A stretch of 64,000 nucleotides of DNA. It comes from a virus (lineage: Duplodnaviria; Caudoviricetes). Both the position numbers and the translations under genes were made by a program. The notes beneath the pieces were generated by a model. That model saw nothing but the letters and a program-made list of their open reading frames with translations. It had not been told where the DNA came from and did not search any database. How positions within the stretch are numbered: the first letter of the stretch is position 1; each line of letters starts with the position of its first letter. Below, in pieces: positions 1 to 64,000 of this stretch. Location: IMG/VR virus record IMGVR_UViG_2636415849_000003, positions 16,149-80,148 of that record, one strand, 5' to 3'.

Positions 1-168
1 GCCAGCCAGGACGTTGCTGGGCAGCAAGTCGGTGCGATACGTCACATAGGGGTAGACACGCTCTTCATCGTCGTTTTCGCCCCAGGGGTAGATGCGAGGC
101 TCCGGGTCACCCAGCACGGCAAGTACTACTGGCGACGCCTTCGCCACTCGGTAGAAAGGCACCGTCAT
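1..168 (-). CDS. Tail terminator/completion protein (DUF3168-like), truncated by window edge
   Basis: ATG at 168 overlaps the stop of the gp10-like gene; reads MTVPFYRVAKASP..; synteny. Confidence 0.6.
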   Translation of the reverse strand, partial: MTVPFYRVAKASPVVLAVLGDPEPRIYPWGENDDEERVYPYVTYRTDLLPSNVLAG

Positions 169-638
169 TTCAGCTTGCTCACGATCTTGGTGATCTGCTT
201 GTCCAGCTCCGTGCCGAACAAATTGATTGCCTGCTCTGCCATGGCCTGAGCCGCCGGAACCAGAAACGGCTGAGGTTTTGCTACCTCAGTGCCCAGCTCA
301 ACCAAATGCCAGTGCGGTGTGTTGCCTTTGGGTCCTGTATCGGGATTCCCATCAGGAATACGGCCCTTTTCAGCGCCTACGCCCACGCTGATCATCAGGT
401 CGCCTGTGCGCTTGTAGTGGCGACTGCGGAATCGCTGAATGATGTTGTCCGAGATCTTGCGACCCGTTTTAGCGTCATCAATGCTCTCTGCGTTTATCTT
501 GGCTTGCCTGCGCACAAGGCTGGCAGCCTTTCCGAGCGCGGATCTACCAGGCTTTAGCTGCAGTTCTCGCGGCAATGAAAGCAAGCGCTTGCGCAGATCC
601 GCTGCGCCGCTCAGAGTGAATTGGACATCATTTGCCAT
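165..638 (-). CDS. HK97 gp10-family neck protein
   Basis: HWHLVELGT..KPQPFLVPA motif; position after head-closure gene. Confidence 0.85.
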   Translation of the reverse strand: MANDVQFTLSGAADLRKRLLSLPRELQLKPGRSALGKAASLVRRQAKINAESIDDAKTGRKISDNIIQRFRSRHYKRTGDLMISVGVGAEKGRIPDGNPDTGPKGNTPHWHLVELGTEVAKPQPFLVPAAQAMAEQAINLFGTELDKQITKIVSKLK

Positions 639-969
639 CGTTCACGCCCTCGCTTACTGGATGGGTCTGGTACTCAAGACCGCTGACCGGATCTGGCAGC
701 ACGCCCTCGATGTTGTAGATGCGACCGGCATGCACGAATCGCATGGCTGCGGTGACACGGGAATCCCGCCGCGTGACGATGCGCGCCGTGACTTTGGATT
801 GGCTGGCGGCAGCTGCGATGAACTCCCGGGCAGAGAGCGACTCCACGCTCGCCCAGAGCTTGGCCACCTCTACCCAGCCCATATCAATCACGGCACCCGA
901 GTCAGGATCGCGGCCCGTCTGGCGGGATTGCAAGCTGACCAGGTGACGGAGTTTTCCGGCGGCGATCAC
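628..969 (-). CDS. Head closure protein (SPP1 gp16-like)
   Basis: AGKLRHLVSLQ..WASVESLSARE motif. Confidence 0.88.
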   Translation of the reverse strand: MIAAGKLRHLVSLQSRQTGRDPDSGAVIDMGWVEVAKLWASVESLSAREFIAAAASQSKVTARIVTRRDSRVTAAMRFVHAGRIYNIEGVLPDPVSGLEYQTHPVSEGVNDGK

Positions 970-1157
970 AGCAAGCTCCCGTCCAGCATGCGCGGCTGAG
1001 CAACCTCCTGCGCATCATCAGCCATCTGATCCAGCAGGCAGGCTATGCCCTCCGTCAGCTCCTGCATCGCCTGAGTCTGTCGATTCAGGGCCTCGGCCAC
1101 TGCCAGGTTGCTCTGGATCAGACGGCGCGTGTCCAATGACTTTCTTCGCTCGCTCAT
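966..1157 (-). CDS. Small hypothetical phage protein
   Basis: MSERRKSLD..; stop overlaps the next start; coiled-coil-like. Confidence 0.45.
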   Translation of the reverse strand: MSERRKSLDTRRLIQSNLAVAEALNRQTQAMQELTEGIACLLDQMADDAQEVAQPRMLDGSLL

Positions 1158-1226
1158 ATGCAATCCTTCTCCACTTTTCCGCCCAGAGCCGGGTGGCGTT
1201 GCACACATTGCAGTCGGTTGGCATCT

Positions 1227-1565
1227 CTACACCCCCAGTCCTATGCGATAGGGCCACAGCAGCGAATGCGCACCCATGGGTAAATCTTGGGACGAGACGC
1301 CCACCACGCTGTTTTCGCGGTTGGCGTACAGGTGGCCCAGGATCAGCAACATGGCCGCCTTCACGGGTCCAGTGATGACCATTGGGCACGCCTCAGCCGG
1401 CTCTGCAGCCTCATCCAGTTCATCCTGCGTCGCGTAGACATTGCGGTTTAGGAACTCGACGACAGCGGACTCCGCTGCATCAAGGTAGATGCCGATCAAC
1501 TCATCCTCGCCATCGCCATTCGTGCGCAGATGAATCTTGGCCGTGCTCAGGTCGATGAGACTCAC
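1227..1565 (-). CDS. Head-tail connector (HK97 gp6-like)
   Basis: AKIHLR..EDELIGIYLDAA..AMLLILGHLYANRE. Confidence 0.9.
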   Translation of the reverse strand: MSLIDLSTAKIHLRTNGDGEDELIGIYLDAAESAVVEFLNRNVYATQDELDEAAEPAEACPMVITGPVKAAMLLILGHLYANRENSVVGVSSQDLPMGAHSLLWPYRIGLGV

Positions 1566-1927
1566 TTCCGCCCCCGGGTTGCCTTGGGCTTGGCCGTCTC
1601 GACGGACTGATCCCCGGCCACAGACGCCTGAGCCAGGCCGGCGTTTTCAGACTGCTGACCAGACTCTTCGCCCGTAGCGCCCGTCTCGGCACCCTCGGCC
1701 TCTTGGTTCTCGGCCGACTGGGCCCCGGCCGAAGACGCCTGAGCCTGGACGGTGTTTTCAGACGACTGACCAGACTCCGCGGCAGCGGCACCGGCCGCGG
1801 CTACGGCTGCGGCACCCTCAGCCTCTCGGTCTGCTGCGCCAGCGTCGATCAGTTGCTGTCCGCGGCTGCTGTCCATGCGCGCGATAAGGCCGGCGCGCGG
1901 ATCGGGTTTCTTGAACTTGATGAGCAT
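1562..1927 (-). CDS. Hypothetical protein downstream of capsid
   Basis: RBS AGGAG; short N-terminal domain plus low-complexity A/E/Q/S tail with an internal repeat (ESGQ(Q)SSEN). Confidence 0.7.
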   Translation of the reverse strand: MLIKFKKPDPRAGLIARMDSSRGQQLIDAGAADREAEGAAAVAAAGAAAAESGQSSENTVQAQASSAGAQSAENQEAEGAETGATGEESGQQSENAGLAQASVAGDQSVETAKPKATRGRK

Positions 1928-1975
1928 GGTTTCTCCTGGTGGAAATGAACAGGCCCGCCGAAGCGGGCCAGGTCA

Positions 1976-3322
1976 TCAGGTCACATTGCCAAAATCGCCG
2001 TAGATGAACGACTCGGGGCGATAGACAGCCAGCGCCAGTCGCTCTTCGGCCAGGATGGTGACCATGTTCTTCACGAAGTCGTCTTCGTTCTCGGTGGCGA
2101 CTTCCACGCGAGCCTGCCAGCGGTCGAACACCTGGGCGCCCAGCTTGAAGGCGCCGGCCAGGAACTTGTCCACGTCAATCGCTTGCGTGGTGACCACTGG
2201 ACGGTTCCACAGGGTGGCGCCGATGACGCCCTGCGGGTTGCCGATGATGTAACGGCCCGTGGAGTCCTTGAGCAACTCGATGCGCGCCCAGTCGATGGGG
2301 TTCATCACCACGCCCGAGGAAGGGAACTCGGCCAACTCAGCCTGCAGGAAAGCAAGGCGAATGTTGTCGATGTTCGTCTCCGTTCCCGCAGGGTCGAAGG
2401 GGGCGGCAAACGCCGACGCCTGCGGGATGATGCCCAGCAGGTTCTGGCCGGTGCCGTCACCGTTGAGCAACTGCTGCTCTTCCTTGAAGGCCAGGCCATA
2501 GCGCAGACGGCCATCGATCAGGCTGGCCAGCTGGGATGCATCGCTCAGAATCTGACGCGAAGCCTTCATGTAGTGGGCAATCACCTTGGCAGTGGTGCTG
2601 ACCAGGTCGTACTTCAACGAGGACTCTGGCTTTTTGGCGGTCTCGGCCACCATGCCGGCGTTGTTGGTGAAGCCGGTTTCCTTCACGTACTCCAGCGCGT
2701 TGCCATCCATTTTGCCGGGGGTGATCAGGTCACGCACCGTCATGCGACGCTGGGGCAGGGCCTGCACGCCGGGCAGGCGCGTGGTCTGCACGAGGTCTCC
2801 AGCGGCGCCATCGGTGTCGGTAGTCACGCTGGTGATCGCCGCATTGATGGTCATGTCGGCGCGGCCGCGCGGGGTTGTCTTGCCGAGGAAGGACTTAACC
2901 TCTTCGCTATTCACGAACTGCTGGCCCAGCGACTGGTGCTGGACATCGGCGCCCGCGCCATTCGCTTCGAGCTTGGCGATCAACTGCTCAACGTTCTGTA
3001 CGTTGGCTTGCAACTCGCCTTGCTTCAAAAGCAATGCATCCACTTGCTGCCGAGTTTCGGCGCTGAGGTTGGCGTTTTTCGCGGCCGTCTCGGCATGCGC
3101 CTTCAACTGGTCGCTGACCGTCTTCAGGTCATTCTGGACCTTTTTGTATTCAGCGGACACATCATCCACCGTGCCAGCGGCGCCAAGCATGGCGAGGCCG
3201 CCCAAGACATCGGCATGGGCGGTGACGAAGGCCGGGACGTCGAAGCCTGCGGCCTGAGCGGTCAGGGACACTGCAGCAACAGCCACCAGCAGCCCGATAG
3301 AAAGGAAGCGAGATTTTTTCAT
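1976..3322 (-). CDS. Major capsid protein, HK97 fold
   Basis: EEQQLLNGDGTGQNL.GI, FVKNMVTILAEERLALAVYRP; start at MKKSRF chosen because the longer ORF overlaps ClpP. Confidence 0.95.
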   Translation of the reverse strand: MKKSRFLSIGLLVAVAAVSLTAQAAGFDVPAFVTAHADVLGGLAMLGAAGTVDDVSAEYKKVQNDLKTVSDQLKAHAETAAKNANLSAETRQQVDALLLKQGELQANVQNVEQLIAKLEANGAGADVQHQSLGQQFVNSEEVKSFLGKTTPRGRADMTINAAITSVTTDTDGAAGDLVQTTRLPGVQALPQRRMTVRDLITPGKMDGNALEYVKETGFTNNAGMVAETAKKPESSLKYDLVSTTAKVIAHYMKASRQILSDASQLASLIDGRLRYGLAFKEEQQLLNGDGTGQNLLGIIPQASAFAAPFDPAGTETNIDNIRLAFLQAELAEFPSSGVVMNPIDWARIELLKDSTGRYIIGNPQGVIGATLWNRPVVTTQAIDVDKFLAGAFKLGAQVFDRWQARVEVATENEDDFVKNMVTILAEERLALAVYRPESFIYGDFGNVT

Positions 3323-3332
3323 GGTCAAACTT

Positions 3333-4205
3333 TCAGGATGGTTGGAGGTGAGAGAGAAGAGACGCAGAGAGGCTGGATGCCGCTCCCGTCGCAATTGCGG
3401 CTGATCGGCCGCGTTCGGTGGGATCACCCTCACCGCCGCCAGCGGGATCGCCCACGCTGGACTTGAATTCGCTGATGAGGCGCATTGCCTCGCTCTTGGG
3501 CATGCCGCTGTTGCGCAGCGCAGCCTCCAGCCGGCGCACAGCAGAGGCGCTCGCATTCGAGCTGCCCCGGCCCACCTGGTCGGATGCCAGTAGCTCATCG
3601 GCAAAGCCCTGCTCCACCGCAGCCGCGCCGCCAATCCAGGATTCCGAGTCCATGAGCTTGGCGATGGCCTTGGTCTCCAGCCCGGTGCGCACGGCATAGA
3701 TGTCGCCCATGGCGGCATCGAATGGCTCGAGCCAGGTCGCCAGCTCGCGCAGGTCGTTGCGGTTGCCCATAGCCACAACCCAGGCGTTGTGGATCATCAG
3801 GAAGCCGGCGCGCGCGATCTGCACCGTGTCGCCCGCCATGGCGATGACCGAGCCGGCAGACGCCGCCAGCCCCAACACCTTGACGTTGACTTCGCCCTCG
3901 TGCTCGCGCAGCAGGTTGTAAATGGCGAGGCCCTCGAACATGTCGCCGCCCGGGCTGTTGATGTTCACCGTCACCGGGCCTTTGCCAAGGCTACGTAGTG
4001 CGCCCGCCACGCGCTTGGCCGTCACACCCTCCCCCGTCCAAGGGTCGTAACCGATGGCGTCGTAGATGCTGATTGCCCGGTCTTCATCGCGATCTGCAGC
4101 GCGAATCTCGGGGTTCCAACGCTCCAGCGCGCGCGGCAGGATTTCACTGCGCACGCTAGCGCTCGGGCGCACGATTGGTGCGCCCGGCAAATTCTTCATG
4201 CTCAT
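3333..4205 (-). CDS. Head maturation protease, ClpP (S14) family
   Basis: INSPGGD, GLAASAGS, LMIHN motifs. Confidence 0.93.
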   Translation of the reverse strand: MSMKNLPGAPIVRPSASVRSEILPRALERWNPEIRAADRDEDRAISIYDAIGYDPWTGEGVTAKRVAGALRSLGKGPVTVNINSPGGDMFEGLAIYNLLREHEGEVNVKVLGLAASAGSVIAMAGDTVQIARAGFLMIHNAWVVAMGNRNDLRELATWLEPFDAAMGDIYAVRTGLETKAIAKLMDSESWIGGAAAVEQGFADELLASDQVGRGSSNASASAVRRLEAALRNSGMPKSEAMRLISEFKSSVGDPAGGGEGDPTERGRSAAIATGAASSLSASLLSHLQPS

Positions 4206-4208
4206 GAT

Positions 4209-5504
4209 TCAGCCTTTCTGCGGCTCTTCGGTGAAGCCCAACAGCGCGCGAAGCGCGGCGCGGGCCTGGTTTGTTTGTGCTGCCGAGGCGTCTTGCCCCA
4301 GGGAATCAAGCGTGGTCATGGCCGACTGAACCGTGAGAACTGCAGCATTGCCGCCCATCGGCTCGCGGTCTTCCAGTTCGCGAACCTCATCGCGGGTAAG
4401 GATCCCGTTGTTCACCATCGCGGCATAGAAGGCCGCGCGACCGGCGCTGTCGGCGCGCAGCAGGCCTTCTACAGAGAACTTGGCGTAGTAGCGCGAGCGC
4501 TCGGCCGGCGCCAGCAGGTCCGTATTGATCGCCTGCTCGATCCGCCTCAGCCAAGGGCCCAGGGTGAAGGTCAGGAAGCCGATCATCTGCTGCTCGATGC
4601 CCGTCCCCCAACTGGTGGACTTCTCGGTGTGACCCACCATCCAGGGGGGCACACGAAACCAGCGACAGATCGACTCCACCGAGAAGGACCGGGACTCGAG
4701 GAGCTGGGCATCCGATGGCTTGATGCCAACGGTCCCGACGTCCGTGCCGCCTTCCAGAAGCGGGGTCTCCCCCCGCTCGACGGAGCCGGCGATTTCCTCC
4801 TTGAACATCTTGCGCTGATCAGGCTTCAGAAATGCCGCAACCTTGTAGTAGACCGTCGGCAGCATGCCATTGCGGAATGTCCGTGCCGCTGACCGCTCAG
4901 CCGCCATTGCAGCCCCGAAGACCTTGGCGCCGTAGGCGATCACCGAGACACCTGTCTCGCCGTCCAGGGTGAATCCTGGGATATTCCAGATCCTGTTAGA
5001 CGGAATCTGTCGCATTACACCGTCAGCCCGAGGGTACTGGTAGATCTTGTGGCCGTTCGCGTCTCGCGTGATCACCATCTTGTTCGGATCCAGAAAGGCC
5101 AAGCCCACCAGCTTGTCGCCCACGTAGAGCTTTTCGGCGCGGCCATTTCCCCGCAGCAACATCGATGCAACCAGCGCCTCCCAGAATACCGAGGCCGTAG
5201 AGTCAGCATTGGGCTGGTCGTGGATAACGAAGTGCAGAGGGTGGTGGCTGGCCAGGCGCTTTCCGGAGGAGGTGCGCTCATTGATCGAAAGAGGCAGCGT
5301 CGCGATGGTCTCCGAAATGAGGCGAACGCAGCTCCAGACAGCATCCACCTGCATGACACCTTTCGGCGTCACGTCCACGCCCGCTTCACTGGCCATCTCC
5401 CGATCTATGTAGAGGTCCTTGTCCCGAAGACTGAAGGACCGCACCCAGCCGTCGATGGCCGCGCGCACGCGACCCACAAGGCTCGGTTTCTTCTGTGTGT
5501 TCAT
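4209..5504 (-). CDS. Portal protein, HK97 family
   Basis: [41 protein letters not shown]. Confidence 0.95.
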
Positions 5505-7225
5505 GCCTTGCCCGTCCGTATTGGGTTACTCAGCCAGTCGTCCATGTCGCCTTCGCCGTCTGGCGGCATCAGCACGCGGCCAACAGCCATGATCAGAGAT
5601 ACCGCGCCGTCGATCTTGTTGTCATTGCCCTGCTTGATTGGCCGCACTACATCGTCATTGCCCGGCAGGGTTTTGCCGATCACGTTCGCAACGCACCAGG
5701 TCATGATCGGGTTGCCGTCATGATGGAAGCGCCCCGAGGCGATAGCCGCCTCGATCTCCTTCATCGGGTCGCTCATGTTGGTGTAGTTCTGGGTGATCGT
5801 GATCGGCGTCAAGCCTTCGTCGTCCAATTGGTGCGCCAGGTTTGTGGCGCCATGCGGGTCGATCGGCGACGACTGCACGGGGTTCAAATGGTTGGCCTCC
5901 TTGGCCTCTTCCAGGATCTCCCGGTAATCGATCTCCGCCCCATCGGTCTGCACAAGCAGGCCCGCGTTTACCCACTTCTGGTACCGCTCGGCCATGCGTC
6001 GGTTGTCGTGATTGGCCACAGTGTCCTCAGGCACCCAAAATCGAGGCGCCACACTGTAGTAGTGCCGCTTCCCGTCGATGTCCCGCCAGAACAGGCGCGC
6101 CATGCTATTCATGTCCAACTTGCGTGCCAAGTCGAATGCCAGCACGCACGGTTGGCCCTCGAACTGCTCCAGCGTCAGGGTGACGTCCTTCAGCGCCTCC
6201 CACTGGGCGACGTTGAAAAAGCCGGCCTTGGCCGTCACCCACACGCCCAGGTGCTTGGTCTTGAACGTGTTGGTGAAGCGCGCCTGCTGAACAGCGCGGC
6301 GCTGCTGGCTTTCCAGATACTCCTGATAGACCGAAACACCGATGTTCGGATTAGCCTTGGCCAGGACGGCCGGGTCTTTCCAGTCGTCACCCTCGTCAAT
6401 GGTCCACACCCAGCCGAACAGCTCCTCATTCGGGACAGTGCCCTCGAGCATTTCCAGAACTTCGCGGCGCTTGTCATAGCACGGCCCTTCGATATTGAAG
6501 CCGGCCGTGGTGATCATGAACATCAGCGGCTGCTTACGGGCACCCATGCCGGTCAGCATGGTGGTGTAGAGCGCGTCCGAGTCATGCTCGTGATACTCAT
6601 CAACGATGGAGCAAGACGGGCTCGCGCCATCACCCGGGTTGCCGATCAACGGCTCGAATCGGCTTCCATCGGCTGGCCTGTTCAGGTTCGAGGCGTTGAC
6701 CTCGATGCCCGCAGCCTCGACCAACATCGGTGAGCGCTTGACCATCAGCCGAGCAGGTCGGAACACTTCCCACGCCTGCTTCTCCGTTGTGGCTCCCGAA
6801 TAGACCTCGGCGCCGAACTCATCGTCCAGGCAGAACATCGCCAGGCCAACGCCGGCGGCGATCACCGACTTCCCATTCTTGCGATTTACCTCCCAGTAGC
6901 TCTCTCGGAAGCGACGCATCTTGTCGCGCTTGCGCTTCCAGCCAAAGGTGCAGGCCAGGCCGAACTTCTGCCAGGGCTCCAGCGTCACCAGCTGACGCTT
7001 GAATGCCCACTCACCTTTTGTGTGCGGCAGCAACTCGATCAAGGCGATCTTTCGCTGAGCCTCCTTTGGGTCGAAGAAGTACGGCCAGTCATCGTCCTTG
7101 GCGCGATCGAGATCGTCCAGATGCCGCTGGCAGGCGAGAATCACATACCGGCACGCGGGAATCTTTCCCTTAACCACGTCCTTGGCGAACTTCAGCGCGG
7201 CGTCGACAGCAGGATACTTAGCCAT
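5501..7225 (-). CDS. Terminase large subunit
   Basis: Walker A RKNGKS, Walker B IVDEYH, ITTAG, C-terminal KIDGAVS. Confidence 0.95.
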
Positions 7226-7697
7226 TCATCAACACGGCAAACGGATTGCCGCCCCCTTCTGGCTTCTTGCCCGTGATTCGCTGCCGGCTCGATGGATCCA
7301 GCCCCAGCATCCCGCCGTAGGTGGCCATCATCGCGGTCGCCTCTTTGAGCGCCGTGAGCGCTGGATTCTTGACGACGCCGCCCGTGGCGCCTGCGACGGT
7401 TACGCCGTTGTTCTTCACATCGACCTGGGCCATGCGGAACTGGTCGTAGGCGTTGCAGTAAACCTCGAGGTTCTGCACGTCGGTCGCCTCGAGAACGCGC
7501 TCCCTGCACAGAAGCGGTGCCAACGTCTCCCACAGGACGCGGCCGTCATCGCCCATCCAGATCGGGCAATCGATATTGCGAACCAGACCAAAGTCCGGCT
7601 CTGACTTGTTTAGCGCCCGCTTCCCAGGGTTCCCGGCCAGCTCTTTCTTGGCCGTGGGTTTCGGGCGACGGCCAGAGCGCCCAGCAGCACCTGCCAT
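7218..7697 (-). CDS. Terminase small subunit, P27 family
   Basis: [32 protein letters not shown]. Confidence 0.92.
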
Positions 7698-7873
7698 CGG
7701 GCCTCCGGTTTAAATTTCATTTTTCGCGGGCGTAAAAATTTGACTAGGGGCGCGGCTGATTCCCGATAGGGGCCTGGACTTTCGCCCCACCCCTCCCCTT
7801 GGGCCTCAAAATGTCGTTTTTTTGACACAAACAGCCATTTTTGCTCAAAAATGAGGCAATTTCGGCCAGTAGC

Positions 7874-8242
7874 CTAGGGCTTACCCTTTGCTGACCGTTC
7901 CTCTCGCTGCTTTTCGCTGTTGTGGCACGAGAGGCACAGGGACTGAAAAGGTCCCGTCCAGAACATCTCCGGGTCGCCGCGGTGCGGCGTGATGTGGTCG
8001 CACACCACAGCCTCTTCCACCTTCCCGCTCCTCATGCAGTAGGCGCACAAGGGCTCCGCCGCGAGTTGCCGCTTGCGCAGGGCCCGCCACTTCGTCGTGG
8101 TGTACCAGGCGCTGAACTGCCCAGCACTCCCGCGCTTGGCCTGCTGAGCCTGCTCCTGATGCTGGTCACAGTAGCCGTTGGCATTGCGGTGGATGGCGTT
8201 GCAGCCCCGGTGCCGGCACGGACGGTTAGGGCGCTGAGGCAT
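7874..8242 (-). CDS. HNH endonuclease (terminase-associated)
   Basis: PLCAYC..DHITPH..QSLCLSCHN; upstream of terS. Confidence 0.9.
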   Translation of the reverse strand: MPQRPNRPCRHRGCNAIHRNANGYCDQHQEQAQQAKRGSAGQFSAWYTTTKWRALRKRQLAAEPLCAYCMRSGKVEEAVVCDHITPHRGDPEMFWTGPFQSLCLSCHNSEKQREERSAKGKP

Positions 8243-8483
8243 TACTCACCTCACCTGGACGCTGCAGCGCCTTTGCAATACACATGGCTGACTGCCCCAT
8301 ATCCGATTCGACCGCACACCGTACTGCTATCGGGTCGGCTCCCGCTTTGACAGCCTCGATGATCAGTGCGTGGCGATTCATGGTGCATGCCACAGGCGAA
8401 GCGACGACAGCGGCCAAGAGCATGAAGCCGGCGATGTTCACTACTGCATCCATATTTTCCGTTTCCTGTATAGCTGCCGCCAC
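8226..8483 (-). CDS. Small membrane protein, hypothetical
   Basis: Hydrophobic N-terminus; coupled to neighbours. Confidence 0.6.
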   Translation of the reverse strand: MAAAIQETENMDAVVNIAGFMLLAAVVASPVACTMNRHALIIEAVKAGADPIAVRCAVESDMGQSAMCIAKALQRPGEVSNASAP

Positions 8484-8489
8484 CGAGAT

Positions 8490-8807
8490 CTAGCGACCCT
8501 GGCGCTGCAACCCGTAGGCGCGATGCATCGCGTCTGCAACTGGGCCGCCATCACGGATATCGGATTCGATCAACAGCGCGACTTTGGAGGCCTGTTGCTG
8601 CTGGCCTCGCTCAGGCTGAAGCACCTCAACATCCAAGCCGCCGTCCAGCACCACTGCCTTCACACCTTCAGGGAGGAGTGCTTCCATCCGCTGCATAAGC
8701 GCATCCACCGCGCGTTTCGACATCACCTGCTGGCACTTGATAACCAATATGTCACCAGACTGCAGGTTGGCCACCTTCACGCTATCAAATACAGAGCTAG
8801 CCAGCAT
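8490..8807 (-). CDS. Hypothetical phage protein
   Basis: RBS GGAG; overlaps the upstream ORF. Confidence 0.6.
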   Translation of the reverse strand: MLASSVFDSVKVANLQSGDILVIKCQQVMSKRAVDALMQRMEALLPEGVKAVVLDGGLDVEVLQPERGQQQQASKVALLIESDIRDGGPVADAMHRAYGLQRQGR

Positions 8808-9045
8808 GGAGTCTCCCGTAACAGTGAAACAGGCAGGGCATTAGCTCCAGCCCCTTGATGACATAGACAGAACGGAATCGAATGCGCCTGCCTGCTATGC
8901 GCCCCTGGGCATCAAGGCGGATCGGGTTGTCGTGCACCTTGATCCAGCCGCCTGAGGTGCTGACCTCCAGCACGCGGGCAAAGCGCTCTCCGGTGTCCAC
9001 ATCAATGACCGTTGCACCCCGTGCGTTCTCTGCTGTGTAGAGCAC
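8797..9045 (-). CDS. Hypothetical phage protein
   Basis: GAGGAG RBS with GTG start. Confidence 0.6.
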   Translation of the reverse strand: MLYTAENARGATVIDVDTGERFARVLEVSTSGGWIKVHDNPIRLDAQGRIAGRRIRFRSVYVIKGLELMPCLFHCYGRLHAG

Positions 9046-9184
9046 TTCGCTCTCCTCGGGATAGGTGCCGCCACCGAGTGATCCGCCCCTACTGCAATGT
9101 GCGTGATCGTCGGGCGTGCTCGGTGGCAGCGAACCGGGAATAAAAAAGCCACCAAGTGGCGGCTTTAAAATCTAATTCGGCAGA

Positions 9185-9394
9185 TCAGCTAAATGTTGAC
9201 GCACGCAAGCTTAGAGGTCCATTCAACTCAACAAGGGCCCTATTACCGAATCGCGCCAGCTCAGCTTCAACAGCCTGCTTGACGTCCGCTTCGCGCCCCT
9301 CAAACTCAGGCGCAATAGTCAGCGTCATCTCAGTGTTGAACAGCATGCGGCCAATGACGGCGGACAACTCAGCCGCCTCTTTCTGAATACTCAT
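9185..9394 (-). CDS. Small moron-like hypothetical protein
   Basis: GGAGG RBS; flanked by terminator hairpins (~9142-9167 and ~9432-9468). Confidence 0.6.
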   Translation of the reverse strand: MSIQKEAAELSAVIGRMLFNTEMTLTIAPEFEGREADVKQAVEAELARFGNRALVELNGPLSLRASTFS

Positions 9395-9596
9395 GGAATC
9401 CCTCCAAAAGGGATCCAGCCTAACAGCCAACAAAAAAGCCCGCTCGAGAACTCGGCGGGCTTTTCTTTGGTCGCACGTCTCCGTCTCAAGCTACCTGCAC
9501 CGCTACGGGCTGCATGCAGGGCATTGGACGGCGACGACTGGTGGCAAGATTTTTCTTGCGACCGACAACGCAATTCTAAAGACAGGTGACTCAGTG

Positions 9597-10256
9597 TCAA
9601 GCCCTGCCATGCAGCCGGGAGCGAATGCCCTGCCGAGCACGACCCACACAGTCTTCCATATAGGTGAGGAGCTTTCGCCCATGCTCACCGCCTGGGACCT
9701 TGCCATGACCTGAGCCACTGCAAGACCTGCAGGCGACAGACGACAACTCCCCAGCTCGCGGCGACAGCTGGAACTTGCGGCCACTGCATGCGGCACATAC
9801 TGGCTTGAGCCAATGCAAGAGCACGGCAGAGCAAACGAATTCCGTCTCTGGGCATTGATCCAGGGCGGCAGTCAGCTGCAGGTGCAAACGCACCTCGGGG
9901 AGCATCTTGAGCATGCGCATGGTCTCCTTGAGCTCAGCAACAAACCCGTCTTCAAGGCGCTTGCGTGCAGCGTCTGAGTGCTCCTTCTCCACCTGCTTAG
10001 ATTGCTTTGCCGTAGCGATGTCCCGAGCCAGTTGCGCAATCTGCTTGCGGGTCGCCTGCCGAGGGATCTGGCAACCGCGGCGCTCTGCCGCATCCCACTC
10101 GCTGTGCAGCCGCATCAATGCAGCGCCGAAGCGCGACTTACTCCAGCCGGCGGCAATCAAGTAGTCGGCATCACCTTGCAGCCCCGCCTCTACTCGCAGG
10201 CTGCTTGATTGGGTCGCGCTGGCGTAACGTTCCTGAGTCGTTGGTGTATCAGTCAT
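9597..10256 (-). CDS. Putative late antiterminator (Q-like) with Zn finger
   Basis: CAACSG..CRSCSGSG; last gene before the late region. Confidence 0.65.
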   Translation of the reverse strand: MTDTPTTQERYASATQSSSLRVEAGLQGDADYLIAAGWSKSRFGAALMRLHSEWDAAERRGCQIPRQATRKQIAQLARDIATAKQSKQVEKEHSDAARKRLEDGFVAELKETMRMLKMLPEVRLHLQLTAALDQCPETEFVCSAVLLHWLKPVCAACSGRKFQLSPRAGELSSVACRSCSGSGHGKVPGGEHGRKLLTYMEDCVGRARQGIRSRLHGRA

Positions 10257-10270
10257 CTTGTCCTCTTTCT

Positions 10271-10534
10271 TCAATTGCCCATCAAGCGCCGCACGGTCAC
10301 GTTCAGCGCGTCCAGTTCGCTCATCTTTTTGATTGCCCACATCCGGCGTTGGCCATGCCAGCCCATCAACGGGCCACGGTGGCAGCTCTCGCACAAGGCC
10401 ACTGCCGTGTATTGCTGGCGCTGCTCGATGTGATGCGCCTCGCTAGGGCCGGTCTGGTCGCAGACACTGCAGGGCAGTTCCTTGACGGCAGCCAGGTGAG
10501 CGCGCTCTTTTTCATTCAGCCTATTGAGCATCAC
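10271..10534 (-). CDS. HNH-like/Ref-like small nuclease
   Basis: LPCSVC..EAHHI..ALCESCH. Confidence 0.65.
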   Translation of the reverse strand: MMLNRLNEKERAHLAAVKELPCSVCDQTGPSEAHHIEQRQQYTAVALCESCHRGPLMGWHGQRRMWAIKKMSELDALNVTVRRLMGN

Positions 10535-10766
10535 TGCCCTCCTGCGGCTTTTCGCCGTACTGCAACTCCAGCGCCAGCTGCGCGTAATGGATCACCTTGC
10601 GCAAATCCTCGGCCCCGTTCTTGGCCTTGTGCCGGGTCGCGTACTTGATGATGTTGCCTTGGAAGAAGTCCAGGCCATTGGCGTGAATGAACTCAATGGG
10701 CTGGATCTTGCAGTCCTTGTAATGGCTGCCACCGGCCTGGGTGTCGAGTGCGCTTGTCACCGCCAT
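10521..10766 (-). CDS. DUF3310 (SaV-like) protein
   Basis: GGSHY..IQPIEFI..GNIIKY..KNGAEDLRK. Confidence 0.85.
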   Translation of the reverse strand: MAVTSALDTQAGGSHYKDCKIQPIEFIHANGLDFFQGNIIKYATRHKAKNGAEDLRKVIHYAQLALELQYGEKPQEGSDAQ

Positions 10767-11014
10767 GCGCGCCCCCTGTCCTCTACCGCCACCAGACTGC
10801 CGTAGTCGTCGACCACGCAGACAGTGCTGCTGCCCACCTGCACCCGGTTGCAGCAGCGGTTCTCCATCCAGCGCTCGATCAGGTAGCGGCCATCCCTCAG
10901 CCGCTCATAGGTCGGCCACACCAGCCGCGTGATGCGCGATGTGCTGGGCGGCTTGCGCAGGCCAGCCAGCGGCACGACCTTGCCAAAGAATGTGGGGTTC
11001 AATGCCTGGGTCAT
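10757..11014 (-). CDS. Hypothetical phage protein
   Basis: Overlapping start/stop with neighbours. Confidence 0.55.
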   Translation of the reverse strand: MTQALNPTFFGKVVPLAGLRKPPSTSRITRLVWPTYERLRDGRYLIERWMENRCCNRVQVGSSTVCVVDDYGSLVAVEDRGRAWR

Positions 11015-11406
11015 TTTTTGACCACCGTTACATCCAGGCCCAGCAGAGCCTTCATCAGGTGGCGCTTGATCTTGAATTCAGGGGTCTCCACGCCCTTCAC
11101 ATCCTCGATCACTTCAATGCCCTTCTCCAGGTACACGAAGTCAGCGATGTAGCGAATGGCGGGGCGTGCGCGCGCAGCGCCAGCAAACTTGACCGATGGG
11201 ACCATCTCGAACACCACCTGCCTGCGCAGATCGCTGATATGGCCGCCGCGCTGCAGCATTTGCAGGTGGGACCATCGATTCAGCTCGGCCAAGCTGTCGA
11301 ATTTGGTGCCATCCCCCGCCACGATCTTCTTGTTTCGGTACTTGGAGCCCGATGCATTCGGAACCAGCTTCAACGCATAGCCTGTCAATTTCATTGCCTT
11401 GCTCAT
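11011..11406 (-). CDS. DUF1064-family PD-(D/E)XK nuclease
   Basis: SKYRNKK..FDSLAE..YIADFVY..IEDVKG. Confidence 0.88.
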   Translation of the reverse strand: MSKAMKLTGYALKLVPNASGSKYRNKKIVAGDGTKFDSLAELNRWSHLQMLQRGGHISDLRRQVVFEMVPSVKFAGAARARPAIRYIADFVYLEKGIEVIEDVKGVETPEFKIKRHLMKALLGLDVTVVKK

Positions 11407-11969
11407 GCAGCCGCACCCCGCTGGTTCATGCCCAGGGTCTCCATGGCGGCCATGCGCGTGTGGCGCGTTACCGTCTGATCACCATGATTGATACGCGCAA
11501 CGATCTTTCGAGCCCAGTCCTTGTCGTCGCCCTTGAGCTCGAACGGTACGTCCAGCAGGCGCTCCACCTTGGGCGCAGGCAGCGCCAGCAGGCCGCTCTC
11601 TTCAAAGTAGGTCTTACGGGGCGTCAGGGCCTCGCAGACCTTTTCAAACTGGGGGAGGCTCGGCGGAAACTCCGGGCATTCGCGCTTGATGTTCTGGAAA
11701 GCTGCCTCGATCACGTCATCCGTGAACTTCGCCAAGTCCGCATCCCAAACCAGCTGCGCAGCCCGCACCCCTTTGTCCTCACGGCGTTCGTTCAGCTCGC
11801 CGCTGCTGAACTTGGCCAGGAATGCTGTGCCGTAGGCGCCCTGCAGCACCACAAACAGCTTGCGGATGCGCTGCGATGCTTCGGGGCGCGGCGCCAGATG
11901 GCCTTGCTGCTGTCCGGCGCTGTGCACGGCACGAGATGCCAGGCTGGAGATTTCGTGGCTGCTTCTCAT
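11403..11969 (-). CDS. Replication protein P-like helicase loader
   Basis: Follows initiator; FPPSLPQFEKVC motif. Confidence 0.6.
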   Translation of the reverse strand: MRSSHEISSLASRAVHSAGQQQGHLAPRPEASQRIRKLFVVLQGAYGTAFLAKFSSGELNERREDKGVRAAQLVWDADLAKFTDDVIEAAFQNIKRECPEFPPSLPQFEKVCEALTPRKTYFEESGLLALPAPKVERLLDVPFELKGDDKDWARKIVARINHGDQTVTRHTRMAAMETLGMNQRGAAA

Positions 11970-12817
11970 AGCTCAATCCCTTCAAAGATGGCCTTGCCGG
12001 CGCCGGCGTATTTGCCGGCTGCTGCGGACGCAGGAGCCATGGATGGACGGCGCGCTGCGGGCATTTCGGTAGCGCGGCGAATCCAGTTGCGCCAGGTAGC
12101 GCCCCAGTCGGCCTTGCGTCCGTCCTTGCCGGCCTTGGCGCGCCAGTGGTCGGCAAACATCGCAGCCTGGCGGCGCACCTCTTCCTCGGTCAAGCCGGCA
12201 TGTTCGGCAATGGCCCAGTCACCCCAGCTCTTGGGCAGCTTCCAGTCTTCGGGCAAGCGTGTTCCTGTCGCAGTCCTACCCCTTCCCTTGGCCGCTTCTT
12301 GCTGAGCCGGAGGCGAAGTGTCACGGTCAGCAGCACCTACAGCCTTTGAATAGGTAACTGTCTCTTCTTTATCTGTATCTATATCTGTATCTGTACGCGT
12401 GACATCCGTACCTGTCACGCGTGACTTGTCCGTGACCTCATCGTGACCACCCTCTTCTCCCTCTGAAGCAGCGTCTTTTTTGCGCTGGCGCTGGCGGCGT
12501 TTGCGCTCTGCTGCAGTGGTGTCGGTATCACTGCGCATCTGCAAAGTGGCCCACTTGGAGGGCTGCAGGGTGGCCTGTTCGATCAGCCCAACTTCTGCAA
12601 GGCGGCGGGCCACCTCTTCCAGGCTGCGCACATCCAGACCCAGCTTCACGGCCACCTTGCGCATCAGCAGCGCAGGTGCATCGCCCTTGTCCAGCAGACC
12701 CTCGCCCTTGAGGCACAGCAGGGCCACAAAGTGCCACCGGTCTTCAAAGGCCAGCAGCTTGAGCTTGTCGTCATCGACCATCCGTGTATAGGTGCGGAAC
12801 CATGGGAGCTTGCTCAT
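11966..12817 (-). CDS. Replication initiator (O-like)
   Basis: PWFRTY N-terminus, AERKRRQR, GTRLPEDW..DWGATWRNWIRR; internal iterons. Confidence 0.8.
   Translation of the reverse strand: MSKLPWFRTYTRMVDDDKLKLLAFEDRWHFVALLCLKGEGLLDKGDAPALLMRKVAVKLGLDVRSLEEVARRLAEVGLIEQATLQPSKWATLQMRSDTDTTAAERKRRQRQRKKDAASEGEEGGHDEVTDKSRVTGTDVTRTDTDIDTDKEETVTYSKAVGAADRDTSPPAQQEAAKGRGRTATGTRLPEDWKLPKSWGDWAIAEHAGLTEEEVRRQAAMFADHWRAKAGKDGRKADWGATWRNWIRRATEMPAARRPSMAPASAAAGKYAGAGKAIFEGIEL
12361..12450. repeat. Putative replication origin of prophage 1
   Basis: Several CGTGAC/GTCACG repeats next to AT-rich TATCTG repeats inside the initiator gene. Confidence 0.65.
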
Positions 12818-13545
12818 GCCGTCACCTCGCTGCTCATCTTCTCGCGCACCTGGTGCTGGCACCACAGGCCGGCAATCCACTCCACCCCCTTGGCGGTGAA
12901 CTTGTAGTGGACGAAGGCGTGCGAGGTCTCGCCATGCTCAGCCGTGCCCGTCTTGGCTTCAAAGCGGCCGTTGTGCATATGCTCAGCACGCGGCGTCAGC
13001 GGCCCCTGTGGCGTGGTGCGGTACATCAGTCCGCGCTTCAGGAGGAAATCAGTGAATGCGTTCAGCTTGGCGCCGAGGAGCTTGCATACCTCACGAACAC
13101 CCATGCTCCCAGTGCCTGGCTGCACGTAGCGATCGACAAATTCCGCCTTGGGCGCGACCAGCGCCAGCCGGGCCTCAGCCTCGATGCGGGCCTGCTCCGA
13201 TGCCATGGCCAGCTTGAGAATGTCCATGCGCGTCATCTGTGCTGGCGCAGGCTGCTGGGCCTCCAGCTCCTGCCAGCGCTTGACCACCTTCATGCGCGCC
13301 ACCGGGTCGTAGCCCAGCAGCAGAGTCAGGCTGGTGTCCTTGTCCAGCTCGTATTGGGGATAGCTCTGCTCGTTCTCGCCCACGTAAGTGCTTGAAAAAC
13401 AAACAGAACGCAATTCTGCGTTTTGCTGAAGCGCGTCCATCATGCTGCGGATGTCGCGCATCACGTCGGCATGGCGCTTGCCCGTCAGCTCCGCAATGTC
13501 GCGGCTGCTCATGGTCAGGGCCGTGGGGGTGGTGATGGCGTTCAT
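12814..13545 (-). CDS. Rha-domain + KilAC/ANT antirepressor-like protein
   Basis: MSSRDIAELTGKRHADVMRDI; APKAEFVDRYV..FTAKGVEWI. Confidence 0.85.
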   Translation of the reverse strand: MNAITTPTALTMSSRDIAELTGKRHADVMRDIRSMMDALQQNAELRSVCFSSTYVGENEQSYPQYELDKDTSLTLLLGYDPVARMKVVKRWQELEAQQPAPAQMTRMDILKLAMASEQARIEAEARLALVAPKAEFVDRYVQPGTGSMGVREVCKLLGAKLNAFTDFLLKRGLMYRTTPQGPLTPRAEHMHNGRFEAKTGTAEHGETSHAFVHYKFTAKGVEWIAGLWCQHQVREKMSSEVTA

Positions 13546-14006
13546 TGAGCGCCTCCTCGGATGGACTGCAGCAACTCGGCCGTGCACTTCATCAGCGCCA
13601 ACAGCAGAGGCTCAAGAGCGCGGCGGTCGTCTGCGCAAAAGTGGCCGTCCTGAGCTCGGGGAGAGCCTTCTGCCAGGGACTTGCTGGCAGTGCTGACCAG
13701 CTCCATAAACAGGCGAATGGAGTCAGAGGGGCTACGGTCCTCCATCTGGAAGTCCATAGGCACCTGCCCGACGAGATGGGCTAAAGCAAAGACCGCGCGG
13801 CGGGCCTGCGCCAGCACGATGATTTCCATCACAACACCAAATGAGGGCGGCGCCGCTTCATGGTCAGGGTTGATGCCGTTGGCCAGGGTATTGCCGTTCA
13901 GGCCGGCAATTTCTGCCAGCGCGCGAATGCCGCCTGGGTACTCCTTAGCGTCGGCCTGGAGCGCCAGAAACAGAGCGCGATGGGTTTGCTTAATGGTTCT
14001 ACGCAT
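13542..14006 (-). CDS. CII-like regulatory protein
   Basis: YPGGIRALA..NTLANGINP; position after cro. Confidence 0.7.
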   Translation of the reverse strand: MRRTIKQTHRALFLALQADAKEYPGGIRALAEIAGLNGNTLANGINPDHEAAPPSFGVVMEIIVLAQARRAVFALAHLVGQVPMDFQMEDRSPSDSIRLFMELVSTASKSLAEGSPRAQDGHFCADDRRALEPLLLALMKCTAELLQSIRGGAQ

Positions 14007-14168
14007 AGCGAATGCCTCGTGAGATTCGCCTACCGCTGATGCGGCAGAGGTTGGACACTGGCTGCATGAAAACGAAAACAGGCCAGAAGAGAGGAAAAGG
14101 TGCCCGCCGCACCCTGGGCTATGCTGGGAGCTCCTACACAACCAGCGCCAGAGAGGGCGAACGACAAA

Positions 14169-14633
14169 ATGGACTGGACAGCTATCGGAGGCATAACTGC
14201 TTCAATCTCCGCTGCTCGCGATATCGCCAAGGGATTGAGTGCATCCCGCGATGCCTCCCTCATCAACGAAAAGACCTCGGCCCTGCTGGAGCAATTGCTC
14301 AAGGCCCAGGAGGGACTTCTCGCTCACAACACCGCTCTTTTGCAGCTCCAGGACGAGCATTTCAAAGCCAGCGAGAAACTGCGAAAACTGGAAGAAGCCG
14401 CTCGCGAGCGTGGTCGTTACTCGCTCATCGAACTCACCCCCGGCAACTTCGCGTATCGAGTGAACATCACCCCAGAGCAAAGCAGGACCAGCGAGCCAGG
14501 AGCCGCGGAGCCGCTGCACCACCTGTGTCAGCCGTGCTTCGACAACGGGAGAAAGGTTGCACTGAACTATCGAAACCTCCACATCAGGGGCGAGGTCTGG
14601 ACGTGCAGCGTCTGCCGCGCGGAGATCGACTGA
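14169..14633 (+). CDS. Hypothetical moron, coiled coil plus C-terminal Zn ribbon
   Basis: CQPCF..CSVC; antisense to the early operon, convergent with cro. Confidence 0.75.
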   Translation: MDWTAIGGITASISAARDIAKGLSASRDASLINEKTSALLEQLLKAQEGLLAHNTALLQLQDEHFKASEKLRKLEEAARERGRYSLIELTPGNFAYRVNITPEQSRTSEPGAAEPLHHLCQPCFDNGRKVALNYRNLHIRGEVWTCSVCRAEID

Positions 14634-14635
14634 CA

Positions 14636-14872
14636 TCACTCCACCTCCTTTGCAGAGGTGGATGGCTGGGCCAGCTCTTGGCTGCTTTGGGGTTGTGTGG
14701 TGGTGGCAGCCATAGCGCGGCGCTCGTCAGTGATCCACTGGTGGTCTCGCTCCACATGCGCAGAAATGCCGCGATCCTTCCAGTTCTGAACACGTTGAAC
14801 AGAGAAGCCGAGGCGCTCCGCAAATTTGGATGCGCCGCCGAGCCAGGCAATGAGTTGAGCGTCTTGATGCAT
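14636..14872 (-). CDS. Cro-like HTH protein
   Basis: LGGASKFAERLGFSVQRVQNWKDRGI; divergent from cI. Confidence 0.8.
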   Translation of the reverse strand: MHQDAQLIAWLGGASKFAERLGFSVQRVQNWKDRGISAHVERDHQWITDERRAMAATTTQPQSSQELAQPSTSAKEVE

Positions 14873-14880
14873 AAACAAAT

Positions 14881-14934
14881 TACACATCACGTTTAAACAA
14901 AAGTCAAACAACGCGTTTAACAACGTTTTGTTTA
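14881..14934. promoter_or_regulatory. OR operators of prophage 1 (three 15-bp sites)
   Basis: TACACatcacGTTTA 14881, CAAACaacgcGTTTA 14905, ACAACgttttGTTTA 14920; consensus TAAAC-N5-GTTTA. Confidence 0.75.
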
Positions 14935-14954
14935 GTAAACGGAAAATCAAGCCA

Positions 14955-15647
14955 ATGCACCCATCCCTCGAACGCCTCTACCAAGCCGCAATGCAAGTGC
15001 GCGGAATCAGTGGCCAATCTGCCGTTGCCCGCTTGCTCAATGAATCGCCCCAGACAGTGAAAAACTGGGAAACACGCGGCGTTTCACGGTCGGGCGCATT
15101 GACAGCCGAGGTCGCACTGGGTGTGCGTGCGGCTTGGCTACTGTCAGGCGAAGGGGAAATGATTTACGGCGGCGGTGCGCCCGTGCTGATTGAGGCCCAC
15201 GCGCCTGCAAGCCCTGACGACTTGGTGCGAATCCCTTTGCTAGCCAATTGCGGCAGCATGGGCCCGGGCAATGATGTGCTGGACACCGATTACGTGGTGG
15301 GAGGCTTATCGCTGTCGGCTCACTGGATTAACCAGCAAATCAAGCCAACAAACTTTCAAGAACTGAAGTTCATTCACGCCCATGGAGAAAGCATGTCACC
15401 CACTTTTAGCGATGGGGATGTACTACTCGTGGATGTTGGGTCCCGCGACCCAGCCAGCCATGAGGGCGTCTATGTGCTGGAAGTGCAGGGCAAGTCATAC
15501 ATCAAGCGCGTGCGTATGCGCATGGATGGCTCGCTTGAAGTCAGCTCAGACAATGTGAACATCAAGACCGTTGACGTACTCAACGGCGACCATGAAGTGC
15601 AGGTCAAAGGCCGCGTTGTCTGGGCTTGGAATGGCCGCAAGCTGTAA
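14955..15647 (+). CDS. CI-like repressor (HTH + S24 autopeptidase)
   Basis: QSAVARLLNESPQTVKNWETRG; GESMSPT..DGD..IKRV. Confidence 0.92.
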   Translation: MHPSLERLYQAAMQVRGISGQSAVARLLNESPQTVKNWETRGVSRSGALTAEVALGVRAAWLLSGEGEMIYGGGAPVLIEAHAPASPDDLVRIPLLANCGSMGPGNDVLDTDYVVGGLSLSAHWINQQIKPTNFQELKFIHAHGESMSPTFSDGDVLLVDVGSRDPASHEGVYVLEVQGKSYIKRVRMRMDGSLEVSSDNVNIKTVDVLNGDHEVQVKGRVVWAWNGRKL

Positions 15648-15652
15648 GCGAA

Positions 15653-16411
15653 CTATGCGCTCTTTGGTAGTTTTGCGCAGCAAATAATAACCCGCCCCGT
15701 CGATGAGTAAACACGGGGCAGAAAGTCATCAAGGGACGCAAAACCCAGCGACCGCAGCGCATCAAGGTTCATAACGCAAACGCCCCCTGAGCCGCCAATT
15801 GAAGAAGGCGCGCTGATGTGCACATCACCATTTCGTTCAGCAAGCCACACATCCAGCACTGCGCCCGGATAGCAGCGATCCACGGTTTCCTCATCAACAT
15901 CGGCAGCAATGATGAAGGCGTGACCATCACGAACAAAGCAGTCAACGCGTAAACGCGGCGCGAGCATGGAATACCTCAGCCTGGGTGCGACCTTGTCTAT
16001 ATCGCTAGGCGGCTGCGAAAACCTCAGGCTCAGCGAGGCACTGAACTGAGGGCCTTCATCGAAAAGCATTCTTGTCACCCGTAGTGCAGCCGTTGTTACC
16101 GGTGGGTGGTAAATAGCATCGTTTTCGCACACGGCCCTCTTGTATCTGGCTGCTGACGCCTTGCACAGATACCCAATGTGATGCTCAACGCAGAGCACCT
16201 TCACAGCATTCCCGTCATGCGGATTTTCGGGTTCTGGCACAAGTGTTGCAGTCGCAAGGAAGAACTGCTCAAGTTCAGGCTCCCACGCAACGATTCTCTC
16301 CAGCGCTTGGGTGTGATAGCTGACACCCACAACTGACTCACCGTACCCCACCTGCTCAGGCCAATGCGGCACTCGAGCATTCGCCCTTCTTGATTTCTTC
16401 TTGATTTCCAT
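15653..16411 (-). CDS. HIRAN-domain protein (moron)
   Basis: VVGVSYH..LVPEPENPHDGNAVKV..IGYL. Confidence 0.75.
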   Translation of the reverse strand: MEIKKKSRRANARVPHWPEQVGYGESVVGVSYHTQALERIVAWEPELEQFFLATATLVPEPENPHDGNAVKVLCVEHHIGYLCKASAARYKRAVCENDAIYHPPVTTAALRVTRMLFDEGPQFSASLSLRFSQPPSDIDKVAPRLRYSMLAPRLRVDCFVRDGHAFIIAADVDEETVDRCYPGAVLDVWLAERNGDVHISAPSSIGGSGGVCVMNLDALRSLGFASLDDFLPRVYSSTGRVIICCAKLPKSA

Positions 16412-16478
16412 GTCTCCCCTCCCGCACTGCCTGTGCTTGTTGTTTTTCTATTGTGCAGGCAACTCAATAGCAATTATT

Positions 16479-16529
16479 TACACAACTTGTTTAAACAAAC
16501 TGTTGACCAGAATATAAACGCAATGTTTA
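16479..16529. promoter_or_regulatory. OL operators of prophage 1 (three 15-bp sites)
   Basis: TACACaacttGTTTA 16479, TAAACaaactGTTGA 16492, TAAACgcaatGTTTA 16515; same consensus as OR. Confidence 0.75.
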
Positions 16530-16841
16530 AATACATTCATCGCGAAACAACAAAGCAGCTCCCGATGGAGCGCAGCAGGAGTTGCAGACGCGATGGGTGC
16601 CAAGCGATCGAGCCGAGTGCCACGGGTCTTTAAAAAGCCAAGCACTCACCGTGAGCAATCGGGCACCAGCTCGCCAAAGAGCGAGATTCAAGGGGCAATT
16701 TGCTTGAGGGATCGCGTCACCAAGAGAAGCAAGACGCCAATCAAGCAGCCGCGCGCTGCGAAGGAGAACACATGCGAGATGAATAGGCCGGACGACCCGG
16801 CCCACCACTCAAAACACTCGCCACCCCTGGGCGATACCAGG

Positions 16842-16953
16842 GCCATCCGGCGTGACCACTCGAGCAGGTACGGCAGTTCAGGAATGGGCCTGGGCTGGCG
16901 GCAGTTAGGAACGCGGCGCTTGCGTCGTGGCGACAGTGGTCACACCAGATGGC
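16842..16953. ncRNA. Candidate structured RNA A (copy 1)
   Basis: 19-bp terminal inverted repeat; homologous element at 57122-57249. Confidence 0.5.
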
Positions 16954-17032
16954 TCTACCCCTTTGGTGTAAGACGAGCTCCTATTGATCGCCCGAAAAGC
17001 ATCATGCAGAATTCGACGCCATCTACCTGTTA

Positions 17033-17148
17033 CGCCGGGTCTGGGGTTAACTCCTCCCTCCCTTTCTGACCTCTTCCCCAGGCATGGCCCGAAAGGGTCA
17101 CCGGCTCTTTATTCAAGCCCGCAGCAACCACTCGCGGGCTTTTTCTTT
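17033..17148 (+). ncRNA. Candidate anti-SD sRNA B (copy 1)
   Basis: Three-way junction with CTCCTCCCTCC loop, then terminator; homologue at 57257-57366. Confidence 0.55.
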
Positions 17149-17177
17149 GCCCAAACCACCCTCCACAGGAGAAACCA

Positions 17178-17903
17178 ATGGAAATCAAGATCGCTTTGGA
17201 TTTGCCCAGCATCATTGCCCAGGCTGTCAGTGCCGAACGCATCCAGCCCATCGTTGACAAAGCTGTCAGCGACGCGGTCAAAAGCGCCATTGACGATGCA
17301 ACAGGCTACCGCAGCGCGTTCCGCACAGCGCTGAAAGATCAGCTTTCAACAGCAATGCCGCACGGACTGGCGCTGGATGATGTAGCCAAGTTCCAGAACA
17401 TCCTGAATGGAGCCATCAACAAGCTGACTCAGGAGTGCAACGCCAGCGCTGTTCACACGGCAATCGAGAATGCTGTCAAAGAGGTGATGCCCGACGTGCC
17501 GGCTGTCATCAAAATGAGCGAGCTGCTCAAAGAGGCGCGCAGTGGACTGCACAAGGAAGAACATGAAGCCTTCTACGCCTACTTTGAGCCAAACGAGTAC
17601 AGCAGCGGCGGTGGCCTTCTGTTCTTGGACGAGGATGTGAACCCCGGCAGCAGCGGATATTCGGGCACCAGGCGAAGCCGCGAAGATCAAAAGTACAGCG
17701 CAAGCCTACGGCTGGCATTCAACGGTGAAGGCGAGGTGTACGCGCTACGCCTGGATGGCAAGGACGTCACACCGAAAAGCCGCCCAGACATCATTGGCCG
17801 CTTCGATTCAATTCTGATGGCCATGTACGTTGGCCGCACCCGCATCGAGGTGGACATGGATGACGACGACGTCGAAAACGCTGCCAGTGAGCAATGGGAA
17901 TGA
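17178..17903 (+). CDS. Hypothetical early phage protein
   Basis: AGGAG RBS; 241-aa ORF. Confidence 0.8.
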   Translation: MEIKIALDLPSIIAQAVSAERIQPIVDKAVSDAVKSAIDDATGYRSAFRTALKDQLSTAMPHGLALDDVAKFQNILNGAINKLTQECNASAVHTAIENAVKEVMPDVPAVIKMSELLKEARSGLHKEEHEAFYAYFEPNEYSSGGGLLFLDEDVNPGSSGYSGTRRSREDQKYSASLRLAFNGEGEVYALRLDGKDVTPKSRPDIIGRFDSILMAMYVGRTRIEVDMDDDDVENAASEQWE

Positions 17904-18031
17904 GGGCTACGGAATGGGCGCTCACCAGCCTCGGCCTGTTCTGCCTGGTCGGGGCGGTCGTAGTGATCGCACTCACGCCAGAAGCCTGGCCCCTCTGAGC
18001 ATTCAGCTTTGATAGCTAAAAGGAGATCCTC

Positions 18032-18229
18032 ATGCTGAAGACGATTGTTGACTCTCTGCTGGTCATCGTTGGCGCCCTACTTCTCGCAGCCTGGCTGTCC
18101 GCGCCCGATGCCCAAGCCGACGAACCCCAAAGCATCACACAGAGCCTGCGCGACGAGTTCGCCTGTCCGGGCATGCATGCCGAGTGGCTGGACGACAAGA
18201 CTGTGCAATGCCTGAAAGAGCTGCCGTGA
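18032..18229 (+). CDS. Small membrane/secreted hypothetical protein
   Basis: AAGGAG RBS; N-terminal hydrophobic helix. Confidence 0.7.
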   Translation: MLKTIVDSLLVIVGALLLAAWLSAPDAQADEPQSITQSLRDEFACPGMHAEWLDDKTVQCLKELP

Positions 18230-18293
18230 CTGCAGCGCCCACCTCCACCCAATCCGCCACCGCACCGGTGGCTTTCTCTTTTCTGGAGTCCTG

Positions 18294-19229
18294 ATGTTCA
18301 AGAACATGATCATTTACCGCTATGCCGAAAGCTGGCAAAGCGATCTGCAGGCGCTGGAAGATGCGCTGCAGAAGACAGTCTTCGAGGAATGCGGCGCCAC
18401 GCAGGAGCGCTCCATGGGCTGGGTGCCGCCGCGCGGCGAGCCCCATGGCCCGATGGTCGAATCCGTGGCAGGTCAATGGGTGATGCGTTTCATGACCGAG
18501 GCCAAGGTGCTGCCGGCCAGCGTGCTCAATCGCAGGGTCAACGAGAAGGCCGATCACATCGAAAAGACCGATGGCCGCAAGCCCGGCAAGAAGGAAAAGC
18601 GTGACCTCAAGGACGAGGCCAAGCTGGATCTGCTGCCCATGGCCTTCACCAAGCAAGGCAGCATGTGGGTCTGGATCGACCCGCAGGCGCGCACCCTGGT
18701 GCTTGATACCAGTGCCCAGAGCCGCGCCGACGAGGTGGTAACGCTGCTGGTCGAGGGCCTAACCGGCTTTGCCCTGGCCCTGCTGGACACACAAACCAGC
18801 CCGCAGGCCGCCATGGCGCATTGGCTGATGACCCAGGAACCGCCCGCCGGATTCAGCGCCGACCGCGAAACGGAGCTGAAAGCATGCGACGAGTCCAAGG
18901 CCGTGGTGCGCTACGCCCGCCACCCGCTGGACATTGATGAGGTACGCAAGCACATCGAGCAAGGAAAGCTGCCCACCAAGCTGGCCATGACCTGGGACGA
19001 CCGGGTGAGTTTCGTGCTGACCGAAGGCTTGCAGATCAAGAACATCGCGCTGCTGGATGCGGTCATGGACGGCAACAGCAAGGATGACAGCGGCTTTGAT
19101 ACCGATGTAGCCATTGCCACCGGCGAGCTGTCGCGCCTGATTCCGGATCTGATCGAAGCGCTGGGCGGCGAAGGCCGAACCGCGCTGGGCGACCTGCCCG
19201 CCTCGCTGGCTACCAGCGCCAGCAACTGA
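18294..19229 (+). CDS. rdgC: Recombination-associated protein RdgC
   Basis: MFKNMIIYR..SMGWVPPRG..KVLPASV..KLAMTWDDRVSFVLTE. Confidence 0.93.
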   Translation: MFKNMIIYRYAESWQSDLQALEDALQKTVFEECGATQERSMGWVPPRGEPHGPMVESVAGQWVMRFMTEAKVLPASVLNRRVNEKADHIEKTDGRKPGKKEKRDLKDEAKLDLLPMAFTKQGSMWVWIDPQARTLVLDTSAQSRADEVVTLLVEGLTGFALALLDTQTSPQAAMAHWLMTQEPPAGFSADRETELKACDESKAVVRYARHPLDIDEVRKHIEQGKLPTKLAMTWDDRVSFVLTEGLQIKNIALLDAVMDGNSKDDSGFDTDVAIATGELSRLIPDLIEALGGEGRTALGDLPASLATSASN

Positions 19230-19328
19230 GCACCTATTCATAGATTTGCATGAATCGGGCCGCGCACCCACATCAATGAATCGTCTGCCCGCCACTGCGT
19301 GGGCTTTTTTCGTCCAAAGGAGAACCCC

Positions 19329-19916
19329 GTGCAGATTCACACACAGAACGTCATCATCCTTCCACCGGCCGCAACTGCTGATGCCATGGCAAGCATGGAG
19401 CGACTCATGCAAAGCATTGGCCGCGCCGAAGCCCCTGCGGTCGCAGCTCAGCCAGGCTGCAAGCCCCAGATTGGCGACTACTGGCCCAACCAAGGCGGCT
19501 TCTACGCCGGCGACATGCGCAGCGATGACGGAACGATCTATGGACTGATCGTTGCCGATTGCGGCGACTCCAAAGACGCCGGCTCTGCCAAGTGGGGCCC
19601 GGATGGCGAACGAGACCTGTCCCACTGGGATGGCCTGGACAACACTCGCCGCCTGGGCAACGAATGCCCTGCCGCAAAGCTGGCGACCGCGCACTCAGCT
19701 GACGAGCACAAGGATTTCTACCTCCCAGCCCGCCGCGAACTGCAGCTGGCAGCCGCCAATGTGCCCCACCTCTTTGGTGATGAGAGCTGGTACTGGAGTA
19801 GCACTCACTACGGCCAGAGCACCGCCTGGGCCGTCGATTTTGAGTACGGAAACACGGACATCTTCAACCGGAACGACGAGTTCCGAGTTCGTCCCGTCCG
19901 CAGATTCATCTACTGA
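19329..19916 (+). CDS. DGR target protein 1 (DUF1566/C-type-lectin-like)
   Basis: GGFYAG, DFYLPARRELQL, WYWSST, AWAVDF..FRVRPVRRF; contains VR1; GTG start after AAGGAG. Confidence 0.88.
   Translation: MQIHTQNVIILPPAATADAMASMERLMQSIGRAEAPAVAAQPGCKPQIGDYWPNQGGFYAGDMRSDDGTIYGLIVADCGDSKDAGSAKWGPDGERDLSHWDGLDNTRRLGNECPAAKLATAHSADEHKDFYLPARRELQLAAANVPHLFGDESWYWSSTHYGQSTAWAVDFEYGNTDIFNRNDEFRVRPVRRFIY
19825..19904 (+). repeat. DGR variable repeat VR1
   Basis: 80-bp ungapped match to TR with 6 mismatches, all at TR adenines. Confidence 0.95.
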
Positions 19917-19958
19917 TCCCTTCAACCCTTCCTTCTCAAACCAACCACGGAGCCATCA

Positions 19959-20360
19959 ATGAGCACCACACCCGCAATCAACCAGCCCTGGCCCGAGCAG
20001 GGCGGAATCTTCATCGGCAGCCGCCTCATCGACGGCCTGGTACACCACGTCGTCATCCCTGGAGGGATTGAGTTCGACCATGCCGACATTCCATTCAGCC
20101 GAGTGGAGCAGGTCGTGGCCGAAGGCGATGAGCTGAACGGCTTCAGCGACTGGCGCGCCCCGGATAAGGAAGATCTGATGCTGGCCTATATCAATAGCCG
20201 CGAGCTCTTCGATACCGGCGACTGGTACTGGTCACGAACTCCGGATGGCGAGCACTGGGCCTGGGCCGTCGATTGTGAGTGCGGGCACACGGACGACAAC
20301 TGCCGGCGCAGCGAGTTCCGAGTTCGTCCCGTCCGCAGCTTTCCCGCTTCAGCGATTTAA
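19959..20360 (+). CDS. DGR target protein 2 (DUF1566/C-type-lectin-like)
   Basis: QGGIFIG, DWRAP..DL, WYWSRT, AWAVD..FRVRPVRSF; contains VR2. Confidence 0.88.
   Translation: MSTTPAINQPWPEQGGIFIGSRLIDGLVHHVVIPGGIEFDHADIPFSRVEQVVAEGDELNGFSDWRAPDKEDLMLAYINSRELFDTGDWYWSRTPDGEHWAWAVDCECGHTDDNCRRSEFRVRPVRSFPASAI
20260..20339 (+). repeat. DGR variable repeat VR2
   Basis: 80-bp ungapped match to TR with 13 mismatches, 12 at TR adenines and one T>G. Confidence 0.95.
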
Positions 20361-20366
20361 CACTTT

Positions 20367-20381
20367 GCGGGCGTAGCCCGC
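20367..20381 (+). other. DGR target-recognition hairpin candidate
   Basis: GCGGGC-GTA-GCCCGC, a GC stem with a 3-nt loop just downstream of VR2. Confidence 0.65.
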
Positions 20382-20388
20382 CTTTGGC

Positions 20389-20850
20389 ATGGCGCTCCAC
20401 ACTGACACCGAGATCTACAAATCCACATACGACTTGAGCAAGCTGGTCACCCAACTGGTGGCCAATATGCCTAGGAACTTCAAGGCTGACTTTGGCGCCG
20501 AGTTGCGGCGCCGGTGCATGACGCTGGTCATGCGCACCTACGAAGCCAACACGAATGCGGACAAGGCCGCGATCCTGCAGCGCATGCGCATGGAGATTGA
20601 GACCGTCAATCTCTCGCTGCGCCTGGCTGTGGATCTGCGCCTGATTTCGGTCAATCAGTACAGCCGCGCCATCGCCATCACTGACAGCATCGGCAAGCAA
20701 GCCACCGGCTGGCAGAAGTACTCGGAACGCGCGCAAGCTGCCGGCTTGTCAAGGCAGACCGGCCACAGCGCCTTGGAATCTGGTCGAGCCGCTGGGCCAC
20801 AAGCCCACCGAAAGGCGCATCAGGAATATCAGCAGAAGCATCTGCAGTGA
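20389..20850 (+). CDS. avd: Accessory variability determinant (four-helix bundle)
   Basis: IYKSTYDL..MPRNFK..LRLAVDLRLIS..IGKQATGW; lies between targets and TR. Confidence 0.88.
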   Translation: MALHTDTEIYKSTYDLSKLVTQLVANMPRNFKADFGAELRRRCMTLVMRTYEANTNADKAAILQRMRMEIETVNLSLRLAVDLRLISVNQYSRAIAITDSIGKQATGWQKYSERAQAAGLSRQTGHSALESGRAAGPQAHRKAHQEYQQKHLQ

Positions 20851-20906
20851 TTCCGCGCAGTTTGCCTGCTGAATGCTCGGCAGGCCGACGTGATCAGCTC
20901 GGCACA

Positions 20907-20986
20907 CCTGGGCCGTCGATTTTGAGAACGGAAACACGAACAACAACAACCGGAACAACGAGTTCCGAGTTCGTCCCGTCCGCAGA
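20907..20986 (+). ncRNA. DGR template repeat (TR)
   Basis: Copy of the VRs with 8 AAC triplets in the VR reading frame; between avd and RT. Confidence 0.95.
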
Positions 20987-21003
20987 CTCCACCGAGACAC
21001 ACT

Positions 21004-22104
21004 ATGGATACTGGCTATTCGCTCGAGAAGCTGGTGCAGGCTTACTTTGACTGCCGCCGGCACAAACGCACTACGGCCAGCGCACTGCTTTTCGAGCAGG
21101 CTCTGGAGCACAACCTCATGCAACTGCATGGAGAGCTGCAGGATGGCAGCTACCGGCCCGGTCCATCCATCTGCTTTGCGATCAGCCGACCACGGCCGCG
21201 CGAAGTATGGGCCGCCCAATTTAGAGACCGAATCGTGCACCATCTGCTCTACAACCAGATTGCCGATCGGTTCCACCGCCGCTTTATCGCGGATTCGTGC
21301 GCAGGCATCCCGGGGCGCGGCACGCTGTATGCAGCCCAGCGCCTGGAGGCCAAGGTGCGCAGCCAAACCCAGAACTGGTCAGTGCCCGGGCATTACCTGA
21401 AGATCGATCTGGCCAATTTCTTTGTTTCCATCGACAAGCGGGTGGTCTGGCCCCTGTTGGTCCAGCAGATCCCGGAGCGCTGGTGGCGGGGCTTAGCCAA
21501 GGTCATTCTTTTCAACGACCCGCGCATTGACTTTGAGCAGCGCGGCAGCGTTGAGACGCTGGCAGCAGTACCCGCTCACAAGCGCCTTGCCAATGCGAAG
21601 CCCTACTGCGGGCTACCCATCGGCAACCTGAGCAGCCAGTTCTTTGCCAATGTACTGCTCAATGAGCTGGACCAGCATGCCAAGCACAGCATCAAGGCCA
21701 GGCACTACACCCGCTATGTCGATGACATGGTGCTGCTGCACGAGTCACCCCAGTGGCTCAATGGGGCTCTGGACAGCATCAATGCATTCCTTCCCAGCCT
21801 GGGTCTGCAGCTGAATCCACGCAAGACCGTGCTGCAGCCGATCAGCCGCGGCATCGATTACGTGGGCCAGACGATCCACCACTGGCGGCGAACAACACGC
21901 CCACGAACGCTACAGCAAGCGCTCGCACGCATCGAGGTCATGCCAGCCGATGAGGTCTACGCCAGCGGCAACAGCTACCTCGGTCTGGTGCGCCAGTCCA
22001 GCGCCAGCCACAACGAACAGGCGCTCATCTGCAGAGCGCTACTTAGACGCGGGCATGCCATTGAGGGATTGCACCTCAGTAAGGCATTTCGCAAAAACCA
22101 CTGA
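21004..22104 (+). CDS. DGR reverse transcriptase
   Basis: FRDRIVHH, LKIDLANFF, GLPIGNLSSQFFAN, RYVDD; 366 aa with no maturase/endonuclease extension. Confidence 0.96.
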   Translation: MDTGYSLEKLVQAYFDCRRHKRTTASALLFEQALEHNLMQLHGELQDGSYRPGPSICFAISRPRPREVWAAQFRDRIVHHLLYNQIADRFHRRFIADSCAGIPGRGTLYAAQRLEAKVRSQTQNWSVPGHYLKIDLANFFVSIDKRVVWPLLVQQIPERWWRGLAKVILFNDPRIDFEQRGSVETLAAVPAHKRLANAKPYCGLPIGNLSSQFFANVLLNELDQHAKHSIKARHYTRYVDDMVLLHESPQWLNGALDSINAFLPSLGLQLNPRKTVLQPISRGIDYVGQTIHHWRRTTRPRTLQQALARIEVMPADEVYASGNSYLGLVRQSSASHNEQALICRALLRRGHAIEGLHLSKAFRKNH

Positions 22105-22150
22105 CCCCAGCCCGCAGCCGCGGGCTTTTCTCATTCTGGGAGCCACCTAT

Positions 22151-23389
22151 ATGCAAGACAAGAACTTCATCAAGCTGACCGACCAAGACGCAGCCCTGCT
22201 CGAGCAAGGAGCATCCATGCTTGAAGGCCTGGAGAACGATGAGCGCAATCGCGGGAATTGCAGCACAGCCGAAGGCGCAGGATGCAGCGCCCATGCAGTC
22301 CGCCGCCTGGCCTCAGCCCTTCTGGCGCATGAGCGAGAAATTGACCAGTGCCTGCACCAGATTCAGGAGCCAGCCGCAGCAGAACAATCCGCATGGCATG
22401 CAGGCCTGGACGAAGGCCGGGCACAGGCAGCGCCTGCAGCCGTGGCTGTGCCTGATGGCTGGAAGCTGGTGCCGACTGAGCCTACGCCCCAGATGTGTCA
22501 CGTCGGACGCTACGGAGGGGACAAGGACGCCCCAGCGTATGGGGAAAAACCAGTTGAAGGAGAGACCGCTTGGCCATTTGTTGCAGATCACACTGCAAAG
22601 CAGATTTACTGCGCCATGCTCGCTGCTGCTCCAGCGCTTGCCGCCACCCCGGCATGTGACACGCCCAACTACTGCCGCAGCGTGCAGCGTTGCACCGCCA
22701 TGGATGGGCAGCGGGCAGCAGCCGCGCCAGTGGTGCTGCCAGAGCCTATGGCGTGGATGGCGACTCCTGTGATGCAGTCAGGTCGCGGTACAACGACGGT
22801 GTTTTGCTCCGACAAGCGGATGGCGGACCAGTGGGACTACGGCGGACACCCGGAGTACGGCCGCATGCTGGTGACACGGCTCTTCACAGAGCAGCAGCTG
22901 CGCGCCCTGCTGGCTACTGCACCACTGCAGCCAGTGGAAGTCCCCACGAAGGATCAAGCGACATGGTGCAGCTACATCGCCGGGATGATTGGGTGCTATC
23001 TCAATGAGCCAGACGACAGCCCCCGCGTCAAAGCCATTGCAGGAATCATTGAGCGCCGCCTGTGGGCACTGCCGTCCGCAGCTACTGCGACCGGACTTCC
23101 CGCGCACGCGGTTGCAGACGAGGTGCACTGTGTCTGCGGTGCGTCTTGGCTGCGCCACGGCGTCAACAACTACGAGATGACCGACACGCCACGGAAGGCG
23201 CAGGCTGACGCGCGGGATGCGCTGATACCCGCCAAGCCGGTTCACCCCAAAGGGATGACCAGCATCAATGCGCGGCTTTCGTTCAACATGGGCTGGATGG
23301 CATGCGAGCGCCATCACGGCATCCGCGCAGAAGACGTTGAGCAGGCCGTAGCCACCGACGCCGCTATCGCGGCAGCAAAGGGGGAGTGA
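22151..23389 (+). CDS. Mosaic multi-module early protein (Eaa/Ead-like)
   Basis: VPDGWKLVPTEPT..IYCAMLAAAP module; Ala-rich linkers. Confidence 0.7.
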   Translation: MQDKNFIKLTDQDAALLEQGASMLEGLENDERNRGNCSTAEGAGCSAHAVRRLASALLAHEREIDQCLHQIQEPAAAEQSAWHAGLDEGRAQAAPAAVAVPDGWKLVPTEPTPQMCHVGRYGGDKDAPAYGEKPVEGETAWPFVADHTAKQIYCAMLAAAPALAATPACDTPNYCRSVQRCTAMDGQRAAAAPVVLPEPMAWMATPVMQSGRGTTTVFCSDKRMADQWDYGGHPEYGRMLVTRLFTEQQLRALLATAPLQPVEVPTKDQATWCSYIAGMIGCYLNEPDDSPRVKAIAGIIERRLWALPSAATATGLPAHAVADEVHCVCGASWLRHGVNNYEMTDTPRKAQADARDALIPAKPVHPKGMTSINARLSFNMGWMACERHHGIRAEDVEQAVATDAAIAAAKGE

Positions 23390-23392
23390 GAC

Positions 23393-23656
23393 ATGGCACA
23401 AGCAAAAACTGAATTCCGTCTGCTTATGTCGCCTCTGTCGCGCACGATCTATGCGGGGCGCGTGAAAGACATTGGCGGAAGCACGGCCCTGTCCGTTGGT
23501 GTGCGACATGACGTGACCAATGATTTTCTGAGTTGCGTGATGCAGCTTGGCGAGGCAATGGGAGGGAAGTTCGCCATCAACAACGAAGAAGGCCAATGGG
23601 AAGTGACAGTCACCAAGCGCGCCGCCCAGGCAGCGCAAGGGGGTGAGCATGGCTGA
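23393..23656 (+). CDS. Hypothetical phage protein
   Basis: GGGGAG RBS; SPLSRTIYAGR..HDVTNDF. Confidence 0.7.
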   Translation: MAQAKTEFRLLMSPLSRTIYAGRVKDIGGSTALSVGVRHDVTNDFLSCVMQLGEAMGGKFAINNEEGQWEVTVTKRAAQAAQGGEHG

Positions 23657-23906
23657 GAAGGCGTATTTCTACCGCAGCTTTGATGGTATGTGCTGGCCCG
23701 CGCCTAGCGAGCGCTTGGGCGAGATTGAATGGCGCGCCAGATATGCGGCTCCGACTCAGCCCGACCTGCTGATGATGGCCTCTGTGCTTGCCGCCTACCA
23801 AGAGCTGATCGTAATGCCAGCCAAGAAACGGGACAGGATCATCAAAGAGCTGCGCAAAGGCCCTGGCATCGTTCTGGCGGCAGCCAAGGAAGGAACGCAG
23901 GGATGA
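23649..23906 (+). CDS. Hypothetical phage protein
   Basis: Overlaps the upstream stop. Confidence 0.6.
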   Translation: MAEKAYFYRSFDGMCWPAPSERLGEIEWRARYAAPTQPDLLMMASVLAAYQELIVMPAKKRDRIIKELRKGPGIVLAAAKEGTQG

Positions 23907-23980
23907 GCAAGCGAGCCCGCGACCGAGGCGACAAGCGCGACAGATGGCGCGAACCTATCAACCACCCAGAGCCCCGCTGA
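23903..23980 (+). CDS. 25-aa Arg-rich peptide
   Basis: ATGA coupling; counterpart at 61965-62042. Confidence 0.5.
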   Translation: MSKRARDRGDKRDRWREPINHPEPR

Positions 23981-24007
23981 TGCGGGGTTTTGCTTTTGGG
24001 AGACCTC

Positions 24008-24250
24008 ATGGCAATCAGCGCCAGCACTGTGGGCCTGCCAGAAGACAAGGCCTACATAGCCCACCACTTCAACTGCCCTACCTGCTGCGCTGCCGGGCTA
24101 TCCGGCGGGCAGCAGGAGCGGTGCACTGACGGACTGCTGCTTTGGGATGCCTACAACCAGGCCGCACGCCTTCTGCTCGAACCTTTGAAACCCAACCGCC
24201 GGCCCGCAAGGGCCATTTTTAATGGAGGTCGCCATGGATCAAACTGGTGA
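24008..24250 (+). CDS. Hypothetical Cys/His protein
   Basis: GGAG RBS; HHFNCPTCC..C. Confidence 0.65.
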   Translation: MAISASTVGLPEDKAYIAHHFNCPTCCAAGLSGGQQERCTDGLLLWDAYNQAARLLLEPLKPNRRPARAIFNGGRHGSNW

Positions 24251-24449
24251 ATTCCTGTTGCCACAAGAAATTAAGCGAATGGCGTCAGCTGGAAAGCTGG
24301 ACCAGCAAGAAGCGTTTTTGAAGAAAGAGGGAATCCCTCATAAACGCCTGGGTAGGCGTATTCTTGTCTCTCGCGCTCATGCCCGGGCGTGGCTGACTGG
24401 AGTGGTTTTCACGCCTTCGCGCGGGATTAACTTAGGAGCTGTCAGATGA
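24234..24449 (+). CDS. Putative excisionase (DUF4224-like)
   Basis: FLLPQEIKRM..QEAFLKKEGIPH; directly upstream of int. Confidence 0.75.
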   Translation: MDQTGEFLLPQEIKRMASAGKLDQQEAFLKKEGIPHKRLGRRILVSRAHARAWLTGVVFTPSRGINLGAVR

Positions 24450-25477
24450 CTGGAGCCTATCCACGACTGCGCACCAGGACGCGCCGCCGTAAAAGCGGCA
24501 AGGTCGTGGTGTATTACTTCTATGACGCATCAACAGAAGGAAACGGGGAGATTCCTCTTGGCACCGACTTCGATAAAGCAATCGCCCAATGGAAAGAGAT
24601 TACTGAGAACGGCACTCACAGCGCGCGCATAACTGGCACGCTCGAGGAGGCTTTCTCAGGCTGGGAATCGAAAGTCTTGCCAACATACAAGAGCGAAGAG
24701 ACGAAAAAGGGCTACGCCAAGAATCTCAGGATGATGCGCCCAGTCTTTGCCGAGGCCACTTGGGACCAGGTGAGCCTGCCTGTAATCAAGGGCTACCTGA
24801 CGAAGCGCACGGCGAAGACCCAGGGCAATCGGGAGATGGCCTTACTCTCGGTCATCTGGAACTGGGCGCGCGGCGAAGGCCTCACCTCCCTACCCTGGCC
24901 AGCGGCCGGGATGGAGCGCAGCAAGTGGAAGAACAAAGAAAAGGCGCGAAAGATCAAGGTTCGAGACGATGTGTTTGCGGCTATCTATGCCGAGGCGGCC
25001 CAGCACATCAAGGATTGCATGGACCTCGGATCCGCCACGGGCATGCGCCTGACTGACTGCATCACGGTCCTGATGCCGCGCGGGAACCTGCTGACACTGG
25101 AGGCCAGCAAGACCGGTAAGGAGGCCGAGTGGGACTTGAACCTGTCCGCAGTTCTGCCCGACCTGGTGCGCAGGCGCAAGGCTCTTGGAGCCGATCATCT
25201 GATGCTGCTTTCCACTGCAGACGGGCAGCCGGTGTCGCCCCAGGCGCTTCGCTATGGATGGGACAAAGCCCGGAGCACGGCCGCAGAGAAGGCCATCGAG
25301 CGCGGCGACGATGAGCTGGCCGAAGCGATCAAACAGCTCTACCTGCGGGACATGCGAAAGCGCGCTGCACAGAAAGCGGGCAGCCTGGAAGAGGCATCCA
25401 AGCTGCTGCAGCACAGCGACGAACGCCTGACCGAGCGCCATTACGGCGGCGTCCGGAGGCTGAAGCCAGTGGGCTAA
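24446..25477 (+). CDS. int: Tyrosine integrase
   Basis: TGMRLTD, RDMRKRAA, LLQHS..TERHY; adjacent to att. Confidence 0.92.
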   Translation: MTGAYPRLRTRTRRRKSGKVVVYYFYDASTEGNGEIPLGTDFDKAIAQWKEITENGTHSARITGTLEEAFSGWESKVLPTYKSEETKKGYAKNLRMMRPVFAEATWDQVSLPVIKGYLTKRTAKTQGNREMALLSVIWNWARGEGLTSLPWPAAGMERSKWKNKEKARKIKVRDDVFAAIYAEAAQHIKDCMDLGSATGMRLTDCITVLMPRGNLLTLEASKTGKEAEWDLNLSAVLPDLVRRRKALGADHLMLLSTADGQPVSPQALRYGWDKARSTAAEKAIERGDDELAEAIKQLYLRDMRKRAAQKAGSLEEASKLLQHSDERLTERHYGGVRRLKPVG

Positions 25478-25573
25478 AAGTGTTCCGGTTTTGCCTTCTC
25501 TACCTATAGAGAAGTGCGCCCAAAAAACCGGAACATATCGGCCCGCAGGCCGCATGAATCCTTAATTCTTCAC

Positions 25574-25630
25574 GGGACTCAAAATCCCCCGCCGCAAGGC
25601 GTGCCGGTTCGATTCCGGCCCCGGGCACCA
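25574..25630 (+). repeat. att core: 3' part of tRNA-Leu(CAA), not a full tRNA
   Basis: GGGACTCAAAATCCC anticodon arm, long variable arm, GGTTCGATTCC T arm and CCA end; no D arm or 5' acceptor strand upstream. Confidence 0.9.
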
Positions 25631-25636
25631 CATACT

Positions 25637-25674
25637 AAAAGCCGTTAAGTCTCAATGACTTAGCGGCTTTTTCT
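25637..25674 (+). terminator. Intrinsic terminator after the tRNA 3' end
   Basis: AAAAGCCGTTAAGTC-tcaat-GACTTAGCGGCTTTTT. Confidence 0.8.
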
Positions 25675-25805
25675 TTGCCCATTTATTTTTCAATTCCCCC
25701 CTGCGCGTTCGTGGTTGAGTTTTGCCGCGTTCGTGAAAAGAGCCGGGTGCAATGACCACTCTGCAAAAAATGGGCACCTAGCATTGGCTCGCGTCGATTG
25801 ATATA

Positions 25806-25821
25806 CTGTATTTATGTACAG
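25806..25821. promoter_or_regulatory. LexA (SOS) box
   Basis: CTGTATTTATGTACAG (CTG-N10-CAG) at the umuD start. Confidence 0.88.
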
Positions 25822-26254
25822 TCATCGACTCTTGAGCGGCATGCCCGTCCAACTCACTGCCTCCCCAGTTGCTTTGCCGCTGGCAGATTGCAGCGTGCGT
25901 GCAGGCTTTCCCTCACCAGCCGAGGACTTCTCAGGCAAGCGGCTAGATATTGCCGAGCTGCTGGTAGAGCATCCACAGGCCACATTCCTGCTGCGCGTGG
26001 CAGGGCCATCCATGCGCGAGTACGGCATTGATGATGGCGACATCATCGTGGTCGACCGGGCACTGCGCGCACGCCACGGCAGCATCGTCGTGGCCGTCCT
26101 TGACAATGACTTCACCGTGAAGGTCCTGCACAACGCTGGTGGCTGCTTCAAGCTCAGGGCCGGCAACCCCACCTATCCCGACATCGTCCCCAAAGAGAAC
26201 CAAGAGCTGGAAATCTGGGGCGTGGTCAAGTCCTGCATCAAACGCTTTGCATGA
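25814..26254 (+). CDS. umuD: DNA polymerase V subunit UmuD
   Basis: VRAGFPSPAED, GPSM, FTVK. Confidence 0.92.
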   Translation: MYSHRLLSGMPVQLTASPVALPLADCSVRAGFPSPAEDFSGKRLDIAELLVEHPQATFLLRVAGPSMREYGIDDGDIIVVDRALRARHGSIVVAVLDNDFTVKVLHNAGGCFKLRAGNPTYPDIVPKENQELEIWGVVKSCIKRFA

Positions 26255-26260
26255 GCATGT

Positions 26261-27559
26261 ATGTTCGCGCTCATCGACGGCAACAACTTCTATGTCAGCT
26301 GCGAGCGGGCTTTCAGGCCTGCCCTTGAGGGCATCCCTGTCGTCGTCCTGAGCAATAACGACGGCTGCGCCATCTCACGCTCCGACGAGGCCAAGGCCCT
26401 GGGCGTGAAGATGGGGCAGCCTTTTTTTCAGTTGCGCGACCTGGTCGAGCACAAGGGGCTTGTCTGCCTCTCACCAAACTTTGAGCTGTACGGCGACATG
26501 AGCGACCGCATGATGTCGCTGGCTGCCGGCCTGGGCCCCGTCCAGGAAATCTACAGCATCGATGAGTCATTCATTGGGGATCTGGACGGCGTGCGGGATC
26601 TCACGCGCCGCGCCTTTGCCATCCGCACACGCATCCTGAAATGGACAGGCATCCCTACATGCGTGGGCCTGGCTCCCACTAAGACCTTGGCCAAGCTCTG
26701 CAACCATGTCGCCAAGGACTCGGAGCGCAAGCCTGGCAGCTATCCTGCTGAGCTGCAGCGGGTCTGCAACTGGGCAGAGCTGTCCGAACAGCAACGCACC
26801 GACATTCTCGGCCGCACCGCCGCCGGCGAGGTCTGGGGCGTGGGCCGGCGCATCTCTGCCCAACTGGCTGAGCAAGGCGTGCTGACTGCGCTTGACCTGG
26901 CCAGGCTGCCCGCCCATGCCGCGCGCGATGGCTGGAGCGTGGTGCTGGAGCGCACCGTGCGCGAGCTGCAGGGCGTGAGCTGCATGACCTTGGAGCTTGC
27001 CCCAGCCGCCAAGAAGCAGATTGCATGCACCCGCAGCTTTGGACACCCCATCACCACCTTGCCGCCCCTTATCGAGGCCGTGAGCGAATTTGCAACCAGA
27101 GCCGCCGAGAAGCTGCGCGCCAGTGGGTTGCGCGCCGGCGCCCTGCATGTTTTCGTGCACACGTCGCCATTCAGGCCCGGTCGTAGGTTCTACGAAACGG
27201 CCGTAATTCAACTCCAGCCGCCCTCATCAGACACCAAGGCTCTAGTCAACGCGGCCGTGCGCGGCCTGCGATCGATCTACCAGCCTGGCTACCAACTATC
27301 CAAGGCCGGCGTCATGCTGCAAGACCTGTGCCCTGCAGAAGTACAGCAAGGCGATCTGCTTTTTCAGGAACCCAGCCGCGACCAAAGCAAGCTGATGGAA
27401 GCCATGGACCGCGTCAATGCGCGCTTTGGCAAGGGCACCGTGCATGTGGCGAGCACCGGAGTACCTGAGCAGGATGAAAGCGGCTGGCGCATGCGCCAAG
27501 AGCGCCGCACGCCGCGCTACACCACGAAACTGGATGACATTCCCATTGCCAGGGCCTAA
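26261..27559 (+). CDS. umuC: DNA polymerase V subunit UmuC (Y family)
   Basis: [23 protein letters not shown]-terminal [14 protein letters not shown]. Confidence 0.95.
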
Positions 27560-27567
27560 GAAAGATG

Positions 27568-27655
27568 ACTCCACATGCAGTGTTACAAAAAACAACAAAC
27601 ACTAAATGTAGTGCCAAGTGGCACATTTGTACCCCCTAAACACTAGATGTAGTGT
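27568..27655. promoter_or_regulatory. Three NrdR-box-like palindromes
   Basis: ACTCCACATGCAGTGT 27568, ACACTAAATGTAGTGC 27599, ACACTAGATGTAGTGT 27640; starts 31 and 41 bp apart. Confidence 0.65.
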
Positions 27656-27745
27656 CCATCCCATGAAAACACCGATCACAGAAGCGTCAGGAAGTCAAGA
27701 AGAAGTATTAAAAATAAGTTTACTGAGCTAAACTAGCCCCAACAC

Positions 27746-27812
27746 ACCCGCCACACGTCCTAGCTTCGGCTAGGGTCTGCCTTAAAAAGCAGCGTGCAAA
27801 AGGCGGGTTTTT
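27746..27812 (+). ncRNA. abiF-type leader RNA (candidate antitoxin)
   Basis: ACCCGCC/GGCGGGT closing stem, CACG/CGTG, CCTAGC-TTCG-GCTAGG and CTGC/GCAG hairpins, T tract; directly upstream of the Abi gene. Confidence 0.7.
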
Positions 27813-27832
27813 CATGCCCGAAAGTTATTAGT

Positions 27833-28720
27833 GTGTCCCTAACCACTTTCACTAAATCGGCGTCAAATCCCAGCACGCTGCTTACCAAGCTTGAAGGCCA
27901 AGGCCTTCAAGTTGCGGATCGGTCGACGGCGCTCAACTATCTCCAATATGTTGGTGGTTACCGACTCAAGGGATACTGGCACCACCTCATCGACAAAGCA
28001 ACCAATCAATTCCCACAAGGCTACAACTTTACCGATATAGCTAATCGTTGTGAGTTTGATCGAGAACTACGAGCTGCGACGATTGAAGCCATAGACAGGC
28101 TAGAGGTTGCAATTCGATCCAGCATTGCTAACTATTTGAGTCAGAAGCATGGCCCACATTGGTTCTTAAAGCCATCCGCATTCAAACCCACAAAAGCATG
28201 GGGTCTAGGGCAACTTCTTCAGAAAATTGAGAGTGAAGTAGGCCGCGGAAAGAACAATTTCGTGAAGCACTACTTCAGCAAGCACGATGACCCGTACCTT
28301 CCTCCAAGCTGGTCTATTAGTGAGTGCGTGAGCTTTGGCCTATGGTCCAGAACCTACGAAATCCTGCGCGATACCAATGACAAAAAGGCAATCGCCATGA
28401 AGTTCAACATTGATCAACCCAATGTGTTCGCGTCTTGGATTCACGCGATAACAGTTCTTCGAAATGTTGTAGCACATCACGGCCAACTTCTCGGCAATAC
28501 TCAAAATGTCAGCCCTTGCGAGTACAAGAGACTGGGGATCATTTTCAAGGACAACAAGCAGTTCTTTGCCCTAGCCACTGTTATTCAGTACATGCTCACC
28601 CAGACATCACTGCCCAATCGCTGGAAAGCAGATCTGAAAGCCATATTCGACAAATATCCAACGGTCAACATCTTGGAGGTTGGGTTTCCACAGAAGTGGG
28701 AATCCCAGCCTGGCTGGTGA
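27833..28720 (+). CDS. AbiD/AbiF (Abi_2) family HEPN protein
   Basis: VGGYRLKGY, FDRELR..IDRLEVAIR, PPSWSISECVSFG, RNVVAHH (Rx4H); visibly lower GC; start inferred. Confidence 0.9.
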   Translation: MSLTTFTKSASNPSTLLTKLEGQGLQVADRSTALNYLQYVGGYRLKGYWHHLIDKATNQFPQGYNFTDIANRCEFDRELRAATIEAIDRLEVAIRSSIANYLSQKHGPHWFLKPSAFKPTKAWGLGQLLQKIESEVGRGKNNFVKHYFSKHDDPYLPPSWSISECVSFGLWSRTYEILRDTNDKKAIAMKFNIDQPNVFASWIHAITVLRNVVAHHGQLLGNTQNVSPCEYKRLGIIFKDNKQFFALATVIQYMLTQTSLPNRWKADLKAIFDKYPTVNILEVGFPQKWESQPGW

Positions 28721-28724
28721 AGTC

Positions 28725-28752
28725 AAAAAGGGCTCTTGTAGCCCTTTTTTTT
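28725..28752. terminator. Bidirectional terminator
   Basis: AAAAAGGGCT-cttgt-AGCCCTTTTTTT between convergent genes. Confidence 0.85.
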
Positions 28753-28799
28753 GGAATTCAGCGCAGCAAAAACATCCCGTTGGAAGCACGCTTGTGCAG

Positions 28800-29294
28800 C
28801 TACTGCAGCCCCTCGATAAGCGTCCTGTCGACCTGCACCTGACCTTTCAGGGCGTTGACCTGAGCATCCCGGCGCTCGACCAGTCCGACAAGCTGGCCAA
28901 CCACGCCCGCGCCCTCTGCAGCGAGGGCCGCGAGTCGCTGGTGCTGATCTGCGAGATCTCGGCTGGCAGCGGCGTCACCGGCAAGCTGGGCGTTGCGGGT
29001 TGCAGCGCTCCTGATGTCGTGCTGCAGGCCTGCAATGCGGGCAGCATCAGCAGCGCGCCCAGCCTCCAGGCGGGCCATTTCTTGCGTGTAGTCATGGGTG
29101 TTTTCCTGTTGGGCGGCACCGTGCTCGAGCACGGCAACCGCCTTCTTTTCAGTAGCTGCTTGCGACTGCTGGGCGATCTCTGCAGCCTGCTTTGCCTGAG
29201 CAACCTCAACCTTGCCCAGCCGCTGGGTCTGCACGGCCAGCAGTAGTGCAAGGCCCAGGGCTAGCCAGGGCCAGATGCGGGATGCGCCGGTCAT
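28800..29294 (-). CDS. i-spanin (Rz-like)
   Basis: N-terminal TM helix plus coiled coil; follows the endolysin. Confidence 0.8.
   Translation of the reverse strand: MTGASRIWPWLALGLALLLAVQTQRLGKVEVAQAKQAAEIAQQSQAATEKKAVAVLEHGAAQQENTHDYTQEMARLEAGRAADAARIAGLQHDIRSAATRNAQLAGDAAASRDLADQHQRLAALAAEGAGVVGQLVGLVERRDAQVNALKGQVQVDRTLIEGLQ
28847..29095 (-). CDS. o-spanin (Rz1-like), embedded in Rz
   Basis: MTTRKK..LLMLPALQA-C lipobox, Pro-rich, alternate frame. Confidence 0.7.
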   Translation of the reverse strand: MTTRKKWPAWRLGALLMLPALQACSTTSGALQPATPSLPVTPLPAEISQISTSDSRPSLQRARAWLASLSDWSSAGMLRSTP

Positions 29295-29761
29295 GCCAGC
29301 CCTGCCTCACAAAGCTGTCGCTCAGCCGCGCGGCGCTTGACCAGGCCGGGCAGCTCCTTGCCTCTGGCATAGATCCAGCGGCTCAGCTCGGCACAAGCGC
29401 CGTCGTAGTCGCCCGAATTGGCCTTGCGCACCAGAGTGCTGCGGCAAAAAGCGTCATCCCCCACATTGAACGCAAAGCTTAAAAATGCCGCCCGCTGGCC
29501 GTCCGTCAGCGGCGCGCGAACGCAGCTCAGGGCGTCGGCATGCTTGGCCAAGTCCTTGTAGAGCATTTCCTCGCACTGCTGGCGGGTATAGGCCTGACCC
29601 ATCTTGAGCTCCGGGCCGGTGTGACCCGTGCAGGCCGTGATGATGCCCACCGGGTCGCGGTAACTGCGCAGCACAGTGCCCTCGTACTTCTGCACCAAGG
29701 GCACAACCAGGACGACGGCCGCGCCGCCGATGGTTGCAATGAGTTTTTCTTTCCAGTTCAT
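29291..29761 (-). CDS. SAR endolysin (GH24 lysozyme)
   Basis: Gly/Ala/Val-rich N-terminal anchor; YEG..YRDPVGIITACTGHT; GLVKRRAAE. Confidence 0.92.
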   Translation of the reverse strand: MNWKEKLIATIGGAAVVLVVPLVQKYEGTVLRSYRDPVGIITACTGHTGPELKMGQAYTRQQCEEMLYKDLAKHADALSCVRAPLTDGQRAAFLSFAFNVGDDAFCRSTLVRKANSGDYDGACAELSRWIYARGKELPGLVKRRAAERQLCEAGLA

Positions 29762-30075
29762 CGGCTTATCACTCCTTTGATTGCGGCCCAGAAGCTCACG
29801 CACGCACCACCCAGCATGACGATGGCAGCCAGTGGCTTGGCGACCTTAGCCACCCAGTTCAGCACCTTGAAAGCGCCCTTCATGGCAGTAAAGAACTCCA
29901 GCATTTCCGCCAGCTGCTGCTTGAGCTCCTGCAGCTCCTGGCGCTCCTCTTGCAGCCCTTGGGCTACTGTCTTCAAATCGCGCTCGATGGCGGCCATGCG
30001 CTCACTCCCCTTGTCAAAGCGTTCATTCATCTGCCGGCGTGTAGTCGCTGGCAGCTCGTTGCCGTAATCGTCCAT
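29758..30075 (-). CDS. Putative holin/antiholin
   Basis: Coiled coil plus C-terminal TM; directly upstream of the endolysin. Confidence 0.55.
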   Translation of the reverse strand: MDDYGNELPATTRRQMNERFDKGSERMAAIERDLKTVAQGLQEERQELQELKQQLAEMLEFFTAMKGAFKVLNWVAKVAKPLAAIVMLGGACVSFWAAIKGVISR

Positions 30076-30156
30076 AGCCCTCCCAGGCAGTAAAAATGCT
30101 TTCCGCGCCGCAGTGCTACCAAGCAATACGGGCAATTAACCAGATGCTTTGGCTAT

Positions 30157-31860
30157 CTATGGCCCAACTGAATAAAACGCTGCCGTGTTAGACAAGTTCA
30201 AACTCTCAGCAGCAATCCATGCATCACTCAGAACACCAGGGCGCAGGTACACAAAGCCAATGGTTCCTCTGAAAATTTCTGTGGTGTTCCCGCCCTCTCC
30301 TACGCCTACATAGAGAGCGACATCCACAAGGCTTGCCGGTGGGCGCTGCGATACGCTGCTGGTCGTTGCTTTCTTTACGCCATCGAGGAAGACGGATCTC
30401 GATGCGGTGCCGTTATGAGTGGCATGGCATCTGTACTTGGTCGGCAACGCCATCGCACCAGCCCCTGAGGTCCAGCCATCTACCTGATTCCAAAGGCCCA
30501 GCTCACCGGAGCTGCGGCGGGCAATTACTTCCCGGCTGGCGTTATCGGCGCTGTTCTTTTTGGTATAGCTGACCATGGCCGCGCTGTAGCCAGGATCAAC
30601 AACGGTGATCGCTGAACACGCCATGGTCCAAGCAGTGTTCTTTGGCACCCCTTCTGCCCCCCACCATCCTGAAGTGGTGTAGCGATAGCCGACATTCGAT
30701 ACGCTCTGAATATTCCCGGATGTCAGCGTCCCGATGGTGTTGGTCGTGGCCGCCAAAACACCATCCCCATGTCTTTCTATTCCTGTCAAATCAGCCGATT
30801 CAGGTGCGACAAAAACGGTTCCCTTGATCGCCCCAGTTTTGGTGACTCGGTAGATCTCTCTTCGCAGCGCGACCAAAAACCCACCATTCCAGCAACCTAT
30901 CGCTGTTGCGAATGCGGCAACGGTGATAGTTCCAGTGACAGGGATTGTTGAAACAAATTTGAGCAACGACAGGTCAAATTTCCAGATGTACGAGAACTCA
31001 CCAGTCGTAAAAACTGCATAGACAAAGCCGTCATATGGGTCATATGTGAGTCCGCCATCCAGGCTCGACGGGACTGTGACGCCAGAGTCAAAAGCCAGCG
31101 GAAAGTAGCCCGTTCTGGCAAGGCTTGTCTTGTCGTAGACCGCCATAACCGCATTCGGGATGCCGACGGTATTGGTGAGAATGACGTAGAGGCTGTTGCC
31201 AACAATGCATGCACCCGTCGTGCCGGTGTAACCAGCGATACCGGATCCAGGTGACGGGTTCTCCGCAGACTTCACAAATGTTGTCGCGTCGTATCGAGCG
31301 ATCACCGAACTGGAGACGGTGATGATGTCCTTTCCATCAGGAATAATCTTCGATGCAGAAAACGGAGTAGTGACATACCCAGAGCGCTCCATGGATCGCG
31401 GCTTGTCGCCCACAATGAGGTCGCTGCCAACTCCGGTGTGATCCTCATAATCCCCACCAAACATATAGACGCGATCGAAGCCGGCCCAGGTAGCATTTCT
31501 GCCATTGGGTGCGGTTTTCAACACGCGCTTGTCGCTTGGGTTGCCCCAGTGCACATACAAAGTGGTCTGCACGCCAGCGGCCAAGTCCACCCTGGCAAAC
31601 AGGAAGCCCGTTTTACTGACCGGGTTGAATGCCACAAGGTCAAACGGGAGATCTAGGCCCGCGCCGTTCTTGACACGAACATCGTGTCCATCGACCTTAT
31701 TGCTTATGCCGTCCCAGAATCTGGCCGGCAAGTCTTGCAAAGCGATATACAGCGGATACCCCGGCATGTTCTCGACCTGGGCGTTGACAGTGATTTGCAC
31801 GCGGTTACCGCCTCCGCTGCCGCCTTTCATACGTGCGCTTGCTGTAATTCCAGGGATCAT
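30157..31860 (-). CDS. Putative receptor-binding protein (DUF2341-like N-terminus, beta-rich middle, lectin-like C-terminus)
   Basis: DGHDVRV..LPFDL..TTLYVHWGNP; LSDAWIAAE; last tail gene; lower GC. Confidence 0.6.
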   Translation of the reverse strand: MIPGITASARMKGGSGGGNRVQITVNAQVENMPGYPLYIALQDLPARFWDGISNKVDGHDVRVKNGAGLDLPFDLVAFNPVSKTGFLFARVDLAAGVQTTLYVHWGNPSDKRVLKTAPNGRNATWAGFDRVYMFGGDYEDHTGVGSDLIVGDKPRSMERSGYVTTPFSASKIIPDGKDIITVSSSVIARYDATTFVKSAENPSPGSGIAGYTGTTGACIVGNSLYVILTNTVGIPNAVMAVYDKTSLARTGYFPLAFDSGVTVPSSLDGGLTYDPYDGFVYAVFTTGEFSYIWKFDLSLLKFVSTIPVTGTITVAAFATAIGCWNGGFLVALRREIYRVTKTGAIKGTVFVAPESADLTGIERHGDGVLAATTNTIGTLTSGNIQSVSNVGYRYTTSGWWGAEGVPKNTAWTMACSAITVVDPGYSAAMVSYTKKNSADNASREVIARRSSGELGLWNQVDGWTSGAGAMALPTKYRCHATHNGTASRSVFLDGVKKATTSSVSQRPPASLVDVALYVGVGEGGNTTEIFRGTIGFVYLRPGVLSDAWIAAESLNLSNTAAFYSVGP

Positions 31861-32564
31861 GCTGCAGCCTCCGTGCTGCCGAACACATCGGCGCTGGCAG
31901 TGCTCACAAACTTCACCGTGACGGTGTCGCCCGGCGCCAAGACGAGCGTGCCGCCCTTGGGCGGGCTGAGCGTGATGCCCGTGGCCGACAGCGTCACATT
32001 GCCGCTGGCCGAGCGGTTGGCGATGTGCACCTCCTGGCCCGTGGTGAAGCCGGCGGCGACATCAAACGTGCAGGCCTTGGCGCCAGAGGCCGTAAAGCGC
32101 AGATAACTGCCCACATCGGCCAAGGCCACCGCACGACTGGCATTGGCATCGGGCACCACTGGCGCAGCACCGCCACCAGACGAGCCACCGGTGTTGCTGA
32201 TGCCGTGCACACCGCCCAGGCCGGCGCGGTGGTCCTCGATGGCCGTCACCGTGGCCGGGCCGGTCGTGAGCTTGTACACACGGGCATGAGCGTCTGTATT
32301 GGTCCATGACGCATTGCTGCTGCTTGCGCTGATGGCACCCGTGGCGCGGTTGACGGTGACATAGAGCGTACTGCTGGCCGCCAGGGACAGCGTGCCCGCT
32401 GCGACCGCAAAGCCGCCCCAGCGCCCGCCCAGGTAGCCCCAGATCAGGGCCGTGGTGGCGGCGGCGTCCTTGGCGTAAACCGCCATATGCTCCAGGGCAG
32501 TGAAGTTCTCATTGACAGGAACTTCCGGCGAATCCTGTGCCGGGAGCCATTGCTGCAGACTCAT
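31857..32564 (-). CDS. Tail fibre/adapter protein
   Basis: MSLQQW..EVPVNENFTALE; position after the central tail protein. Confidence 0.65.
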   Translation of the reverse strand: MSLQQWLPAQDSPEVPVNENFTALEHMAVYAKDAAATTALIWGYLGGRWGGFAVAAGTLSLAASSTLYVTVNRATGAISASSSNASWTNTDAHARVYKLTTGPATVTAIEDHRAGLGGVHGISNTGGSSGGGAAPVVPDANASRAVALADVGSYLRFTASGAKACTFDVAAGFTTGQEVHIANRSASGNVTLSATGITLSPPKGGTLVLAPGDTVTVKFVSTASADVFGSTEAAA

Positions 32565-35317
32565 GTGCAGACCCTTTCTATGGTTGATGCGTAGCCGGCG
32601 CCTGCAGTGGCCGACATCTGCGCCACGACAAAGCGCAGCAACTCGCCGCCCGCCAGCCCATCGGCGGCGCGCATGGCCGGCGTGTAGATAAATGCGGTCG
32701 TGGTGACAGTGGCCGTTCGCAACAGCGTTGCGCCGCTTTTGACCTGCACCCGATAGCTTTCTGTGTCTTCGCCCAAGGGCACCACCGGCGCAATGCCGCC
32801 GTAGCGGTACGCCAGCCGGGTGCGACGCTGCCAGCTCAGGTGCACGCCCAGCGCGTCCACCAGGCCGCGCAGGCCTGCCGGGCTGAAGGGCTTGAGCGCC
32901 ACGCTGGTGTCGGTGAAGGTGCGAGGCTCCACGCTGCTGAGCAGCTTGCCGCTGGTCAGCACCTTGAGCTGCACGGGGATGTTGACCTCGTTGGGCTGGG
33001 TAGCCTGGCGGCGCAGGCGCCGGTCGAGCAGCACGCAGCGCTCTTGAGCCACATGCCCGGCCATGGCCCACTCAGTCCCGCGCTGGCCGCGCAGCAGACT
33101 GCTCAGGCGGTAGGTGTAGACATTGGCCGGTACATCGGAATCCAGCAGCTCGGCATGACGAAACCGCACGACCTCGGCACCCACCAGCAACGCATTGACC
33201 GTGTCATCGAGGAGCATGGCCTCTCGGGTGCTGCTGGCCAGCTGGCCCCAGACACGCACGGTCAGCGTGCTGGCTTCATCAAACACAGCCCCGCCCACCC
33301 AGGCCGATAGCACCGTGGTGCAGTGGCCCAGGACGGCAGCGTCCAGCAGAGTCTGCAGGTGCATATAGTCCACGCCATCCCAAGATGCTGTCGCCACCGC
33401 GCCGCGCCACTGGTCGGTGGCGTGGTCAATGCTCTCGGGCGCTGCGGCCAGGTAAAAGCCTGAGGCATTGTCTGCATCGCGCAGAATGGGAATGTCCATG
33501 GCCTCCCAGACCGTGTCCGGCACGCGGGTCGGCTCGGTGACGCTGACATAACCTTCGTCCGTGATGGCAGCACTCTCAAGCGCCCCTACGTCATCGAGCA
33601 CGCATTCCAGCTCCAGAAACATCTGCTGGTCCTTGCGCGTGGTGATACGCAGGCGCAGCACCCGGCCATCCAGGGCCACGGCTTCGATCACATCACCGGG
33701 CTCCAGGAAGGCATAGCGCAGCGGCACGGCCAGCGTGGTGCTGTGCATGCTGGCCGCCATATCGAACAACAGCGCATCGACCACCGCCTTGGCTTCGGCC
33801 GGCAGCATGCCCAAGGGCACCTGCAGAGTCTCCGTGCTGGCCTGCCCGGTCACCAGGCGGTCCGAGAACTGCGTATCGGCGTTGTAGTCGGCCGCCATAT
33901 TGGAGTAGGTCAGTGCGAGCTGGGCAGGCTGCTCCAGATCGTTGCCAATCTTGAGCGCCAGCGGCTCCTCGGCGCCGCCGGAATCATTGCCAAAGCCCAG
34001 ATCTGCGAACGGGATGCGCACCACGGGCGCCACCGCACGCGGGCGCAGGGCCAGCTTGTCGGCCGCCGAGCACTCGAAGAACCAGCCCTTTTGCAGCACT
34101 TCGAGGGCGCTGCGGGTGTTGGCGGTCTGGGACAGCGTCAGAGCACGCAGTGGCTTCTCCAGATCCCGCAGCGGCACCGCATCAAAGTCGGCAGCCGCAT
34201 AGCCGGCCCGGAACAGCAGGCTGCTCGACACGCCCTCCAGATCTCGGCTGATGACATCGCTGCCGCCAGGAATATCCAGATAGCGGTTGAACGGCGTGAT
34301 GTAGTCCTCATCATCGTTCTCGACCACCACCACGCTGATGTTGCGCTCCTGCAGGCGCTGCATGAAGTAGTCATAGGACGCCTGGACCGTGCCAGTGGTC
34401 ATCGATCCTGAGTTATCGACGAACAAGGCAATGGAGCTGTTCATCGGCAGCTCATCCAGACCGCATAGGCCATACCAGTCCGAGCGCAAAGCGACATTGC
34501 CCTCATCACGGGCCACAGGGATCGGGCCGATGAAGTTTGGGCCCGGGTCCTGAGGCGTATAGAGCGGCAGCGTCGGGTGTGTCGGTCGCAGCACAAACAT
34601 ACGGCGCTTGGAGAAGCGCTCGCTGAAGTCCGCCCACTTGGCATTGACTCCCGCCTGCGAATCCTGAGCATCGTTCTCATCGATGACGGCAATGCAGGTG
34701 ATATTGCTGCTGGTGGTCGAGGTGCCAATCTCAAACGTCAGGTTTGGGATGTTCCCACTGCCGCCTAGGTCCAGGTTCTCGATCACCACATAGCCATGAC
34801 CCCGGTACGCGGGCGCATTGCCCACGCCGACGGCGGCTTCATAGAGCGGGTCGGGCATCTGCTCGGCCGTGCCGGTATAGACACGCATCTCACGCCAGAA
34901 GCCGTCCTTGGTAGACCCTTGGCCGTAAACCAGTTCACTGTTGGCCCACACCCGGCCCACGCCCGCAATGGGGTTCTCGGACAGCAGGATCATCAGATCG
35001 CAGGTGTAGGTATAGCTGGTGCTCTCGGATCCGCCGCCCTTTCCCTGACTCTCGGTGTGCTTGTGCTCACGGCGCTCACTGGCCCAGATGATCTGACCAG
35101 CAATGCGGGGGGAGCCCTGCACCCAGGGCAGCGGCTCACCGTAGTCAGTGCCGGTGATCTTGAGATCATTGAGGCGCGGGCCTTCCTGCTTTTGCGTCTC
35201 GGCGAAGGCATAAGCGCCCAGCAGCGAGCCAGCTATCCAGCCCACCTTGGCGCCGGCTGGACCTCCCACCATGAAGCCAACACCAGCACCGACCGCTGAA
35301 ACAACGAGCTGCGCCAT
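32561..35317 (-). CDS. Central tail tip/host-specificity protein
   Basis: EGPRLNDLK..YGEPLP, PAYRG..YVV..IPNLTFE, LLRGQRGTE, LSWQRRTR. Confidence 0.85.
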   Translation of the reverse strand: MAQLVVSAVGAGVGFMVGGPAGAKVGWIAGSLLGAYAFAETQKQEGPRLNDLKITGTDYGEPLPWVQGSPRIAGQIIWASERREHKHTESQGKGGGSESTSYTYTCDLMILLSENPIAGVGRVWANSELVYGQGSTKDGFWREMRVYTGTAEQMPDPLYEAAVGVGNAPAYRGHGYVVIENLDLGGSGNIPNLTFEIGTSTTSSNITCIAVIDENDAQDSQAGVNAKWADFSERFSKRRMFVLRPTHPTLPLYTPQDPGPNFIGPIPVARDEGNVALRSDWYGLCGLDELPMNSSIALFVDNSGSMTTGTVQASYDYFMQRLQERNISVVVVENDDEDYITPFNRYLDIPGGSDVISRDLEGVSSSLLFRAGYAAADFDAVPLRDLEKPLRALTLSQTANTRSALEVLQKGWFFECSAADKLALRPRAVAPVVRIPFADLGFGNDSGGAEEPLALKIGNDLEQPAQLALTYSNMAADYNADTQFSDRLVTGQASTETLQVPLGMLPAEAKAVVDALLFDMAASMHSTTLAVPLRYAFLEPGDVIEAVALDGRVLRLRITTRKDQQMFLELECVLDDVGALESAAITDEGYVSVTEPTRVPDTVWEAMDIPILRDADNASGFYLAAAPESIDHATDQWRGAVATASWDGVDYMHLQTLLDAAVLGHCTTVLSAWVGGAVFDEASTLTVRVWGQLASSTREAMLLDDTVNALLVGAEVVRFRHAELLDSDVPANVYTYRLSSLLRGQRGTEWAMAGHVAQERCVLLDRRLRRQATQPNEVNIPVQLKVLTSGKLLSSVEPRTFTDTSVALKPFSPAGLRGLVDALGVHLSWQRRTRLAYRYGGIAPVVPLGEDTESYRVQVKSGATLLRTATVTTTAFIYTPAMRAADGLAGGELLRFVVAQMSATAGAGYASTIERVCT

Positions 35318-35319
35318 GG

Positions 35320-35742
35320 CTACACCCCTCGGAAACGGAAAGCAGCCACAAAGCGCATGGCGGCAGAGAACAGAAGCCGCGTCTCGATCACCCGGCCCGC
35401 CGAGCTGCTGGCATGGATGATGGACAGCCCGCCATGCGCGTAGTCGCCCAGCACGCCGATGTGCTGCGGGTAGCCGTCAAAGGCCACGCAGATCACATCG
35501 CCTGGCGCCATCTCATCGCGGCCCACCTCATCCAGCTGCTCATAGAGGTGCTTCATCAGCGAAAAGCCGTCCGGCACCCGGCTGTAGCCGCGAACGTCAT
35601 AGCCATGCTGCAAGACCCCGGCGGCGCGGCCCACTGAAACCACGAGCCCCACGCAATCCAGGCCCACGCCAGGGCGCCTTGCCTGGTGGTGATAAGGGGT
35701 CTGCAGGCAAGATCTGGCGATCTCCACAATCAGTTTCTTCAT
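35320..35742 (-). CDS. NlpC/P60 tail peptidase
   Basis: TPYHHQAR..GLDCVGLV..HIGV..IIHA. Confidence 0.88.
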   Translation of the reverse strand: MKKLIVEIARSCLQTPYHHQARRPGVGLDCVGLVVSVGRAAGVLQHGYDVRGYSRVPDGFSLMKHLYEQLDEVGRDEMAPGDVICVAFDGYPQHIGVLGDYAHGGLSIIHASSSAGRVIETRLLFSAAMRFVAAFRFRGV

Positions 35743-36623
35743 ACAGGCCTCGTGATGACATCAGGACTGGGCCGGTGCGGCTCCCCCTGAAAATTGATGG
35801 CGTTGCCGAACTTGGCGCTGCAGTCTTCGTTCAGGCGCTTGCGGCAGCCGGCCACAGCCGTGAGCTGGTCGCCCACGGCAATGGGCAGCACCATGGGCAG
35901 CACCAGCGTGACCACGCCGGCGGCACTCTGGCTGCGTACCTTCTGAGTCAGGCCGGCATTGGCGCCGGTCTTCCAGGTCAGTAGCCCCTCGCCCAGGTAG
36001 TCGTCGGGCAGGCCACCGCTCACGGTGAACGTGCGCTTGTCGGTGACGGCAGTCACCGTCACGGCGTGGGTCAGGTCGACCAGGCTGCGATTGCACTGGG
36101 CCAAGCCCGTGGCGCCCAGGCGGCTGCGGCAAGTCTTTTGCGAGACCATGCCCAGGGACTGCTGCAACTTCTGCTTGAGGCCGCGCAGCTCCACAGTCAG
36201 CGTGGCCGAGCCCAGCGTGATCTCGCCCAGCCATCCGCGCATCAGCGGCTCCACATCGTTGGTGATGGTGGGAGCGGCCACATCCCAGCGGTAACGGAAC
36301 AAGCGGAACTCGGCGTTCTGCCACAGGCCTGCAGCCACCTCTTCGCGCACGAACAGACTGCCATCGTCCAGCGTGGTCAGCTCCAGGTTGTCCACGGCAA
36401 AGCCAGAGGTCGCGGTGATGCCGCTGGCACTCAGGCCCTGTTTGCAGTCAAACACCAGAGCGGCGTTGTCTGTGCCCCAGGCCCTGACGTCCAGCACCAG
36501 GGGCTGGTCGTGGCTGGTGAAGGCGAACACCTTGCCGTCCGTGCGCTTGATCAGAATGGCGCTGGCCAGGCAGGTGCTGCCGCTGTCGTAGTGGGCCTGC
36601 AGGGCTACCGGGATCTGCTTCAT
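35739..36623 (-). CDS. Baseplate hub protein (DUF2163/BR0599)
   Basis: FAFTSHDQPL; GCRKRL..C..KFGNAINFQGEP. Confidence 0.88.
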   Translation of the reverse strand: MKQIPVALQAHYDSGSTCLASAILIKRTDGKVFAFTSHDQPLVLDVRAWGTDNAALVFDCKQGLSASGITATSGFAVDNLELTTLDDGSLFVREEVAAGLWQNAEFRLFRYRWDVAAPTITNDVEPLMRGWLGEITLGSATLTVELRGLKQKLQQSLGMVSQKTCRSRLGATGLAQCNRSLVDLTHAVTVTAVTDKRTFTVSGGLPDDYLGEGLLTWKTGANAGLTQKVRSQSAAGVVTLVLPMVLPIAVGDQLTAVAGCRKRLNEDCSAKFGNAINFQGEPHRPSPDVITRPV

Positions 36624-37225
36624 AGGCGAATCTCCTCCAGCTCGATGCCGGACCACTCCGTCCACATCTCCGGGCCGCCCAGGAATTTCCAGACAGCCGC
36701 CGGGTCCTTGAATGCCACAGGGACATGGAATTCACCCTGCCAGGCATAGGCATCGCCAGCCACATGCCCATCGATGGTGGCCCGCCCGGTCGACAGATCC
36801 ACCACTGCCACAGCCTGCGACCACACGCCAGCGCGGTTGCGCCAGACGCTTACGCCGGCAACAGGCTTGAAGATGGGACGCACAAAGGTGCGCGACCCAT
36901 AGGTATAGAGGCGATTGAGCTGATAGACGTTGCCCGCAATCAGCGTGCAGTTGGTTCGGCCAAGATCGGCCTCATGGTCAGCCGGGTCCTGAAAACGGAA
37001 GGCATCGGCATCGCCCCCCACCACATAGAAGAAAGAGCGCAGCTGCTCAAACTCCTCGCCCTCGCGGGTTGGCTGGGCAATCGTCCACTCGTGCAGCGGG
37101 TACTTGGCCTCGCGGTTGGTGATGCGCTGGCCGGCTGACGAATAGGCCTTGCTGTTGAGAAAGCGCGGACCGCCTTGCGCATCACGGCTGATGCCTTCGG
37201 GAAAGAGCTCGTCGAAGAATGCCAT
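36620..37225 (-). CDS. Distal tail protein (DUF2460)
   Basis: FPEGIS..GGPRF; FRFQDPAD; GEFHVPVAF. Confidence 0.88.
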   Translation of the reverse strand: MAFFDELFPEGISRDAQGGPRFLNSKAYSSAGQRITNREAKYPLHEWTIAQPTREGEEFEQLRSFFYVVGGDADAFRFQDPADHEADLGRTNCTLIAGNVYQLNRLYTYGSRTFVRPIFKPVAGVSVWRNRAGVWSQAVAVVDLSTGRATIDGHVAGDAYAWQGEFHVPVAFKDPAAVWKFLGGPEMWTEWSGIELEEIRL

Positions 37226-37228
37226 GGC

Positions 37229-40126
37229 TTATCCATTCCTCGCTTGAGCAACACTGATCTGGCGCGCTGCTTCACGACCGAGCTGCATAGCCGTATCTCG
37301 GCGTGCACCGGCAGGAAAGTGCGCGGACACATAGTAATTATTGGTGGCTGCTCCGGCTGGTGCGGATGATGCACTTCCGCCACCACCCACATAGCCGCCG
37401 CCGGCATAGCCATTGAGTCGCCCCAGAAAGTCCAGGCCCAGGGCCCGCGTGCTGGCCGCGTTGATCACATATTCACCACGGTGCACAACCCCAGCAGGCT
37501 CGTACTTACCTCCAGCGCCTGTGTATCCGCCATCGGCATAGCCGAATGCGGCCTTGAGGCCTGCACTGCTGTAGTCGCCAAAGCCTGCATTACCGACAGT
37601 TTGAGTGCCGCCGGTCAGCATGCCGATACCGGTGCCGATCAATCCCATCAGGCCACCGCCTGAGCTGCCGCCACTGCCGGCAACGCCCAGCGCATTGCTG
37701 ATCTGCTGCTTGATGATGATTCGGGTGATATCGGCCACGATGCTGTTGGCCAAGTCGGAGAAAGACAGCTTGCCCGTGGTGACAAAGGTCACCAAGGCAT
37801 CCTCCATGCCCTGCAGTGCATTGCTGACTGCGTTGCCCGTCAGATCCGCAACATTGGCAGCTGCATCTGCGTAATCCTTTAAGGCTCTCTCTGCACCCAA
37901 GGCCCAGTTGCCCTGGGCCTCAGTCATCGCAGCAAACGTCCCTCGGTATTTGGCTAAGGCCTTGCCTTGGAATTCATCGATCAGACCAAGTTGGTCCTGA
38001 AAATACTGAACCTGCTTGGGCGTGAGCTGACCACCCGCAGCAGCCGCAAGCTCGTTGCGCTGACGCGCCAGGTCGTAGCGGCGCGCATCATAGGCATCGC
38101 GGATCTGGTCCATGCCCGCCGTGTAGGTGCGCTCGCGGCTTCCCATGCCCACCGCCGCAACGTCTCTATCCATGGCGCGGCCCATGGTCTCAAGGTACTG
38201 CTCTGCCTCTTGGCGCGCCAGCTCCAGCGCCTTTTGCTGCTGCGCGAATGGCTGCTGCGACAGCAGAACGGCCTGCGCGCGCACCAGCCGCTCCATGCTT
38301 TCGGCAGAGCCGTCAAAGGCTTCCGACAGCAGGCCCCATTTCTTGGAGAAGTCGGGCAGCAGGTCATCCATGTGCCCCAGCAACTCATCACCCAGCTCTT
38401 TACCCTTGCGGGCACGGATCTTCTTTTCAACCTCTTCCAGCGCACCGAGCTCGCCCCTCACCGATGCCAGGCTTGAGGCCGACAGCTTGAGCTTGCCCTG
38501 CAGCATGTCCTGATCCAGCTTGATGCGGATCTTCTGGCTGTCGGTCAGCTTCTGGTCGCTTTCCAGCTCACGGGCAAGCTCCTCGGCCTTGGTGCGAATG
38601 CTGGTGACCAGATTGTCATAGGCGGTCTTTTCGGCCCGAATGGCTTGCGCACCGGCTTTGCTGCCCTTCTCGGCCTTGAAATTGGCATCGGCCAGCTTGC
38701 CCACCAGGTTCTGATATTCAGCAAGCGACAGGTTGCCCGACTGATACTGGGCAAACAGCTTGTTCAATGTGGGCAGGTAATCCTTATCCACCCCATAGAG
38801 CTTTTGCCGGATCTCGGTGAGTTCCTTTTCCTCTTTACCGCGCCGCGCCTGTGCAGCTTCCAAGGTTTCAGGATTGATTGTCCCCCGGCCACCACCAGTC
38901 CCAAGTGGCCCCGCATTCAAGGATGACTGCTCTATTAACAGCTTCTCGCGCGCCTTCTTGCGCTCCTGAATACCAAGCTCAATATTGGCAACACGATCCA
39001 TTTGCCCATTTGCAGCGGCAAAGACCTTGTCGCTTTCAAGTCGGGTTATTTCGTCGCCCAAACCCTTCAACGAGCGCTCCAGTCCAGCAGATGTCTTGGA
39101 ATAGGCGTTTGCAACTGCTACGCCTGCACCAACAGCCGCACCAATACCCAGCAACGCAAGCACGGCTGGATTGGCTGCCAGCACCACACCCAAAGCAGAG
39201 ATCGCCCCCGTCACCAAGCCCAAACCTCTGACCAACAACGCTGCACCGCCCACCACTGCGGCACCGGCCAGCGTGTTGCCAAGCACCGAGAATGCCGTCT
39301 CGTTACTGCGAATCACATCACCCAAGGTCTGCACCCCAGATGCCAAGCCACTGATTGCAGACGCCAGAGTACTTGTAGCCCCGGTCGCCTTGTCCAGATT
39401 GCCGACCGTTACGACAGTCGCATTGGACAGCTGGGTCCAGGCCTGGCCAACGGTCAGAACGGAGTTCTTGACCTCGCCAGCCAAGACCGCGGCTTGTGAC
39501 TCCAAGGCCTTGATCACCTTGTCGGCAGTGATTGCACCTTGCTCACCCATCTTGCGCAACTCGCCACGACTGACGCCCAGACCATCTGCCAGGGCTTGCG
39601 CGAGGCGAGGGGTCTGCTCCAGTACAGAGTTCAGCTCCTCGCCGCGAAGCGTTCCGCTGGCCAGGCCTTGACCCAGCTGAGTCAGCGCAGCCTGGGCAGC
39701 TTGAGAGCTGGCACCACTGATGGTGACCGCATTACCGATGGCCTCGGTAATCTTGAGCAGCGTGCTTTGACCGACACCCAGATCCTTGGCCGCACTGCTG
39801 ATACTGGCAAAGGTGCCGCCCAGCTCGGTGAAGCTAACGCGCGAGCGCTGGGCGATATGGAATAGCTCGTCATAGGCATGCGAGGCAGCTTGTGCGCTGC
39901 CCGTGGCGAGCTTGAGTTGGTTGTGCAGGCTGGTGACGGCATCTGCCACACGAACGAACTCCGTGAAGCTGACCACACCCGCAAAGGCCGCCACCATGGA
40001 CCCGACTGCGCGCCCCGCCAAGCCCGCCGCATCACCGATGGTGCCCATGTCATTGCTGACACGGCGCAGGCCCGCGCTGACCTCGCGGTCACCGTTCAGG
40101 CTCAATTGCAGGCCGATTGGCGTCAT
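37229..40126 (-). CDS. Tape measure protein
   Basis: QLGQGLASGTLRGEELNSVLEQ; FSDLANSIVAD; GGYTG.GGKYEPAGVVHRGEYV. Confidence 0.93.
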   Translation of the reverse strand: MTPIGLQLSLNGDREVSAGLRRVSNDMGTIGDAAGLAGRAVGSMVAAFAGVVSFTEFVRVADAVTSLHNQLKLATGSAQAASHAYDELFHIAQRSRVSFTELGGTFASISSAAKDLGVGQSTLLKITEAIGNAVTISGASSQAAQAALTQLGQGLASGTLRGEELNSVLEQTPRLAQALADGLGVSRGELRKMGEQGAITADKVIKALESQAAVLAGEVKNSVLTVGQAWTQLSNATVVTVGNLDKATGATSTLASAISGLASGVQTLGDVIRSNETAFSVLGNTLAGAAVVGGAALLVRGLGLVTGAISALGVVLAANPAVLALLGIGAAVGAGVAVANAYSKTSAGLERSLKGLGDEITRLESDKVFAAANGQMDRVANIELGIQERKKAREKLLIEQSSLNAGPLGTGGGRGTINPETLEAAQARRGKEEKELTEIRQKLYGVDKDYLPTLNKLFAQYQSGNLSLAEYQNLVGKLADANFKAEKGSKAGAQAIRAEKTAYDNLVTSIRTKAEELARELESDQKLTDSQKIRIKLDQDMLQGKLKLSASSLASVRGELGALEEVEKKIRARKGKELGDELLGHMDDLLPDFSKKWGLLSEAFDGSAESMERLVRAQAVLLSQQPFAQQQKALELARQEAEQYLETMGRAMDRDVAAVGMGSRERTYTAGMDQIRDAYDARRYDLARQRNELAAAAGGQLTPKQVQYFQDQLGLIDEFQGKALAKYRGTFAAMTEAQGNWALGAERALKDYADAAANVADLTGNAVSNALQGMEDALVTFVTTGKLSFSDLANSIVADITRIIIKQQISNALGVAGSGGSSGGGLMGLIGTGIGMLTGGTQTVGNAGFGDYSSAGLKAAFGYADGGYTGAGGKYEPAGVVHRGEYVINAASTRALGLDFLGRLNGYAGGGYVGGGGSASSAPAGAATNNYYVSAHFPAGARRDTAMQLGREAARQISVAQARNG

Positions 40127-40141
40127 GCAGTGGTCACTCCC

Positions 40142-40528
40142 TTATTTGTTTTCAACCAACTGGCGTTTGTCACGAATGGCTGCCCAGGCGTTGAGGGCTT
40201 CCAGCTCGCAGGCAACCAGGCAAGCCCATAGCTGCCTGCGTTCTTCGCTAGGCGGCATGCCCACCTCATCCAGGTAGGCGCGCACGCCGGCGTAATCGAG
40301 GCCGGTTGCCCCACCCATGCCACCCACCCGCCACTGCGTTTGCAGGGCTTGCCAATGCAACCAAACGGGCTCGTACTCCGGCCAGACGTAGATGCACTCA
40401 TCAACATCGACAGCACGCAGCTTTGCCAGCATGCGGGCCATGGGGCCATTTGCTGGGACTTGATTCGTGCTTGCATTGGCATGTGCGTACTCAATAGTCC
40501 GGCGTACGGCCCGCGTTAGTTTTTTTCC
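40142..40528 (-). CDS. Tail assembly chaperone T part (DUF1799-like), read by -1 frameshift
   Basis: TQWRVGGMGGATGLDYAGV; open -1 frame across the slippery site. Confidence 0.8.
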   Translation of the reverse strand, partial: GKKLTRAVRRTIEYAHANASTNQVPANGPMARMLAKLRAVDVDECIYVWPEYEPVWLHWQALQTQWRVGGMGGATGLDYAGVRAYLDEVGMPPSEERRQLWACLVACELEALNAWAAIRDKRQLVENK

Positions 40529-40848
40529 TTGGCACCGACCTCGGCCAGGTAGGCGCGCGTAGCGAGCAAGGCCATGCCAGGGATGGAGCACATGGTCCTC
40601 AGCCCCTCCAGCGAGAAAGCGACGGGCTGGCCGTCCTCACCCTTGACGTCTGACCATCCCTGCACGACCTCCTCCAGAAAGTCGATTGCAGGGCGGTCCT
40701 GCTCACGCATGACATCACCCACCTCTGCCTGAGTCAGGCGCTTGCAGGTGAGACCAAAGTCAAACGCCTGGGGCTTGCCAGCGGGATCGTTGATGGAGCC
40801 CTTGATGCGGATGCCCACCGTGTTGCTAAAAACGAGTTTGAGTGCCAT
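40516..40848 (-). CDS. Tail assembly chaperone G
   Basis: Ends ..AKEKN* on GGAAAAAAAC slippery sequence. Confidence 0.85.
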   Translation of the reverse strand: MALKLVFSNTVGIRIKGSINDPAGKPQAFDFGLTCKRLTQAEVGDVMREQDRPAIDFLEEVVQGWSDVKGEDGQPVAFSLEGLRTMCSIPGMALLATRAYLAEVGAKEKN

Positions 40849-40954
40849 GTGAAATGCCCGAACGGGCCCGATGAAGGCGTGCGCAGCGGTCCCGCTCGGG
40901 CGACACGGGACAGGCTGGCAACCATCGCCAGCCCCGCTGCGCACAAAAGGATGC

Positions 40955-41617
40955 TCAGATGGCTGGCGGCAGCGTGGTCGTTTCGCCCTGACACTGCAGA
41001 GTGACAGGGGTCTGCACGGCACCCTGCGCCTGGCCTGTAGGCGCACCAGAGGCAGAGGGAATGGCAACAAACATGACCTGCGCACCATTGGAGAAGGTGA
41101 ACACCACAGCACGCTTTGCCTTGGCCTTGGCCGCCTTACGGCACTCCACATAACCAGGGTCATCCGGGTCCAGCAGATTGGTAAAGGAAAAGGTCACCGG
41201 GTTATTGGCCACGGGCGCATTCCTGAGCTGGGACACATGGATGGTGGAAGTGCTGGCCGTGACCGGGTCGCCGCCAGAGGCTGCCACCTCTTGCACAGAG
41301 CGGAACTCAGCATCCAGCGTGACCACATGGGCTTGACCGGATTTGAAGGTGCGGTAAGCCGTGGTGTCCTCGCCTTCGAGCTTGAAGGTCTTGGCGGCAG
41401 TGTCCACATCGGCAATGCGAAAGGCGCGGTCATTGACGGCAGACATGCCAGTAACGTTGCGCAGCACGATGATGTCGCCATCCTCGGGCTCAGGCACTGG
41501 CACACCGCTATAAGTCACAACGCCTTCAGCGGCTTTGCTGATGGCCGCGATGGTGATGGCCGCAGATGCAGCGGTTTCCACAGCCACGCCCACATCGGTC
41601 CAGAAAATTGGCTCCAT
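40955..41617 (-). CDS. Tail tube (major tail) protein
   Basis: GAGGAG RBS; ITIAAISKA..FKLEGEDTT; synteny. Confidence 0.8.
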   Translation of the reverse strand: MEPIFWTDVGVAVETAASAAITIAAISKAAEGVVTYSGVPVPEPEDGDIIVLRNVTGMSAVNDRAFRIADVDTAAKTFKLEGEDTTAYRTFKSGQAHVVTLDAEFRSVQEVAASGGDPVTASTSTIHVSQLRNAPVANNPVTFSFTNLLDPDDPGYVECRKAAKAKAKRAVVFTFSNGAQVMFVAIPSASGAPTGQAQGAVQTPVTLQCQGETTTLPPAI

Positions 41618-41632
41618 GGTGATACTCCTCTA

Positions 41633-42067
41633 TCAGGTCAGATCTGCGGAATTCGCGGAATGCCGCACGTAAAAAGTCGCAGTGGCGCAGGCTGTGGATT
41701 CACCATCCACATCAAAGTCCCACTCGATGCCCTGCAGGGCGATGCCAGAGGCCAGGCCTCCAAGCGTCTTGTCCAGCTGCAGGCGCTGCTGCACGGCCTG
41801 CAGCACGCCGTCTGCCACCTCATCGGCGCCCTGAGCAGCCGAGGCACGGCCATAGCAGTCGACCAGGATCGAGGTCACCCAGGTGCCAACCGGCATGCGC
41901 CCGGCCACCTGATCGACCTGGGCCTGCCCCTGGCGGACCACTGCGGCCGTGCGCACGTTGGATGCCAGCACACGGGAGCGATTGCGCTCGATGTGGCCGG
42001 CCACCGGTGTGGCTTGCTGCAAGACAGCCTCTACAGCCTTGCTCATACGCAGAAAGCGGGTACTCAC
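41633..42067 (-). CDS. Tail terminator-like protein
   Basis: Synteny; D.TLGGLA motif. Confidence 0.65.
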   Translation of the reverse strand: MSTRFLRMSKAVEAVLQQATPVAGHIERNRSRVLASNVRTAAVVRQGQAQVDQVAGRMPVGTWVTSILVDCYGRASAAQGADEVADGVLQAVQQRLQLDKTLGGLASGIALQGIEWDFDVDGESTACATATFYVRHSANSADLT

Positions 42068-42372
42068 AGCACAACCTCCAGCATCAGGCGCATGTCGGTG
42101 CCATCGGGGTCAGACTCGGCAATGCTGTAGGCCTTGCCGTTGATGGAAATGGGCAGGCCCACGGGGTTGGCGGGCAACTTGTCCGCCGGCACCAGAACGG
42201 TGGGCTGAGTCGTTGCCATGCCAATGGGCCCCACGCCGCCCGCCGCCGCGTCGTCATCAAAGATGCCGCCGAAGTCCTCGCCACCGTCAATCGACACGAT
42301 GGCGTTAGGCAGAGTGCGAAAGACAGCCTTGCTGACTTGCGACTCCAGGCGGGCGAAGGGGGCTAGTGACAT
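42064..42372 (-). CDS. Head-tail joining protein
   Basis: GIFD..PDGT..L.L; synteny. Confidence 0.7.
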   Translation of the reverse strand: MSLAPFARLESQVSKAVFRTLPNAIVSIDGGEDFGGIFDDDAAAGGVGPIGMATTQPTVLVPADKLPANPVGLPISINGKAYSIAESDPDGTDMRLMLEVVL

Positions 42373-42385
42373 GCCGAGATCCCTA

Positions 42386-42730
42386 TCAAGCGGCTGGTGC
42401 CGCGTAAGTGCCCAGCTTCATTGCCACCGTGGCAGCGCCATTCGCAGCAGCGGCAATTGCCACCCCCACGCACAGCTGCGCTGCGGCAGTCTTGTTGACG
42501 CACTTGTTGGCGGCATCCCAGAACAGGCGGTCACCCACGGAGACGGCCAGGGCGCTGGTCTTGGCGATATCCACCACGCCATCGGTCTTGAACTCGCCTT
42601 CTTCATTGGCAGCCACATCGCCTGTCGCCACACCGAAAAGTGCGGCACCAGCGAGATAGCCGACACCACTGGCGACCGCGACAGCCGGGATAAGGGTCAC
42701 AATCGAACCCGCTTGAACATAGTTCTTCAT
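42386..42730 (-). CDS. DUF2190-family capsid cement protein
   Basis: MKNYVQAG..GVA..GDRLFWD; AAGGAG RBS. Confidence 0.85.
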   Translation of the reverse strand: MKNYVQAGSIVTLIPAVAVASGVGYLAGAALFGVATGDVAANEEGEFKTDGVVDIAKTSALAVSVGDRLFWDAANKCVNKTAAAQLCVGVAIAAAANGAATVAMKLGTYAAPAA

Positions 42731-42791
42731 AAGAAACTCCTTTGAGCCTTGTTGAGAGATGAGCTGCAGCAGCTGCTGCAGCGTTGCTTCA

Positions 42792-44912
42792 TCAGGCAGC
42801 GCCAGTGGCCTTACGCAGGCCACGGAAGTCGGTTGCCTTGGCGGCGAAGTCCAGGCGAGCCTTCATGCTCACGCCGTCGACCTCAAAGCCCATCTCGGAC
42901 TCGATGACCGGACCCTCGGCACCGTCCAGGTAGCAGTACTCGACCGTATCCACCTGAGCCGAGTTGGCAGCCAGGTACCAGGCGGAGGCGCTGTTGGCAT
43001 CGAGCAGAGGCTCGACCACAGGCTCCAGAGCCGTGCGACCGCCGGAGCGGAACTCATTGACCTGGCCAGGCTCGACAGGCACGTACTGCGCGCTGGTGTA
43101 TTGGTAGGCAACCTGCTCCAGAGCGGCGGGCACAATGAGATAGCGAGGCGAGAGGTTGAGCAGCTCGCCCTGCATTCCCTTTTGCAGACGCATGTCCTTA
43201 CGGCCAGCGCCCAGCTTGTCGATGCTGTCCAGCACGCTGCCGGCGCCTGCCAGGTTGCCGTGGGTTGCATGGAACAGCGCCACACCGTCGGCCATGTCGG
43301 CGTTGTCGGTCAGCTGCGAATAGACCAGACGGTTTTCCAGTCGGGCAGCGCTATCGCCAAAGGCGCCGACGAGTCGATCAAAGCCGCGCAGATCGTCATT
43401 GACGATGGCCTGACGAGTCAGAGCCACGATGCGGCCATAGGTGACGACCTTGTAGCTCTCGGCGCCATCCTTCAGGGTGCCGTACTTGAACTCGCCATGC
43501 TCATTGGTGCGCAGCAGCTCGGGCGCGCCAGACAGCTGCACCACCGAGATTTCCTTGAAGTCAGGCGCATTGGGCGCACGGCGAGCCCAGACACGGTAGG
43601 TACTAGCAGCCTGCTCATACGCAGAACGCAGACGGCGGCCTGCCACGTTGGAGAGCAGAGCCGAGAAATCGGAAGTACCCATGTGGCCGGCAGTGCGCAC
43701 CTGCAGCATGCGGCTGGCGATCTCCAGCCGAGACATGCCACGGGTATTACCGCCGTTGCGCTCGATCATCTCGCGGCCAATCTCGATCAAGCTCATGCCG
43801 CGGTATTGGCGACCGTTATCGGTCAATGCAGACGATGCATCGACGCGGTGGAGCAGAGCCTCCTGCAGGCCAGCCATGCGGGTTTCTTGCTCGTCAGACA
43901 CGGTCTCGATGCGAACATTGCGGTGGCCACCGGCTGCAGAGTCACGGCGCGCCAGCTCTTCCAGCACCGCTGTGCGAGCCTGCTCGACCGTGTTGCCCCC
44001 GCGAATCAGGCCTGCAGCCAGGGCAGAAACGCCATGGCGCTGGCACAGATCGGTGATATCGCCAGAGCGCTGCTGCTCGGCTTGGCGGGCAGCTACTGCC
44101 GCCTCATCGGCAGCATTGGCATTGCGCTGCTGTGTCTGCTCGTTTGCAGGTGCTGCCGATACGGCTGCGCCAGAGTCCTGAGTCGTACCAGGCATGGTAG
44201 TTTCCTTTCGGTTGGGGGAATCTGTAGAGCTGCCAGACACAGAACGTGTGGAGGCAGAGGGTTGAACTTCTATGAATTCGCAGGGGAAGGTGCGGACTTC
44301 GCGCTCTGCATCAGCATCCTGTGGAGCGCCACCAGCAGCGCGAATCTGGCTGTCCATGTCGGCAGGTATGGGAACCAGGGATACTTCGTAAGGCTCCCAG
44401 TCAACGACGCGGTATTCCCAGACGCCACCCTCCTGCTCGGGGGCGACCATTTCGACGCGGTGGCGGACATAGCCCACGGACACGTTGCGCACAATGCGGT
44501 CGGCCACGTCTTGCACATAGCCGGCCACGGACTCGCGGCGACTAAAGGCCACATCGCAAATGCCTTCACCACCGGTGATTGCCGGGTTTTCAACCACCCC
44601 GATTTGGTCTTCCAAATCCCAAGAACGATGGGTGTTGAGCAGCGGCGCACCACGCTGCAGACGATCCAGTCGGATGGAGCCCTCTTCTACGACCAAGCGC
44701 TCCATATAGGGACGGTCGCGGTACCAGTCATAACGGCGAACCGCCGCACCGGCGGTAAAGACCATCGAGGCGCGAGCCAAGGGCGAATTGCCATCACCCT
44801 CGGTTGATGCTGCACGCTGGAAATTGCGCAGCTCCATGGAGCGACCCGCCAGCGGCAGCTCGTCGCGGCGGGTGGATTGGGTGTTGGCGTTGATGTTTGG
44901 CATACCCGGCAC
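42792..44912 (-). CDS. Prohead protease/major capsid fusion protein
   Basis: PLLNTH, VSVGY, WEPYEVSLVPIPAD (protease); TSDFSALL, TRQAIVNDDL (capsid). Confidence 0.9.
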   Translation of the reverse strand: MPGMPNINANTQSTRRDELPLAGRSMELRNFQRAASTEGDGNSPLARASMVFTAGAAVRRYDWYRDRPYMERLVVEEGSIRLDRLQRGAPLLNTHRSWDLEDQIGVVENPAITGGEGICDVAFSRRESVAGYVQDVADRIVRNVSVGYVRHRVEMVAPEQEGGVWEYRVVDWEPYEVSLVPIPADMDSQIRAAGGAPQDADAEREVRTFPCEFIEVQPSASTRSVSGSSTDSPNRKETTMPGTTQDSGAAVSAAPANEQTQQRNANAADEAAVAARQAEQQRSGDITDLCQRHGVSALAAGLIRGGNTVEQARTAVLEELARRDSAAGGHRNVRIETVSDEQETRMAGLQEALLHRVDASSALTDNGRQYRGMSLIEIGREMIERNGGNTRGMSRLEIASRMLQVRTAGHMGTSDFSALLSNVAGRRLRSAYEQAASTYRVWARRAPNAPDFKEISVVQLSGAPELLRTNEHGEFKYGTLKDGAESYKVVTYGRIVALTRQAIVNDDLRGFDRLVGAFGDSAARLENRLVYSQLTDNADMADGVALFHATHGNLAGAGSVLDSIDKLGAGRKDMRLQKGMQGELLNLSPRYLIVPAALEQVAYQYTSAQYVPVEPGQVNEFRSGGRTALEPVVEPLLDANSASAWYLAANSAQVDTVEYCYLDGAEGPVIESEMGFEVDGVSMKARLDFAAKATDFRGLRKATGAA

Positions 44913-44927
44913 TTTGCGCGCCGGGGT

Positions 44928-44952
44928 GTCTCAAAGCGACCCAGTTTGAGAC
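44928..44952 (-). promoter_or_regulatory. Candidate late-activator site upstream of capsid
   Basis: GTCTCAaaGCGACCCagtttGAGAC; matches 46675-46699. Confidence 0.6.
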
Positions 44953-44961
44953 AAACTGCAA

Positions 44962-46416
44962 TTAAGGCTGAGCGCTGTTTGTGTCGGTTGCCCCTTTAAC
45001 CTTCATCATCATCAGCAAGATGTCCAGGACGCCAGCCTTCTTCAGTCGCTCCACATCCTCCTTCATCTCCTGCACCACTTCCTCAGGGTCGTAGCCCCGC
45101 TGACGCAGCTTTTCGCTGAAGGTCGAAAGCCCGCCGGCGATCTCTTTCAGGTCGGATTCGACATCGTCACGCGGGTTGGTGTACTCCCATTTGGGTGTGG
45201 CATAGCGCACGTTGTAATCGGCCTTTTTCACCAGGCCGCCCAGCTCTGCCGCATCAACGAACGCCCTGACCATGGGAGCAATCAGACAGGGGATGACATG
45301 CAGCCACTGCTCCCGCTCTGCCTCGCGCTTGTAGTCAAGACGGCGAATGCGGGCACTGCTGAAATTCACCTGACTCACATCGCCGGTCATCATTTCGTAA
45401 GTCCAGCCTGCGCCGGCGGCGATGAGGTGGAGCGCCTGGCGGACATACTCTACGTAGCCGGGGACCGCTTTAGGCTCCACAACCGTCAGCGTCGTGCCCG
45501 TAGGAACTTCCATCAGCCCGCCGCTGGGGAGATCACCCAGCGTGCGTCCACCCTCCGATACCTTGGTGCCTTGACCGTCTGCCAAGGCATTGACATCACC
45601 AGAGGCCAGAACGCTGAGTCTGGACTCTAGGTTCTTACGGTTGATCTCAGCATCCTCATACAGCGAGAGGTCCCGCACACGGGTAATTACCGGAGCAATG
45701 CGCGGAAACCCACGCCCCTGGCCAGGCCGCTCTTTCGTGAAGTAGTGAATGACAGTGGTGGCAGGCACGAATCTGCTGCCGCCATTGCGCGAGCGAGGCA
45801 GCACCATGTCACCGGGGTGCTGCTCAAATAGGTAATAGCCCATCACACGCCCGAGAGCGTCGTAGGCCTTGCCCTGCACCACGTCATAGCCGTCTATACG
45901 ACCATTGCGGCTATCGTCCAGCCAATCAATTTCGAGCACCTGAAACTGCACAGGGACCGCGATGCCGTCTTCTTTACGGCGCGGACGAATACGAATAAGC
46001 ACCTCACCATCACGCGCAGCAGTCAGGTGGGCCAGATCCTGCAGTCCATAAATGTCGAGCTGGCCATCTGCATCAGCCTGGGTCCCCCACTCCATCCAGA
46101 GCTTGGCGAAGGCCTTTGCCTCGGAGCCCAGCCATTTCGGGATGATGCCGGTGCCAATGATGTTGGCCGTATGGCTAGACAAGCCGCGTGCAATATAGGG
46201 CACGTTCTGCGCAAGCGCGCGTGACCTGGTCCGCAACGTGCGCGCATCAGCTGCATGATCCGCGTTCGCGCTGGCACCAGAGCGGCGAGGGCGCCAGCCA
46301 TCGGTCTGATTTGCACCTTCATAGGCGCGTTGCAGCAGTTGGCGTGCACTGTGGCGACGCAACCCAGAGGAGGGGCTGATGTAGCCCACGATCTTGTCGA
46401 TGATGTTGGCCATCAA
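44962..46416 (-). CDS. Portal protein, lambda family
   Basis: LRTRSRALAQN, RPGQGRGFP, TGDVSQVNFSSAR. Confidence 0.93.
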   Translation of the reverse strand: MMANIIDKIVGYISPSSGLRRHSARQLLQRAYEGANQTDGWRPRRSGASANADHAADARTLRTRSRALAQNVPYIARGLSSHTANIIGTGIIPKWLGSEAKAFAKLWMEWGTQADADGQLDIYGLQDLAHLTAARDGEVLIRIRPRRKEDGIAVPVQFQVLEIDWLDDSRNGRIDGYDVVQGKAYDALGRVMGYYLFEQHPGDMVLPRSRNGGSRFVPATTVIHYFTKERPGQGRGFPRIAPVITRVRDLSLYEDAEINRKNLESRLSVLASGDVNALADGQGTKVSEGGRTLGDLPSGGLMEVPTGTTLTVVEPKAVPGYVEYVRQALHLIAAGAGWTYEMMTGDVSQVNFSSARIRRLDYKREAEREQWLHVIPCLIAPMVRAFVDAAELGGLVKKADYNVRYATPKWEYTNPRDDVESDLKEIAGGLSTFSEKLRQRGYDPEEVVQEMKEDVERLKKAGVLDILLMMMKVKGATDTNSAQP

Positions 46417-46625
46417 TCACCCCGCAGCGTAGTGAAGCGGAAGCGACGAACCCCGCCACGCGGCGCCCCTTCGGGCTGAGAGAGTGCAGCCTGGATGCGC
46501 GCCTCTGCTTGAAACAGCTCCGACATATCGCGGAACTCAACGCGGCGACCGTTGACCATGACGGACTTCTCACCCGTGGCAATGGCTCGCCGTACATTCT
46601 CAAGATCGTCTTGCGTGTAGGCCAT
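46413..46625 (-). CDS. gpW-like head-tail joining protein
   Basis: AIATGEKSV..GRRVEFR. Confidence 0.85.
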   Translation of the reverse strand: MAYTQDDLENVRRAIATGEKSVMVNGRRVEFRDMSELFQAEARIQAALSQPEGAPRGGVRRFRFTTLRGD

Positions 46626-46674
46626 GGGCCTCTCCTAGATGGTTCTGTAACCCACGCAAGCTAATGCGCGGGCA

Positions 46675-46699
46675 GTCTCATTGCGACCCGGAGCGAGAC
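46675..46699 (-). promoter_or_regulatory. Candidate late-activator site upstream of gpW/portal
   Basis: GTCTCAttGCGACCCggagcGAGAC; TAGCTT -10-like hexamer downstream on the minus strand. Confidence 0.6.
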
Positions 46700-47031
46700 T
46701 GTTTCACCTGCCCCGCCTGCTTCAGGATGCGATAGACCGATGCACGGCTGATATCCAGTCTTCGGGCCACCTCAGTGGCATTGCGACCATTGAACAGCGA
46801 AAGAACCTGCAGCGCCTGATCCCGGCGCGCTGATGCGGTCCGGGGTGAGATACGCTGCCGATCCCCTTTGAACTCGGTGCGAACCGCATTCTTGAGCGCG
46901 GCCAGCTTTGCCGACTGCACGCCATCCGCAAAGCCTGGTATCTCAAGCAGCAGGTAGTCAAAGATCCGGTCCACCAGGTCGAAATCGTCATCATTGGCTT
47001 GACTCATTGTTTTCAGCTTCTCGCGGTTCAA
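46678..47031 (-). CDS. Mor/C-like HTH transcription activator
   Basis: VRTEFKG..FNGRNATEVARRLDISRASVYRIL. Confidence 0.7.
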   Translation of the reverse strand: MNREKLKTMSQANDDDFDLVDRIFDYLLLEIPGFADGVQSAKLAALKNAVRTEFKGDRQRISPRTASARRDQALQVLSLFNGRNATEVARRLDISRASVYRILKQAGQVKQSRSGSQ

Positions 47032-49079
47032 CCCAGGCGCAGGCGCGACACAGCCGCGCGACGCTGTTGATAGATAGGGGCATCGACTTCCTGCACTCGC
47101 TCAGCAACCAATGGCTGCGCTGCGACAGAGGTTTCCTCCATCACCTTCGGGACACTAAAGAGGTCTTCTGCAGGCTGCACCAGTTGCTCCAACTGCAACC
47201 ACTTGGATTCACTCCACTTGTGGATACCCTGGCACATGGCGGCATGCAGCGCATAGTTGCGAATATCGAGCTCCTCATTGCGAGGGCGACGCTTGACCCA
47301 TTTGTAGGCATCCTGGCCCTTGATCTTGGTCAGCACTCGCTGCTCTGCCGTGAGCTGCTCATAGAACTCACGCGGGAGATCTGTGCTGAAGTGCACATAG
47401 CCCGGCCCCGGCTCTGCAATAGCCAATTGCCCCAGCAGCAGATCCTTCGCCTGGTCGACGCCCACCAGGTGGAGCTTGATGCCGCGCTGCACCTTCATGC
47501 CACGATGATTCACTTCCTGCAGACTGCTAGGCCCCACGATGGGTTTGTTGTCGTCACCCTTGATGGCGCGCAGGTTCGGGATGCGCCCCTGGTTGTTGCG
47601 CACCCAGTTGTAGACGGCATGCGTTTGGTCTGAAGAGTCAATGCTGGTTGCGCTGATGCCCAGGCTGGGCCCGTGGCCTGCTTGCTGGAACCGCTGCAAC
47701 AGGAAGGCGGTGACCGGCTCCCAGTCCTCATCCACAGCCGGATTGCCGTCGATGCTGATCCGCGCGACTGGCCAACTCTCCATGCCGCGCCCCCAGGCCC
47801 AGATCGTGATCTGCCACCAGGTGCGCTGCACATCGACGCCAGCTGTGAGGTACAAAGCACCCTTGCATACCATGCCCAAGGGGTATGGCTCGGCACGCGC
47901 CTGCAAGGCGTGCTCGTCCGTTCGGTCGCCCTTGAGCTCCCAGGTCTCGCCCAAGGTTTCGTTGACGAACAGCTTCATGGGCTCCACGTCGCCGGCTTCG
48001 AGCTTCTTCAGTGCATTCTCGAATTCCTGCACGATGTCGGACCAGGCCCGTTGTGGGCTGTATCCCGTCCAGACATGCAGGCCCAGGGTCTTGGGCGGAA
48101 GGCAGGGGCGCAGATCCTTGTCGCGCCAGATACGGTCACGGCCGTAACGCTTGCCCGTGCGCTCGCACACCCAGGCACCATCCATAGGCACGCCACCGGC
48201 CAGATAGTCGGCTTGGGTGATGCTTTCCCGACAATGGGGGCACACATGGCGAACGCTGGCGGGGTTGCCCCGCTCCCACTGGAAGCCGTAACGCTTGTCC
48301 TTGCCACCCCACATCAACGGATGCTCAGCATCGCAATGCGGGCACTCGATGTGAAAGCGCACCAGGCCCTCAGCCTCTTCCACAGCATCCTCGATGTGGC
48401 ACATGCCCTTGAGCAGCGGCGTGGAGCCGCAGACGAGCTTGGGATAGGCAGCCCCCTCCAGACGGCCACGCGCCAGGCCACGGGGAGGGCCGGCCTTCTC
48501 GATGCTTCGATCAAACTTGGAGATCTCATCCAGGATGACCACCGCCACGGTAATGCGTCGGTACGCCCGCGCCGCCTTGCCGCCCAGCAAATGCAGCACG
48601 CTGTCCCGAAACGGCTTGAACTTGATGGTCTCTTCGGAGGTGCCCTTGCCCCGCTTGCGCGCCTTGTTGATCGAAGTGACGCCGGTCAACGGGTCCAGCA
48701 GTGGATCGATTTCCGTCTTGACGTAGTTGTCCCGGTCGTCATCAGTGGGCTGCCACAGCGCCTGCTTGCGGCGCCTGTGGGCGATGTTGTAGCAGACGAA
48801 GGCTGTGATCATCTTCGTATACCCGACACGTTTGGCCTTGACCACATCGAGCTCAACAATGCGGTCATCGCTCATGAAATCCAGAATGCCCACCTGAAAG
48901 GCCCAGGCCTCCCAAGCGCCCTTTTGGTGACTGCTCTCGCCGGCGAGCTTGAACTCGGCTTGCGCCCAATCCCCCAGGCGCTGCGGCGGCTCAGCGCGCA
49001 TGCTCTCCATGCCCAGGCGCACTGCAGCCTCAATGGCTTCGGCGGTTTCTGCGTGCAGCAGCTTTCCCATCGTGGTCAA
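47028..49079 (-). CDS. Terminase large subunit, lambda GpA family
   Basis: KAKRVGYTK, ILDEI, STP, LTAGVDVQ, RNEELD. Confidence 0.95.
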   Translation of the reverse strand: MTTMGKLLHAETAEAIEAAVRLGMESMRAEPPQRLGDWAQAEFKLAGESSHQKGAWEAWAFQVGILDFMSDDRIVELDVVKAKRVGYTKMITAFVCYNIAHRRRKQALWQPTDDDRDNYVKTEIDPLLDPLTGVTSINKARKRGKGTSEETIKFKPFRDSVLHLLGGKAARAYRRITVAVVILDEISKFDRSIEKAGPPRGLARGRLEGAAYPKLVCGSTPLLKGMCHIEDAVEEAEGLVRFHIECPHCDAEHPLMWGGKDKRYGFQWERGNPASVRHVCPHCRESITQADYLAGGVPMDGAWVCERTGKRYGRDRIWRDKDLRPCLPPKTLGLHVWTGYSPQRAWSDIVQEFENALKKLEAGDVEPMKLFVNETLGETWELKGDRTDEHALQARAEPYPLGMVCKGALYLTAGVDVQRTWWQITIWAWGRGMESWPVARISIDGNPAVDEDWEPVTAFLLQRFQQAGHGPSLGISATSIDSSDQTHAVYNWVRNNQGRIPNLRAIKGDDNKPIVGPSSLQEVNHRGMKVQRGIKLHLVGVDQAKDLLLGQLAIAEPGPGYVHFSTDLPREFYEQLTAEQRVLTKIKGQDAYKWVKRRPRNEELDIRNYALHAAMCQGIHKWSESKWLQLEQLVQPAEDLFSVPKVMEETSVAAQPLVAERVQEVDAPIYQQRRAAVSRLRLG

Positions 49080-49630
49080 TCTCCGTCCCCCTCTTCGCTG
49101 ATATCAGAATCCGGCGCTTGCCCTTCTTCTGCAAGCATCGCGTCCAGGCTTTCGGTCACCAGACTGGTGGTGCCACGGATCCATTCGTTGCGTGCGCCTG
49201 CGATCACCTTCAGCACAGCCGTCTTGGCCTCCTCGGGGAGATCCGGACAGGCCTTCGCAAGCATCGGCTCCAGCTGGTCGAAGCGGTCGACAACCGCGCT
49301 GGACACCATGCCGAGCACATCGGCCAGCAGGCCGACCGGCGCGTATTCCTTGCGAGCAACCGCGTTCTTGATGGACTGGCCTTCGCGCTGCTCACGGGCC
49401 AGGGCGGCGCGCTCCTGCGTCAGGTCCAGGCCGCCCAGCTCGGAACCCAGCCGGCCTGCGGCCTGGTCACGCAGCCGTTCGCAATAGGCGAGCAGCCATT
49501 CGTGACCGGTGTCTCCACGGGTCATTACGCTTTCAGACATCAGCTGGCTCACGCGCGCCTCGCTGATGCCGACCATTTCCGCGAAATCTGCTTGCGAAAT
49601 AGGAGCATCAAGTCCAATGACTGCCTTCAC
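49076..49630 (-). CDS. Terminase small subunit (Nu1-like)
   Basis: SQADFAEMVGISEARVSQL HTH; LDLTQERAALA. Confidence 0.8.
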   Translation of the reverse strand: MKAVIGLDAPISQADFAEMVGISEARVSQLMSESVMTRGDTGHEWLLAYCERLRDQAAGRLGSELGGLDLTQERAALAREQREGQSIKNAVARKEYAPVGLLADVLGMVSSAVVDRFDQLEPMLAKACPDLPEEAKTAVLKVIAGARNEWIRGTTSLVTESLDAMLAEEGQAPDSDISEEGDGD

Positions 49631-49760
49631 TTAACCCCCCTAGCAACACTGCGAAACACTGGAAAGGCGCGGCTCGAATTACCCGCTCCTGAGGGACCCC
49701 AGGAGGACCCACGACCTGCCTCTTTTTTGAGCAATGCCTCTTTTTTGAGCACAACCGCCC

Positions 49761-50594
49761 TCATGCCGCCAGCCCTCCGATGTCGCGGCGACCGCTGTCC
49801 CAGGAGAACTTGAGGACGGCGCCGCCATCCTCGCGGAGGCGATCCACCACGCGCTCGCCCAGGTACTTGCTGCTCAGGTCCTCGACCGAGTGGTTGGTCA
49901 GCAGCAGCGAAGGCTTGCGCTGCTCGTAGCGATCATTGAGAACGTCGAACATCACATTGCGCTCAAACTCCGTACCCTGCTGCACACCGACCTCATCCAC
50001 GATGAGCAGATCCGGGAATACCATCTGCGCCACCACATCGCTCTCGGTCACGCCCGAGTTGCGGGCCCAGCTGTCCTTGACCATGCGCACCATGCGCCCA
50101 GCGGAGGCAAACAGAACGCTGGCCTTGTGCTCGCGCATCACCTGCAGACCAATGCCAACGGCCAGGTGCGTCTTGCCCGTGCCGAAGTTGCCCATGAAGA
50201 TCGCGCTGCGCCCTGTCTTGCGAACCCTGGCAAAGTCATCGGCGTAAGCCTGGGCGAAGTCCAACGCCATCTGCTGCCCCTCGCAGCTCACCACATACGA
50301 ATCCAGCGTGCGATCACGAAAGCGCTCAGGGATGCCGGCGCGGCCCATCCTGGCCTCCCACTCCTGCACCCGCACCGCGCGGCGCTGCTGCTCATCACGC
50401 TGCCTCTCAGCCTCACGCTCCGCCGCCGCGCATGCTGGGCAACCCAGCCAGATGTCGCCCAGATGGCACAGCGACTGGAAGGGGCCGTGCCTCTCGCATT
50501 CAGCCTGCTTCACCAGTGGAGGACGATGCACACCCGACTGGATGGCAGAAGACAGCGAGCGGATACCGGGTTGGCGATTCATTTCATTCATCAC
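49761..50594 (-). CDS. DnaC/IstB-like ATPase
   Basis: GNFGTGKTHLA, DLLIVDEVG, LGERVVDRL. Confidence 0.92.
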   Translation of the reverse strand: MMNEMNRQPGIRSLSSAIQSGVHRPPLVKQAECERHGPFQSLCHLGDIWLGCPACAAAEREAERQRDEQQRRAVRVQEWEARMGRAGIPERFRDRTLDSYVVSCEGQQMALDFAQAYADDFARVRKTGRSAIFMGNFGTGKTHLAVGIGLQVMREHKASVLFASAGRMVRMVKDSWARNSGVTESDVVAQMVFPDLLIVDEVGVQQGTEFERNVMFDVLNDRYEQRKPSLLLTNHSVEDLSSKYLGERVVDRLREDGGAVLKFSWDSGRRDIGGLAA

Positions 50595-51406
50595 AGCGCA
50601 TGCACTCCTATGCCTTGGTGGAGGGTTTTGATGGGCGGCTCACTACGGCCAGGACGGGGCTTGATCGGGGCCGAGGCAGTCGCCAGCACCCGGTCAACGT
50701 AGGACGGCAGGTAAGCAATCGGCTCGCGGGCTTCGGCTCGAGCACGGGCCACAGCCACCCGCATCTGCCCCACCGTCACACGGCTGGTGCACCAGCTGTT
50801 GGCCAGCGGCCAGAACTTCTTGCGGTCATGGATGCTGGTGTGGTCGACCTGCACGCCAAACTCCTCAAACACCGCTGCCCATTCGGCTTCTCGTGCCGGC
50901 ACCACGGCATCCGTGCGCGCCTTTTCTTCATCATCGATATGGTTCTGGTTCTGGTTCTGGTTGGTGGTACGGGCGTTCAACGTCCGTTCAACGTCCGTTG
51001 CACCGGGTTCACCATCACCACCATGGCCAGGTTGACCACCAGCAGCACCACCGGCCAAGGGAGGCGCAGGCTTCTTACCGCCCTTGCGTTTAGCCGCAGA
51101 CGCTTTACCGGCAAGCGATTGCTGCTCCTGTTTTTTCAGGTACGCGGCCAACTCGATATCACAGCGCTCGTTATGCCAGCCGTCATCCTGCAGCGTGAAG
51201 AACTCCTCCAGCAGCCCTTGCAGCACAGTACGCAGCTCGTCGGTCGTAGCCAACACGCGGCGCGCCAGCTTGTCAAAGTCCGGGTTCAACGGCTGCTCGG
51301 TGTCGTAATACAAATCCAGCAGTTCCCGGTACAACGCCCGTTCAACGAACGTTAAATGCCGGGTCGCATTGTTGAAGTCACCAATATGGTGGGGGTAGTG
51401 ATTCAT
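50591..51406 (-). CDS. Replication initiator (YdaU/DUF1376)
   Basis: MNHYPHHIGDF..YRELLDLYY..WHNERCDIEL. Confidence 0.88.
   Translation of the reverse strand: MNHYPHHIGDFNNATRHLTFVERALYRELLDLYYDTEQPLNPDFDKLARRVLATTDELRTVLQGLLEEFFTLQDDGWHNERCDIELAAYLKKQEQQSLAGKASAAKRKGGKKPAPPLAGGAAGGQPGHGGDGEPGATDVERTLNARTTNQNQNQNHIDDEEKARTDAVVPAREAEWAAVFEEFGVQVDHTSIHDRKKFWPLANSWCTSRVTVGQMRVAVARARAEAREPIAYLPSYVDRVLATASAPIKPRPGRSEPPIKTLHQGIGVHAL
50939..51010. repeat. Putative replication origin of prophage 2
   Basis: Tandem CGTTCAACGTC repeats next to (TGGTTC)n inside the initiator. Confidence 0.6.
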
Positions 51407-51426
51407 TGCCCTAGGCCTTACTGATA

Positions 51427-51768
51427 TCAGGCAATGGATTGCTGCTGCGCCTTGCACTTCACAGGCACCACGTCACGCTGGCGGGGCGACACGCTGCAGC
51501 GGCGGGCCGTGCCCAGCTCAAAACGGCCTGCCGCCAGCAAGGCATTCACCGTGCTGGCCACGCTGCACAGCTCCAGCCACTCGCCGGTGTGCTCGTTGTG
51601 ATAGTCCCGCAGCTCGCGGCGGCTCATGTCGCGCACGCCGTGCTGGTGGGCATGGCGCAGCGAGTCATACAGACGCTCGCTCAAGCGACGGCGCGTCTCA
51701 TTGCCCAAGGCGGCAAAGGCTTCGGCGCTGGTATCGCGCCCGGTCATGTTGGTGCTGTGCTGTTGCAT
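51427..51768 (-). CDS. Hypothetical (wHTH-like) protein
   Basis: AGGAGAGG RBS; DTSAEAF motif. Confidence 0.7.
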   Translation of the reverse strand: MQQHSTNMTGRDTSAEAFAALGNETRRRLSERLYDSLRHAHQHGVRDMSRRELRDYHNEHTGEWLELCSVASTVNALLAAGRFELGTARRCSVSPRQRDVVPVKCKAQQQSIA

Positions 51769-51799
51769 AGTCCTCTCCTGCTATTGAAATGAGGGCAGC

Positions 51800-52681
51800 T
51801 CAGCGCAGCCCTGCTGCCTCCAGGGCCTCATACGTCCGATATCGAATCCGGCGGTCCAGCAGCTCCTGCACATTCAGGGACTGCACCAACCGCTGCATGC
51901 TCAACCGGGGCTTGTAGTTGCCACGACGAACGAAAAGCATCACTGGGCGCACATCGACGCCAGTGCGGCCCACCACGGCCCAGATGCCCGGGGCCAGGTG
52001 GCCCGTGCGCTGGTCCAACTCACCCTTGGCCGTCATGCGTGGTGCGCCACGGTGCTTGCCATAGCTCACGAAATAACGCCGGCCCAGGTATGGCCCGCCC
52101 GTCTTCAGCTTTGCACCGCCGCGCTTGTGGATCACGGCCTTGCGCCGGTCGGTCATGTTGGCGCGGTAGCCCGCATCGCCAAACGCCTGCAGATACGACA
52201 GCACCTGCACCACAAACCCGGCCTTCAGATTGCCGTGGCCGTCCTCACTGCCGGGGAATGGGTTCGCGGGTATCACCACCTGAAACCCGGCAGGCAACAC
52301 GCCAATGCGGCGCAAGCGCACCTCGCTACGCTTGTCAGCGCGGCGCCCGCCAAACTCCTGGGCCTGCAGCACATGCTGCGGGTCCACGCCCGTCTTGCCG
52401 CCAATCGTGGGCAAGCGGTCTGCACGCCCCGCCGTGGGCGCCACCACCGCCATCAGCTTGTCGCGCGTGGCCTTGGCTACCTTGGGGCTGTTGGCAATAA
52501 AGTTGGTGGGCCGGTCAAACACCGTGCGCAGCTCCTGGCGCATGGCAGCCTGGGCAGTAAATGCCACGTCGTTCAGCGCCTTGGCTGTCGCGGTGCGAAC
52601 ACCGCCTGCAGACAGCTGCCGCAAGCCGCCCTGCACCTGGCGCAGCCCATCCACCTTGATCTTCAAGCTCATATCAGCCAT
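51800..52681 (-). CDS. Hypothetical basic protein, neck/tail-completion-like
   Basis: TAKALNDVA..VFDRPT..LQAQEFGGRR. Confidence 0.65.
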   Translation of the reverse strand: MADMSLKIKVDGLRQVQGGLRQLSAGGVRTATAKALNDVAFTAQAAMRQELRTVFDRPTNFIANSPKVAKATRDKLMAVVAPTAGRADRLPTIGGKTGVDPQHVLQAQEFGGRRADKRSEVRLRRIGVLPAGFQVVIPANPFPGSEDGHGNLKAGFVVQVLSYLQAFGDAGYRANMTDRRKAVIHKRGGAKLKTGGPYLGRRYFVSYGKHRGAPRMTAKGELDQRTGHLAPGIWAVVGRTGVDVRPVMLFVRRGNYKPRLSMQRLVQSLNVQELLDRRIRYRTYEALEAAGLR

Positions 52682-53252
52682 GGCGCGCACCCCCATCGAT
52701 CACAGGGGCCGCACGGCGCAGCGCACGCATGCTGGCCTGGCAGTCGGCAATCGCCTCCTGCAGCCCAATAGCGTGAAAGCTCGCGCGGTTCTCCTCGGCC
52801 TGGCTCACCGCCTCCAAAGGCCCGGCACCCTCGGCCGCAGCACGGTGAATGGGCTCGGCCATAGCCTGCAGATACTGGGCAAAGGCCATGGCCAGGGCGG
52901 TCAGGGCTTCAGAAGGCGGCAACACATCCAGGCGGCGCACCAGCGGCTGGCACACCTGTCCCAAAAAGCCGGCCTCAGCCTCCAGCAGCACCGTGCTGCC
53001 CGTGACCCGCTGCATCAGCAGGGCCTCGCGTAGCGTCAGGTGGTGGGTGAAGTTGGTCGGGTTCAGCTTGTGCGTCAGCGTGCCCTTGGCCATCTGCAAG
53101 GCTTCAGCCACTGCGGCCACTCCGCCAGGGAAGCCATGCACCATCTGGTGCGCCACCAGCAGCACATCGTCCACAGAGCGCTTGTCGGCCTGCACCTCAT
53201 CGGCGACATAGACCCCGTAGCCCGAGATGGAGACACTCAATCCCATGTCCAT
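52674..53252 (-). CDS. CII-like regulatory protein
   Basis: FPGGVAAVA..GTLTHKLNP..HHLTLREA. Confidence 0.78.
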   Translation of the reverse strand: MDMGLSVSISGYGVYVADEVQADKRSVDDVLLVAHQMVHGFPGGVAAVAEALQMAKGTLTHKLNPTNFTHHLTLREALLMQRVTGSTVLLEAEAGFLGQVCQPLVRRLDVLPPSEALTALAMAFAQYLQAMAEPIHRAAAEGAGPLEAVSQAEENRASFHAIGLQEAIADCQASMRALRRAAPVIDGGARHG

Positions 53253-53481
53253 ACCTCACACCCCCTCACAAACAGAACAGGCCTCGCTGCAGGCCCAGGT
53301 GGATGCCATCACCCTGCTGTTGCAGCAGATGGTGCTGGTGCTCGAATGCGAGCCGCGATTCACTGCAGACAGGCTGTCGCGCTGGGTAGACACCTGCACC
53401 AGGCGCACACAGGCCACCAGCAGCGCAAACCCGGCCACCCTGCAGGCCCTGGCGGCACTGTGCAGCCAGGTGCTGGCATAA
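53227..53481 (+). CDS. Hypothetical protein, paralogue 1
   Basis: Aligns with 53575-53886. Confidence 0.65.
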   Translation: METLNPMSIPHTPSQTEQASLQAQVDAITLLLQQMVLVLECEPRFTADRLSRWVDTCTRRTQATSSANPATLQALAALCSQVLA

Positions 53482-53574
53482 GCCATGACGAACAAACCAG
53501 CCCACGCCGCACCCTTGGCTACCATGACGGCAACCGCACCGATATCAGAGACACCCAAGAGAAAGAGCAGCGCC

Positions 53575-53886
53575 ATGCAAGACACCAAACCCGCCACGAC
53601 CGAAGAACGCATGGACGCCGTCGAGACCATGCTGGGCCACTTGATATTTCTGCTGGAGGCTGAGCCGAACTTCACTGCTGAGGCCCTTGCGCGGTGGATT
53701 GCGAAGTGCCGCCAGGCTGAGCGCGACAAGGGCATTGCAGACCCTCGCCAGCAGCTGGTGTTTGCGCGGCTGTGCCAAAAGCTCGGTCTTGATGGGGCAG
53801 ACGCGCCCCAGGAAACAGATCCAGCAGCGCAGCAAGCCGCGCAGACTGGGTCGGGGACAGCTCAACACAAGCCTGCTGCAAGCTGA
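53575..53886 (+). CDS. Hypothetical protein, paralogue 2
   Basis: Aligns with 53227-53481. Confidence 0.65.
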   Translation: MQDTKPATTEERMDAVETMLGHLIFLLEAEPNFTAEALARWIAKCRQAERDKGIADPRQQLVFARLCQKLGLDGADAPQETDPAAQQAAQTGSGTAQHKPAAS

Positions 53887-54064
53887 GCAACCATGTCAGC
53901 TCTGCATCCAGCATCAGGATGGCTGTGTAAACGCAGCGAACGGGAAGGCCGAACTGTGCGGCAACGCCGTACGCGTTGCGACCATTCCAGGCCCGTTTGA
54001 TATCAGCTGCAACTGAGTCAATCACAGCAAGCTTGCGACGGCGTCGTGTTGGGTAATCAGCCAT
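53672..54064 (-). CDS. Second Mor-like HTH protein
   Basis: AGGAG RBS; WNGRNAYGVAAQFGLPVRCVYTAI resembles the 46678 ORF; 3' half overlaps a + strand ORF. Confidence 0.5.
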   Translation of the reverse strand: MADYPTRRRRKLAVIDSVAADIKRAWNGRNAYGVAAQFGLPVRCVYTAILMLDAELTWLLSLQQACVELSPTQSARLAALLDLFPGARLPHQDRAFGTAAQTPAAGEGLQCPCRAQPGGTSQSTAQGPQQ

Positions 54065-54263
54065 GCGCCGACTCCTGAGGAAGTTGTGCATCAGCAGCTT
54101 TTTCATCAGCGATACGGGACAAAACACCACGCACACGATCAGCGGTTGCCTGCGGCAATTCCTCTGGCCACAGATAGACAGCCTGAATTGATCGGTAGCC
54201 CATGGCTGCAGCCGCCTTCTTTGGCGTGCCACCCAACAACTCAATCGCGTGCGTTTTCTTCAT
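54057..54263 (-). CDS. Cro-like protein
   Basis: MKKTHAIELLGG..AAAAMG..QAVYLWPEELP. Confidence 0.82.
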   Translation of the reverse strand: MKKTHAIELLGGTPKKAAAAMGYRSIQAVYLWPEELPQATADRVRGVLSRIADEKAADAQLPQESAHG

Positions 54264-54271
54264 TTCTTCAT

Positions 54272-54311
54272 TGTAAACATGTTTACAGAAAAAGAAGAAA
54301 ACAGATTTACA
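54272..54311. promoter_or_regulatory. OR operators of prophage 2
   Basis: Perfect palindrome TGTAAACATGTTTACA 54272; AGAAAACAGATTTACA 54296. Confidence 0.75.
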
Positions 54312-54333
54312 CAACAGGACGTATTGTTAAAAC

Positions 54334-54738
54334 ATGCTCTACGGTGAAAGACTCCAACTTGCGATGGACAAGCGCGGCGAGGCGATTGGCCGCGTGATCG
54401 AACGCAAGGATGTGGCCAATGTCGCAAAAAGGTCTGTTCAGAACATAGGCATGATCATCACCAATGCCAAGGGTCGCGACCAAAAGCTTTCAACTGAAGC
54501 GCATGAAGCTGTGGCCGCCTTCCTCAAGGTCAATTCACGGTGGCTACTGACAGGCGAAGGGCCAATGGAGGTAAGCGTACAAGTCAACGCTCCTACTGAG
54601 CTCACACCAGCAGCGGTTGAACTGGCCGTGCTGTTTGACATGATTCCCCAAGCTGACAAACTCAGCCGCGCAAAAGCATTCAATGCAGCCAGCACAGCAG
54701 TCATGCAAGTGCTTCAAGACGCTGCCGCCAAGAAATAA
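54334..54738 (+). CDS. Short CI-like repressor with no S24 peptidase domain
   Basis: YGERLQLAM..VAAFLKVNSRWLLTGEG; divergent from cro; 134 aa. Confidence 0.82.
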   Translation: MLYGERLQLAMDKRGEAIGRVIERKDVANVAKRSVQNIGMIITNAKGRDQKLSTEAHEAVAAFLKVNSRWLLTGEGPMEVSVQVNAPTELTPAAVELAVLFDMIPQADKLSRAKAFNAASTAVMQVLQDAAAKK

Positions 54739-54959
54739 GCAGGTCTTCATCTGGGAAGACCAAGACGCGCACACCCTCCTTTGTGCACGCCTCAACTGAT
54801 AAAACCACATCTGCATCACACTCGTCGCACCCGCGAATGCGCACCAGTACGCCTTCATGGCTTTGGCGTTTTGGCACTGTGTTTTTATACATGCTTTCAT
54901 CTTAAGCGCTACAACTCTTGGTGAGCAAGCACTTCAATTTTCATCACATTTGATTTATT

Positions 54960-55040
54960 TGTAGATGAATTTACAAAAAAATTCGCCTTCTTTTGTAAAT
55001 CTGTTTACACTGCCATCAGCGCAAAGCAAACTTGTTTACC
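54960..55040. promoter_or_regulatory. OL operators of prophage 2
   Basis: TGTAGATGAATTTACA 54960, TGTAAATCTGTTTACA 54994, AGCAAACTTGTTTACC 55025. Confidence 0.72.
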
Positions 55041-55347
55041 GACAAACACTTTGTGCAGGGCACCTTGGCATCGACCAGGCACAGCCCGGTCTTTAAAAGT
55101 CAATTGCCCACGTTGTTCACTCCACCAGTGCGGAGTGTCCCCGGGCCAATAGCACCAGCGGGCATGGCCGCTGCTCTGCGCGGCACCCCTGCCGTAACCA
55201 GCCGTCAAAGAACGTAAACGGTAAAAAGGGTGAGGCGAAGGCGGCCAAGAGCAAGAACGGTCATGCCGGTTGGAATCCCGGCAACGGTCACCCGTGCGCT
55301 ACCGGGTAAACCAAAGCGACCTGTTGCAGAGTGCTTTTCTTTGTTAA

Positions 55348-56295
55348 CTAGTCTTTAAATACAGCCTCTGCCATGCTTGACCCCAACCCCTTTGCCTCCA
55401 GCAAAGTCCGAGCGACCTTCATGCATGCCACTCGCTCGGAATCGGTGAGCATCCTTGCCTGAGCAAGCAATGTCATACCCCCGTTGTAGCCATCGCGTGT
55501 AGCTTGAATGATGGATTTAAAGCCATCTTCATCTAGCTGTGCATAACCTACCGATAGCAGTGCATCGTTAACCTGCGGACGCATTGTGGCTTTGAACTGA
55601 CCAAGTTCTTGGCGCAAAAATCCAACCAAGCAAAGAACCATCAGATGCTGATCAGCCCACTGCACGTACCACGGTATTGCGTCATCTCTGTGTGCTAGAA
55701 CAAGATTCCACAAAGCGACACGATCAAGAAGTTCGCCGCTATGCAAATCAATTGCAGATGCGATATCCGCAAAAGTGAAAGCCTCCTCCACCTCACCAGG
55801 CCACACCACCCCAGACATCGCCCGCCGATCAGTAGCCCATGCCCTAGGTGTGAAATCGACCACGCGCATGGGCGTACCACGGCGGTTAACCGTCAGCCTA
55901 AATCGTGCAGCAGATGGGGCCGCTTGCCATTGCGTTTGTTTAGGCGCATCCGGCACCTCATCGCGAAATGACTGCATCGGTTCTGGCAACCCACACCATT
56001 CCCACAAACCTCGCACCTTGATGTCACGACCTGCTCTGATGTCATGAACACCGAGCATCTGCGAGAACTTAAACAATCGAAGTTCGCCAATCAGGTAGTC
56101 CCAGGCCCGTACACCCTCCTCGGTGGCATACATTCGAATCGGAAAAATGTCCCGCCTCGTGTCCGCACCGAAGTCTTCGCGATAGTGAATTTTGAAAAGT
56201 GGAAAAGACCCAGTCGGCGGCTCTCTCTTCATCGAAGCCACCTCAACCACAGGCTCACTTTTATTGCTCTTTCTGAACCAATCAAAGAACCCCAT
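55348..56295 (-). CDS. Moron protein with WYL-like repeat(s) and helical C-terminus
   Basis: IHYREDFGADTRRDIFP..RAWDYL..LRLFKFSQM; lower GC. Confidence 0.6.
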   Translation of the reverse strand: MGFFDWFRKSNKSEPVVEVASMKREPPTGSFPLFKIHYREDFGADTRRDIFPIRMYATEEGVRAWDYLIGELRLFKFSQMLGVHDIRAGRDIKVRGLWEWCGLPEPMQSFRDEVPDAPKQTQWQAAPSAARFRLTVNRRGTPMRVVDFTPRAWATDRRAMSGVVWPGEVEEAFTFADIASAIDLHSGELLDRVALWNLVLAHRDDAIPWYVQWADQHLMVLCLVGFLRQELGQFKATMRPQVNDALLSVGYAQLDEDGFKSIIQATRDGYNGGMTLLAQARMLTDSERVACMKVARTLLEAKGLGSSMAEAVFKD

Positions 56296-56388
56296 GCCCC
56301 CTCCGTTGACTGGAAATAAAACCGCACCTCCAAGAACAAATAGTCGAATCAAAGCAACTTTGAGCGAGGTGCAGTGGTTAGTACGGCT

Positions 56389-56727
56389 TTAGTTCAACCC
56401 ATCTTTCGCACACAGGGATTCAGCTGCCTCACCGATTGAAAGCACCAGATACTGCAGTGGCTCACCCTGATTTTTGATGGCGAATCCAATGAAGCGCTCA
56501 AAGCCGGAGTAAGCACCGTATCCATTTTTTGCATTGACCTGGCCACACATCTTCCACAAACCAACCTCAGAAGGCTTGTATCGGATGTTCTTGAATTTGG
56601 CGCTGTCTGCGTCTTTCAATGAATCCTCGAGAGCTGCGCGAAGCAGCCTCTCATTTAGTTTCGGTGCTGGCTGTGCAGCAACAGCCCCACACGCTAACAA
56701 CATCAAGATTGAAATGAAAGTCTTCAT
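56389..56727 (-). CDS. Small exported moron protein
   Basis: Signal peptide; LKDADSAKF..CGQVNAKNGYGAYSG. Confidence 0.78.
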   Translation of the reverse strand: MKTFISILMLLACGAVAAQPAPKLNERLLRAALEDSLKDADSAKFKNIRYKPSEVGLWKMCGQVNAKNGYGAYSGFERFIGFAIKNQGEPLQYLVLSIGEAAESLCAKDGLN

Positions 56728-56882
56728 AGTTACCCTCTTATAGATGTAACAGCATGATGCCATGACGATATAAATCGTCAGAAATTCGAAGTCTTGCGAA
56801 GTAAATTCATTAAGCCCGCGCCCTGCGGGCTTTTTTATGGCGAATCTGGAGCGCCTTTTCTCCAGTCAACAAGGAAACCTCA

Positions 56883-57077
56883 ATGTCCATCAACCAACCC
56901 ACCTTCAAGTTCAACTTGAAGCAAAACGTGCAGATCACCATCAGCGGCGAGCAAGGCCAAGTGCGTGCTCGCGGCGACGGCGTAGAGCGCACCAATCAAT
57001 ACCTCGTGCACTACAAGAGCGCGCAAGGCATGGCAACCGAAGCATGGTGGAACGAAGACCAGATTGAAGCCGTCTGA
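56883..57077 (+). CDS. Small SH3-like hypothetical protein
   Basis: AAGGA RBS; FKFNLKQNV..YLVHY..EAWW.E. Confidence 0.72.
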   Translation: MSINQPTFKFNLKQNVQITISGEQGQVRARGDGVERTNQYLVHYKSAQGMATEAWWNEDQIEAV

Positions 57078-57121
57078 TCTGCTCGACCAACGGGCCCGCG
57101 CAATGCGGGCCTTGTCTTTAG

Positions 57122-57249
57122 AACCATCTAGCGTGACCACTCAAGCAGGTCTGCCGCCGCAGAAATGGGTCTGAGGCGTCAGCTATCAGGAACTTCAGCG
57201 CAGGGGTCGCACTCTACGTTGATGGCGACAGTGGTCACACCAGATGGTT
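57122..57249. ncRNA. Candidate structured RNA A (copy 2)
   Basis: 20-bp terminal inverted repeat; 25 bp identical to copy 1. Confidence 0.5.
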
Positions 57250-57256
57250 TCAGTTT

Positions 57257-57366
57257 CGCCGGGCCTGGGAGCTCTCCTCCCTCCCTCCTAACCACTTCCC
57301 CAGGCATGCCCACCAGGGCACCGGCACTTTTCATAAGCCCGCCAGCAACCGCTGAGCGGGCTTTTT
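57257..57366 (+). ncRNA. Candidate anti-SD sRNA B (copy 2)
   Basis: Same architecture as 17033-17148. Confidence 0.55.
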
Positions 57367-57377
57367 CATGGAGCCAA

Positions 57378-57724
57378 TGACCATGGCAACACCCGCCACC
57401 ACCGAGCGAAAAGCCCCCACCCGCCGCCGCGCCCCCAAGGCCGAGCACCTGAGCATGGCTCACCCCGATCTGCCACATACGGAACACCCGCATTTCTGGG
57501 TTGCCACCTATCTCGCTGATCTGGCTGAGCAAGTCGCACTTGAGCACCTCCGGCGAAAGATCCGTCCAAAGGTAGACAAGTTGACCTTCGATGCACTCTG
57601 GACCTCGGACACGTTCTACTTCGTCAGGATTAGTCAATCCGCTGAATTTGTGCGTAAGGAAGGGCTGCTGCTCTATGCATGGCCCGGAACCAAGCTGTTC
57701 ACCAACCCCGAAGCCCGCCACTGA
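57378..57724 (+). CDS. Hypothetical early protein
   Basis: GGAG RBS; stop lies in a hairpin loop. Confidence 0.65.
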
Positions 57725-57759
57725 GCGGGCTTTTCTTTTGCCCTCAACCGGAGAACCCC

Positions 57760-57999
57760 ATGCAAGCAGCACGCCACACCTTGCCCAGCGTCCCGATCAC
57801 CAGCGCGGCATTTCAGTACAGCAACTCGGCCAGCACCAACATTGCCGAGACATTCGCCAAGGCCCGCGAGCGCATTGCAGCCGAGCAAGCTGCCCAGGCC
57901 AAGAAGCCGCGCCGCCGCACCCAGCACGGCCCGGCACTGATGACCATCAAACGCGTGCGCGCCGGCACCACCAATCACCTGACCCTGCCACTTTTCTAG
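57760..57999 (+). CDS. Hypothetical early protein
   Basis: GGAG RBS; FQYSNSASTNIAETF. Confidence 0.65.
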   Translation: MQAARHTLPSVPITSAAFQYSNSASTNIAETFAKARERIAAEQAAQAKKPRRRTQHGPALMTIKRVRAGTTNHLTLPLF

Positions 58000-58307
58000 G
58001 AGCCGCCCCCATGCGCGTTTTTGTCCTGACATGCGGCTGCGTCTCCATCCAACACATTGCCCGCAGCACTGCCGAAGCGTTTGACCATGGCTTTGTCGAG
58101 CTGGGCCACCTGGGTTTGGGGATCTCCTGCCGATGCATCCGATAGACACCGTGCTGCACGAGCTGCAGCGCCGCGACCGACAGCGCAGCCGCCTGCTGCG
58201 ACTCATGCAGAGCCAGGCGGCAACCGCCGCCCAGCCTGCCAACTCTCTCAACACCTATTTTCAAACCGAGCTGCAGCAAGCGCTGCGCGCCATGAACAGG
58301 ACCAGCA

Positions 58308-58937
58308 ATGCTTCCCATCCATTTTCCCGAGGACTTCACCGAGCAAACAGCCGCCCATATCGTGCTGGACCTTGAAACACTCAGCACCGCACCTAATGCC
58401 GTGGTGACGAGCATTGGAGCTGTGGCACTCAACAAATACGGCCAACCCATTGCCGATGGCGAGCTACATATGGCGCTGAAGTTGAATCATCAGATCACCA
58501 CGCGCCATACAGACATCAACACTATCAAATGGTGGGAGCAGCAAAGCCAGGAGGCGCAAGCCGGCTCATACGCAGCACTGGAGCATTTGCGCTGGCACGT
58601 TGAAACCGCCTTGCAAGCCTTCTCAAACTGGATCCATCTGCGCACTGATATGAAGCACGTGCGCGTCTGGGGAAACGGTTGCAGCTTCGACAACGTCATC
58701 CTGGCCAGCCTTTACCGCGACTGGCATATCACCGCGCCCTGGAAGTTCTGGAATGACCGTGACATGCGCACCGTGACCGGCCTAATCCCATCGGTGAAGA
58801 CCTTGCCATTCATGGGCATCAAGCACCACGCCCTTGACGATGCACGACATGAAGCCAACCAGCTCAGTCAAGCCATCCAGCGGTTGAGCAGCCTGCTCAC
58901 CACCTCCAGCGCAGCCACCCAAGCCACCACTGCATAA
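58308..58937 (+). CDS. 3'-5' exonuclease (DEDDh, Rv2179c/ExoVIII-like)
   Basis: LDLETL, WGNGCSFDNVIL, HHALDDA. Confidence 0.88.
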   Translation: MLPIHFPEDFTEQTAAHIVLDLETLSTAPNAVVTSIGAVALNKYGQPIADGELHMALKLNHQITTRHTDINTIKWWEQQSQEAQAGSYAALEHLRWHVETALQAFSNWIHLRTDMKHVRVWGNGCSFDNVILASLYRDWHITAPWKFWNDRDMRTVTGLIPSVKTLPFMGIKHHALDDARHEANQLSQAIQRLSSLLTTSSAATQATTA

Positions 58938-58949
58938 AGGAAGACCACC

Positions 58950-59207
58950 ATGCCCACCCGTTCTATCGTGATCTTCGGCCCTCGCGGCTGCGGTAAGGCC
59001 AACCAGGCAGCGCGCCTGCAGAAGCATTTCGGCCTCAGCAAAGTCTATGACACCGACTGCGAAGGCCTGACCAGCGCCCGCCAGCTGCCGCGCCATGACA
59101 CCCTGATCCTGGCCAACACCCAGCCGCAGCGCTGCCCCGTGCGCAGCATGAGCTTTGAGCAGGCTGTGCGCCAGATGGCCCAGGCACCCAATCAAGCCCA
59201 TGGCTGA
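58950..59207 (+). CDS. Small P-loop-like protein
   Basis: IVIFGPRGCGKA; AAGGA RBS. Confidence 0.6.
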   Translation: MPTRSIVIFGPRGCGKANQAARLQKHFGLSKVYDTDCEGLTSARQLPRHDTLILANTQPQRCPVRSMSFEQAVRQMAQAPNQAHG

Positions 59208-59430
59208 ATCCTTCAAGTCCACCTGGGCCGGTGGCGAGGTGCTGATCCCCAAGGCCCAGGTGGAGGCCGAAGCCCGCGAGGCCTTCGACGCAGGCCGCAC
59301 GGCCAACGAGGCCTGCCCCTACCCCTTCCACACCGACGCCGCCCTGCACTGGCTGGCGACCTTCAACCTCTGCATGCCCCTGTCGTCCAACAGGCAGCCA
59401 CTACCCAATGACCACCTCCCACATTCCTAA
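59200..59430 (+). CDS. Hypothetical early protein
   Basis: ACPYPF..HW motif; coupled to neighbours. Confidence 0.55.
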   Translation: MAESFKSTWAGGEVLIPKAQVEAEAREAFDAGRTANEACPYPFHTDAALHWLATFNLCMPLSSNRQPLPNDHLPHS

Positions 59431-59641
59431 AGGCGGCTTGTGCACCACCTGCGCCAATGGTTCCAAAGCCTGCGCGGATCTGCAGTTTGCGAGCATGCCG
59501 CCAATCCAACGCTACCCCGACGGCATCACCGCCGTGAAGTGCACCGCCCACAGCGCGCCAGCTGCGGCACCGCCGCTCTGCATCAGCTGCGGCGCACGAA
59601 ACCACCCGCTGCCCGATGGCAGCCTGCCCTGCGGTCACTAA
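59408..59641 (+). CDS. Cys-rich hypothetical protein
   Basis: PKGGLCTTC..C..VKC..CISCG..LPCGH. Confidence 0.6.
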   Translation: MTTSHIPKGGLCTTCANGSKACADLQFASMPPIQRYPDGITAVKCTAHSAPAAAPPLCISCGARNHPLPDGSLPCGH

Positions 59642-59740
59642 TCGCACAAACCATTCATAGATAACGATGGACTGAGCCAATCGCTCATATCAATGAATAT
59701 CCGCCCGCCACCGCGCGGGCTTTGTCATTTCTGGAGCCCC

Positions 59741-61327
59741 ATGCTTACCCCTCAATTTGTGCTGGCACTGTCTGCCAAGCTGGTAATTGACTTGTTTGCC
59801 GGTGGCGGCGGTGCCAGCACAGGCATTGAGCAAGCCATCGGCCGCCCGGTTGACATTGCGATCAACCATGACGCCGACGCCATCGGCATGCATGAAGCCA
59901 ACCACCCCCAGACGCGCCACTACCGCGCCGACATCTGGGAGGTCTGCCCTCGCCAAGCCACGGGCGGGCAGCCGGTGGGGCTGCTGCATGCTTCCCCGGA
60001 CTGCACCCACCACAGCCAGGCGCTGGGCGGCCAGCCGCGCAGCAAAGAAATTCGCTCTCTGGCTTGGGTCGTGCCGCGCTGGGGCGGCATTGCAAAGCCT
60101 GATGTCATCACCCTGGAGAACGTGGAGCAGATGCTGCTCTGGTGCAGGCTGATTGCCAAGCGCTGCCCCGATACTGGCCGCGTCGTCACGCTGGACAAGA
60201 TCAAGGACGCCAAGGGCAAGACCACATACCGCGTTGCAGACCCTGGCGAGCGCGTGCCGCGCCATAACCAGTATCTGGTGCCAGACAAGAAGCAACTGGG
60301 CAAGACCTGGAATCGCTTTGTCCAGACGCTGCGCAATCAGGGCTATGTGGTGCAGTGGCGCGTGCTCTGCAATGCTGATGTCGGCTGCAAGAGCACCAGA
60401 ACCCGGCTCTATATGATTGCCCGCCGCGACGGGCTCCCCATCGTCTGGCCCGAGAAGACCCACGCCAAGAAGCCAGTAGGCAATCTCAAGCCGCACAAAT
60501 GGTCAGCCGAGTGCATCGACTGGAGCATTCCCGGCACCAGCATATTCGGACGTAAGAAGGATCTGGCCGAGGCCACGATGCGCCGCATTGCCCATGGCAT
60601 GCAGAAGTATGTGATTGGCAGCAAAGATCCATTCATTGCCCCAGCTGCAGCACACGCCGCCTTCATCACCAAGTTCGCAACGGCTTCCGCCTACCTTGTG
60701 CAGGCAGGCCATGGACAAGGCACAGGCGCCTCAAAACGCAGGAGCCACGGCGTCAACGACATCAGGGGCCCCATCGGCACCATTACCGCCAGCGGTGGCG
60801 GGCAGAGCCTTGCCACGGCCTTCATGGTGCAGGCCAACGGCGGATTCAACACCACGCCGGCAAGGGATCTGCGCGAGGGCATGTCCACGGTCACGACCAG
60901 CGGCAGCCAGCAGCAGCTGATTACGGCCAAGCTGGAGCAGCAGAGCCTGAGCCCAGAGCATGAAGCCGGCGCCCTGCGCTGTGCTGCATTCCTCATGCGG
61001 TACCACGGCAGCGGCGGCCAATGGTCTGATCTGCGCGAGCCGGTAACAACCATCACCACACGCGACCGCCTGGCACTGGTGACGGTCTGGCTCAAGGGTG
61101 AGCCCTGGGTGATCGTAGACATCACGCTGCGCATGCTGGTGCCGCGCGAGCTCTACAACGCTCAGGACTTCCCGCCAAACTACATCATCGACCGCACGGC
61201 CGCAGGCAAGCCCCTGACGAAAACGGCACAGGTGCGAATGGCCGGCAACAGTGTCAGCCCCCTACCCATGCGGTTGATCGTCGCCGCGAACTACAGCGAA
61301 GTAGGCCAGCTCCGAAAGGCAGCCTGA
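59741..61327 (+). CDS. DNA (cytosine-5) methyltransferase, orphan
   Basis: DLFAGGGG, SPDC, ENV, RTRL, GNSV motifs. Confidence 0.93.
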   Translation: MLTPQFVLALSAKLVIDLFAGGGGASTGIEQAIGRPVDIAINHDADAIGMHEANHPQTRHYRADIWEVCPRQATGGQPVGLLHASPDCTHHSQALGGQPRSKEIRSLAWVVPRWGGIAKPDVITLENVEQMLLWCRLIAKRCPDTGRVVTLDKIKDAKGKTTYRVADPGERVPRHNQYLVPDKKQLGKTWNRFVQTLRNQGYVVQWRVLCNADVGCKSTRTRLYMIARRDGLPIVWPEKTHAKKPVGNLKPHKWSAECIDWSIPGTSIFGRKKDLAEATMRRIAHGMQKYVIGSKDPFIAPAAAHAAFITKFATASAYLVQAGHGQGTGASKRRSHGVNDIRGPIGTITASGGGQSLATAFMVQANGGFNTTPARDLREGMSTVTTSGSQQQLITAKLEQQSLSPEHEAGALRCAAFLMRYHGSGGQWSDLREPVTTITTRDRLALVTVWLKGEPWVIVDITLRMLVPRELYNAQDFPPNYIIDRTAAGKPLTKTAQVRMAGNSVSPLPMRLIVAANYSEVGQLRKAA

Positions 61328-61384
61328 CCATCACCACCCGGCCCGCAAAAGCGGGCTTTTCTCATTCTTGTACGGAGCACCATC

Positions 61385-61897
61385 ATGAGCAGCACCACCA
61401 AGCTACTGCCCTGCCCGTTCTGCAGCAACGCAGACATATCCATCAAAAACGAGAACCCCAATGACAATAGCGGGGGATATTTCATTGAATGCCCTGGCTG
61501 TGGCGCCAGCACAAGCCTGCGATTCGCATGCGGCGACGACCCCACCCATCTGCTGGCCGAGCAATGGAACCGCCGAACAGCCTCGCACTGCCTGCACCAG
61601 ATTCAGGAGCCAGCGGCCAAACTGGCCGCGCAGCCAGAAGATATCCGCGACAAGGTGACTCTGGCGCTTGGACTTTCCTTGTCACCCAAGGGAGCACCGA
61701 ACTTCGCATGGTCTTACCTACTGGATGCAATCCGCGAACTGGTGAAGTGCGAAGAGGAATTGACCTTGCTCAAGGCTGGAATGGAAAAATCAAAGACAGC
61801 TCCCACAGACGCGCGGGATACAGAGTCTGACTATCAGCGCGGTTACCGCCATGGCTACAACCGACGGGATGCAGAAGTGCAAGGGGCTCTGCTGTGA
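61385..61897 (+). CDS. Lar-like restriction alleviation domain mosaic protein
   Basis: LLPCPFCS..IECPGCGA..WNRR. Confidence 0.78.
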   Translation: MSSTTKLLPCPFCSNADISIKNENPNDNSGGYFIECPGCGASTSLRFACGDDPTHLLAEQWNRRTASHCLHQIQEPAAKLAAQPEDIRDKVTLALGLSLSPKGAPNFAWSYLLDAIRELVKCEEELTLLKAGMEKSKTAPTDARDTESDYQRGYRHGYNRRDAEVQGALL

Positions 61898-61964
61898 TCT
61901 CTCAAATCTTCATCGCACTGTTTCCAGTGTTCATGTACCAAGCCAAGGAAGGAGCGCAGCAGGG

Positions 61965-62042
61965 ATGAGCCGCAAACGAGACATACGCCGCGCGCGCCGT
62001 GAGCGCGATCAAGAGAAACGCAACCCCGAGCCCCGCCACTGA
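61965..62042 (+). CDS. 25-aa Arg-rich peptide
   Basis: Counterpart of 23903-23980. Confidence 0.5.
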   Translation: MSRKRDIRRARRERDQEKRNPEPRH

Positions 62043-62105
62043 GCGGGGTTCTTTTTTGGTGTGACGCCGGCATGCACTTATCACGCTCTTTGCAGCCCGA
62101 AATCA

Positions 62106-62121
62106 CTGTATATATAATCAG
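62106..62121. promoter_or_regulatory. LexA (SOS) box
   Basis: CTGTATATATAATCAG, overlapping TATAAT. Confidence 0.85.
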
Positions 62122-62143
62122 TATCGATTGAAAGGAATCAACC

Positions 62144-62686
62144 GTGAGCGAAGCACAGCACACTACAGCACTGGCGAACCTACGCCATCTGTATCGAAAC
62201 CTTGCTACTGGTGGAGTTCGAGACGCTGAGGCAGCCAAGCGCATTGCAGAGGGTCTGCTTGCACCTGCAATTTCAGCTCTAGAAAGTGGGCAAACACCTC
62301 AGCGCTCGCCACTCACACTTGAGCAGATAAGCAAGGCTCTTGGGGGTGATGTGCAAGAAGGGTCGTTTCCTCTCGCATGCACTCGACTGATAGAGAGAGC
62401 TCACGGAATTGTTGAATCGGGCACGGACGACAGCACCGAAGGATCTGCAACGAGGAGCAAACCTAGTCTGAATGGGCTGGGCATTCCTCCCGCTGAACTT
62501 CATGACTTGGTTACCGCACTCCGCTTGGGTGACGCAACTGCATTGAAAGCAGCGGAAGTGATTGAAAAGCTCAGTCAGATCTCGACGCCCAGACTGCGCC
62601 GCATCCCGGTGCTCGGAGAGATCGAAGACGAGGCGGTATTCATCAAGCCACTTGATACGCCACCTGGCACAACATGGGCCGAATAG
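62144..62686 (+). CDS. SOS-regulated hypothetical protein
   Basis: AAGGA RBS with GTG start; own promoter; flanked by terminators. Confidence 0.72.
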   Translation: MSEAQHTTALANLRHLYRNLATGGVRDAEAAKRIAEGLLAPAISALESGQTPQRSPLTLEQISKALGGDVQEGSFPLACTRLIERAHGIVESGTDDSTEGSATRSKPSLNGLGIPPAELHDLVTALRLGDATALKAAEVIEKLSQISTPRLRRIPVLGEIEDEAVFIKPLDTPPGTTWAE

Positions 62687-62748
62687 CAGCCCTTCCCACA
62701 AACACCAAGCCCCGCCTAGTGCGGGGCTTTTTCGTTAATGGAGCTTTT

Positions 62749-62955
62749 ATGACCGGATTTCTCACGAAAGAAGAACGGCGCGAGCTGACCGGCTATCGCA
62801 ACCAGAGCCCGCAAATCGCCTGGCTCAAATCCAAAGGCCTGCCATTTCAGATTGATGAAGATCGATTGATTGTGATGCGCAGCCATGTGCAGCAATGGAT
62901 CGAGGGCAAGCCCCTCGTGAAGTCCAAAGGCGTGAATTTTTCAGCAGTGAAGTAG
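62749..62955 (+). CDS. Putative excisionase (DUF4224-like)
   Basis: FLTKEERRELTGY..QIAWLKSKGLPF. Confidence 0.8.
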   Translation: MTGFLTKEERRELTGYRNQSPQIAWLKSKGLPFQIDEDRLIVMRSHVQQWIEGKPLVKSKGVNFSAVK

Positions 62956-62965
62956 GGAACAGCCA

Positions 62966-64000
62966 ATGCCCAAAAAAACAAAATATCCGCGACTCACCGC
63001 CCTGTCGCGCAGAAACAAGAATGGCAAAGTTCGCGTCTATTACTACTACTACCGCCGCGATCTTGGGCACAAAGACATCCCCTTGGGCAAAGACTTTGAC
63101 ACTGCCGTCAAAAAATGGGAGGAGCTGTCAGAAACCGGAACCATGCGCTCCGGCACTATTGGTGAGGCCTTGGATCGGTGGGAAGAAAAGGAGCTCATCA
63201 AGTACGAAAGTACGGAGACCAAGAACGGCTACATCAAGCATTTGCAGAAGCTCAAACCAGTGTTTGCCAATGCCACCTGGGATGACGTTGACCTTCCCAC
63301 CTTGCGCCAGTATTTAGATCTGCGCACCGGCAAGACCCAAGGAAACCGGGAAATGTCGTTGCTCTCGATCATCTGGCACAAAGCATTGGTTTGGGGGATG
63401 ACGAAAAAACCATGGCCCGCCCAAGGCGTGAAGAACTGGAAAAACGCGGAGCAGGCACGCGAGTTCGAGGTGACTGCCGAGCTATTTGCCGCAGTCTACG
63501 CCCAAGGCGATCAGGTCTTGCGCGATGGCATGGACATCGCAACAGCGACTGCCATGCGCCTCAAAGACGTGGCAGACGTGGACCTGCCCGTCAACGGCAG
63601 ACTCAAGCGCCTGGCCAACAAAACCAAGCGACTCAAGGGCGCAATTGAATTCATCGTTGCTGATTCGCCGGTACTGACCCGAATCCTTGAGCGGCGATTA
63701 AGCATAGAAACAGACTGCACCAAGCTGCTATGCACGCCTGACGGCAAAGCCGTCTCACAGCGCATGCTGTCCGACCGCTGGACTGATGCCCGCGATGCAG
63801 CTGCATACCGCGCCGAAGTCATGGGCAACAAAGAGCTCGGAGCAACCATTCGGGCCATGTACTTGCGTGATATGCGCAGCTTTGCCGCCGACCTTGCTGA
63901 AGATCTTGACGCCGCCTCCAAACTGCTCGATCACAACAGCAAAGTCACGACACGCAAGCACTACCGCACGAAGGCGCAACTGCTTAAAACTACCCGCTAA
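62966..64000 (+). CDS. int: Tyrosine integrase
   Basis: TAMRLKD, RDMRSFAA, LLDHN..TRKHY; homologous to 24446-25477. Confidence 0.92.
   Translation: MPKKTKYPRLTALSRRNKNGKVRVYYYYYRRDLGHKDIPLGKDFDTAVKKWEELSETGTMRSGTIGEALDRWEEKELIKYESTETKNGYIKHLQKLKPVFANATWDDVDLPTLRQYLDLRTGKTQGNREMSLLSIIWHKALVWGMTKKPWPAQGVKNWKNAEQAREFEVTAELFAAVYAQGDQVLRDGMDIATATAMRLKDVADVDLPVNGRLKRLANKTKRLKGAIEFIVADSPVLTRILERRLSIETDCTKLLCTPDGKAVSQRMLSDRWTDARDAAAYRAEVMGNKELGATIRAMYLRDMRSFAADLAEDLDAASKLLDHNSKVTTRKHYRTKAQLLKTTR

Follow-up and report, generated by a model that had tools for sequence, protein, structure and literature searches.

Results

Two Prophages Carry the Same Structured RNA

The window, i.e., the whole stretch of 64,000 nucleotides analysed here, is part of an 80,148-base IMG/VR provirus record and contains two prophages. 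Each carries on the plus strand one copy of an RNA element, here called S, with a second structured domain, U, upstream of it and protein genes directly downstream. In prophage 1 the plus-strand operon after U and S holds a phrog_2600 gene, RdgC, a diversity-generating retroelement and the integrase, at 24446. In prophage 2, U and S lie within a plus-strand operon of small ORFs, exonuclease, methylase, Lar and the integrase, at 62966. The genes and control sites next to the two copies are the following.

12814-14850, minus strand: Cro-like, CII and Ant genes of prophage 1
14928-15647, plus strand: CI repressor of prophage 1
15653-16411, minus strand: HIRAN-domain gene of prophage 1, after CI
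16478-16532, plus strand: operator-like repeat TTACACAnCnnGTTTAAACAAA with TTGACC-18 nt-TTAAAT (found by eye), pL-like, about 310 nt upstream of U
16842-16955, plus strand: U domain, copy A; closing stem CCAUC..GCGUGACCACU / AGUGGUCACAC..GAUGG with inner hairpins, shared with site B
16984-17012, plus strand: promoter-like TTGATC-17 nt-CAGAAT between U and S, at copy A only; score 8/12, below the scan threshold
17031-17148, plus strand: S, copy A, whole covariance-model match (model R1, 117.4 bits, E = 2e-26)
17178-17903, plus strand: first ORF after copy A, phrog_2600, of unknown function; Shine-Dalgarno (SD) sequence and ATG 29 nt past the T-run
57123-57250, plus strand: U domain, copy B; its 3' end is 7 nt from the outer stem of S
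57255-57370, plus strand: S, copy B, whole covariance-model match (R1, 104 bits, E = 3e-23)
57368-57724, plus strand: first ORF after copy B, without family match; possible starts at 57368, 57377 and 57383, just past the T-run

The 22-nt repeat TTACACAnCnnGTTTAAACAAA occurs at 16478-16499, where a palindrome at 16482-16503 includes it, and again, with 86% identity, in the cI/cro intergenic region at 14880-14901. The sharing of this repeat, together with the overlapping TTGACC-18-TTAAAT, makes it probable that a repressor-controlled, pL-like promoter lies about 310 nt upstream of U. The word GTGGTCAC, tried as an operator word, has 63 matches in the window where 50.9 are expected, which is no enrichment.

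S itself is built from four helices over about 115 nt, forming a three-way core plus a terminator, and its parts at the two sites are as follows, all on the plus strand.

17034-17038 / 17101-17105: outer stem, copy A, GCCGG / CCGGC
17039-17046 / 17076-17083: inner stem, copy A, GUCUGGGG / CCCCAGGC
17047-17075: 29-nt C/U loop (seed), copy A, unpaired in the minimum free energy (MFE) fold, with CUCCUCCCUCCC at 17051-17062
17085-17100: side hairpin P3, copy A, UGGCCC-GAAA-GGGUCA, covarying, with double changes in 5/5 pairs
17106-17115: U-rich linker, copy A, UCUUUAUUCA
17116-17148: terminator, copy A, hairpin AGCCCGC/GCGGGCU and T-run
57258-57262 / 57321-57325: outer stem, copy B, GCCGG / CCGGC
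57263-57269 / 57299-57305: inner stem, copy B, GCCUGGG / CCCAGGC
57271-57297: 27-nt C/U loop (seed), copy B, unpaired in the MFE fold, with CUCCUCCCUCCC at 57274-57285
57307-57320: side hairpin, copy B, UGCCC-ACCA-GGGCA
57336-57366: terminator, copy B

The outer stem, inner stem, C/U loop, side hairpin and terminator thus read at both sites exactly as the original prediction had them, and its loop of anti-SD type is indeed C/U-rich and unpaired in both MFE folds. The 3' module of S consists of the linker (UCUUUAUUCA in A, ACUUUUCAUA in B), the hairpin and a tail (UUUUUCUUU and UUUUU, respectively). Folding of the 246-nt region at site B gives z = −4.18, with none of 200 shuffles as good, and that of the 311-nt region at site A gives z = −2.38, with one of 100 shuffles as good. 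When the 64-kb window is scanned with R1, these two sites are the only ones found, the next best match scoring 13.2 bits. A conserved, structured RNA with covarying helices and its own terminator is therefore present in both prophages, as had been proposed from the two sites alone.

S Is a Large RNA Family with a Conserved Loop and Covarying Stems

Relatives were sought by a pattern scan of viral contigs, which gave 139 pattern matches at 129 loci with at least 41 distinct true elements among them; the remaining viral matches lie inside ORFs and were dropped as chance. R1 was made from 39 of the 41 elements, aligned, the two with aberrant 3' ends being omitted, and its search of 70 sources returned 91 matches, 89 of them distinct. 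Five of the 91 are false, four being terminators only and one a tRNA plus terminator.

In the alignment of the 89 distinct matches, which is fitted to R1 and hence biased toward the modelled structure, both partners have changed in 23 of 25 pairs, including all seven pairs of the terminator helix. The share of paired cells is 91.4% there and falls to 24-53% once the 3' partners are shifted by one to three columns, and none of 500 shuffles matches the observed covariation values on any measure. When RNAalifold is given this alignment, it predicts the outer stem, the inner stem and the terminator unaided, with 17 of 18 pairs compensated. An earlier MAFFT alignment (A2) was blind to stem covariation, since the stems had been fixed by the search pattern. 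Compensatory changes are found in all four helices of S, as a covariation check of the predicted structure demanded, and the structure is under selection. To exemplify, the inner stem occurs as GUCGUGGG/CCCAUGAC, GCCAGGGA/ACCCUGGC and UUUCAUGC/GCAUGAAC, and the outer stem as GCCGA/UCGGC and ACCGC/GCGGU. The loop of the side hairpin varies as well (GAAA, GCAA, ACCA, CUUG, AAAUA) and is not conserved in sequence.

What is conserved in the family is the large loop and not the stems. Over the 84 distinct true copies its median length is 27 nt (range 15-33), it is 85% C+U, and G makes up 102 of 2236 loop bases; CUCCUCCCUCC is present in 42 of the copies, CCCUCC in 61 and CUCC in 74. One subfamily, whose members occupy the first place of tandem arrays, departs from this loop sequence (UCACAGACUCCUUUCACUUCCUCAACUU). 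S is a large and well-supported new RNA family with more than 80 distinct copies.

That the copies are instead a non-functional repeat, or terminators with chance similarity upstream, would be in accordance with the five weak R1 matches that turned out to be terminators alone or a tRNA plus terminator. This explanation is contradicted by the compensatory changes in all four helices, seen in the covariation analysis and by RNAalifold, as well as by the conserved loop, the wide distribution and the presence of S in RNA libraries, and we regard it as extremely improbable.

S Is Prophage-Borne in Comamonas and Delftia

S was found in 30 of the 41 sampled genomes of the GTDB genus that holds Comamonas and Delftia, with one to eight copies in each, and in four of the 151 genomes sampled across the host family. 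Comamonas sp. Tr-654 has nine copies and Delftia acidovorans NBRC 14950 ten; in the pattern scan of genome contigs these two were, among the matches listed, the only ones confirmed by R1, and the pattern loci listed from Paracidovorax, Accumulibacter and Pseudomonas had no R1 match. A blastn search of isolated phage genomes with either site gave no match. Arrays of S are common, with a spacing of about 275 nt (e.g., L033, L043, L066, L277 and L280). Single S-like copies also lie on the chromosome (L264, L296, L299 and L300).

Proteins encoded directly downstream of S match phage families in 17 of 33 distinct cases, exonuclease phrog_255 leading, followed by phrog_2600, 6694, 35287, 4245, 318 and others. 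One genome, G189, has eight S copies in seven regions. In three of these (L373, L374 and L375) S is flanked by a repressor/CII/Ant block and an exonuclease/RdgC/methylase operon, and in a fourth (L377) it stands upstream of RdgC, the other three being remnant-like or of unclear layout. The S family is thus prophage-borne in Comamonas and Delftia.

A Second Structured Domain Lies Upstream of S

Conservation between the two sites had been taken to begin at the 5' ends of S, with unrelated genes on both flanks. The downstream genes are indeed unrelated. Upstream, the alignment of sites A and B reveals a further block common to both (16842-16955 and 57123-57250), and this conserved, structured domain U is placed 6-81 nt before S. 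Its consensus fold, from 18 relatives of 91-128 nt, has 31 pairs, nine of them with compensatory changes. The closing stem (CCAUC..GCGUGACCACU / AGUGGUCACAC..GAUGG) is nearly invariant, an inner hairpin with loop AAUNNG covaries, and a second hairpin is optional. Many pairs in U are G-U and are compatible with the plus strand only. U has no match in Rfam.

The linkage between U (model R2) and S in five genomes is as follows.

G189: U before 8/8 S copies, on the same strand, 6-81 nt upstream
G178: U within about 80 nt of 3/5 S copies, one more at about 1 kb
G186: four within 80 nt, one at 303 nt, one at about 1.2 kb
G001: U at 3/9 S copies
G003 (Delftia): none; 10 S copies

Some copies have a promoter-like motif of their own. 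Of 80 distinct upstream regions, 21 have TTGATY-17 nt-CAnAAT at a constant position, with the −10 element ending 20-22 nt before the outer stem; the motif sits in U-S spacers of about 78 nt and is followed 7 nt further on by CCAUCU. Site B is without such a spacer, and a sigma-70 scan at the threshold of the tool reported no promoter near either S copy of the window. In 34 of 86 S copies an SD-preceded ORF of at least 45 codons begins at most 33 nt past the T-run, so that there is no room for a promoter between them. S is therefore also an operon leader.

RNA Libraries Contain U and S Together

Contigs over U and S were found in four metatranscriptome runs from three studies; such contigs show neither RNA ends nor strand nor level. 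In run X10, which has 47 million letters, the mean depth is 347 over 16840-16994, 368 over 16965-17122 and 74 over 17093-17133. In run X6 a single contig of 212 nt spans 16914-17125, with U and S contiguous, and in run X12 a contig (record 9) extends from 17096 through the terminator. Cover in the four runs starts at 16812-16840 and no contig lies over 17180-17950, contig limits not being usable for transcript ends because the relatives have different flanks and a contig ends wherever the assembly branches. For a run of this size, a depth of about 350 would be too great for DNA carry-over from a 5-Mb organism, and we therefore infer an abundant RNA that contains U, the spacer and S.

S as a Possible Cis-Acting Leader of a Terminator-Rich Operon

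In both operons of the window a strong plus-strand terminator follows nearly every gene, and read-through or antitermination must therefore occur. One reading is that S, together with U, is mainly a cis-acting leader of the early accessory operon, its terminator being an attenuator that has to be passed. Passage could depend on U as a put-like RNA antiterminator, on a complex of boxA/Nus type or on a phage protein, and the features of S would then serve the switch rather than targets in trans. The position of S fits such a scheme. It adjoins the immunity region, the order in prophage 1 being the operator/pL-like site at 16478-16532, U, S and then the genes up to the integrase; it splits the repressor/CII/Ant genes from those for exonuclease, RdgC and methylase in three of the seven regions of G189; and a downstream ORF begins within 33 nt of the T-run in the 34 copies counted above. 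Operons studded with terminators call for processive antitermination, and, as in HK022, no N-like protein is conserved upstream: in 15 loci the ORFs upstream of U are diverse and mutually unrelated. (The ORF at 16593-17069 was considered as an N-like gene; its start is basic, but the frame extends across U and into S, half of which it covers, and it matches no family.) The linker of copy A reads GCUCUUUA, which we take to resemble the boxA consensus, and the X12 contig continues past the terminator into the downstream ORF of a relative.

Several observations speak against this scheme. The loop is conserved across unrelated downstream genes and in array copies without an ORF, which a cis-acting switch leaves unexplained. 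The boxA-like word is not conserved (GCACUUUUCA at site B; GCAUUUUU and GCUUUUUC elsewhere), and the loop of the side hairpin is not conserved either and hence is not boxB-like. Two terminators lie upstream of U in prophage 2, the Delftia genome G003 has ten S copies and no U match, and the deep RNA contigs with U end at the S terminator. Nor does U have the architecture of put, which in the available extract of PMC9378689 is an RNA of about 70 nt with two stem-loops just downstream of an early promoter, acting independently of protein. We consider it unlikely that S is mainly such a leader, and cis-acting leader and trans-acting sRNA roles may coexist.

A Chromosomal sRNA of the Host Has the Same Loop

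When five host genomes were searched for the complement of the S loop word, each proved to have, S genes aside, exactly one perfect 12-nt complement, and the intergenic region that held it was the same every time. The complement is the antisense strand of another RNA, here called H (example locus L313:1458-1600, minus strand). Its outer stem, GUUGCGAAGC/GCUUCGCAAC, shows a C-G to U-A compensation. Next come a variable small hairpin and a second stem, with G-U pairs, around the 25-nt loop CUUCUCCUCCCUCCCUCUCUUAAUU; a U-rich linker then leads to the terminator and its T-run. Both the stems and the terminator covary, and the G-U pairs are compatible with the C/U strand only.

H is single-copy. 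It is present in 38 of the 41 genomes of the genus by blastn and, according to its covariance model R3, in 87 of the 151 genomes of the family sample, a tally that includes one unpublished genome (G150). Its loop has a 20-nt core that is shared without change by 18 of 21 genus sequences and by all of the 11 best family matches. The locus has nothing in Rfam. As judged from this conservation, H is a real core chromosomal sRNA of the host family.

Exact runs common to an S loop and the H loop are long: over the 84 copies the median of the longest run is 12.5 nt, with at least 12 nt in 48 of them and at least 17 nt in 16, and with 13 nt (copy A) and 15 nt (copy B) for the loops of the window. For 200 composition-preserving shuffles of the H loop the mean is 6.3 and the maximum 9.2. 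S and H share the loop sequence (CUUCUCCUCCCUCCCUCUCU) and also a design with an outer stem, one open-loop hairpin, a small side hairpin, a U-rich linker and a terminator. They differ in that H is a single-copy chromosomal gene with conserved neighbours, and in that the side hairpin is 5' of the loop hairpin in H and 3' of it in S. R3 has no match in the window, and R1 did not report H. On this evidence S and H belong to distinct families that have their loop and overall design in common. Since the two models do not cross-match, the common loop could have arisen by convergence toward a generic sequence of anti-SD type and not by mimicry.

Discussion

Relation to Known RNAs

An Rfam scan, which the original prediction had proposed as a check, placed S in no Rfam family: at gathering thresholds there is no match at the S site, and the matches below threshold are driven by the terminator and the C/U run. 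Membership in the families named earlier on account of the loop motif, the cuckoo RNAs and the toxic sRNAs of betaproteobacteria, is not borne out, as the scores of both RF02278 and ar14 are below their cut-offs and the architectures differ.

RF02278, the Betaproteobacteria toxic small RNA, scores 19.5 bits against a cut-off of 50 (E = 0.23) and is aligned only over linker and terminator, 17096-17147. In the extract available, PMC5688073 describes double-hairpin sRNAs of Burkholderia cenocepacia (ncS03, ncS05 and NcS27) with C/U stretches predicted to pair over ribosome-binding sites, and reports that over-expression or silencing of NcS27 alters growth. To the extent that the sources in part describe them (PMC5688073, PMC4603805), RF02278 sRNAs and S have in common their betaproteobacterial hosts, an unpaired C/U stretch complementary to ribosome-binding sites, an intrinsic terminator and the presence of several copies per genome. 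They differ in that the former, according to the same portion of PMC5688073, are chromosomal and have two hairpins in 57-92 nt, whereas S has four helices in about 115 nt, is prophage-borne and is often joined to U; membership of S in this family was rejected on score and architecture.

The cuckoo RNAs (RSs0680/CcsR, ar14, SmelC397) share with S a loop motif of anti-SD type (CCUCCUCCC in cuckoo RNAs, CUCCUCCCUCCC in S), a fixed loop on stems that vary by compensatory changes, and multiple copies. As outlined in the accessible part of PMC4615179, they are alphaproteobacterial, with two to four adjacent hairpins and CCUCCUCCC in each small loop, and the motif is proposed to be anti-SD-like and to pair with ribosome-binding sites. 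In S, by contrast, there is one C/U-loop hairpin per unit, with a loop of 27-29 nt, inside an outer stem; CCUCCUCCC is absent from both loops of the window, the nearest words being UCUCCUCCC (B) and ACUCCUCCC (A), and ar14 (RF02344), used as cuckoo proxy, scores 17.2 bits against a cut-off of 58.8 (E = 0.77). S was therefore not taken to be a cuckoo RNA.

A further candidate, the BRE repeat of Bordetella and Delftia, could be compared by description alone: in the excerpt at hand (PMC3110155) it is about 90 bp long, 69% GC and arranged in head-to-tail arrays, which fits neither S nor U. In the literature searched no description of S, U or H was found, and the member lists of the cuckoo and toxic sRNAs could hold relatives.

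A short terminated RNA directly before genes is familiar from lambda, where pR' is followed by the 6S RNA and tR'. In this S resembles the lambdoid leaders, and like lambda nutL and HK022 putL it lies between an immunity region and an operon that contains terminators. Unlike them it is without a conserved boxA or boxB, an N-like gene or a put-like two-stem fold, and its strongly conserved open loop has no counterpart there. S was rejected as a lambda nut site, since GCUCUUUA occurs in a subfamily only, the side-hairpin loops vary and the upstream ORFs are diverse, and U was rejected as an HK022 put, since it measures 91-128 nt and its closing stem encloses one or two hairpins; the fold of S differs from put as well. 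U and the terminator-rich operons raise the question of how terminators are passed in lambdoid phages that have no recognisable N or Q protein.

In enterobacterial prophages DicF, IsrK/C4 and the anti-sRNAs AgvB/AsxR are cargo sRNAs that act on host mRNAs or sRNAs. S is like them in being carried as cargo in a prophage and in its proposed action on host RNAs, and is related to them neither in sequence nor in structure. We know of no enterobacterial prophage sRNA that copies the seed of a core host sRNA. By its sequence the mode of action of S appears to be like that of known C/U-seed sRNAs, and the apparently new point is that the seed of a phage RNA equals that of a core host sRNA. Phage regulatory RNAs are poorly charted outside enterobacteria, and S adds to them a family with a clear candidate mode of action. 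H adds a host sRNA with the same loop that had not been listed before; over half of the genomes sampled from a large family of betaproteobacteria carry it on the chromosome.

S as a Proposed Trans-Acting sRNA

On balance we lean toward reading S as a trans-acting sRNA of Hfq type that copies the seed of a host sRNA and pairs with G/A-rich, SD-like sites. We do so because a conserved single-stranded seed is held by a covarying structure, and because of the intrinsic terminator of every copy, the promoter-like motif in 21 of 80 upstream regions and the diversifying tandem arrays. The other feature of the class is found as well, a 3' module with U-rich stretch, covarying intrinsic terminator and U-tail. 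Counted against the reading are the leader-like position by the immunity region, with an ORF within 33 nt in 34 of 86 copies, and the fact that only about one copy in four has its own promoter. As a separate observation, the S copies multiply and diversify as sRNA families do.

The proposed mechanism is the following. The core of S, about 115 nt long, would in many loci be made as, or within, a U-S transcript of 240-300 nt. Its stems hold open a G-poor loop of 27-29 nt, carrying CUCCUCCCUCCC(UCU), equal to the H loop. A U-rich stretch followed by a hairpin and a U-tail is an Hfq-binding module, and the U-rich linker, terminator hairpin and U-tail of S are predicted to be such a 3' module. S would then pair with the G/A-rich, SD-like sites that H recognises and so alter translation, and lysogens or infected cells would gain an extra, or differently timed, H-like regulator. 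The S terminator would in addition halt transcription before the accessory genes (exonuclease, RdgC, methylase and others) that start a few bases further on. In this scheme we infer the target pairing, the Hfq dependence, the effect on translation and the timing. The simplest reading is that S acts on the targets of H, since this phage RNA and the core host sRNA have one and the same seed, and the targets of S are probably the same sites of ribosome-binding type.

If S acts through the H seed, it would be a case of RNA-level mimicry by a virus, and a testable one. The picture could tentatively be extended: Comamonas and Delftia phages may carry, in up to eight copies per genome, an sRNA that copies 12-18 nt of the H seed, with U as a new RNA switch. 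Were this true, the prophage would take over or overdrive the H regulon, and the sequence-invariant U, as antiterminator or processing signal, would decide between ending the transcript as an sRNA and running on into the terminator-studded operon.

Targets and Possible Titration

A shared loop could also mean that S is a decoy or competitor and not a direct repressor. It would then titrate whatever binds the H loop, such as Hfq, a sponge RNA or a C/U-binding protein like ribosomal protein S1, or it would compete with H, and in either case the regulation by H would be disturbed. The identity of the loop sequences, the up to eight S copies per genome against one H, the high depth in one metatranscriptome and the failure to find an extended target are what this explanation would lead one to expect. 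It has no candidate partner to offer: a G-rich complementary RNA was not found, and in all five genomes the H antisense strand is the one exact 12-nt complement besides the S genes. The explanation differs from the trans-acting sRNA reading solely in the sign of the effect. We hold it to be rather improbable.

The target searches covered the window and the host genomes. In five host genomes, sites with at most one mismatch to the 12-nt complement are no commoner than those for a reversed-pattern control, and the near-complement sites in G189 are not at gene starts. When duplex energies were calculated for the S loops against 70 start regions of the window, the median for copy A was −9.1, compared with −9.15 for random 45-mers. 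The best single duplexes, which should be taken as leads only, are those with the start regions of a terminase-size ORF at 47028-49079 (−25.8) and of the HIRAN gene, whose SD region reads GGGAGGGGAGAC (−24.4).

Related RNAs on host chromosomes

The loop sequence of S, the prophage-borne structured RNA, is shared by H, a single-copy chromosomal sRNA of the host family (locus L313, positions 1458-1600, minus strand; further examples at L331-L372). The 20-nt loop core of H, UUCUCCUCCCUCCCUCUCUU, is near-invariant and its terminator covaries; a search of Rfam with H gave no match. Among the genomes sampled from the genus that holds Comamonas and Delftia, 38 of 41 carry H, as do 87 of the 151 genomes of the family sample, where the tally takes in one unpublished genome, G150.

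Weak matches to R1, the covariance model of S, occur at four loci, L264, L296, L299 and L300, with 36-42 bits and one match per genome (G001, G188, G184 and G191). Their loop word is that of S and their stems differ, e.g., AUUCAUGC/GCAUGAAC; each match also comes with AT-rich sequence that resembles a promoter (TTGCAA-18-TATAGA). These loci may be chromosomal S-like genes, between S and H in type.

The region upstream of S

14880-14934 and 16478-16505: shared operator-like repeats, namely TTACACAnCnnGTTTAAACAAA and a palindrome
15653-16411, minus strand: HIRAN-domain gene, between cI and the likely OL
16593-17069: 158-codon open frame; N-terminus strongly basic, SD 11 nt upstream
16842-16955 and 57123-57250: U, a conserved structured domain 5' of S

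The likely OR and OL sites in prophage 1 are marked by the operator-like repeats. One of the best matches for the loop of S is the SD region of the HIRAN gene, GGGAGGGGAGAC. The open frame starts in the pL-like region and spans U and half of S, and a family search with it gave no match; it is probably not a gene, and the alternative is that it may encode an N-like peptide. The closing stem of U is almost invariant in sequence. In the complete genome G189, U lies 6-81 nt upstream of S in 8/8 copies, and in the Delftia genome G003, with 10 S copies, U is absent.

The accessory operons and their surroundings

Plus-strand intrinsic terminators: 18256-18272, 19287-19304, 22109-22126, 56812-56832, 57092-57112, 57710-57733, 59703-59720, 61340-61357, 62028-62051, 62707-62729

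In both accessory operons a strong terminator of this kind stands behind nearly every gene, many in the AGCCCGC..GCGGGCU-UUUU form of the S terminator. Neither an N-like nor a Q-like antiterminator could be recognised.

Within the early accessory operon of prophage 1, not adjoining the tail genes, lies a diversity-generating retroelement:

19299-22104: whole retroelement
19299-19916 and 19959-20360: two target-like genes, C-termini Lcl_C/phrog_4245
20389-20850: Avd gene
20729-20909: RT-15 RNA (Rfam match, 142 bits)
21004-22104: reverse transcriptase

Directly 3' of the prophage 1 integrase, between the two prophages, are a UmuD-like (S24 peptidase) gene and a UmuC/ImpB-type polymerase gene (25814-27559), which could be cargo or host flank.

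Follow-up and report, generated by a model that had tools for sequence, protein, structure and literature searches.

A variable, linker-flanked slot in the early-left operon of two adjacent lambdoid prophages and the diversity-generating retroelement found in one of them

Two adjacent prophages and the contents of their slots

The window analyzed here, a 64,000-nucleotide stretch of a Caudoviricetes record (IMGVR_UViG_2636415849_000003, positions 16,149 to 80,148), contains two adjacent lambdoid prophages of the Comamonas/Acidovorax kind. In both, the early-left operon lies on the strand opposite to the structural genes and runs from the immunity region through the recombination genes and a slot of accessory genes to xis and int. 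The slot of prophage 1 follows rdgC (18294-19229, plus strand, as for all features given below; Pfam RdgC, E 3e-106), its usual 5' neighbor, and the operon ends in an integrase gene (24446-25477; phrog_1). In prophage 2 the gene 5' of the slot encodes a 77-aa protein (59408-59641) of cluster c56, which also lies 5' of the left linker in the related loci L030 and L055, and the integrase gene (62966-64000) reaches the end of the window. The two integrases belong to the same blastp cluster and are 46% identical. Apart from the linkers described below, the two early regions resemble each other at the nucleotide level in just one segment (16928-17145 versus 57223-57367).

The slot of prophage 1 holds a 2.8-kb diversity-generating retroelement (DGR; 19312-22103) consisting of the genes for two small Lcl_C-type, putatively C-type-lectin-like targets, Avd, an RT-15 RNA with the template repeat (TR) and a reverse transcriptase (RT). 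Target 1 (195 aa; 19329-19916; phrog_4245) contains VR1 (19825-19907) and matches Pfam Lcl_C (DUF1566; E 4e-8) with a score just under the curated cut-off, and target 2 (133 aa; 19959-20360), containing VR2 (20260-20342), matches the same family above the cut-off (37.2 bits). The variable domain of the targets has a profile match to the C-terminal domain of Lcl (PDB 8q4e, E 2e-9). The accessory protein Avd (20389-20850) matches Pfam bAvd (E 2e-13; 51 bits versus a cut-off of 40). The structured RT-15 RNA (Rfam RF03018; 142 bits versus a gathering score of 82, E 2e-34) extends from the 3' end of avd to the start of the TR (20729-20909), the same place at which this motif is annotated in Pseudomonas phage Cruim01. 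The TR itself (20907-20989; repeat family D1) has 24 adenines and is directly followed by the gene for the 366-aa RT (21004-22104; Pfam RVT_1).

Six of the seven differences between VR1 and the TR, and 12 of 15 between VR2 and the TR, fall at TR adenines; the others sit at the edges, and both VRs end their target ORFs. With an RT, a TR, adenine-biased VRs at gene 3' ends and a bAvd protein, the element is a genuine DGR. VR-encoded residues differ between prophage 1 and the ~89% identical locus L014, in which the flanks agree, and among the contigs of one metagenome the largest differences lie over the DGR target genes. DGRs are known to reverse transcribe TR RNA with errors at adenines, the resulting cDNA replacing the VR. 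The adenine-specific pattern is observed here; by the mechanism of the family, adenine-mutated cDNA made from TR RNA would replace the VR that closes each of the two target genes.

The slot of prophage 2 holds an orphan C5 cytosine DNA methyltransferase (528 aa; 59741-61327; Pfam DNA_methylase, E 3e-22; cluster c2), followed by a Lar-like restriction-alleviation protein (170 aa; 61385-61897; Pfam Lar_restr_allev, E 6e-9; phrog_599), and the cargo is in both prophages as the initial annotation had described it. In prophage 1 the gene after the slot is a mosaic of 412 codons (22151-23389) matching no Pfam family. This gene and the Lar-like gene share a 32-nt stretch of 94% identity (22346-22377 versus 61586-61617), within which lies the previously noted exact run of 26 nt encoding the CLHQIQEPA joint that the Lar-like protein carries. 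In relatives the mosaic gene combines variable N-domains with the CLHQIQEP joint and with linkers rich in Ala and Pro. Further short conserved islands lie at 22345-83, 22714-50, 22896-923, 23081-112, 23196-221 and 23354-89, and another just past its end at 23616-50.

The left and right linkers

The left linker, or L element, is ~80 nt long and is present at 19236-19310 (copy 1; 90 bits with covariance model R1) and 59653-59725 (copy 2; 86 bits). It consists of a pair of inverted-repeat arms, each 10 nt long and separated by exactly 26 nt (19236-19245 and 19272-19281 in copy 1), an inner stem and a terminator-like hairpin. The pattern ATTCATAGAT-N26-ATCAATGAAT matches the window only at 19236-19281 and 59653-59698 and had no match in any of 100 shuffles, and a predicted terminator hairpin (GCCCGCCAC..GGGC plus a T run) lies at the 3' end of each L (19287-19304 and 59703-59720). 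The right linker, or R element (22104-22163), comprises a predicted terminator hairpin (22109-22126), the 18-mer GCGGGCTTTTCTCATTCT (22120-22137), a ribosome-binding site and the first codons, MQDK, of the downstream gene; it is repeated at 61337-61368. The 18-mer occurs identically at 22120-22137 and 61351-61368, the sole matches in the window even with up to three mismatches, and two matches were reached in 1 of 100 shuffles. The wider repeat (22106-22137 versus 61337-61368) is 88% identical over 32 nt. Both cargoes therefore share a left linker and a right 18-mer, as had been proposed, and by the shuffle controls the two are far beyond chance.

Outside the window, the exact left motif had 26 pattern matches in IMG/VR (12 in related loci), nine in Comamonas genomes (six in related loci) and 23 in metagenomes (10 in related loci), and the right 18-mer was found in 48 IMG/VR loci, 33 of which belong to this phage family as judged by their flanks. 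Taking an R1 score of at least 69 bits to define a full-length L, we found 28, one per prophage, across 26 L-bearing loci and the window, which has two. An R1 search of nine other loci gave no full-length L, and several rdgC-bearing loci fetched by the right linker have none (L034, L043-L046, L052, L053 and L063). The full-length L is thus a single-copy element of those prophages that carry it.

We considered whether the linkers are generic Rho-independent terminators, alike through GC-rich stems and T runs, that make the shared slot a coincidence. Hairpins of the form GCCCGC..GCGGGC-TTTT do lie 3' of many genes in both early operons (at 18256, 19287, 22109, 24201, 56812, 57092, 57710, 59703, 61340, 62028 and 62707), as is also seen in repeat families D6, D7 and D10. 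Low-scoring R1 matches are terminator-only and occur at many gene boundaries, and in L071 the 3' half of the L terminator is within two mismatches of the R 18-mer. The terminators themselves are predictions from pattern: terminator-like sites numbered 23 in 14000-26000 versus 11.9 in shuffles, with no excess in 54000-64000 (13 versus 11.8). Identity extends far outside the stems, however, as in the arms at their fixed 26-nt spacing; CTCATTCT, the ribosome-binding site and the MQDK codons are conserved, and CCACCAACACCCCA precedes the R stem. These conserved flanks, the single full-length L per prophage and the breakpoints found at the linkers in 20 comparisons contradict a coincidence of generic terminators, which we regard as highly improbable.

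Cargo in related prophages and its probable exchange

The contents of the slot were compared across 28 dereplicated loci. Since these were fetched by their linker motifs, the census describes linker-bearing loci and cannot give the frequency of slots without linkers; genes were predicted with our own codon-usage caller and grouped by blastp, by which small genes may be missed or miscalled. The gene 5' of L is rdgC in at least 17 of the 28 loci, c56 in three, c63/c64 in three, c88 in two, c78 in one and unclear in two. Listing what lies between the linkers, as the initial annotation had suggested, revealed a hypervariable slot. The first cargo is most often an unknown 132-aa protein (cluster c6; 9/28), followed by the C5 methyltransferase (c2; 8/28) and a DGR (4/28), with an N6/N4 methyltransferase, an SspD-like protein and a c239+SPFH+methyltransferase combination in one locus each; two slots are near-empty and two are remnants adjoining host-like genes. 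The same linker pair encloses at least eight different cargoes in related prophages, and the distance from L to R ranges from 443 to 2990 nt in the seven loci with both exact motifs.

The proposal that the slot is a counter-defence hotspot held in part. Genes of known counter-defence families do group in or beside it: 12 of the 28 loci have a methyltransferase somewhere in the slot, six DNA methyltransferase families of C5, N6/N4 and other types (c2, c127, c124, c194, c341 and c25) occur in or beside it, and two PAPS-reductase/SspD-like proteins and Lar-type domains are found there as well. On the other side, the commonest first cargo, c6, matched nothing in Pfam, PHROGs or PADLOC and nothing usable in the Atlas, so that the anti-restriction enrichment refers to the annotated minority, and the region also carries morons (GGDEF, lipocalin, SPFH and MgtC) and HNH genes. 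Where cargo in and around the slot can be identified, genes for DNA modification and restriction alleviation seem to predominate, and the region therefore appears to serve largely, though not exclusively, as an island of anti-restriction and accessory genes that are expressed along with the early ones. The anti-defence islands of plasmid leading regions (the available part of bioRxiv 10.1101/2023.02.15.528439) likewise cluster orphan methyltransferases and restriction-alleviation genes in the first-expressed region; here, in contrast, the setting is a phage early-left operon, the cargo is mixed with morons, and Lar-type domains are the only known protein inhibitors of defense that were identified.

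Nucleotide comparisons place the ends of the variable segment at the linkers. Between prophage 1 and 20 relatives, homology ends at 19309-19311, resumes at 22104 and runs to ~22163. In L030 and L055, which have prophage 2-like backbones, insertions are bracketed by a duplicated terminator linker with its ribosome-binding site (a 40-nt repeat in L030), and in L083 ~35-nt direct repeats lie on both sides of the DGR. A conserved short intergenic motif is thus common to boundaries with differing flanking genes, and its copies bound insertions or replacements in L030, L055 and L083. The DGR cassette also follows a cI-like gene, without an L element, in L081, L083, L084 and L086, and its RT shows 29-93% identity in IMG/VR loci. 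Judging from this recurrence of the four-gene unit at other positions and in other phages, the cassette appears to be movable. Together with the eight or more cargoes and the homology breaks at the linkers, this upholds the view of the DGR as an exchangeable cassette. The stricter picture of one slot with alternative cargoes between fixed left and right linkers did not survive comparison: L055 holds a DGR, an HTH gene and a methyltransferase in tandem, in L043, L046 and L049 the 18-mer comes before the methyltransferase, and in L052 it stands on both sides of a small one.

The homology breaks and duplicated terminator-RBS linkers fit homologous recombination at the linkers, as for the promoter-early stem-loops (PeSLs) of T4-type phages, which underlie modular shuffling in hyperplastic regions (PMC2839356, in the sections available; see also PMC4122927). 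In those sections PeSLs, like the linkers, combine a stop codon, stem-loop terminator, Shine-Dalgarno sequence and start codon in a short conserved intergenic module, are concentrated among non-essential, variable genes, and mark the ends of insertions, deletions and replacements, with module repeats flanking cassettes. PeSLs belong to lytic T4-like phages, whereas the modules described here are in temperate lambdoid Comamonadaceae prophages, and the left one is single-copy and contains a fixed inverted repeat. Nor could a strong σ70 promoter be detected in the modules: a plus-strand scan of both linkers for σ70-type promoters found none, and the best candidate by eye is a -35-like hexamer, TTGCAT, whose -10 is poor. 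Lambdoid mosaicism offers a second parallel, with short conserved boundary sequences proposed as sites of homologous recombination between modules, and morons, accessory genes with their own terminator between essential operon genes (from the part of PMC3029335 available); the present linkers differ in being explicit, 30-80 nt long and common to dozens of prophages. Among co-resident or co-infecting relatives, cargo would be exchanged, added or lost between the short terminator-RBS linkers. Recombination is inferred from its presumed end products, and a cassette carrying its own terminator and inserted illegitimately could alternatively have produced the duplicated linkers.

The left linker could also be more than passive homology, namely an operator or recombination site at which a DNA-binding protein steers cargo exchange or expression. 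Both of its arms are invariant in sequence, unlike the variable 26-nt interior, the outer stem has no compensatory changes, and the RNA fold of a single sequence is unremarkable (z = -0.22). These arms, again 26 nt apart and in L073 together with a TTGCAT after the left arm, flank the promoter region immediately 5' of an XRE-HTH/HipA operon in Comamonas nitrativorans, Acidovorax bellezanensis and two metagenome contigs. Against such a role, tblastn found no XRE-HTH homologue in the window or any fetched prophage locus, the σ70-like scan found no promoter at L, and the insertions in L030, L055 and L083 are bracketed by duplicated terminator-RBS linkers and not by L; we consider it rather unlikely. 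A variant is an integron-like site-specific cassette system. Integron attC sites are imperfect inverted repeats ending in a GTTRRRY core and are accompanied by an IntI integrase. We rejected this variant, as the arms ATTCATAGAT and ATCAATGAAT, compared by eye, are unlike that core and no recombinases other than phage integrases (phrog_1) were seen. On balance, the arrangement is probably a linker-bounded hypervariable accessory slot whose cargo is swapped by recombination at the linkers, with the DGR as one self-contained cargo.

The DGR clade and the possible role of its targets

The DGR clade is also present in six cultured phages, Burkholderia phages Magia and vB_E192a, Shewanella phage vB_Sb_QDWS, Pseudomonas phage Cruim01, Haboob and phPA-G, whose RTs are 58-60% identical in amino acids to that of prophage 1. 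Two short targets, Avd, (RT-15), TR and RT are found in these phages as here, again in an early-left operon (6/6 examined), with regulator or recombination genes on one side and the integrase on the other. The cultured phages differ in the genera of their hosts and in the genes that flank the cassette, and neither L nor R was seen in them. An annotated methyltransferase lies one to six genes 3' of the RT in four of the six. It is the next gene in vB_E192a and in vB_Sb_QDWS, where a protein annotated as a host nuclease inhibitor follows it, and is four genes away in Cruim01 and six in Haboob, while Magia and phPA-G have none annotated near the DGR. In the accessible text of the Magia announcement, the targets are remarked on only as "relatively short reading frames" (PMC7883833).

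A DGR as one alternative cargo among defense-related and accessory genes next to an integrase is also reported for a hypervariable hotspot of Faecalibacterium Toutatisvirus, lying between tail genes and integrase (bioRxiv 10.1101/2024.10.15.618418, in the part available). There the hotspot is 3' of the tail genes and the targets, with DUF6273 and Ig-like domains, are read as receptor-binding or head-decoration proteins, whereas here the DGR sits inside the early operon after the recombination genes and has two short Lcl_C-type targets.

The targets may be virion-associated receptor-binding or decoration proteins, like Mtd of BPP-1, that merely happen to be encoded in an accessory region at a distance from the tail genes. 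Phage C-type-lectin-like proteins diversified by DGRs are typically tropism determinants, as far as the available text of PMC5758913 and PMC8144416 goes, and the receptor-binding reading of the Toutatisvirus targets points the same way. Longer relatives of the targets exist, because the phrog_4245 profile has 583 positions, of which the targets match only the C-terminal part, and because the target in L087 is 628 aa long and includes an Ig-like stretch. A virion role nevertheless sits uneasily with genes in the early-left operon, on the strand opposite to the structural genes, in the window and in six of six cultured phages, and neither Pfam nor PHROGs revealed a tail-attachment domain in these proteins of 133-195 aa. 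We hold this role to be possible, though somewhat doubtful.

We read the targets as small and soluble binding proteins, produced together with the early genes. As to their ligand, the initial annotation suggested evolvable inhibitors of host defense proteins; more broadly, they could bind other intracellular host proteins early in infection, beside methyltransferases and Lar. Consistent with this are the early-left position in the window and all six cultured phages; the methyltransferase near the RT in vB_E192a, vB_Sb_QDWS, Cruim01 and Haboob; the tandem of DGR, HTH gene and methyltransferase in L055; and, in L084, the second gene 3' of the RT, which encodes a PAPS reductase. The targets are short (133-195 aa), by eye lack a signal peptide and have no tail-fiber domain that we found, and our search of the DGR literature found no published function for such short early-operon targets. 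The argument is one of gene neighborhood only, however, and GGDEF, lipocalin, SPFH and MgtC genes share that neighborhood; Magia and phPA-G, too, are without an annotated methyltransferase close to the DGR. The variable domain, moreover, has a homologue in an extracellular adhesin domain, the C-terminal one of Lcl (PDB 8q4e), and characterized viral DGR targets are mostly tail proteins according to the available portion of PMC8144416. An intracellular ligand in host defense or takeover is thus unlikely, virion or receptor binding less so though still short of probable, and the rest of the likelihood goes to something else.

The clade is spread over temperate Comamonas, Burkholderia, Pseudomonas and Shewanella phages, where it is not near tail genes. 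That such DGRs, sited with orphan methyltransferases in the early-left operon, diversify small cytoplasmic binders neutralizing variable host defense or takeover targets is unlikely; if true, a hypermutating counter-defense module would be traveling as a cassette between linker-bounded slots.

Linkers and cargo of the two prophages

The initial annotation proposed that a diversity-generating retroelement (DGR) in prophage 1 fills the same linker-flanked slot as a DNA methyltransferase in prophage 2. This claim holds with corrections, the first cargo after the left linker differing across 28 loci. The prophage 1 slot contains a complete DGR on the + strand, comprising two target genes with Lcl_C-type C-termini (19329-19916 and 19959-20360), bAvd (20389-20850; Pfam), an RT-15 RNA (20729-20909; Rfam, 142 bits), the template repeat TR (20907-20989, found as a repeat) and the DGR reverse transcriptase, RT (21004-22104). 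Differences between variable and template repeats fall at TR adenines in 6 of 7 cases for VR1 and 12 of 15 for VR2. The prophage 2 slot encodes a 528-aa C5 methyltransferase, with a Lar-like protein encoded 3' of the right linker, both on the + strand.

The operon carrying each slot is on the + strand and the structural genes are on the opposite strand. In prophage 1 it begins near a cI-like repressor gene (14928-15647) and ends at the integrase (24446-25477), and in prophage 2 it also ends at an integrase (62966 to the window end). Upstream of the slot lie rdgC in prophage 1 and, in prophage 2, small genes together with an Rv2179c-like exonuclease gene. A + strand operon ending at the integrase, with structural genes opposite, places the slot in the early-left operon after the recombination genes. 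Identity between the two integrases is only 46%, and the source record is an 80-kb IMG/VR provirus without host DNA. A + strand stretch (25814-28720) separates the prophage 1 integrase from the prophage 2 lysis/tail end and contains umuD-like (S24 peptidase), umuC-like (IMS) and Abi_2 (abortive infection) genes, which may be host or prophage genes.

Both linkers are present at the positions claimed for them. The left linker, L (19236-19310 and 59653-59725), contains the inverted-repeat motif ATTCATAGAT-N26-ATCAATGAAT, which has two matches in the window (19236-19281 and 59653-59698) and none in 100 shuffles, and pattern matching places a terminator-like hairpin no more than 5 nt 3' of each copy. 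The 18-mer of the right linker, R, GCGGGCTTTTCTCATTCT (22120-22137 and 61351-61368), matches the window only at these two sites even with three mismatches allowed, and forms the 3' half and tail of a second terminator-like hairpin. The genes that follow R in the two prophages are identical at 30 of 32 nt, including an exact run of 26 nt encoding CLHQIQEPA. An Rfam search of the linkers gave no match. Otherwise, the early regions of the two prophages share by blastn one similar segment, 16928-17145 versus 57223-57367. This segment (16920-17160 on the + strand) is also kept by many relatives, at up to 98%, and is the only other early-operon segment conserved at the nucleotide level. Its 3' end is a terminator-like hairpin and its predicted fold is somewhat more stable than those of shuffles (z = -2.4); as the operon contains many terminators, the segment is a candidate nut/put-like site for antitermination.

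Slot contents across related loci

The exact L motif was found in 12 related loci among 26 matches in IMG/VR, 6 related Comamonas loci among 9 matches in genomes and 10 related loci among 23 matches in metagenomes. The R 18-mer matched 48 IMG/VR loci, which their flanks assign to the same phage family (33), another phage group (11) or unrelated contexts (4). R1, a covariance model of L, identified 28 full-length copies scoring 69 bits or more. The window accounts for two of them and 26 L-bearing loci for one each, so that every L-bearing prophage has exactly one; a further nine loci, comprising five L-less DGR-bearing phages and four hipBA loci, gave none. Linkers scattered over many unrelated gene boundaries would speak against a slot; full L is single-copy, whereas weaker R1 matches, which are terminator-only, do occur at many boundaries.

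Slot contents were surveyed using a custom codon-usage gene caller and blastp protein clusters in 28 loci, dereplicated from 36 L-bearing loci and all fetched via the linkers, so that the census is biased towards linkers. The first cargo after L is most often an unknown 132-aa protein, c6 (9/28), followed by the C5 methyltransferase c2 (8/28) and a DGR (4/28). An N6/N4 methyltransferase, an SspD-like protein, and a small gene with an SPFH protein and a methyltransferase each occupy this place once among the 28; two loci have near-empty slots of 328 and 368 nt, and two have host-like genes at a prophage remnant. The gene 5' of L encodes RdgC in at least 17 loci, belongs to four other families in nine and is unclear in two.

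A DNA methyltransferase is present in 12 of the 28 slots, and the annotated methyltransferase cargo includes two C5 families, two N6_N4 families and the phrog_1008 and phrog_954 families. Other annotated cargo includes PAPS reductase, SspD-like, GGDEF, SPFH, lipocalin, HNH, MgtC and ArsR-type HTH proteins. The commonest cargo, c6, matched nothing in Pfam, PHROGs or PADLOC, and Atlas gave no usable match for it. The suggestion of a counter-defence hotspot stands as to richness in anti-restriction genes but not as to purity, given the GGDEF, lipocalin, SPFH and MgtC proteins; the island is mixed, though anti-restriction-rich.

Two loci (L013, ~10400-10500; L041, ~6594-6700) carry degenerate remnants of a C5 methyltransferase 5' end after a terminator-RBS linker, with an oppositely oriented HNH endonuclease gene alongside; a methyltransferase cassette seems to have been replaced or to have eroded there. 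In three metagenome loci (L090, L096 and L104) prophage sequence ends at or just after L or R, with host-like genes (M20 peptidase, FAD monooxygenase) beyond; the linkers seem to be where prophage remnants break off. RNA-library contigs from one study (two runs, X18 and X19) match the stretch 19223 to 22104 in rdgC, L, TR-RT and the two target genes but lack avd; they have ~6-10% other letters per piece, no run covered half of the stretch, and they are silent on transcription either way. The same contigs include an rdgC-to-R joint with loose ends matching a methyltransferase 3' end. Two contig forms in one cultured organism seem to reflect a strain that, like the window, has two prophages of the family, with DGR and methyltransferase cargoes.

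Breakpoints and the left element

Compared with 20 relatives, prophage 1 shows similarity through rdgC and L that ends at 19309-19311 and returns at the final base of the RT stop codon (22104), extending to ~22163. Past this point the comparison yields only recurring islands of 25-40 nt, most of them within the 412-aa gene after R, where they encode the CLHQIQEP joint and the Ala/Pro-rich stretches that link its variable modules. The post-R gene (22151-23389; 61385-61897) is a patchwork of a kept MQDK start, a variable N-domain (in some relatives a Lar zinc ribbon), CLHQIQEP and variable modules. Short conserved sequences seem to be sites of recombination within this gene also.

In two loci with prophage-2-like backbones, L and the methyltransferase are separated by additional cassettes, consisting of a small gene and SPFH in L030 and of a three-target DGR and HTH in L055. 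Each insertion has a copy of the terminator on both sides, in L030 with the RBS and ATG (40 nt), and direct repeats of ~35 nt lie either side of the DGR in L083. Duplicated terminator-RBS linkers around insertions and homology ending at linkers are the trace expected of linker recombination, and we infer that cargo would be exchanged by recombination between these short linkers. The closest known mechanism is PeSL shuffling in T4-like phages, as outlined in PMC2839356, taken together with the boundary-sequence model of lambdoid phages, as outlined in PMC3029335. Exchange of cargo is supported, but occupancy is not exclusive, as the L030 and L055 insertions indicate that the slot also accumulates cargo.

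Slot specificity of the linkers likewise survives in part. Full L occurs once per prophage, but the linkers are not strictly sided and both are part of a broader set of terminator-RBS linkers. The R 18-mer lies 5' of a C5 methyltransferase in three loci (L043, L046 and L049) and flanks a small methyltransferase on both sides in L052, and the terminator-RBS part of L precedes other genes without the inverted repeat. Eight rdgC-bearing loci fetched via R are missing full L, and in four loci (L081, L083, L084 and L086) the DGR cassette (RT 58-93% identical) follows a cI-like gene without L.

The arms of L are invariant or nearly so and the interior is variable. Compensatory changes are absent from the outer stem and affect two pairs (four cells) of the inner stem, and the single-sequence RNA fold is unremarkable (z = -0.22); the case for RNA structure as the role of L is weak. 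A 9-codon ORF (MNRAxxPHQ*) within L, a possible attenuator leader, is intact in 21 of 28 copies but lost in both prophage-2-type copies and others. No target-site duplication is visible by eye at the 46-nt inverted repeat, and its derivation from a MITE or transposon was rejected.

The arms, with the same 26-nt spacing, also bracket the promoter region directly 5' of an XRE-HTH/HipA (hipBA-like) operon (L073, 7892-7937; L080, 4887-4932; L092, 7042-7087; and L093), in Comamonas nitrativorans, Acidovorax bellezanensis and two metagenome contigs, on Comamonadaceae chromosomes or conjugative elements. These operons are orthologous and were thus counted as one further context for the arms. As called, the HTH reading frame begins with a codon overlapping the end of the arm, which suggests a leaderless transcript, and no homologue of this HTH is encoded in the prophage loci. 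The most economical reading of L is as a putative protein-binding site.

The DGR clade and its targets

The same cassette, with an RT of 58-60% amino-acid identity and homologues of both targets, occurs in six cultured phages examined out of 14 records matched: Burkholderia Magia and vB_E192a, Shewanella vB_Sb_QDWS, and Pseudomonas Cruim01, Haboob and phPA-G. In all six it lies on the repressor, recombination or integrase strand. An annotated DNA methyltransferase directly follows RT in vB_E192a and vB_Sb_QDWS (in the latter succeeded by a 'host nuclease inhibitor protein') and is the fourth gene after RT in Cruim01 and the sixth in Haboob, with none annotated near the DGR of Magia and phPA-G. 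In the window, the RT-15 RNA (20729-20909, + strand) spans the avd 3' end to the TR start and is annotated likewise in Cruim01; the RNA is apparently a marker of the clade.

Of the targets, the Magia announcement notes only their relatively short reading frames (PMC7883833), and searches of the DGR literature yielded no paper giving the clade targets a function, although supplements of surveys may list the clade. DGRs are already described as phage hotspot cargo, there by tail genes, in a preprint (bioRxiv 10.1101/2024.10.15.618418). That the variable proteins inhibit host defences is a guess based on neighbourhood, made worth testing by the way DGRs and methyltransferases recur as neighbours in different genera; the adhesin-type domain in the targets and the precedent of tail-associated DGR targets, as presented in PMC8144416, counsel caution.

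The locus is an unusually clean natural case of phage mosaicism via explicit conserved linkers, in which a whole DGR acts as a single interchangeable cargo amid anti-restriction genes. It also draws attention to an unstudied group of DGRs with short targets encoded alongside early genes, present in cultured phages from several genera. If these targets do bind intracellular host proteins, DGR biology would reach beyond receptor recognition into counter-defence.

Follow-up and report, generated by a model that had tools for sequence, protein, structure and literature searches.

A window of 64,000 nt of phage DNA, which is the whole stretch analyzed here, was found to carry a diversity-generating retroelement (DGR) that is almost certainly genuine and that has almost certainly been active on an evolutionary time scale. 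With somewhat better than even confidence, it can be read as a complete DGR of the DUF1566/Lcl_C (CLec2-type) class, located in the early-left operon of a prophage and working as follows. An RNA consisting of the RT-15 structure and the 80-nt template repeat (TR) would be bound by the reverse transcriptase (RT) and Avd, and the TR RNA would be reverse-transcribed with misincorporation opposite the adenines of the template. The resulting cDNA would then take the place of the 3' ends of T1 and T2, which are neighboring paralogous genes, so that eight AAC-encoded residues are randomized on a lectin-fold surface. Rather than virion adhesins, the products of T1 and T2 would be soluble, early-expressed binders that work within the infected or induced cell, and they would most likely act against variable host factors, such as defense proteins.

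The T1-T2-avd-TR-RT order was confirmed, with all parts inside 2,776 bases (19329-22104), in agreement with the approximately 2.8 kb given by the first-pass annotation. With its 2.8 kb and its 80-nt TR, such a compact cassette may be of interest to DGR engineers. The features of the cassette and its surroundings (all on the + strand) are:

18294..19229, +, rdgC, upstream neighbor (Pfam RdgC, 355.4 bits)
19287..19314, +, terminator-like G+C hairpin and T run between rdgC and T1 (pattern scan)
19329..19916, +, target 1 (T1), 195 aa; GTG start 7 nt after AAGGAG
19825..19904, +, VR1; 74/80 identity with TR
19959..20360, +, target 2 (T2), 133 aa, a T1 paralogue with a reduced DUF1566 domain (Pfam Lcl_C)
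20260..20339, +, VR2; 67/80 identity with TR
20389..20850, +, avd, accessory four-helix-bundle protein, 153 aa
20729..20909, +, RT-15 structured RNA (Rfam RF03018), with its 3' end at the first bases of TR
20774..20782, +, conserved RT-15 linker, which may provide the primer-side strand of a long-range helix; pairs with 20983-20991
20907..20986, +, template repeat (TR), 80 nt (BLAST and ungapped alignment to the VRs)
20983..20991, +, TR 3' end and flank, template-side strand of the helix; pairs with 20774-20782
21004..22104, +, reverse transcriptase (RT), 366 aa
22109..22136, +, terminator-like hairpin and T run immediately following the stop codon of RT (pattern scan)
24446..25477, +, integrase (phrog_1, 60.9 bits)
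25574..25632, +, attR, a 59-nt duplicate of the tRNA-Leu(CAA) 3' portion at the prophage end; exact repeat of G000:C1:975-1033

Components of the cassette and adenine-specific variation

The RT matched Pfam RVT_1 (60.3 bits; cut-off 29.6) and phrog_1423 (350 bits), and its translation shows the motifs YVDD and IGNLSSQ; an I/LGxxxSQ motif is typical of DGR RTs. Avd matched Pfam bAvd over residues 11-111 (51.2 bits; cut-off 40) and phrog_3206, "Avd protein of DGR" (116.8 bits), while its score against NCBIfam DivGenRetAVD (NF033474), 57.7 bits, was under the cut-off of 80. Several GenBank records call the homologous gene a "retron-type RNA-directed DNA polymerase", and in PADLOC the RT showed only generic RT matches along with weak ones to DRT-type RT models. 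Nevertheless, the chance that this RT belongs to a retron, a group II intron or a defense-associated RT system, with the repeats being incidental, is negligible. Scores against curated non-DGR models were far under the respective cut-offs (group II, 81.5 against 300; retron St85, 50.9 against 235; Drt3a, 41.8 against 200), and the RT is accompanied by Avd, TR, two VRs and the adenine bias. These identities are thus contradicted by both the model scores and the TR/VR comparison.

T2 scored above the cut-off of 34.9 for Pfam Lcl_C (PF07603; 37.2 bits), whereas T1 scored slightly under it (34.1 bits), as did all 8 of the phage homologues that were scanned. T1 and T2 share 33% identity across 148 aa. 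T1 consists of a conserved N-terminal extension of about 45 aa, which forms a strand plus a helix, and a DUF1566/Lcl_C C-type-lectin fold; its AF2 model (pLDDT 91.9) matched, as the top PDB entry in Foldseek, the C-terminal domain of Legionella Lcl (8q4e_A; E 6e-7), followed by C-type lectin-like proteins. The model of T2 was poor (pLDDT 44.6), so that prediction of the single structures recovered the lectin fold for T1 but missed it for T2; by sequence, the T2 family profile matches 8q4e_A (E 5.9e-6). T2 has 268 relatives, which are 73-233 aa long. Together, the Lcl_C scores, the identity between the two proteins and the T1 model bear out the earlier description of lectin-like paralogues of about 195 aa and 133 aa.

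The ungapped alignment of TR to VR1 has 6 mismatches, all 6 at TR adenines, and that to VR2 has 13, of which 12 are at TR adenines, exactly as the first-pass annotation had reported; its placement of the VRs at the 3' ends of the target genes also proved correct, with both ending 12-21 nt ahead of the stop codon of their own ORF. Since adenine represents 24 of the 80 bases of TR, the chance of such mismatch placement is 7e-4 for VR1 and 5e-6 for VR2. The single non-adenine change between TR and VR2 is T>G at TR 20922; an A>C change at 20986 is at or beyond the limit of the copied part. Read in the VR frame, TR encodes WAVDFENGNTNNNNRNNEF... with 8 AAC codons, and the hypervariable columns among 57 T2 homologues (residues 108, 110, 112-115, 117 and 118) are exactly these 8 codons. 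With NNC encoding 15 residues, the previously given figure of 15^8 (2.6e9) variants per target is right as a lower bound.

Among 31 TR/VR pairs from 17 non-duplicate related loci, 316 of 330 mismatches were found at TR adenines; within the first 76 nt (i.e., the copied part), where A accounts for 28.6% of bases, this was the case for 296 of 299. The TR of locus L005 is identical to that of the window over all 80 nt, and the TRs of L004 and L023 are 1 nt away, yet the VRs of these loci are all different and depart from TR at adenines. The presence of the same TR with different VRs among related loci indicates that the element has been active; this evidence is a comparison of assembled contigs, in which VR turnover under an unchanged TR serves as a proxy for activity. 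While the non-adenine change in VR2 could point to a decayed relic with old VR/TR differences and lost homing, such a relic is very unlikely, as the four ORFs are all intact, the RT has the catalytic YVDD, the RT-15 RNA has its full length and the all-different VRs of these close relatives indicate recent turnover in the lineage.

TR and the VRs share a G+C-rich invariant 3' stretch. Downstream of VR2, a 6-bp G+C hairpin was found that is no better than shuffles (z -0.27), and no hairpin was found 3' of VR1. All 11 loci inspected by eye have a hairpin with a T run immediately 5' of T1, and one was seen after the RT gene in 8 of 10 inspected loci. In L015 and L006, the upstream and downstream hairpin copies are identical across 22-30 nt.

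RT-15 RNA and the long-range helix

RT-15 was matched at 142.3 bits (gathering score 82) across model positions 1-192 of 192. This RNA abuts TR on the 5' side of TR and overlaps the C-terminal approximately 40 codons of avd. RT-15 was found in 15 of the 18 related loci scanned; the loci without it are L010 and L024, which represent tail-fiber-type DGRs, and L032, a phage locus that has no RT.

The conserved linker of RT-15 and the 3' end of TR can form a 9-bp helix, in which 88.8% of 179 cells are paired, as compared to 26-53% when slid, and changes on both sides occur in 5 of the 9 pairs, with a covariation score that none of 500 shuffles reached; the helix was spotted by eye on the same, related sequences that were used for this scoring. 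Two of the 9 pairs never vary. Three phage sequences that were added after the helix had been defined pair at 9/9, 9/9 and 8/9 positions. A C-G pair is broken in 7 of 20 sequences, at a position where TR and VR differ. No stable fold was found 3' of TR (z +1.82).

In the BPP-1 ribonucleoprotein, TR 117-129 has been reported to pair with Sp 47-56, next to an avd:Sp duplex, with a requirement for G57 and G117. By analogy, we infer that the long-range helix represents the template:primer duplex, with similar priming chemistry, and that the closing helix of RT-15, the 3' strand of which lies 5 nt before TR, corresponds to the "cPRT Stop" duplex; both elements would thus have a TR 3'-end duplex beside a second duplex involving sequence just 5' of TR. 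The invariant G20982, just 5' of the template-side strand, is proposed to be the first copied base. Eleven of the 14 non-adenine TR/VR mismatches are at the equivalent of 20985, 3' of G20982, and 7 of 20 loci have a single base, 3' of the proposed start, at which TR departs from the VRs. Whereas the structured RNA of BPP-1 (spacer/RT-10) has been placed 3' of TR, RT-15 is located 5' of TR, which suggests, by comparison with BPP-1, that the DGR RNA described here is circularly permuted with regard to its protein-binding structure. This permuted-RNA pairing is probably real.

The Rfam motif RT-15, described by Weinberg et al. (2017), is matched in full in this element; the main text of that study, as far as it was available, includes neither a DGR assignment nor a proposed pairing with TR for this motif. 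The position of RT-15 directly against the 5' side of TR and the covarying pairing between the linker and the TR 3' end are new here. An orphan motif is thereby tied to TR, which provides a concrete and falsifiable model for template positioning in a compact DGR. The 5' location also suggests that surveys scanning only 3' of TR would miss this RNA arrangement.

Prophage position and role of the targets

The cassette is carried by a 40.8-kb prophage of a lambda-like siphovirus, which is integrated in tRNA-Leu(CAA) of a Comamonas-like bacterium. attL is located in tRNA-Leu at G000:C1:975-1033, a complete tRNA-Leu is present at L027 947-1031, and the record that contains the window (80,148 bases) includes the whole prophage from attL to attR, along with the tail module. 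Within the early-left operon, the cassette lies between rdgC and the integrase gene, and it shares its strand with the genes for a CI-like repressor, RdgC and the integrase, opposite to the head and tail genes. The earlier placement of the cassette between rdgC and xis/int was thus supported for rdgC and for int, the latter through PHROGs only, with no Pfam or NCBIfam match; by contrast, "xis" (24222-24449) matched no family in Pfam, PHROGs or NCBIfam, and its name was guessed from position. A location far from the virion genes, which had also been claimed, holds on the linear map but is partly an effect of that map, as in the excised circle the cassette is about 7 kb from the tail-fiber gene, across attP, on the other strand and with a converging transcript.

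BLAST within the record identified only three TR-like copies (VR1, E 1.1e-29; VR2, E 7.3e-21), and neither BLAST nor an adenine-tolerant scan identified a further VR in the 80 kb, head and tail genes included. A search for more VR copies had been suggested by the first-pass annotation, which had named a tail-fiber VR to the left of the window as a finding that would refute the intracellular role; no such VR was found, and its statement that the targets are not tail proteins agrees with this result and with the location of both small genes in the rdgC-int operon. A promoter scan found 2 sites (2.9 expected), and the gap from the upstream hairpin to the ribosome-binding site of T1 is too short for a separate promoter. 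As neither a promoter-like site nor space for one was found there, transcription reading through from the repressed early operon appears to be needed for expression of T1 and T2, with the expression timing taken from gene order alone.

T1 and T2 have no hydrophobic 12-mer with a mean Kyte-Doolittle value of ≥2.0 and no lipobox, and by the same crude heuristic 121 of 126 small T1-like cluster representatives have no N-terminal hydrophobic stretch or lipobox; the claim that the targets carry no signal peptides stands to the extent of this heuristic. T1-like genes are located in the early operon in the cultured phages Magia, Haboob, Cruim01, Medea1 and PAN70, with a pair in the early region of the first four and a single copy in PAN70. 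Medea1 and PAN70 have kept these genes with no RT anywhere. Judging from these sequence features (i.e., no signal peptide by the crude test, a conserved early-operon position and phages without RT), an intracellular role is plausible, and the balance tilts slightly towards targets that act inside the cell. Phage DGRs have generally been read as tail-protein tropism switches (Roux 2021). The fact that the only detectable targets in the cultured relatives are small early-operon proteins without export signals, by the crude test, points to a second use of phage hypervariation, inside the cell.

The receptor-related reading would make T1 and/or T2 small detachable adhesins that dock on the tail fiber or capsid, for example through the T1 N-terminal extension, and switch tropism like BPP-1 Mtd, with the early-operon place reflecting the chance landing of a mobile cassette. 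A lectin fold with a C-terminal VR is indeed the same device as that used by receptor-binding proteins; the best viral structure matches (BFVD) include C-termini of long tail-fiber-like proteins, and phrog_4245, the best PHROG for both T1 and T2, is a 583-position profile matched at its C-terminal end only. Moreover, the more distant RT relatives in L010 and L024 diversify 630-aa fiber-like proteins, the tail-fiber gene is not far away in the excised circle, and this reading would give the conserved T1 extension, which is otherwise without explanation, a function. However, T1 and T2 are opposite in strand to all virion genes and therefore beyond the reach of the late transcript, several cultured phages have the same pair next to recombination genes, and the gene that opens this early-left operon in Magia encodes a third lectin-fold target. 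As there is also no recognizable docking domain, with T2 being a bare 133-aa domain, this adhesin function appears rather unlikely.

Alternatively, T1 and T2 could be expressed in the lysogen for the benefit of the host, as a ready-made repertoire of sensors or neutralizers of superinfecting phage proteins that acts in exclusion or defense. Prophage regions beside int often carry lysogen-expressed accessory genes, which fits this proposal, and T1, T2 and RT are covered, at about 92% identity, by contigs from two RNA libraries of a single organism, a weak hint as such libraries may contain DNA. Cytosolic VR proteins have also been proposed as immune receptors before (including Dore et al. 2024). 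On the other hand, T1 and T2 lack an effector domain, no PADLOC defense model matched T1, T2, Avd or the neighbors (i.e., the 412-aa protein, the HIRAN protein and the phrog_2600 protein), and the apparent tie to the repressed early operon argues against expression in the lysogen, making such a host-serving function unlikely. For the preferred early, intracellular binders, host-directed counter-defense or takeover can be put forward tentatively. It would be more speculative to propose that temperate phages of Burkholderiales and Pseudomonas in general use an early, DGR-re-randomized, antibody-like pair of intracellular binders against host defense or rival phages, fed via a permuted RT-15 RNA with both its primer strand and its protein-binding structure 5' of the template; this generalization is doubtful at present.

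Relation to known elements

The BPP-1 DGR (mtd-avd-TR-brt) shares with the element described here the target-avd-TR-RT order, the combination of Avd and RT, and mutagenesis that is specific to adenines in the AAC-rich codons for the C-terminus of a lectin-fold protein. Whereas the BPP-1 target is a tail fiber, two adjacent small targets that are not tail fibers (195 and 133 aa) are found here, and the element differs from BPP-1 in its location in an early-left operon, on the strand opposite to the virion genes.

The class of the element is already known. In the classification of Wu et al. (2018), category "d" includes DUF1566/DUF823/Fib_succ_major targets with a CLec2 VR and represents 14% of DGRs; about half of this category consists of short DUF1566-only proteins, and two-target cassettes account for 13% of DGRs. 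The characterized DUF1566 proteins covered there (Lcl and LdtA) are surface proteins. The target domain family of the Legionella pneumophila DGR with LdtA is the same as that of T1 and T2; however, LdtA carries an export signal and is a lipoprotein of the cell surface, while T1 and T2 have no such N-terminus by the crude test, and the element described here is phage-borne and located in an early operon. An intracellular role in conflict systems has likewise been proposed for the "antigen sensors" of multicellular bacteria (Dore et al. 2024) and for kinase-linked targets in cyanobacteria, but these proteins are cellular and fused to signaling or effector domains, whereas T1 and T2 are bare, phage-borne binding domains.

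The layout is also known from Burkholderia phage Magia (MT701587, genes 44-47 and 57), a myophage of another host genus, which encodes an RT with about 60% identity. Magia carries two small adjacent Lcl_C-like genes followed by avd, RT-15 and RT, in a cassette located between recombination genes and the integrase gene. The Magia genome note named genes 47 and 57, two short early genes, as likely DGR targets; in the available part of that note, the functional reading is limited to "adapt ... or alter its host range", and RT-15 and RNA pairing are not mentioned. The role of the targets is directly testable, as Magia, Haboob and Cruim01 are in culture and carry the same cassette, and Medea1 (a pair) and PAN70 (one gene) represent natural RT-less controls that keep T1-like genes. 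In the GenBank record of Cruim01, RT-15 is labeled merely as misc_RNA.

Composition of the cassette and its standing

The cassette had been described in the first-pass annotation as a compact two-target DGR diversifying small non-tail proteins, and its coordinates and mismatch counts were found to be correct. In an ungapped scan, the best partners of the template repeat (TR, 20907-20986) start at 19825 (VR1; 74 of 80 positions identical) and 20260 (VR2; 67 of 80). All 6 mismatches in VR1 and 12 of the 13 in VR2 are located at TR adenines; the sole exception is a T>G change at TR position 20922, and the final A>C, at position 20986, is at the edge of the repeat. As 24 of the 80 TR bases are A, mismatches would be distributed in this way by chance with a probability of 7e-4 for VR1 and 5e-6 for VR2. 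The TR, read in the VR frame, contains 8 AAC codons, and the earlier figure of 15^8 variants per target is therefore correct as a lower bound.

Features of the cassette and of the plus strand of the prophage
14928-15647 (+): CI-like repressor, the first of the plus-strand genes listed here
Upstream gene of the cassette (+): rdgC (Pfam RdgC, 355 bits)
19287-19314: terminator-like hairpin (19287-19304) plus T run, directly before the T1 ribosome-binding site
19329-19916 (+): T1, target gene, VR1 in the 3' end of the ORF
19959-20360 (+): T2, target gene, VR2 in the 3' end of the ORF
20389-20850 (+): avd, after T2 (Pfam bAvd, 51.2 bits)
20907-20986 (+): TR, between avd and RT
21004-22104 (+): RT, reverse transcriptase (Pfam RVT_1, 60.3 bits)
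22109-22136: terminator-like hairpin (22109-22126) plus T run, 5 nt past the RT stop codon
Order of the plus-strand prophage genes after the repressor (+): phrog_2600 gene, rdgC, DGR, 412-aa unknown, small ORFs, integrase

T2 matches the Pfam Lcl_C/DUF1566 model with 37.2 bits against a cut-off of 34.9, T1 matches Lcl_C slightly below this cut-off (34.1 bits), and the two proteins are 33% identical. Assignment of the RT to the retron, group II or Drt enzymes was ruled out by curated model cut-offs. A hairpin or cruciform of the BPP-1 kind was not found 3' of VR1, and the 6-bp stem found 3' of VR2 was no better than shuffles.

According to Wu et al. 2018, the DUF1566/CLec2 target class represents 14% of DGRs, about half of these targets being short DUF1566-only proteins, and two-target cassettes represent 13%; the element therefore belongs to a described class and is no new kind. 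Roux et al. 2021 report that viral targets are mainly tail proteins, and that most cellular ones are membrane-anchored or have a signal peptide. A search of main texts that covered few subscription journals found phage DGR targets of the early-operon or intracellular kind, or RT-15 RNA in DGRs, only in Wu 2018, in the announcement of phage Magia, which names short early genes as targets without discussion, and in a 2023 hypothesis paper, which considers cytosolic VR proteins as possible immune receptors. Wu Table S1, the Weinberg supplement and Handa Table S3 may also list this clade. Within the described class, two features mark the element as a variant, namely a conserved pair of small early-operon targets that are predicted to lack export signals and a structured RNA on the opposite side of the template. 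We rate the finding as real and of moderate interest; the RNA model is its most directly testable addition.

Position in the prophage and modularity

In the 80,148-base provirus record, of which the window represents bases 16149-80148, an exact 59-nt direct repeat that corresponds to the 3' portion of tRNA-Leu(CAA) is present at record positions 975-1033 (G000:C1:975-1033), inside the complete tRNA-Leu (L027 947-1031), and at window positions 25574-25632, directly after the integrase gene. The two copies mark attL and attR of a prophage of ~40.8 kb that is entirely within the record, and window bases past about 25632 therefore lie outside the prophage. The attR copy came from the exact-repeat search, and ARAGORN identified no tRNA in the window. 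The minus strand of the prophage encodes the tape-measure, J-like tail protein and fibre as well as the major head, protease, portal and large terminase; the genes are laid out as in lambda, and the DGR belongs to the early-left operon. While the cassette is indeed in this operon, on the strand opposite to the virion genes, its earlier description as far from them was overstated, since in the excised circle the tail genes and this operon run towards each other and meet at attP, which places the cassette only ~7 kb from the fibre gene. The rest of the genome, where the first-pass annotation had suggested a search for more VR copies, contains none; BLAST (E up to 10) and an adenine-ignoring scan of the whole record both found the TR, VR1 and VR2 only, and no tail gene is a DGR target.

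Among related loci, all 11 inspected have a hairpin upstream of T1, and 8 of 10 have one downstream of RT. L015 and L006 carry flanking copies that match each other exactly over 22-30 nt and resemble direct repeats at module edges. The gene rdgC is the upstream neighbor of the cassette in five loci and the downstream neighbor in L017 and L007. We infer that the cassette is an exchangeable module inside an anti-terminated early operon. A promoter scan yielded no more sites than chance predicts (2, compared to 2.9), and both of them are on the minus strand.

Several other observations concern this region. One contig each in the RNA-library runs X18 and X19, both from one study, contains a joint 19223>22104 (skipping 2880; side 35) that brings the rdgC end directly up to the first base past the RT stop codon; this may represent a relative without the cassette and is too weak to serve as support. 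A gene for a HIRAN-domain protein (27.7 bits) at 15653-16411 (-) separates the CI-like repressor gene from the early-left genes and appears to be an accessory insertion. The 412-aa protein directly 3' of the cassette (22151-23389, +) has no match in Pfam, NCBIfam or PADLOC, and its PHROG matches are weak and lack an assigned function. Near attL, a 218-aa ORF (L027 1954-2610, -) with no PHROG match and a third-position G+C of 0.31, compared to 0.65-0.8 in its neighbors, may be a recent acquisition.

Targets, related loci and past activity

Structure prediction, which had been proposed for each target, gave a confident model with a lectin-like fold for T1 (pLDDT 91.9) and an unusable one for T2 (pLDDT 44.6; alignment of 57 close homologues). 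The best solved-structure match of T1 is the Legionella Lcl C-terminal domain (8q4e_A, E 6e-7), and C-type lectin-like proteins come next; the name "HbP1", under which one table lists the 8q4e molecule, led in the literature to unrelated human HBP1 papers only. T1 carries an N-terminal extension of ~45 residues (strand and helix), which recurs in relatives, and T2 is the bare domain. At E up to 1e-3, T1 matches 1,702 cluster representatives; 126 of the best 150 are no longer than 230 aa, and by a crude home-made test 121 of these 126 lack both a lipobox and a hydrophobic 12-mer at the N-terminus. The 268 relatives of T2 are of similar size and are named solely as "DUF1566/Lcl domain-containing", and no PADLOC model matches the small lectin genes.

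RT-based scans of viral contigs identified 9 loci and those of genome contigs 12. The nearest RT relatives are in Comamonas (92-94% identical), and others are in Acidovorax, an Alcaligenaceae strain and MAGs. Every close locus of sufficient length conserves the order T1-like gene, T2-like gene, avd, TR and RT. After removal of duplicates (L016, equal to L005, and L022, equal to L009), 31 TR/VR pairs from 17 loci showed 316 of 330 mismatches at TR adenines and, in the first 76 nt of the TR, where the A content is 28.6%, 296 of 299. The TR of L005 is exactly that of the window and the TRs of L004 and L023 differ by 1 base, and the VRs of these three loci differ at adenine sites from the window VRs and among themselves. 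Moreover, the eight most variable columns of the 57 T2 homologues are exactly the eight AAC codons. These comparisons indicate repeated retrohoming in the lineage, as judged from sequence, and are not a statement on present-day activity of the window copy. The sequencing runs, represented by contigs only, none with half the sampled words, are unsuited to show A-specific population variation; the X1 contigs end at 19844 and restart at 19876, the variable core of VR1, and avd is uncovered in the RNA-library contigs, and neither cover gap carries any weight. One more distant locus, L008 (RT 61% identical), has a single TR and three VRs (at 1998, 4629 and 5201), of which one is located ~3.9 kb upstream of that TR.

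The gene context and the apparent absence of export signals fit, without proving, an early, soluble, non-virion role of T1 and T2. Counter to this reading, the characterized members of the domain are surface proteins, and two distant RT relatives, L010 and L024 (RT 44-46% identical), diversify fibre-like proteins of 630 aa that have this domain at their end; the RT family therefore holds small-target elements next to fibre-target ones. In the phage collection, T1-like proteins were found in 13 records (11 distinct phages), every one annotated as hypothetical. Magia, Haboob and Cruim01 carry a pair of T1-like genes followed by avd, RT-15 and RT, with recombination genes adjoining, and the operon of Magia additionally begins with a third lectin-fold target. 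Pseudomonas phage Medea1 has a T1-like pair in the same early region (L028 5986-7805), with a 114-nt repeat common to both copies at 82%, and PAN70 has a single T1-like gene in the same place (L029 5884-6480); no RT was found anywhere in the Medea1 record or in that of PAN70, whose genome is partial. As T1-like genes are found early in phages with and without an RT, the lectin genes appear to be a regular part of this operon to which the DGR is optional, in line with an early role of T1 and T2. In Medea1, an HNH/NUMOD4 endonuclease gene is located at the expected position of avd.

RT-15 RNA and a proposed long-range helix

The Rfam RNA motif RT-15 (RF03018) has a full match at 20729-20909, with 142.3 bits against a gathering score of 82, and its 3' end is formed by the first TR bases. 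It overlaps the final ~40 codons of the avd ORF; this ORF extends ~40 codons beyond the bAvd domain (residues 11-111), across the RNA (20722-20850). RT-15 was found in 15 of 18 related loci scanned and was absent from one RT-less phage locus and from the two fibre-type DGRs, L010 and L024, which are the nearest DGRs without the motif at the gathering score. Weinberg et al. 2017 assign RT-10 alone to a DGR and speculate on other motifs, and the Cruim01 record merely labels the RT-15 RNA; no link between RT-15 and a TR was found in the main texts searched. [quoted passage not shown]

A near-invariant run lies in a 14-nt segment that is single-stranded in the Rfam model, and bases 20774-20782 there can pair with 20983-20991, the final TR bases and their flank. 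The resulting 9-bp helix is paired in 87.6% of cells in 17 sequences, the same related sequences from which it was derived, and two of its pairs are invariant. Three added phage sequences, which were not used in finding the helix, pair at 9/9, 9/9 and 8/9; with these, 88.8% of 179 cells are paired and 5 of the 9 pairs change on both sides (16 cells). None of 500 shuffles reached the covariation score of the helix, and sliding the partner by 1-3 columns reduced pairing to 26-53%.

In the BPP-1 RNA, according to the published account, TR 117-129 pairs with spacer 47-56, the last spacer base of which primes synthesis at TR G117, and two bases on, spacer 59-70 pairs with the avd segment immediately upstream of the TR. 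Here, the linker strand of the helix is followed by one G and then by the RT-15 closing helix, the other strand of which stops 5 nt short of the TR, and the template strand is immediately preceded on its 5' side by an invariant G (20982). This strand order gives the same duplex topology as in BPP-1, with the difference that the primer side and the structured domain are upstream of the TR; by this analogy, the window RNA would be a circular permutation of the BPP-1 RNA. Copying would then start at G20982, with the helix as template:primer duplex and the linker strand on the primer side. Of the 14 non-adenine TR/VR mismatches, 11 are located at the equivalent of 20985, 3' of the proposed start, and five loci have a T in the TR at this position while a G is kept in their VRs; this base is therefore not copied. 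This mismatch cluster is an independent observation in line with the proposed start.
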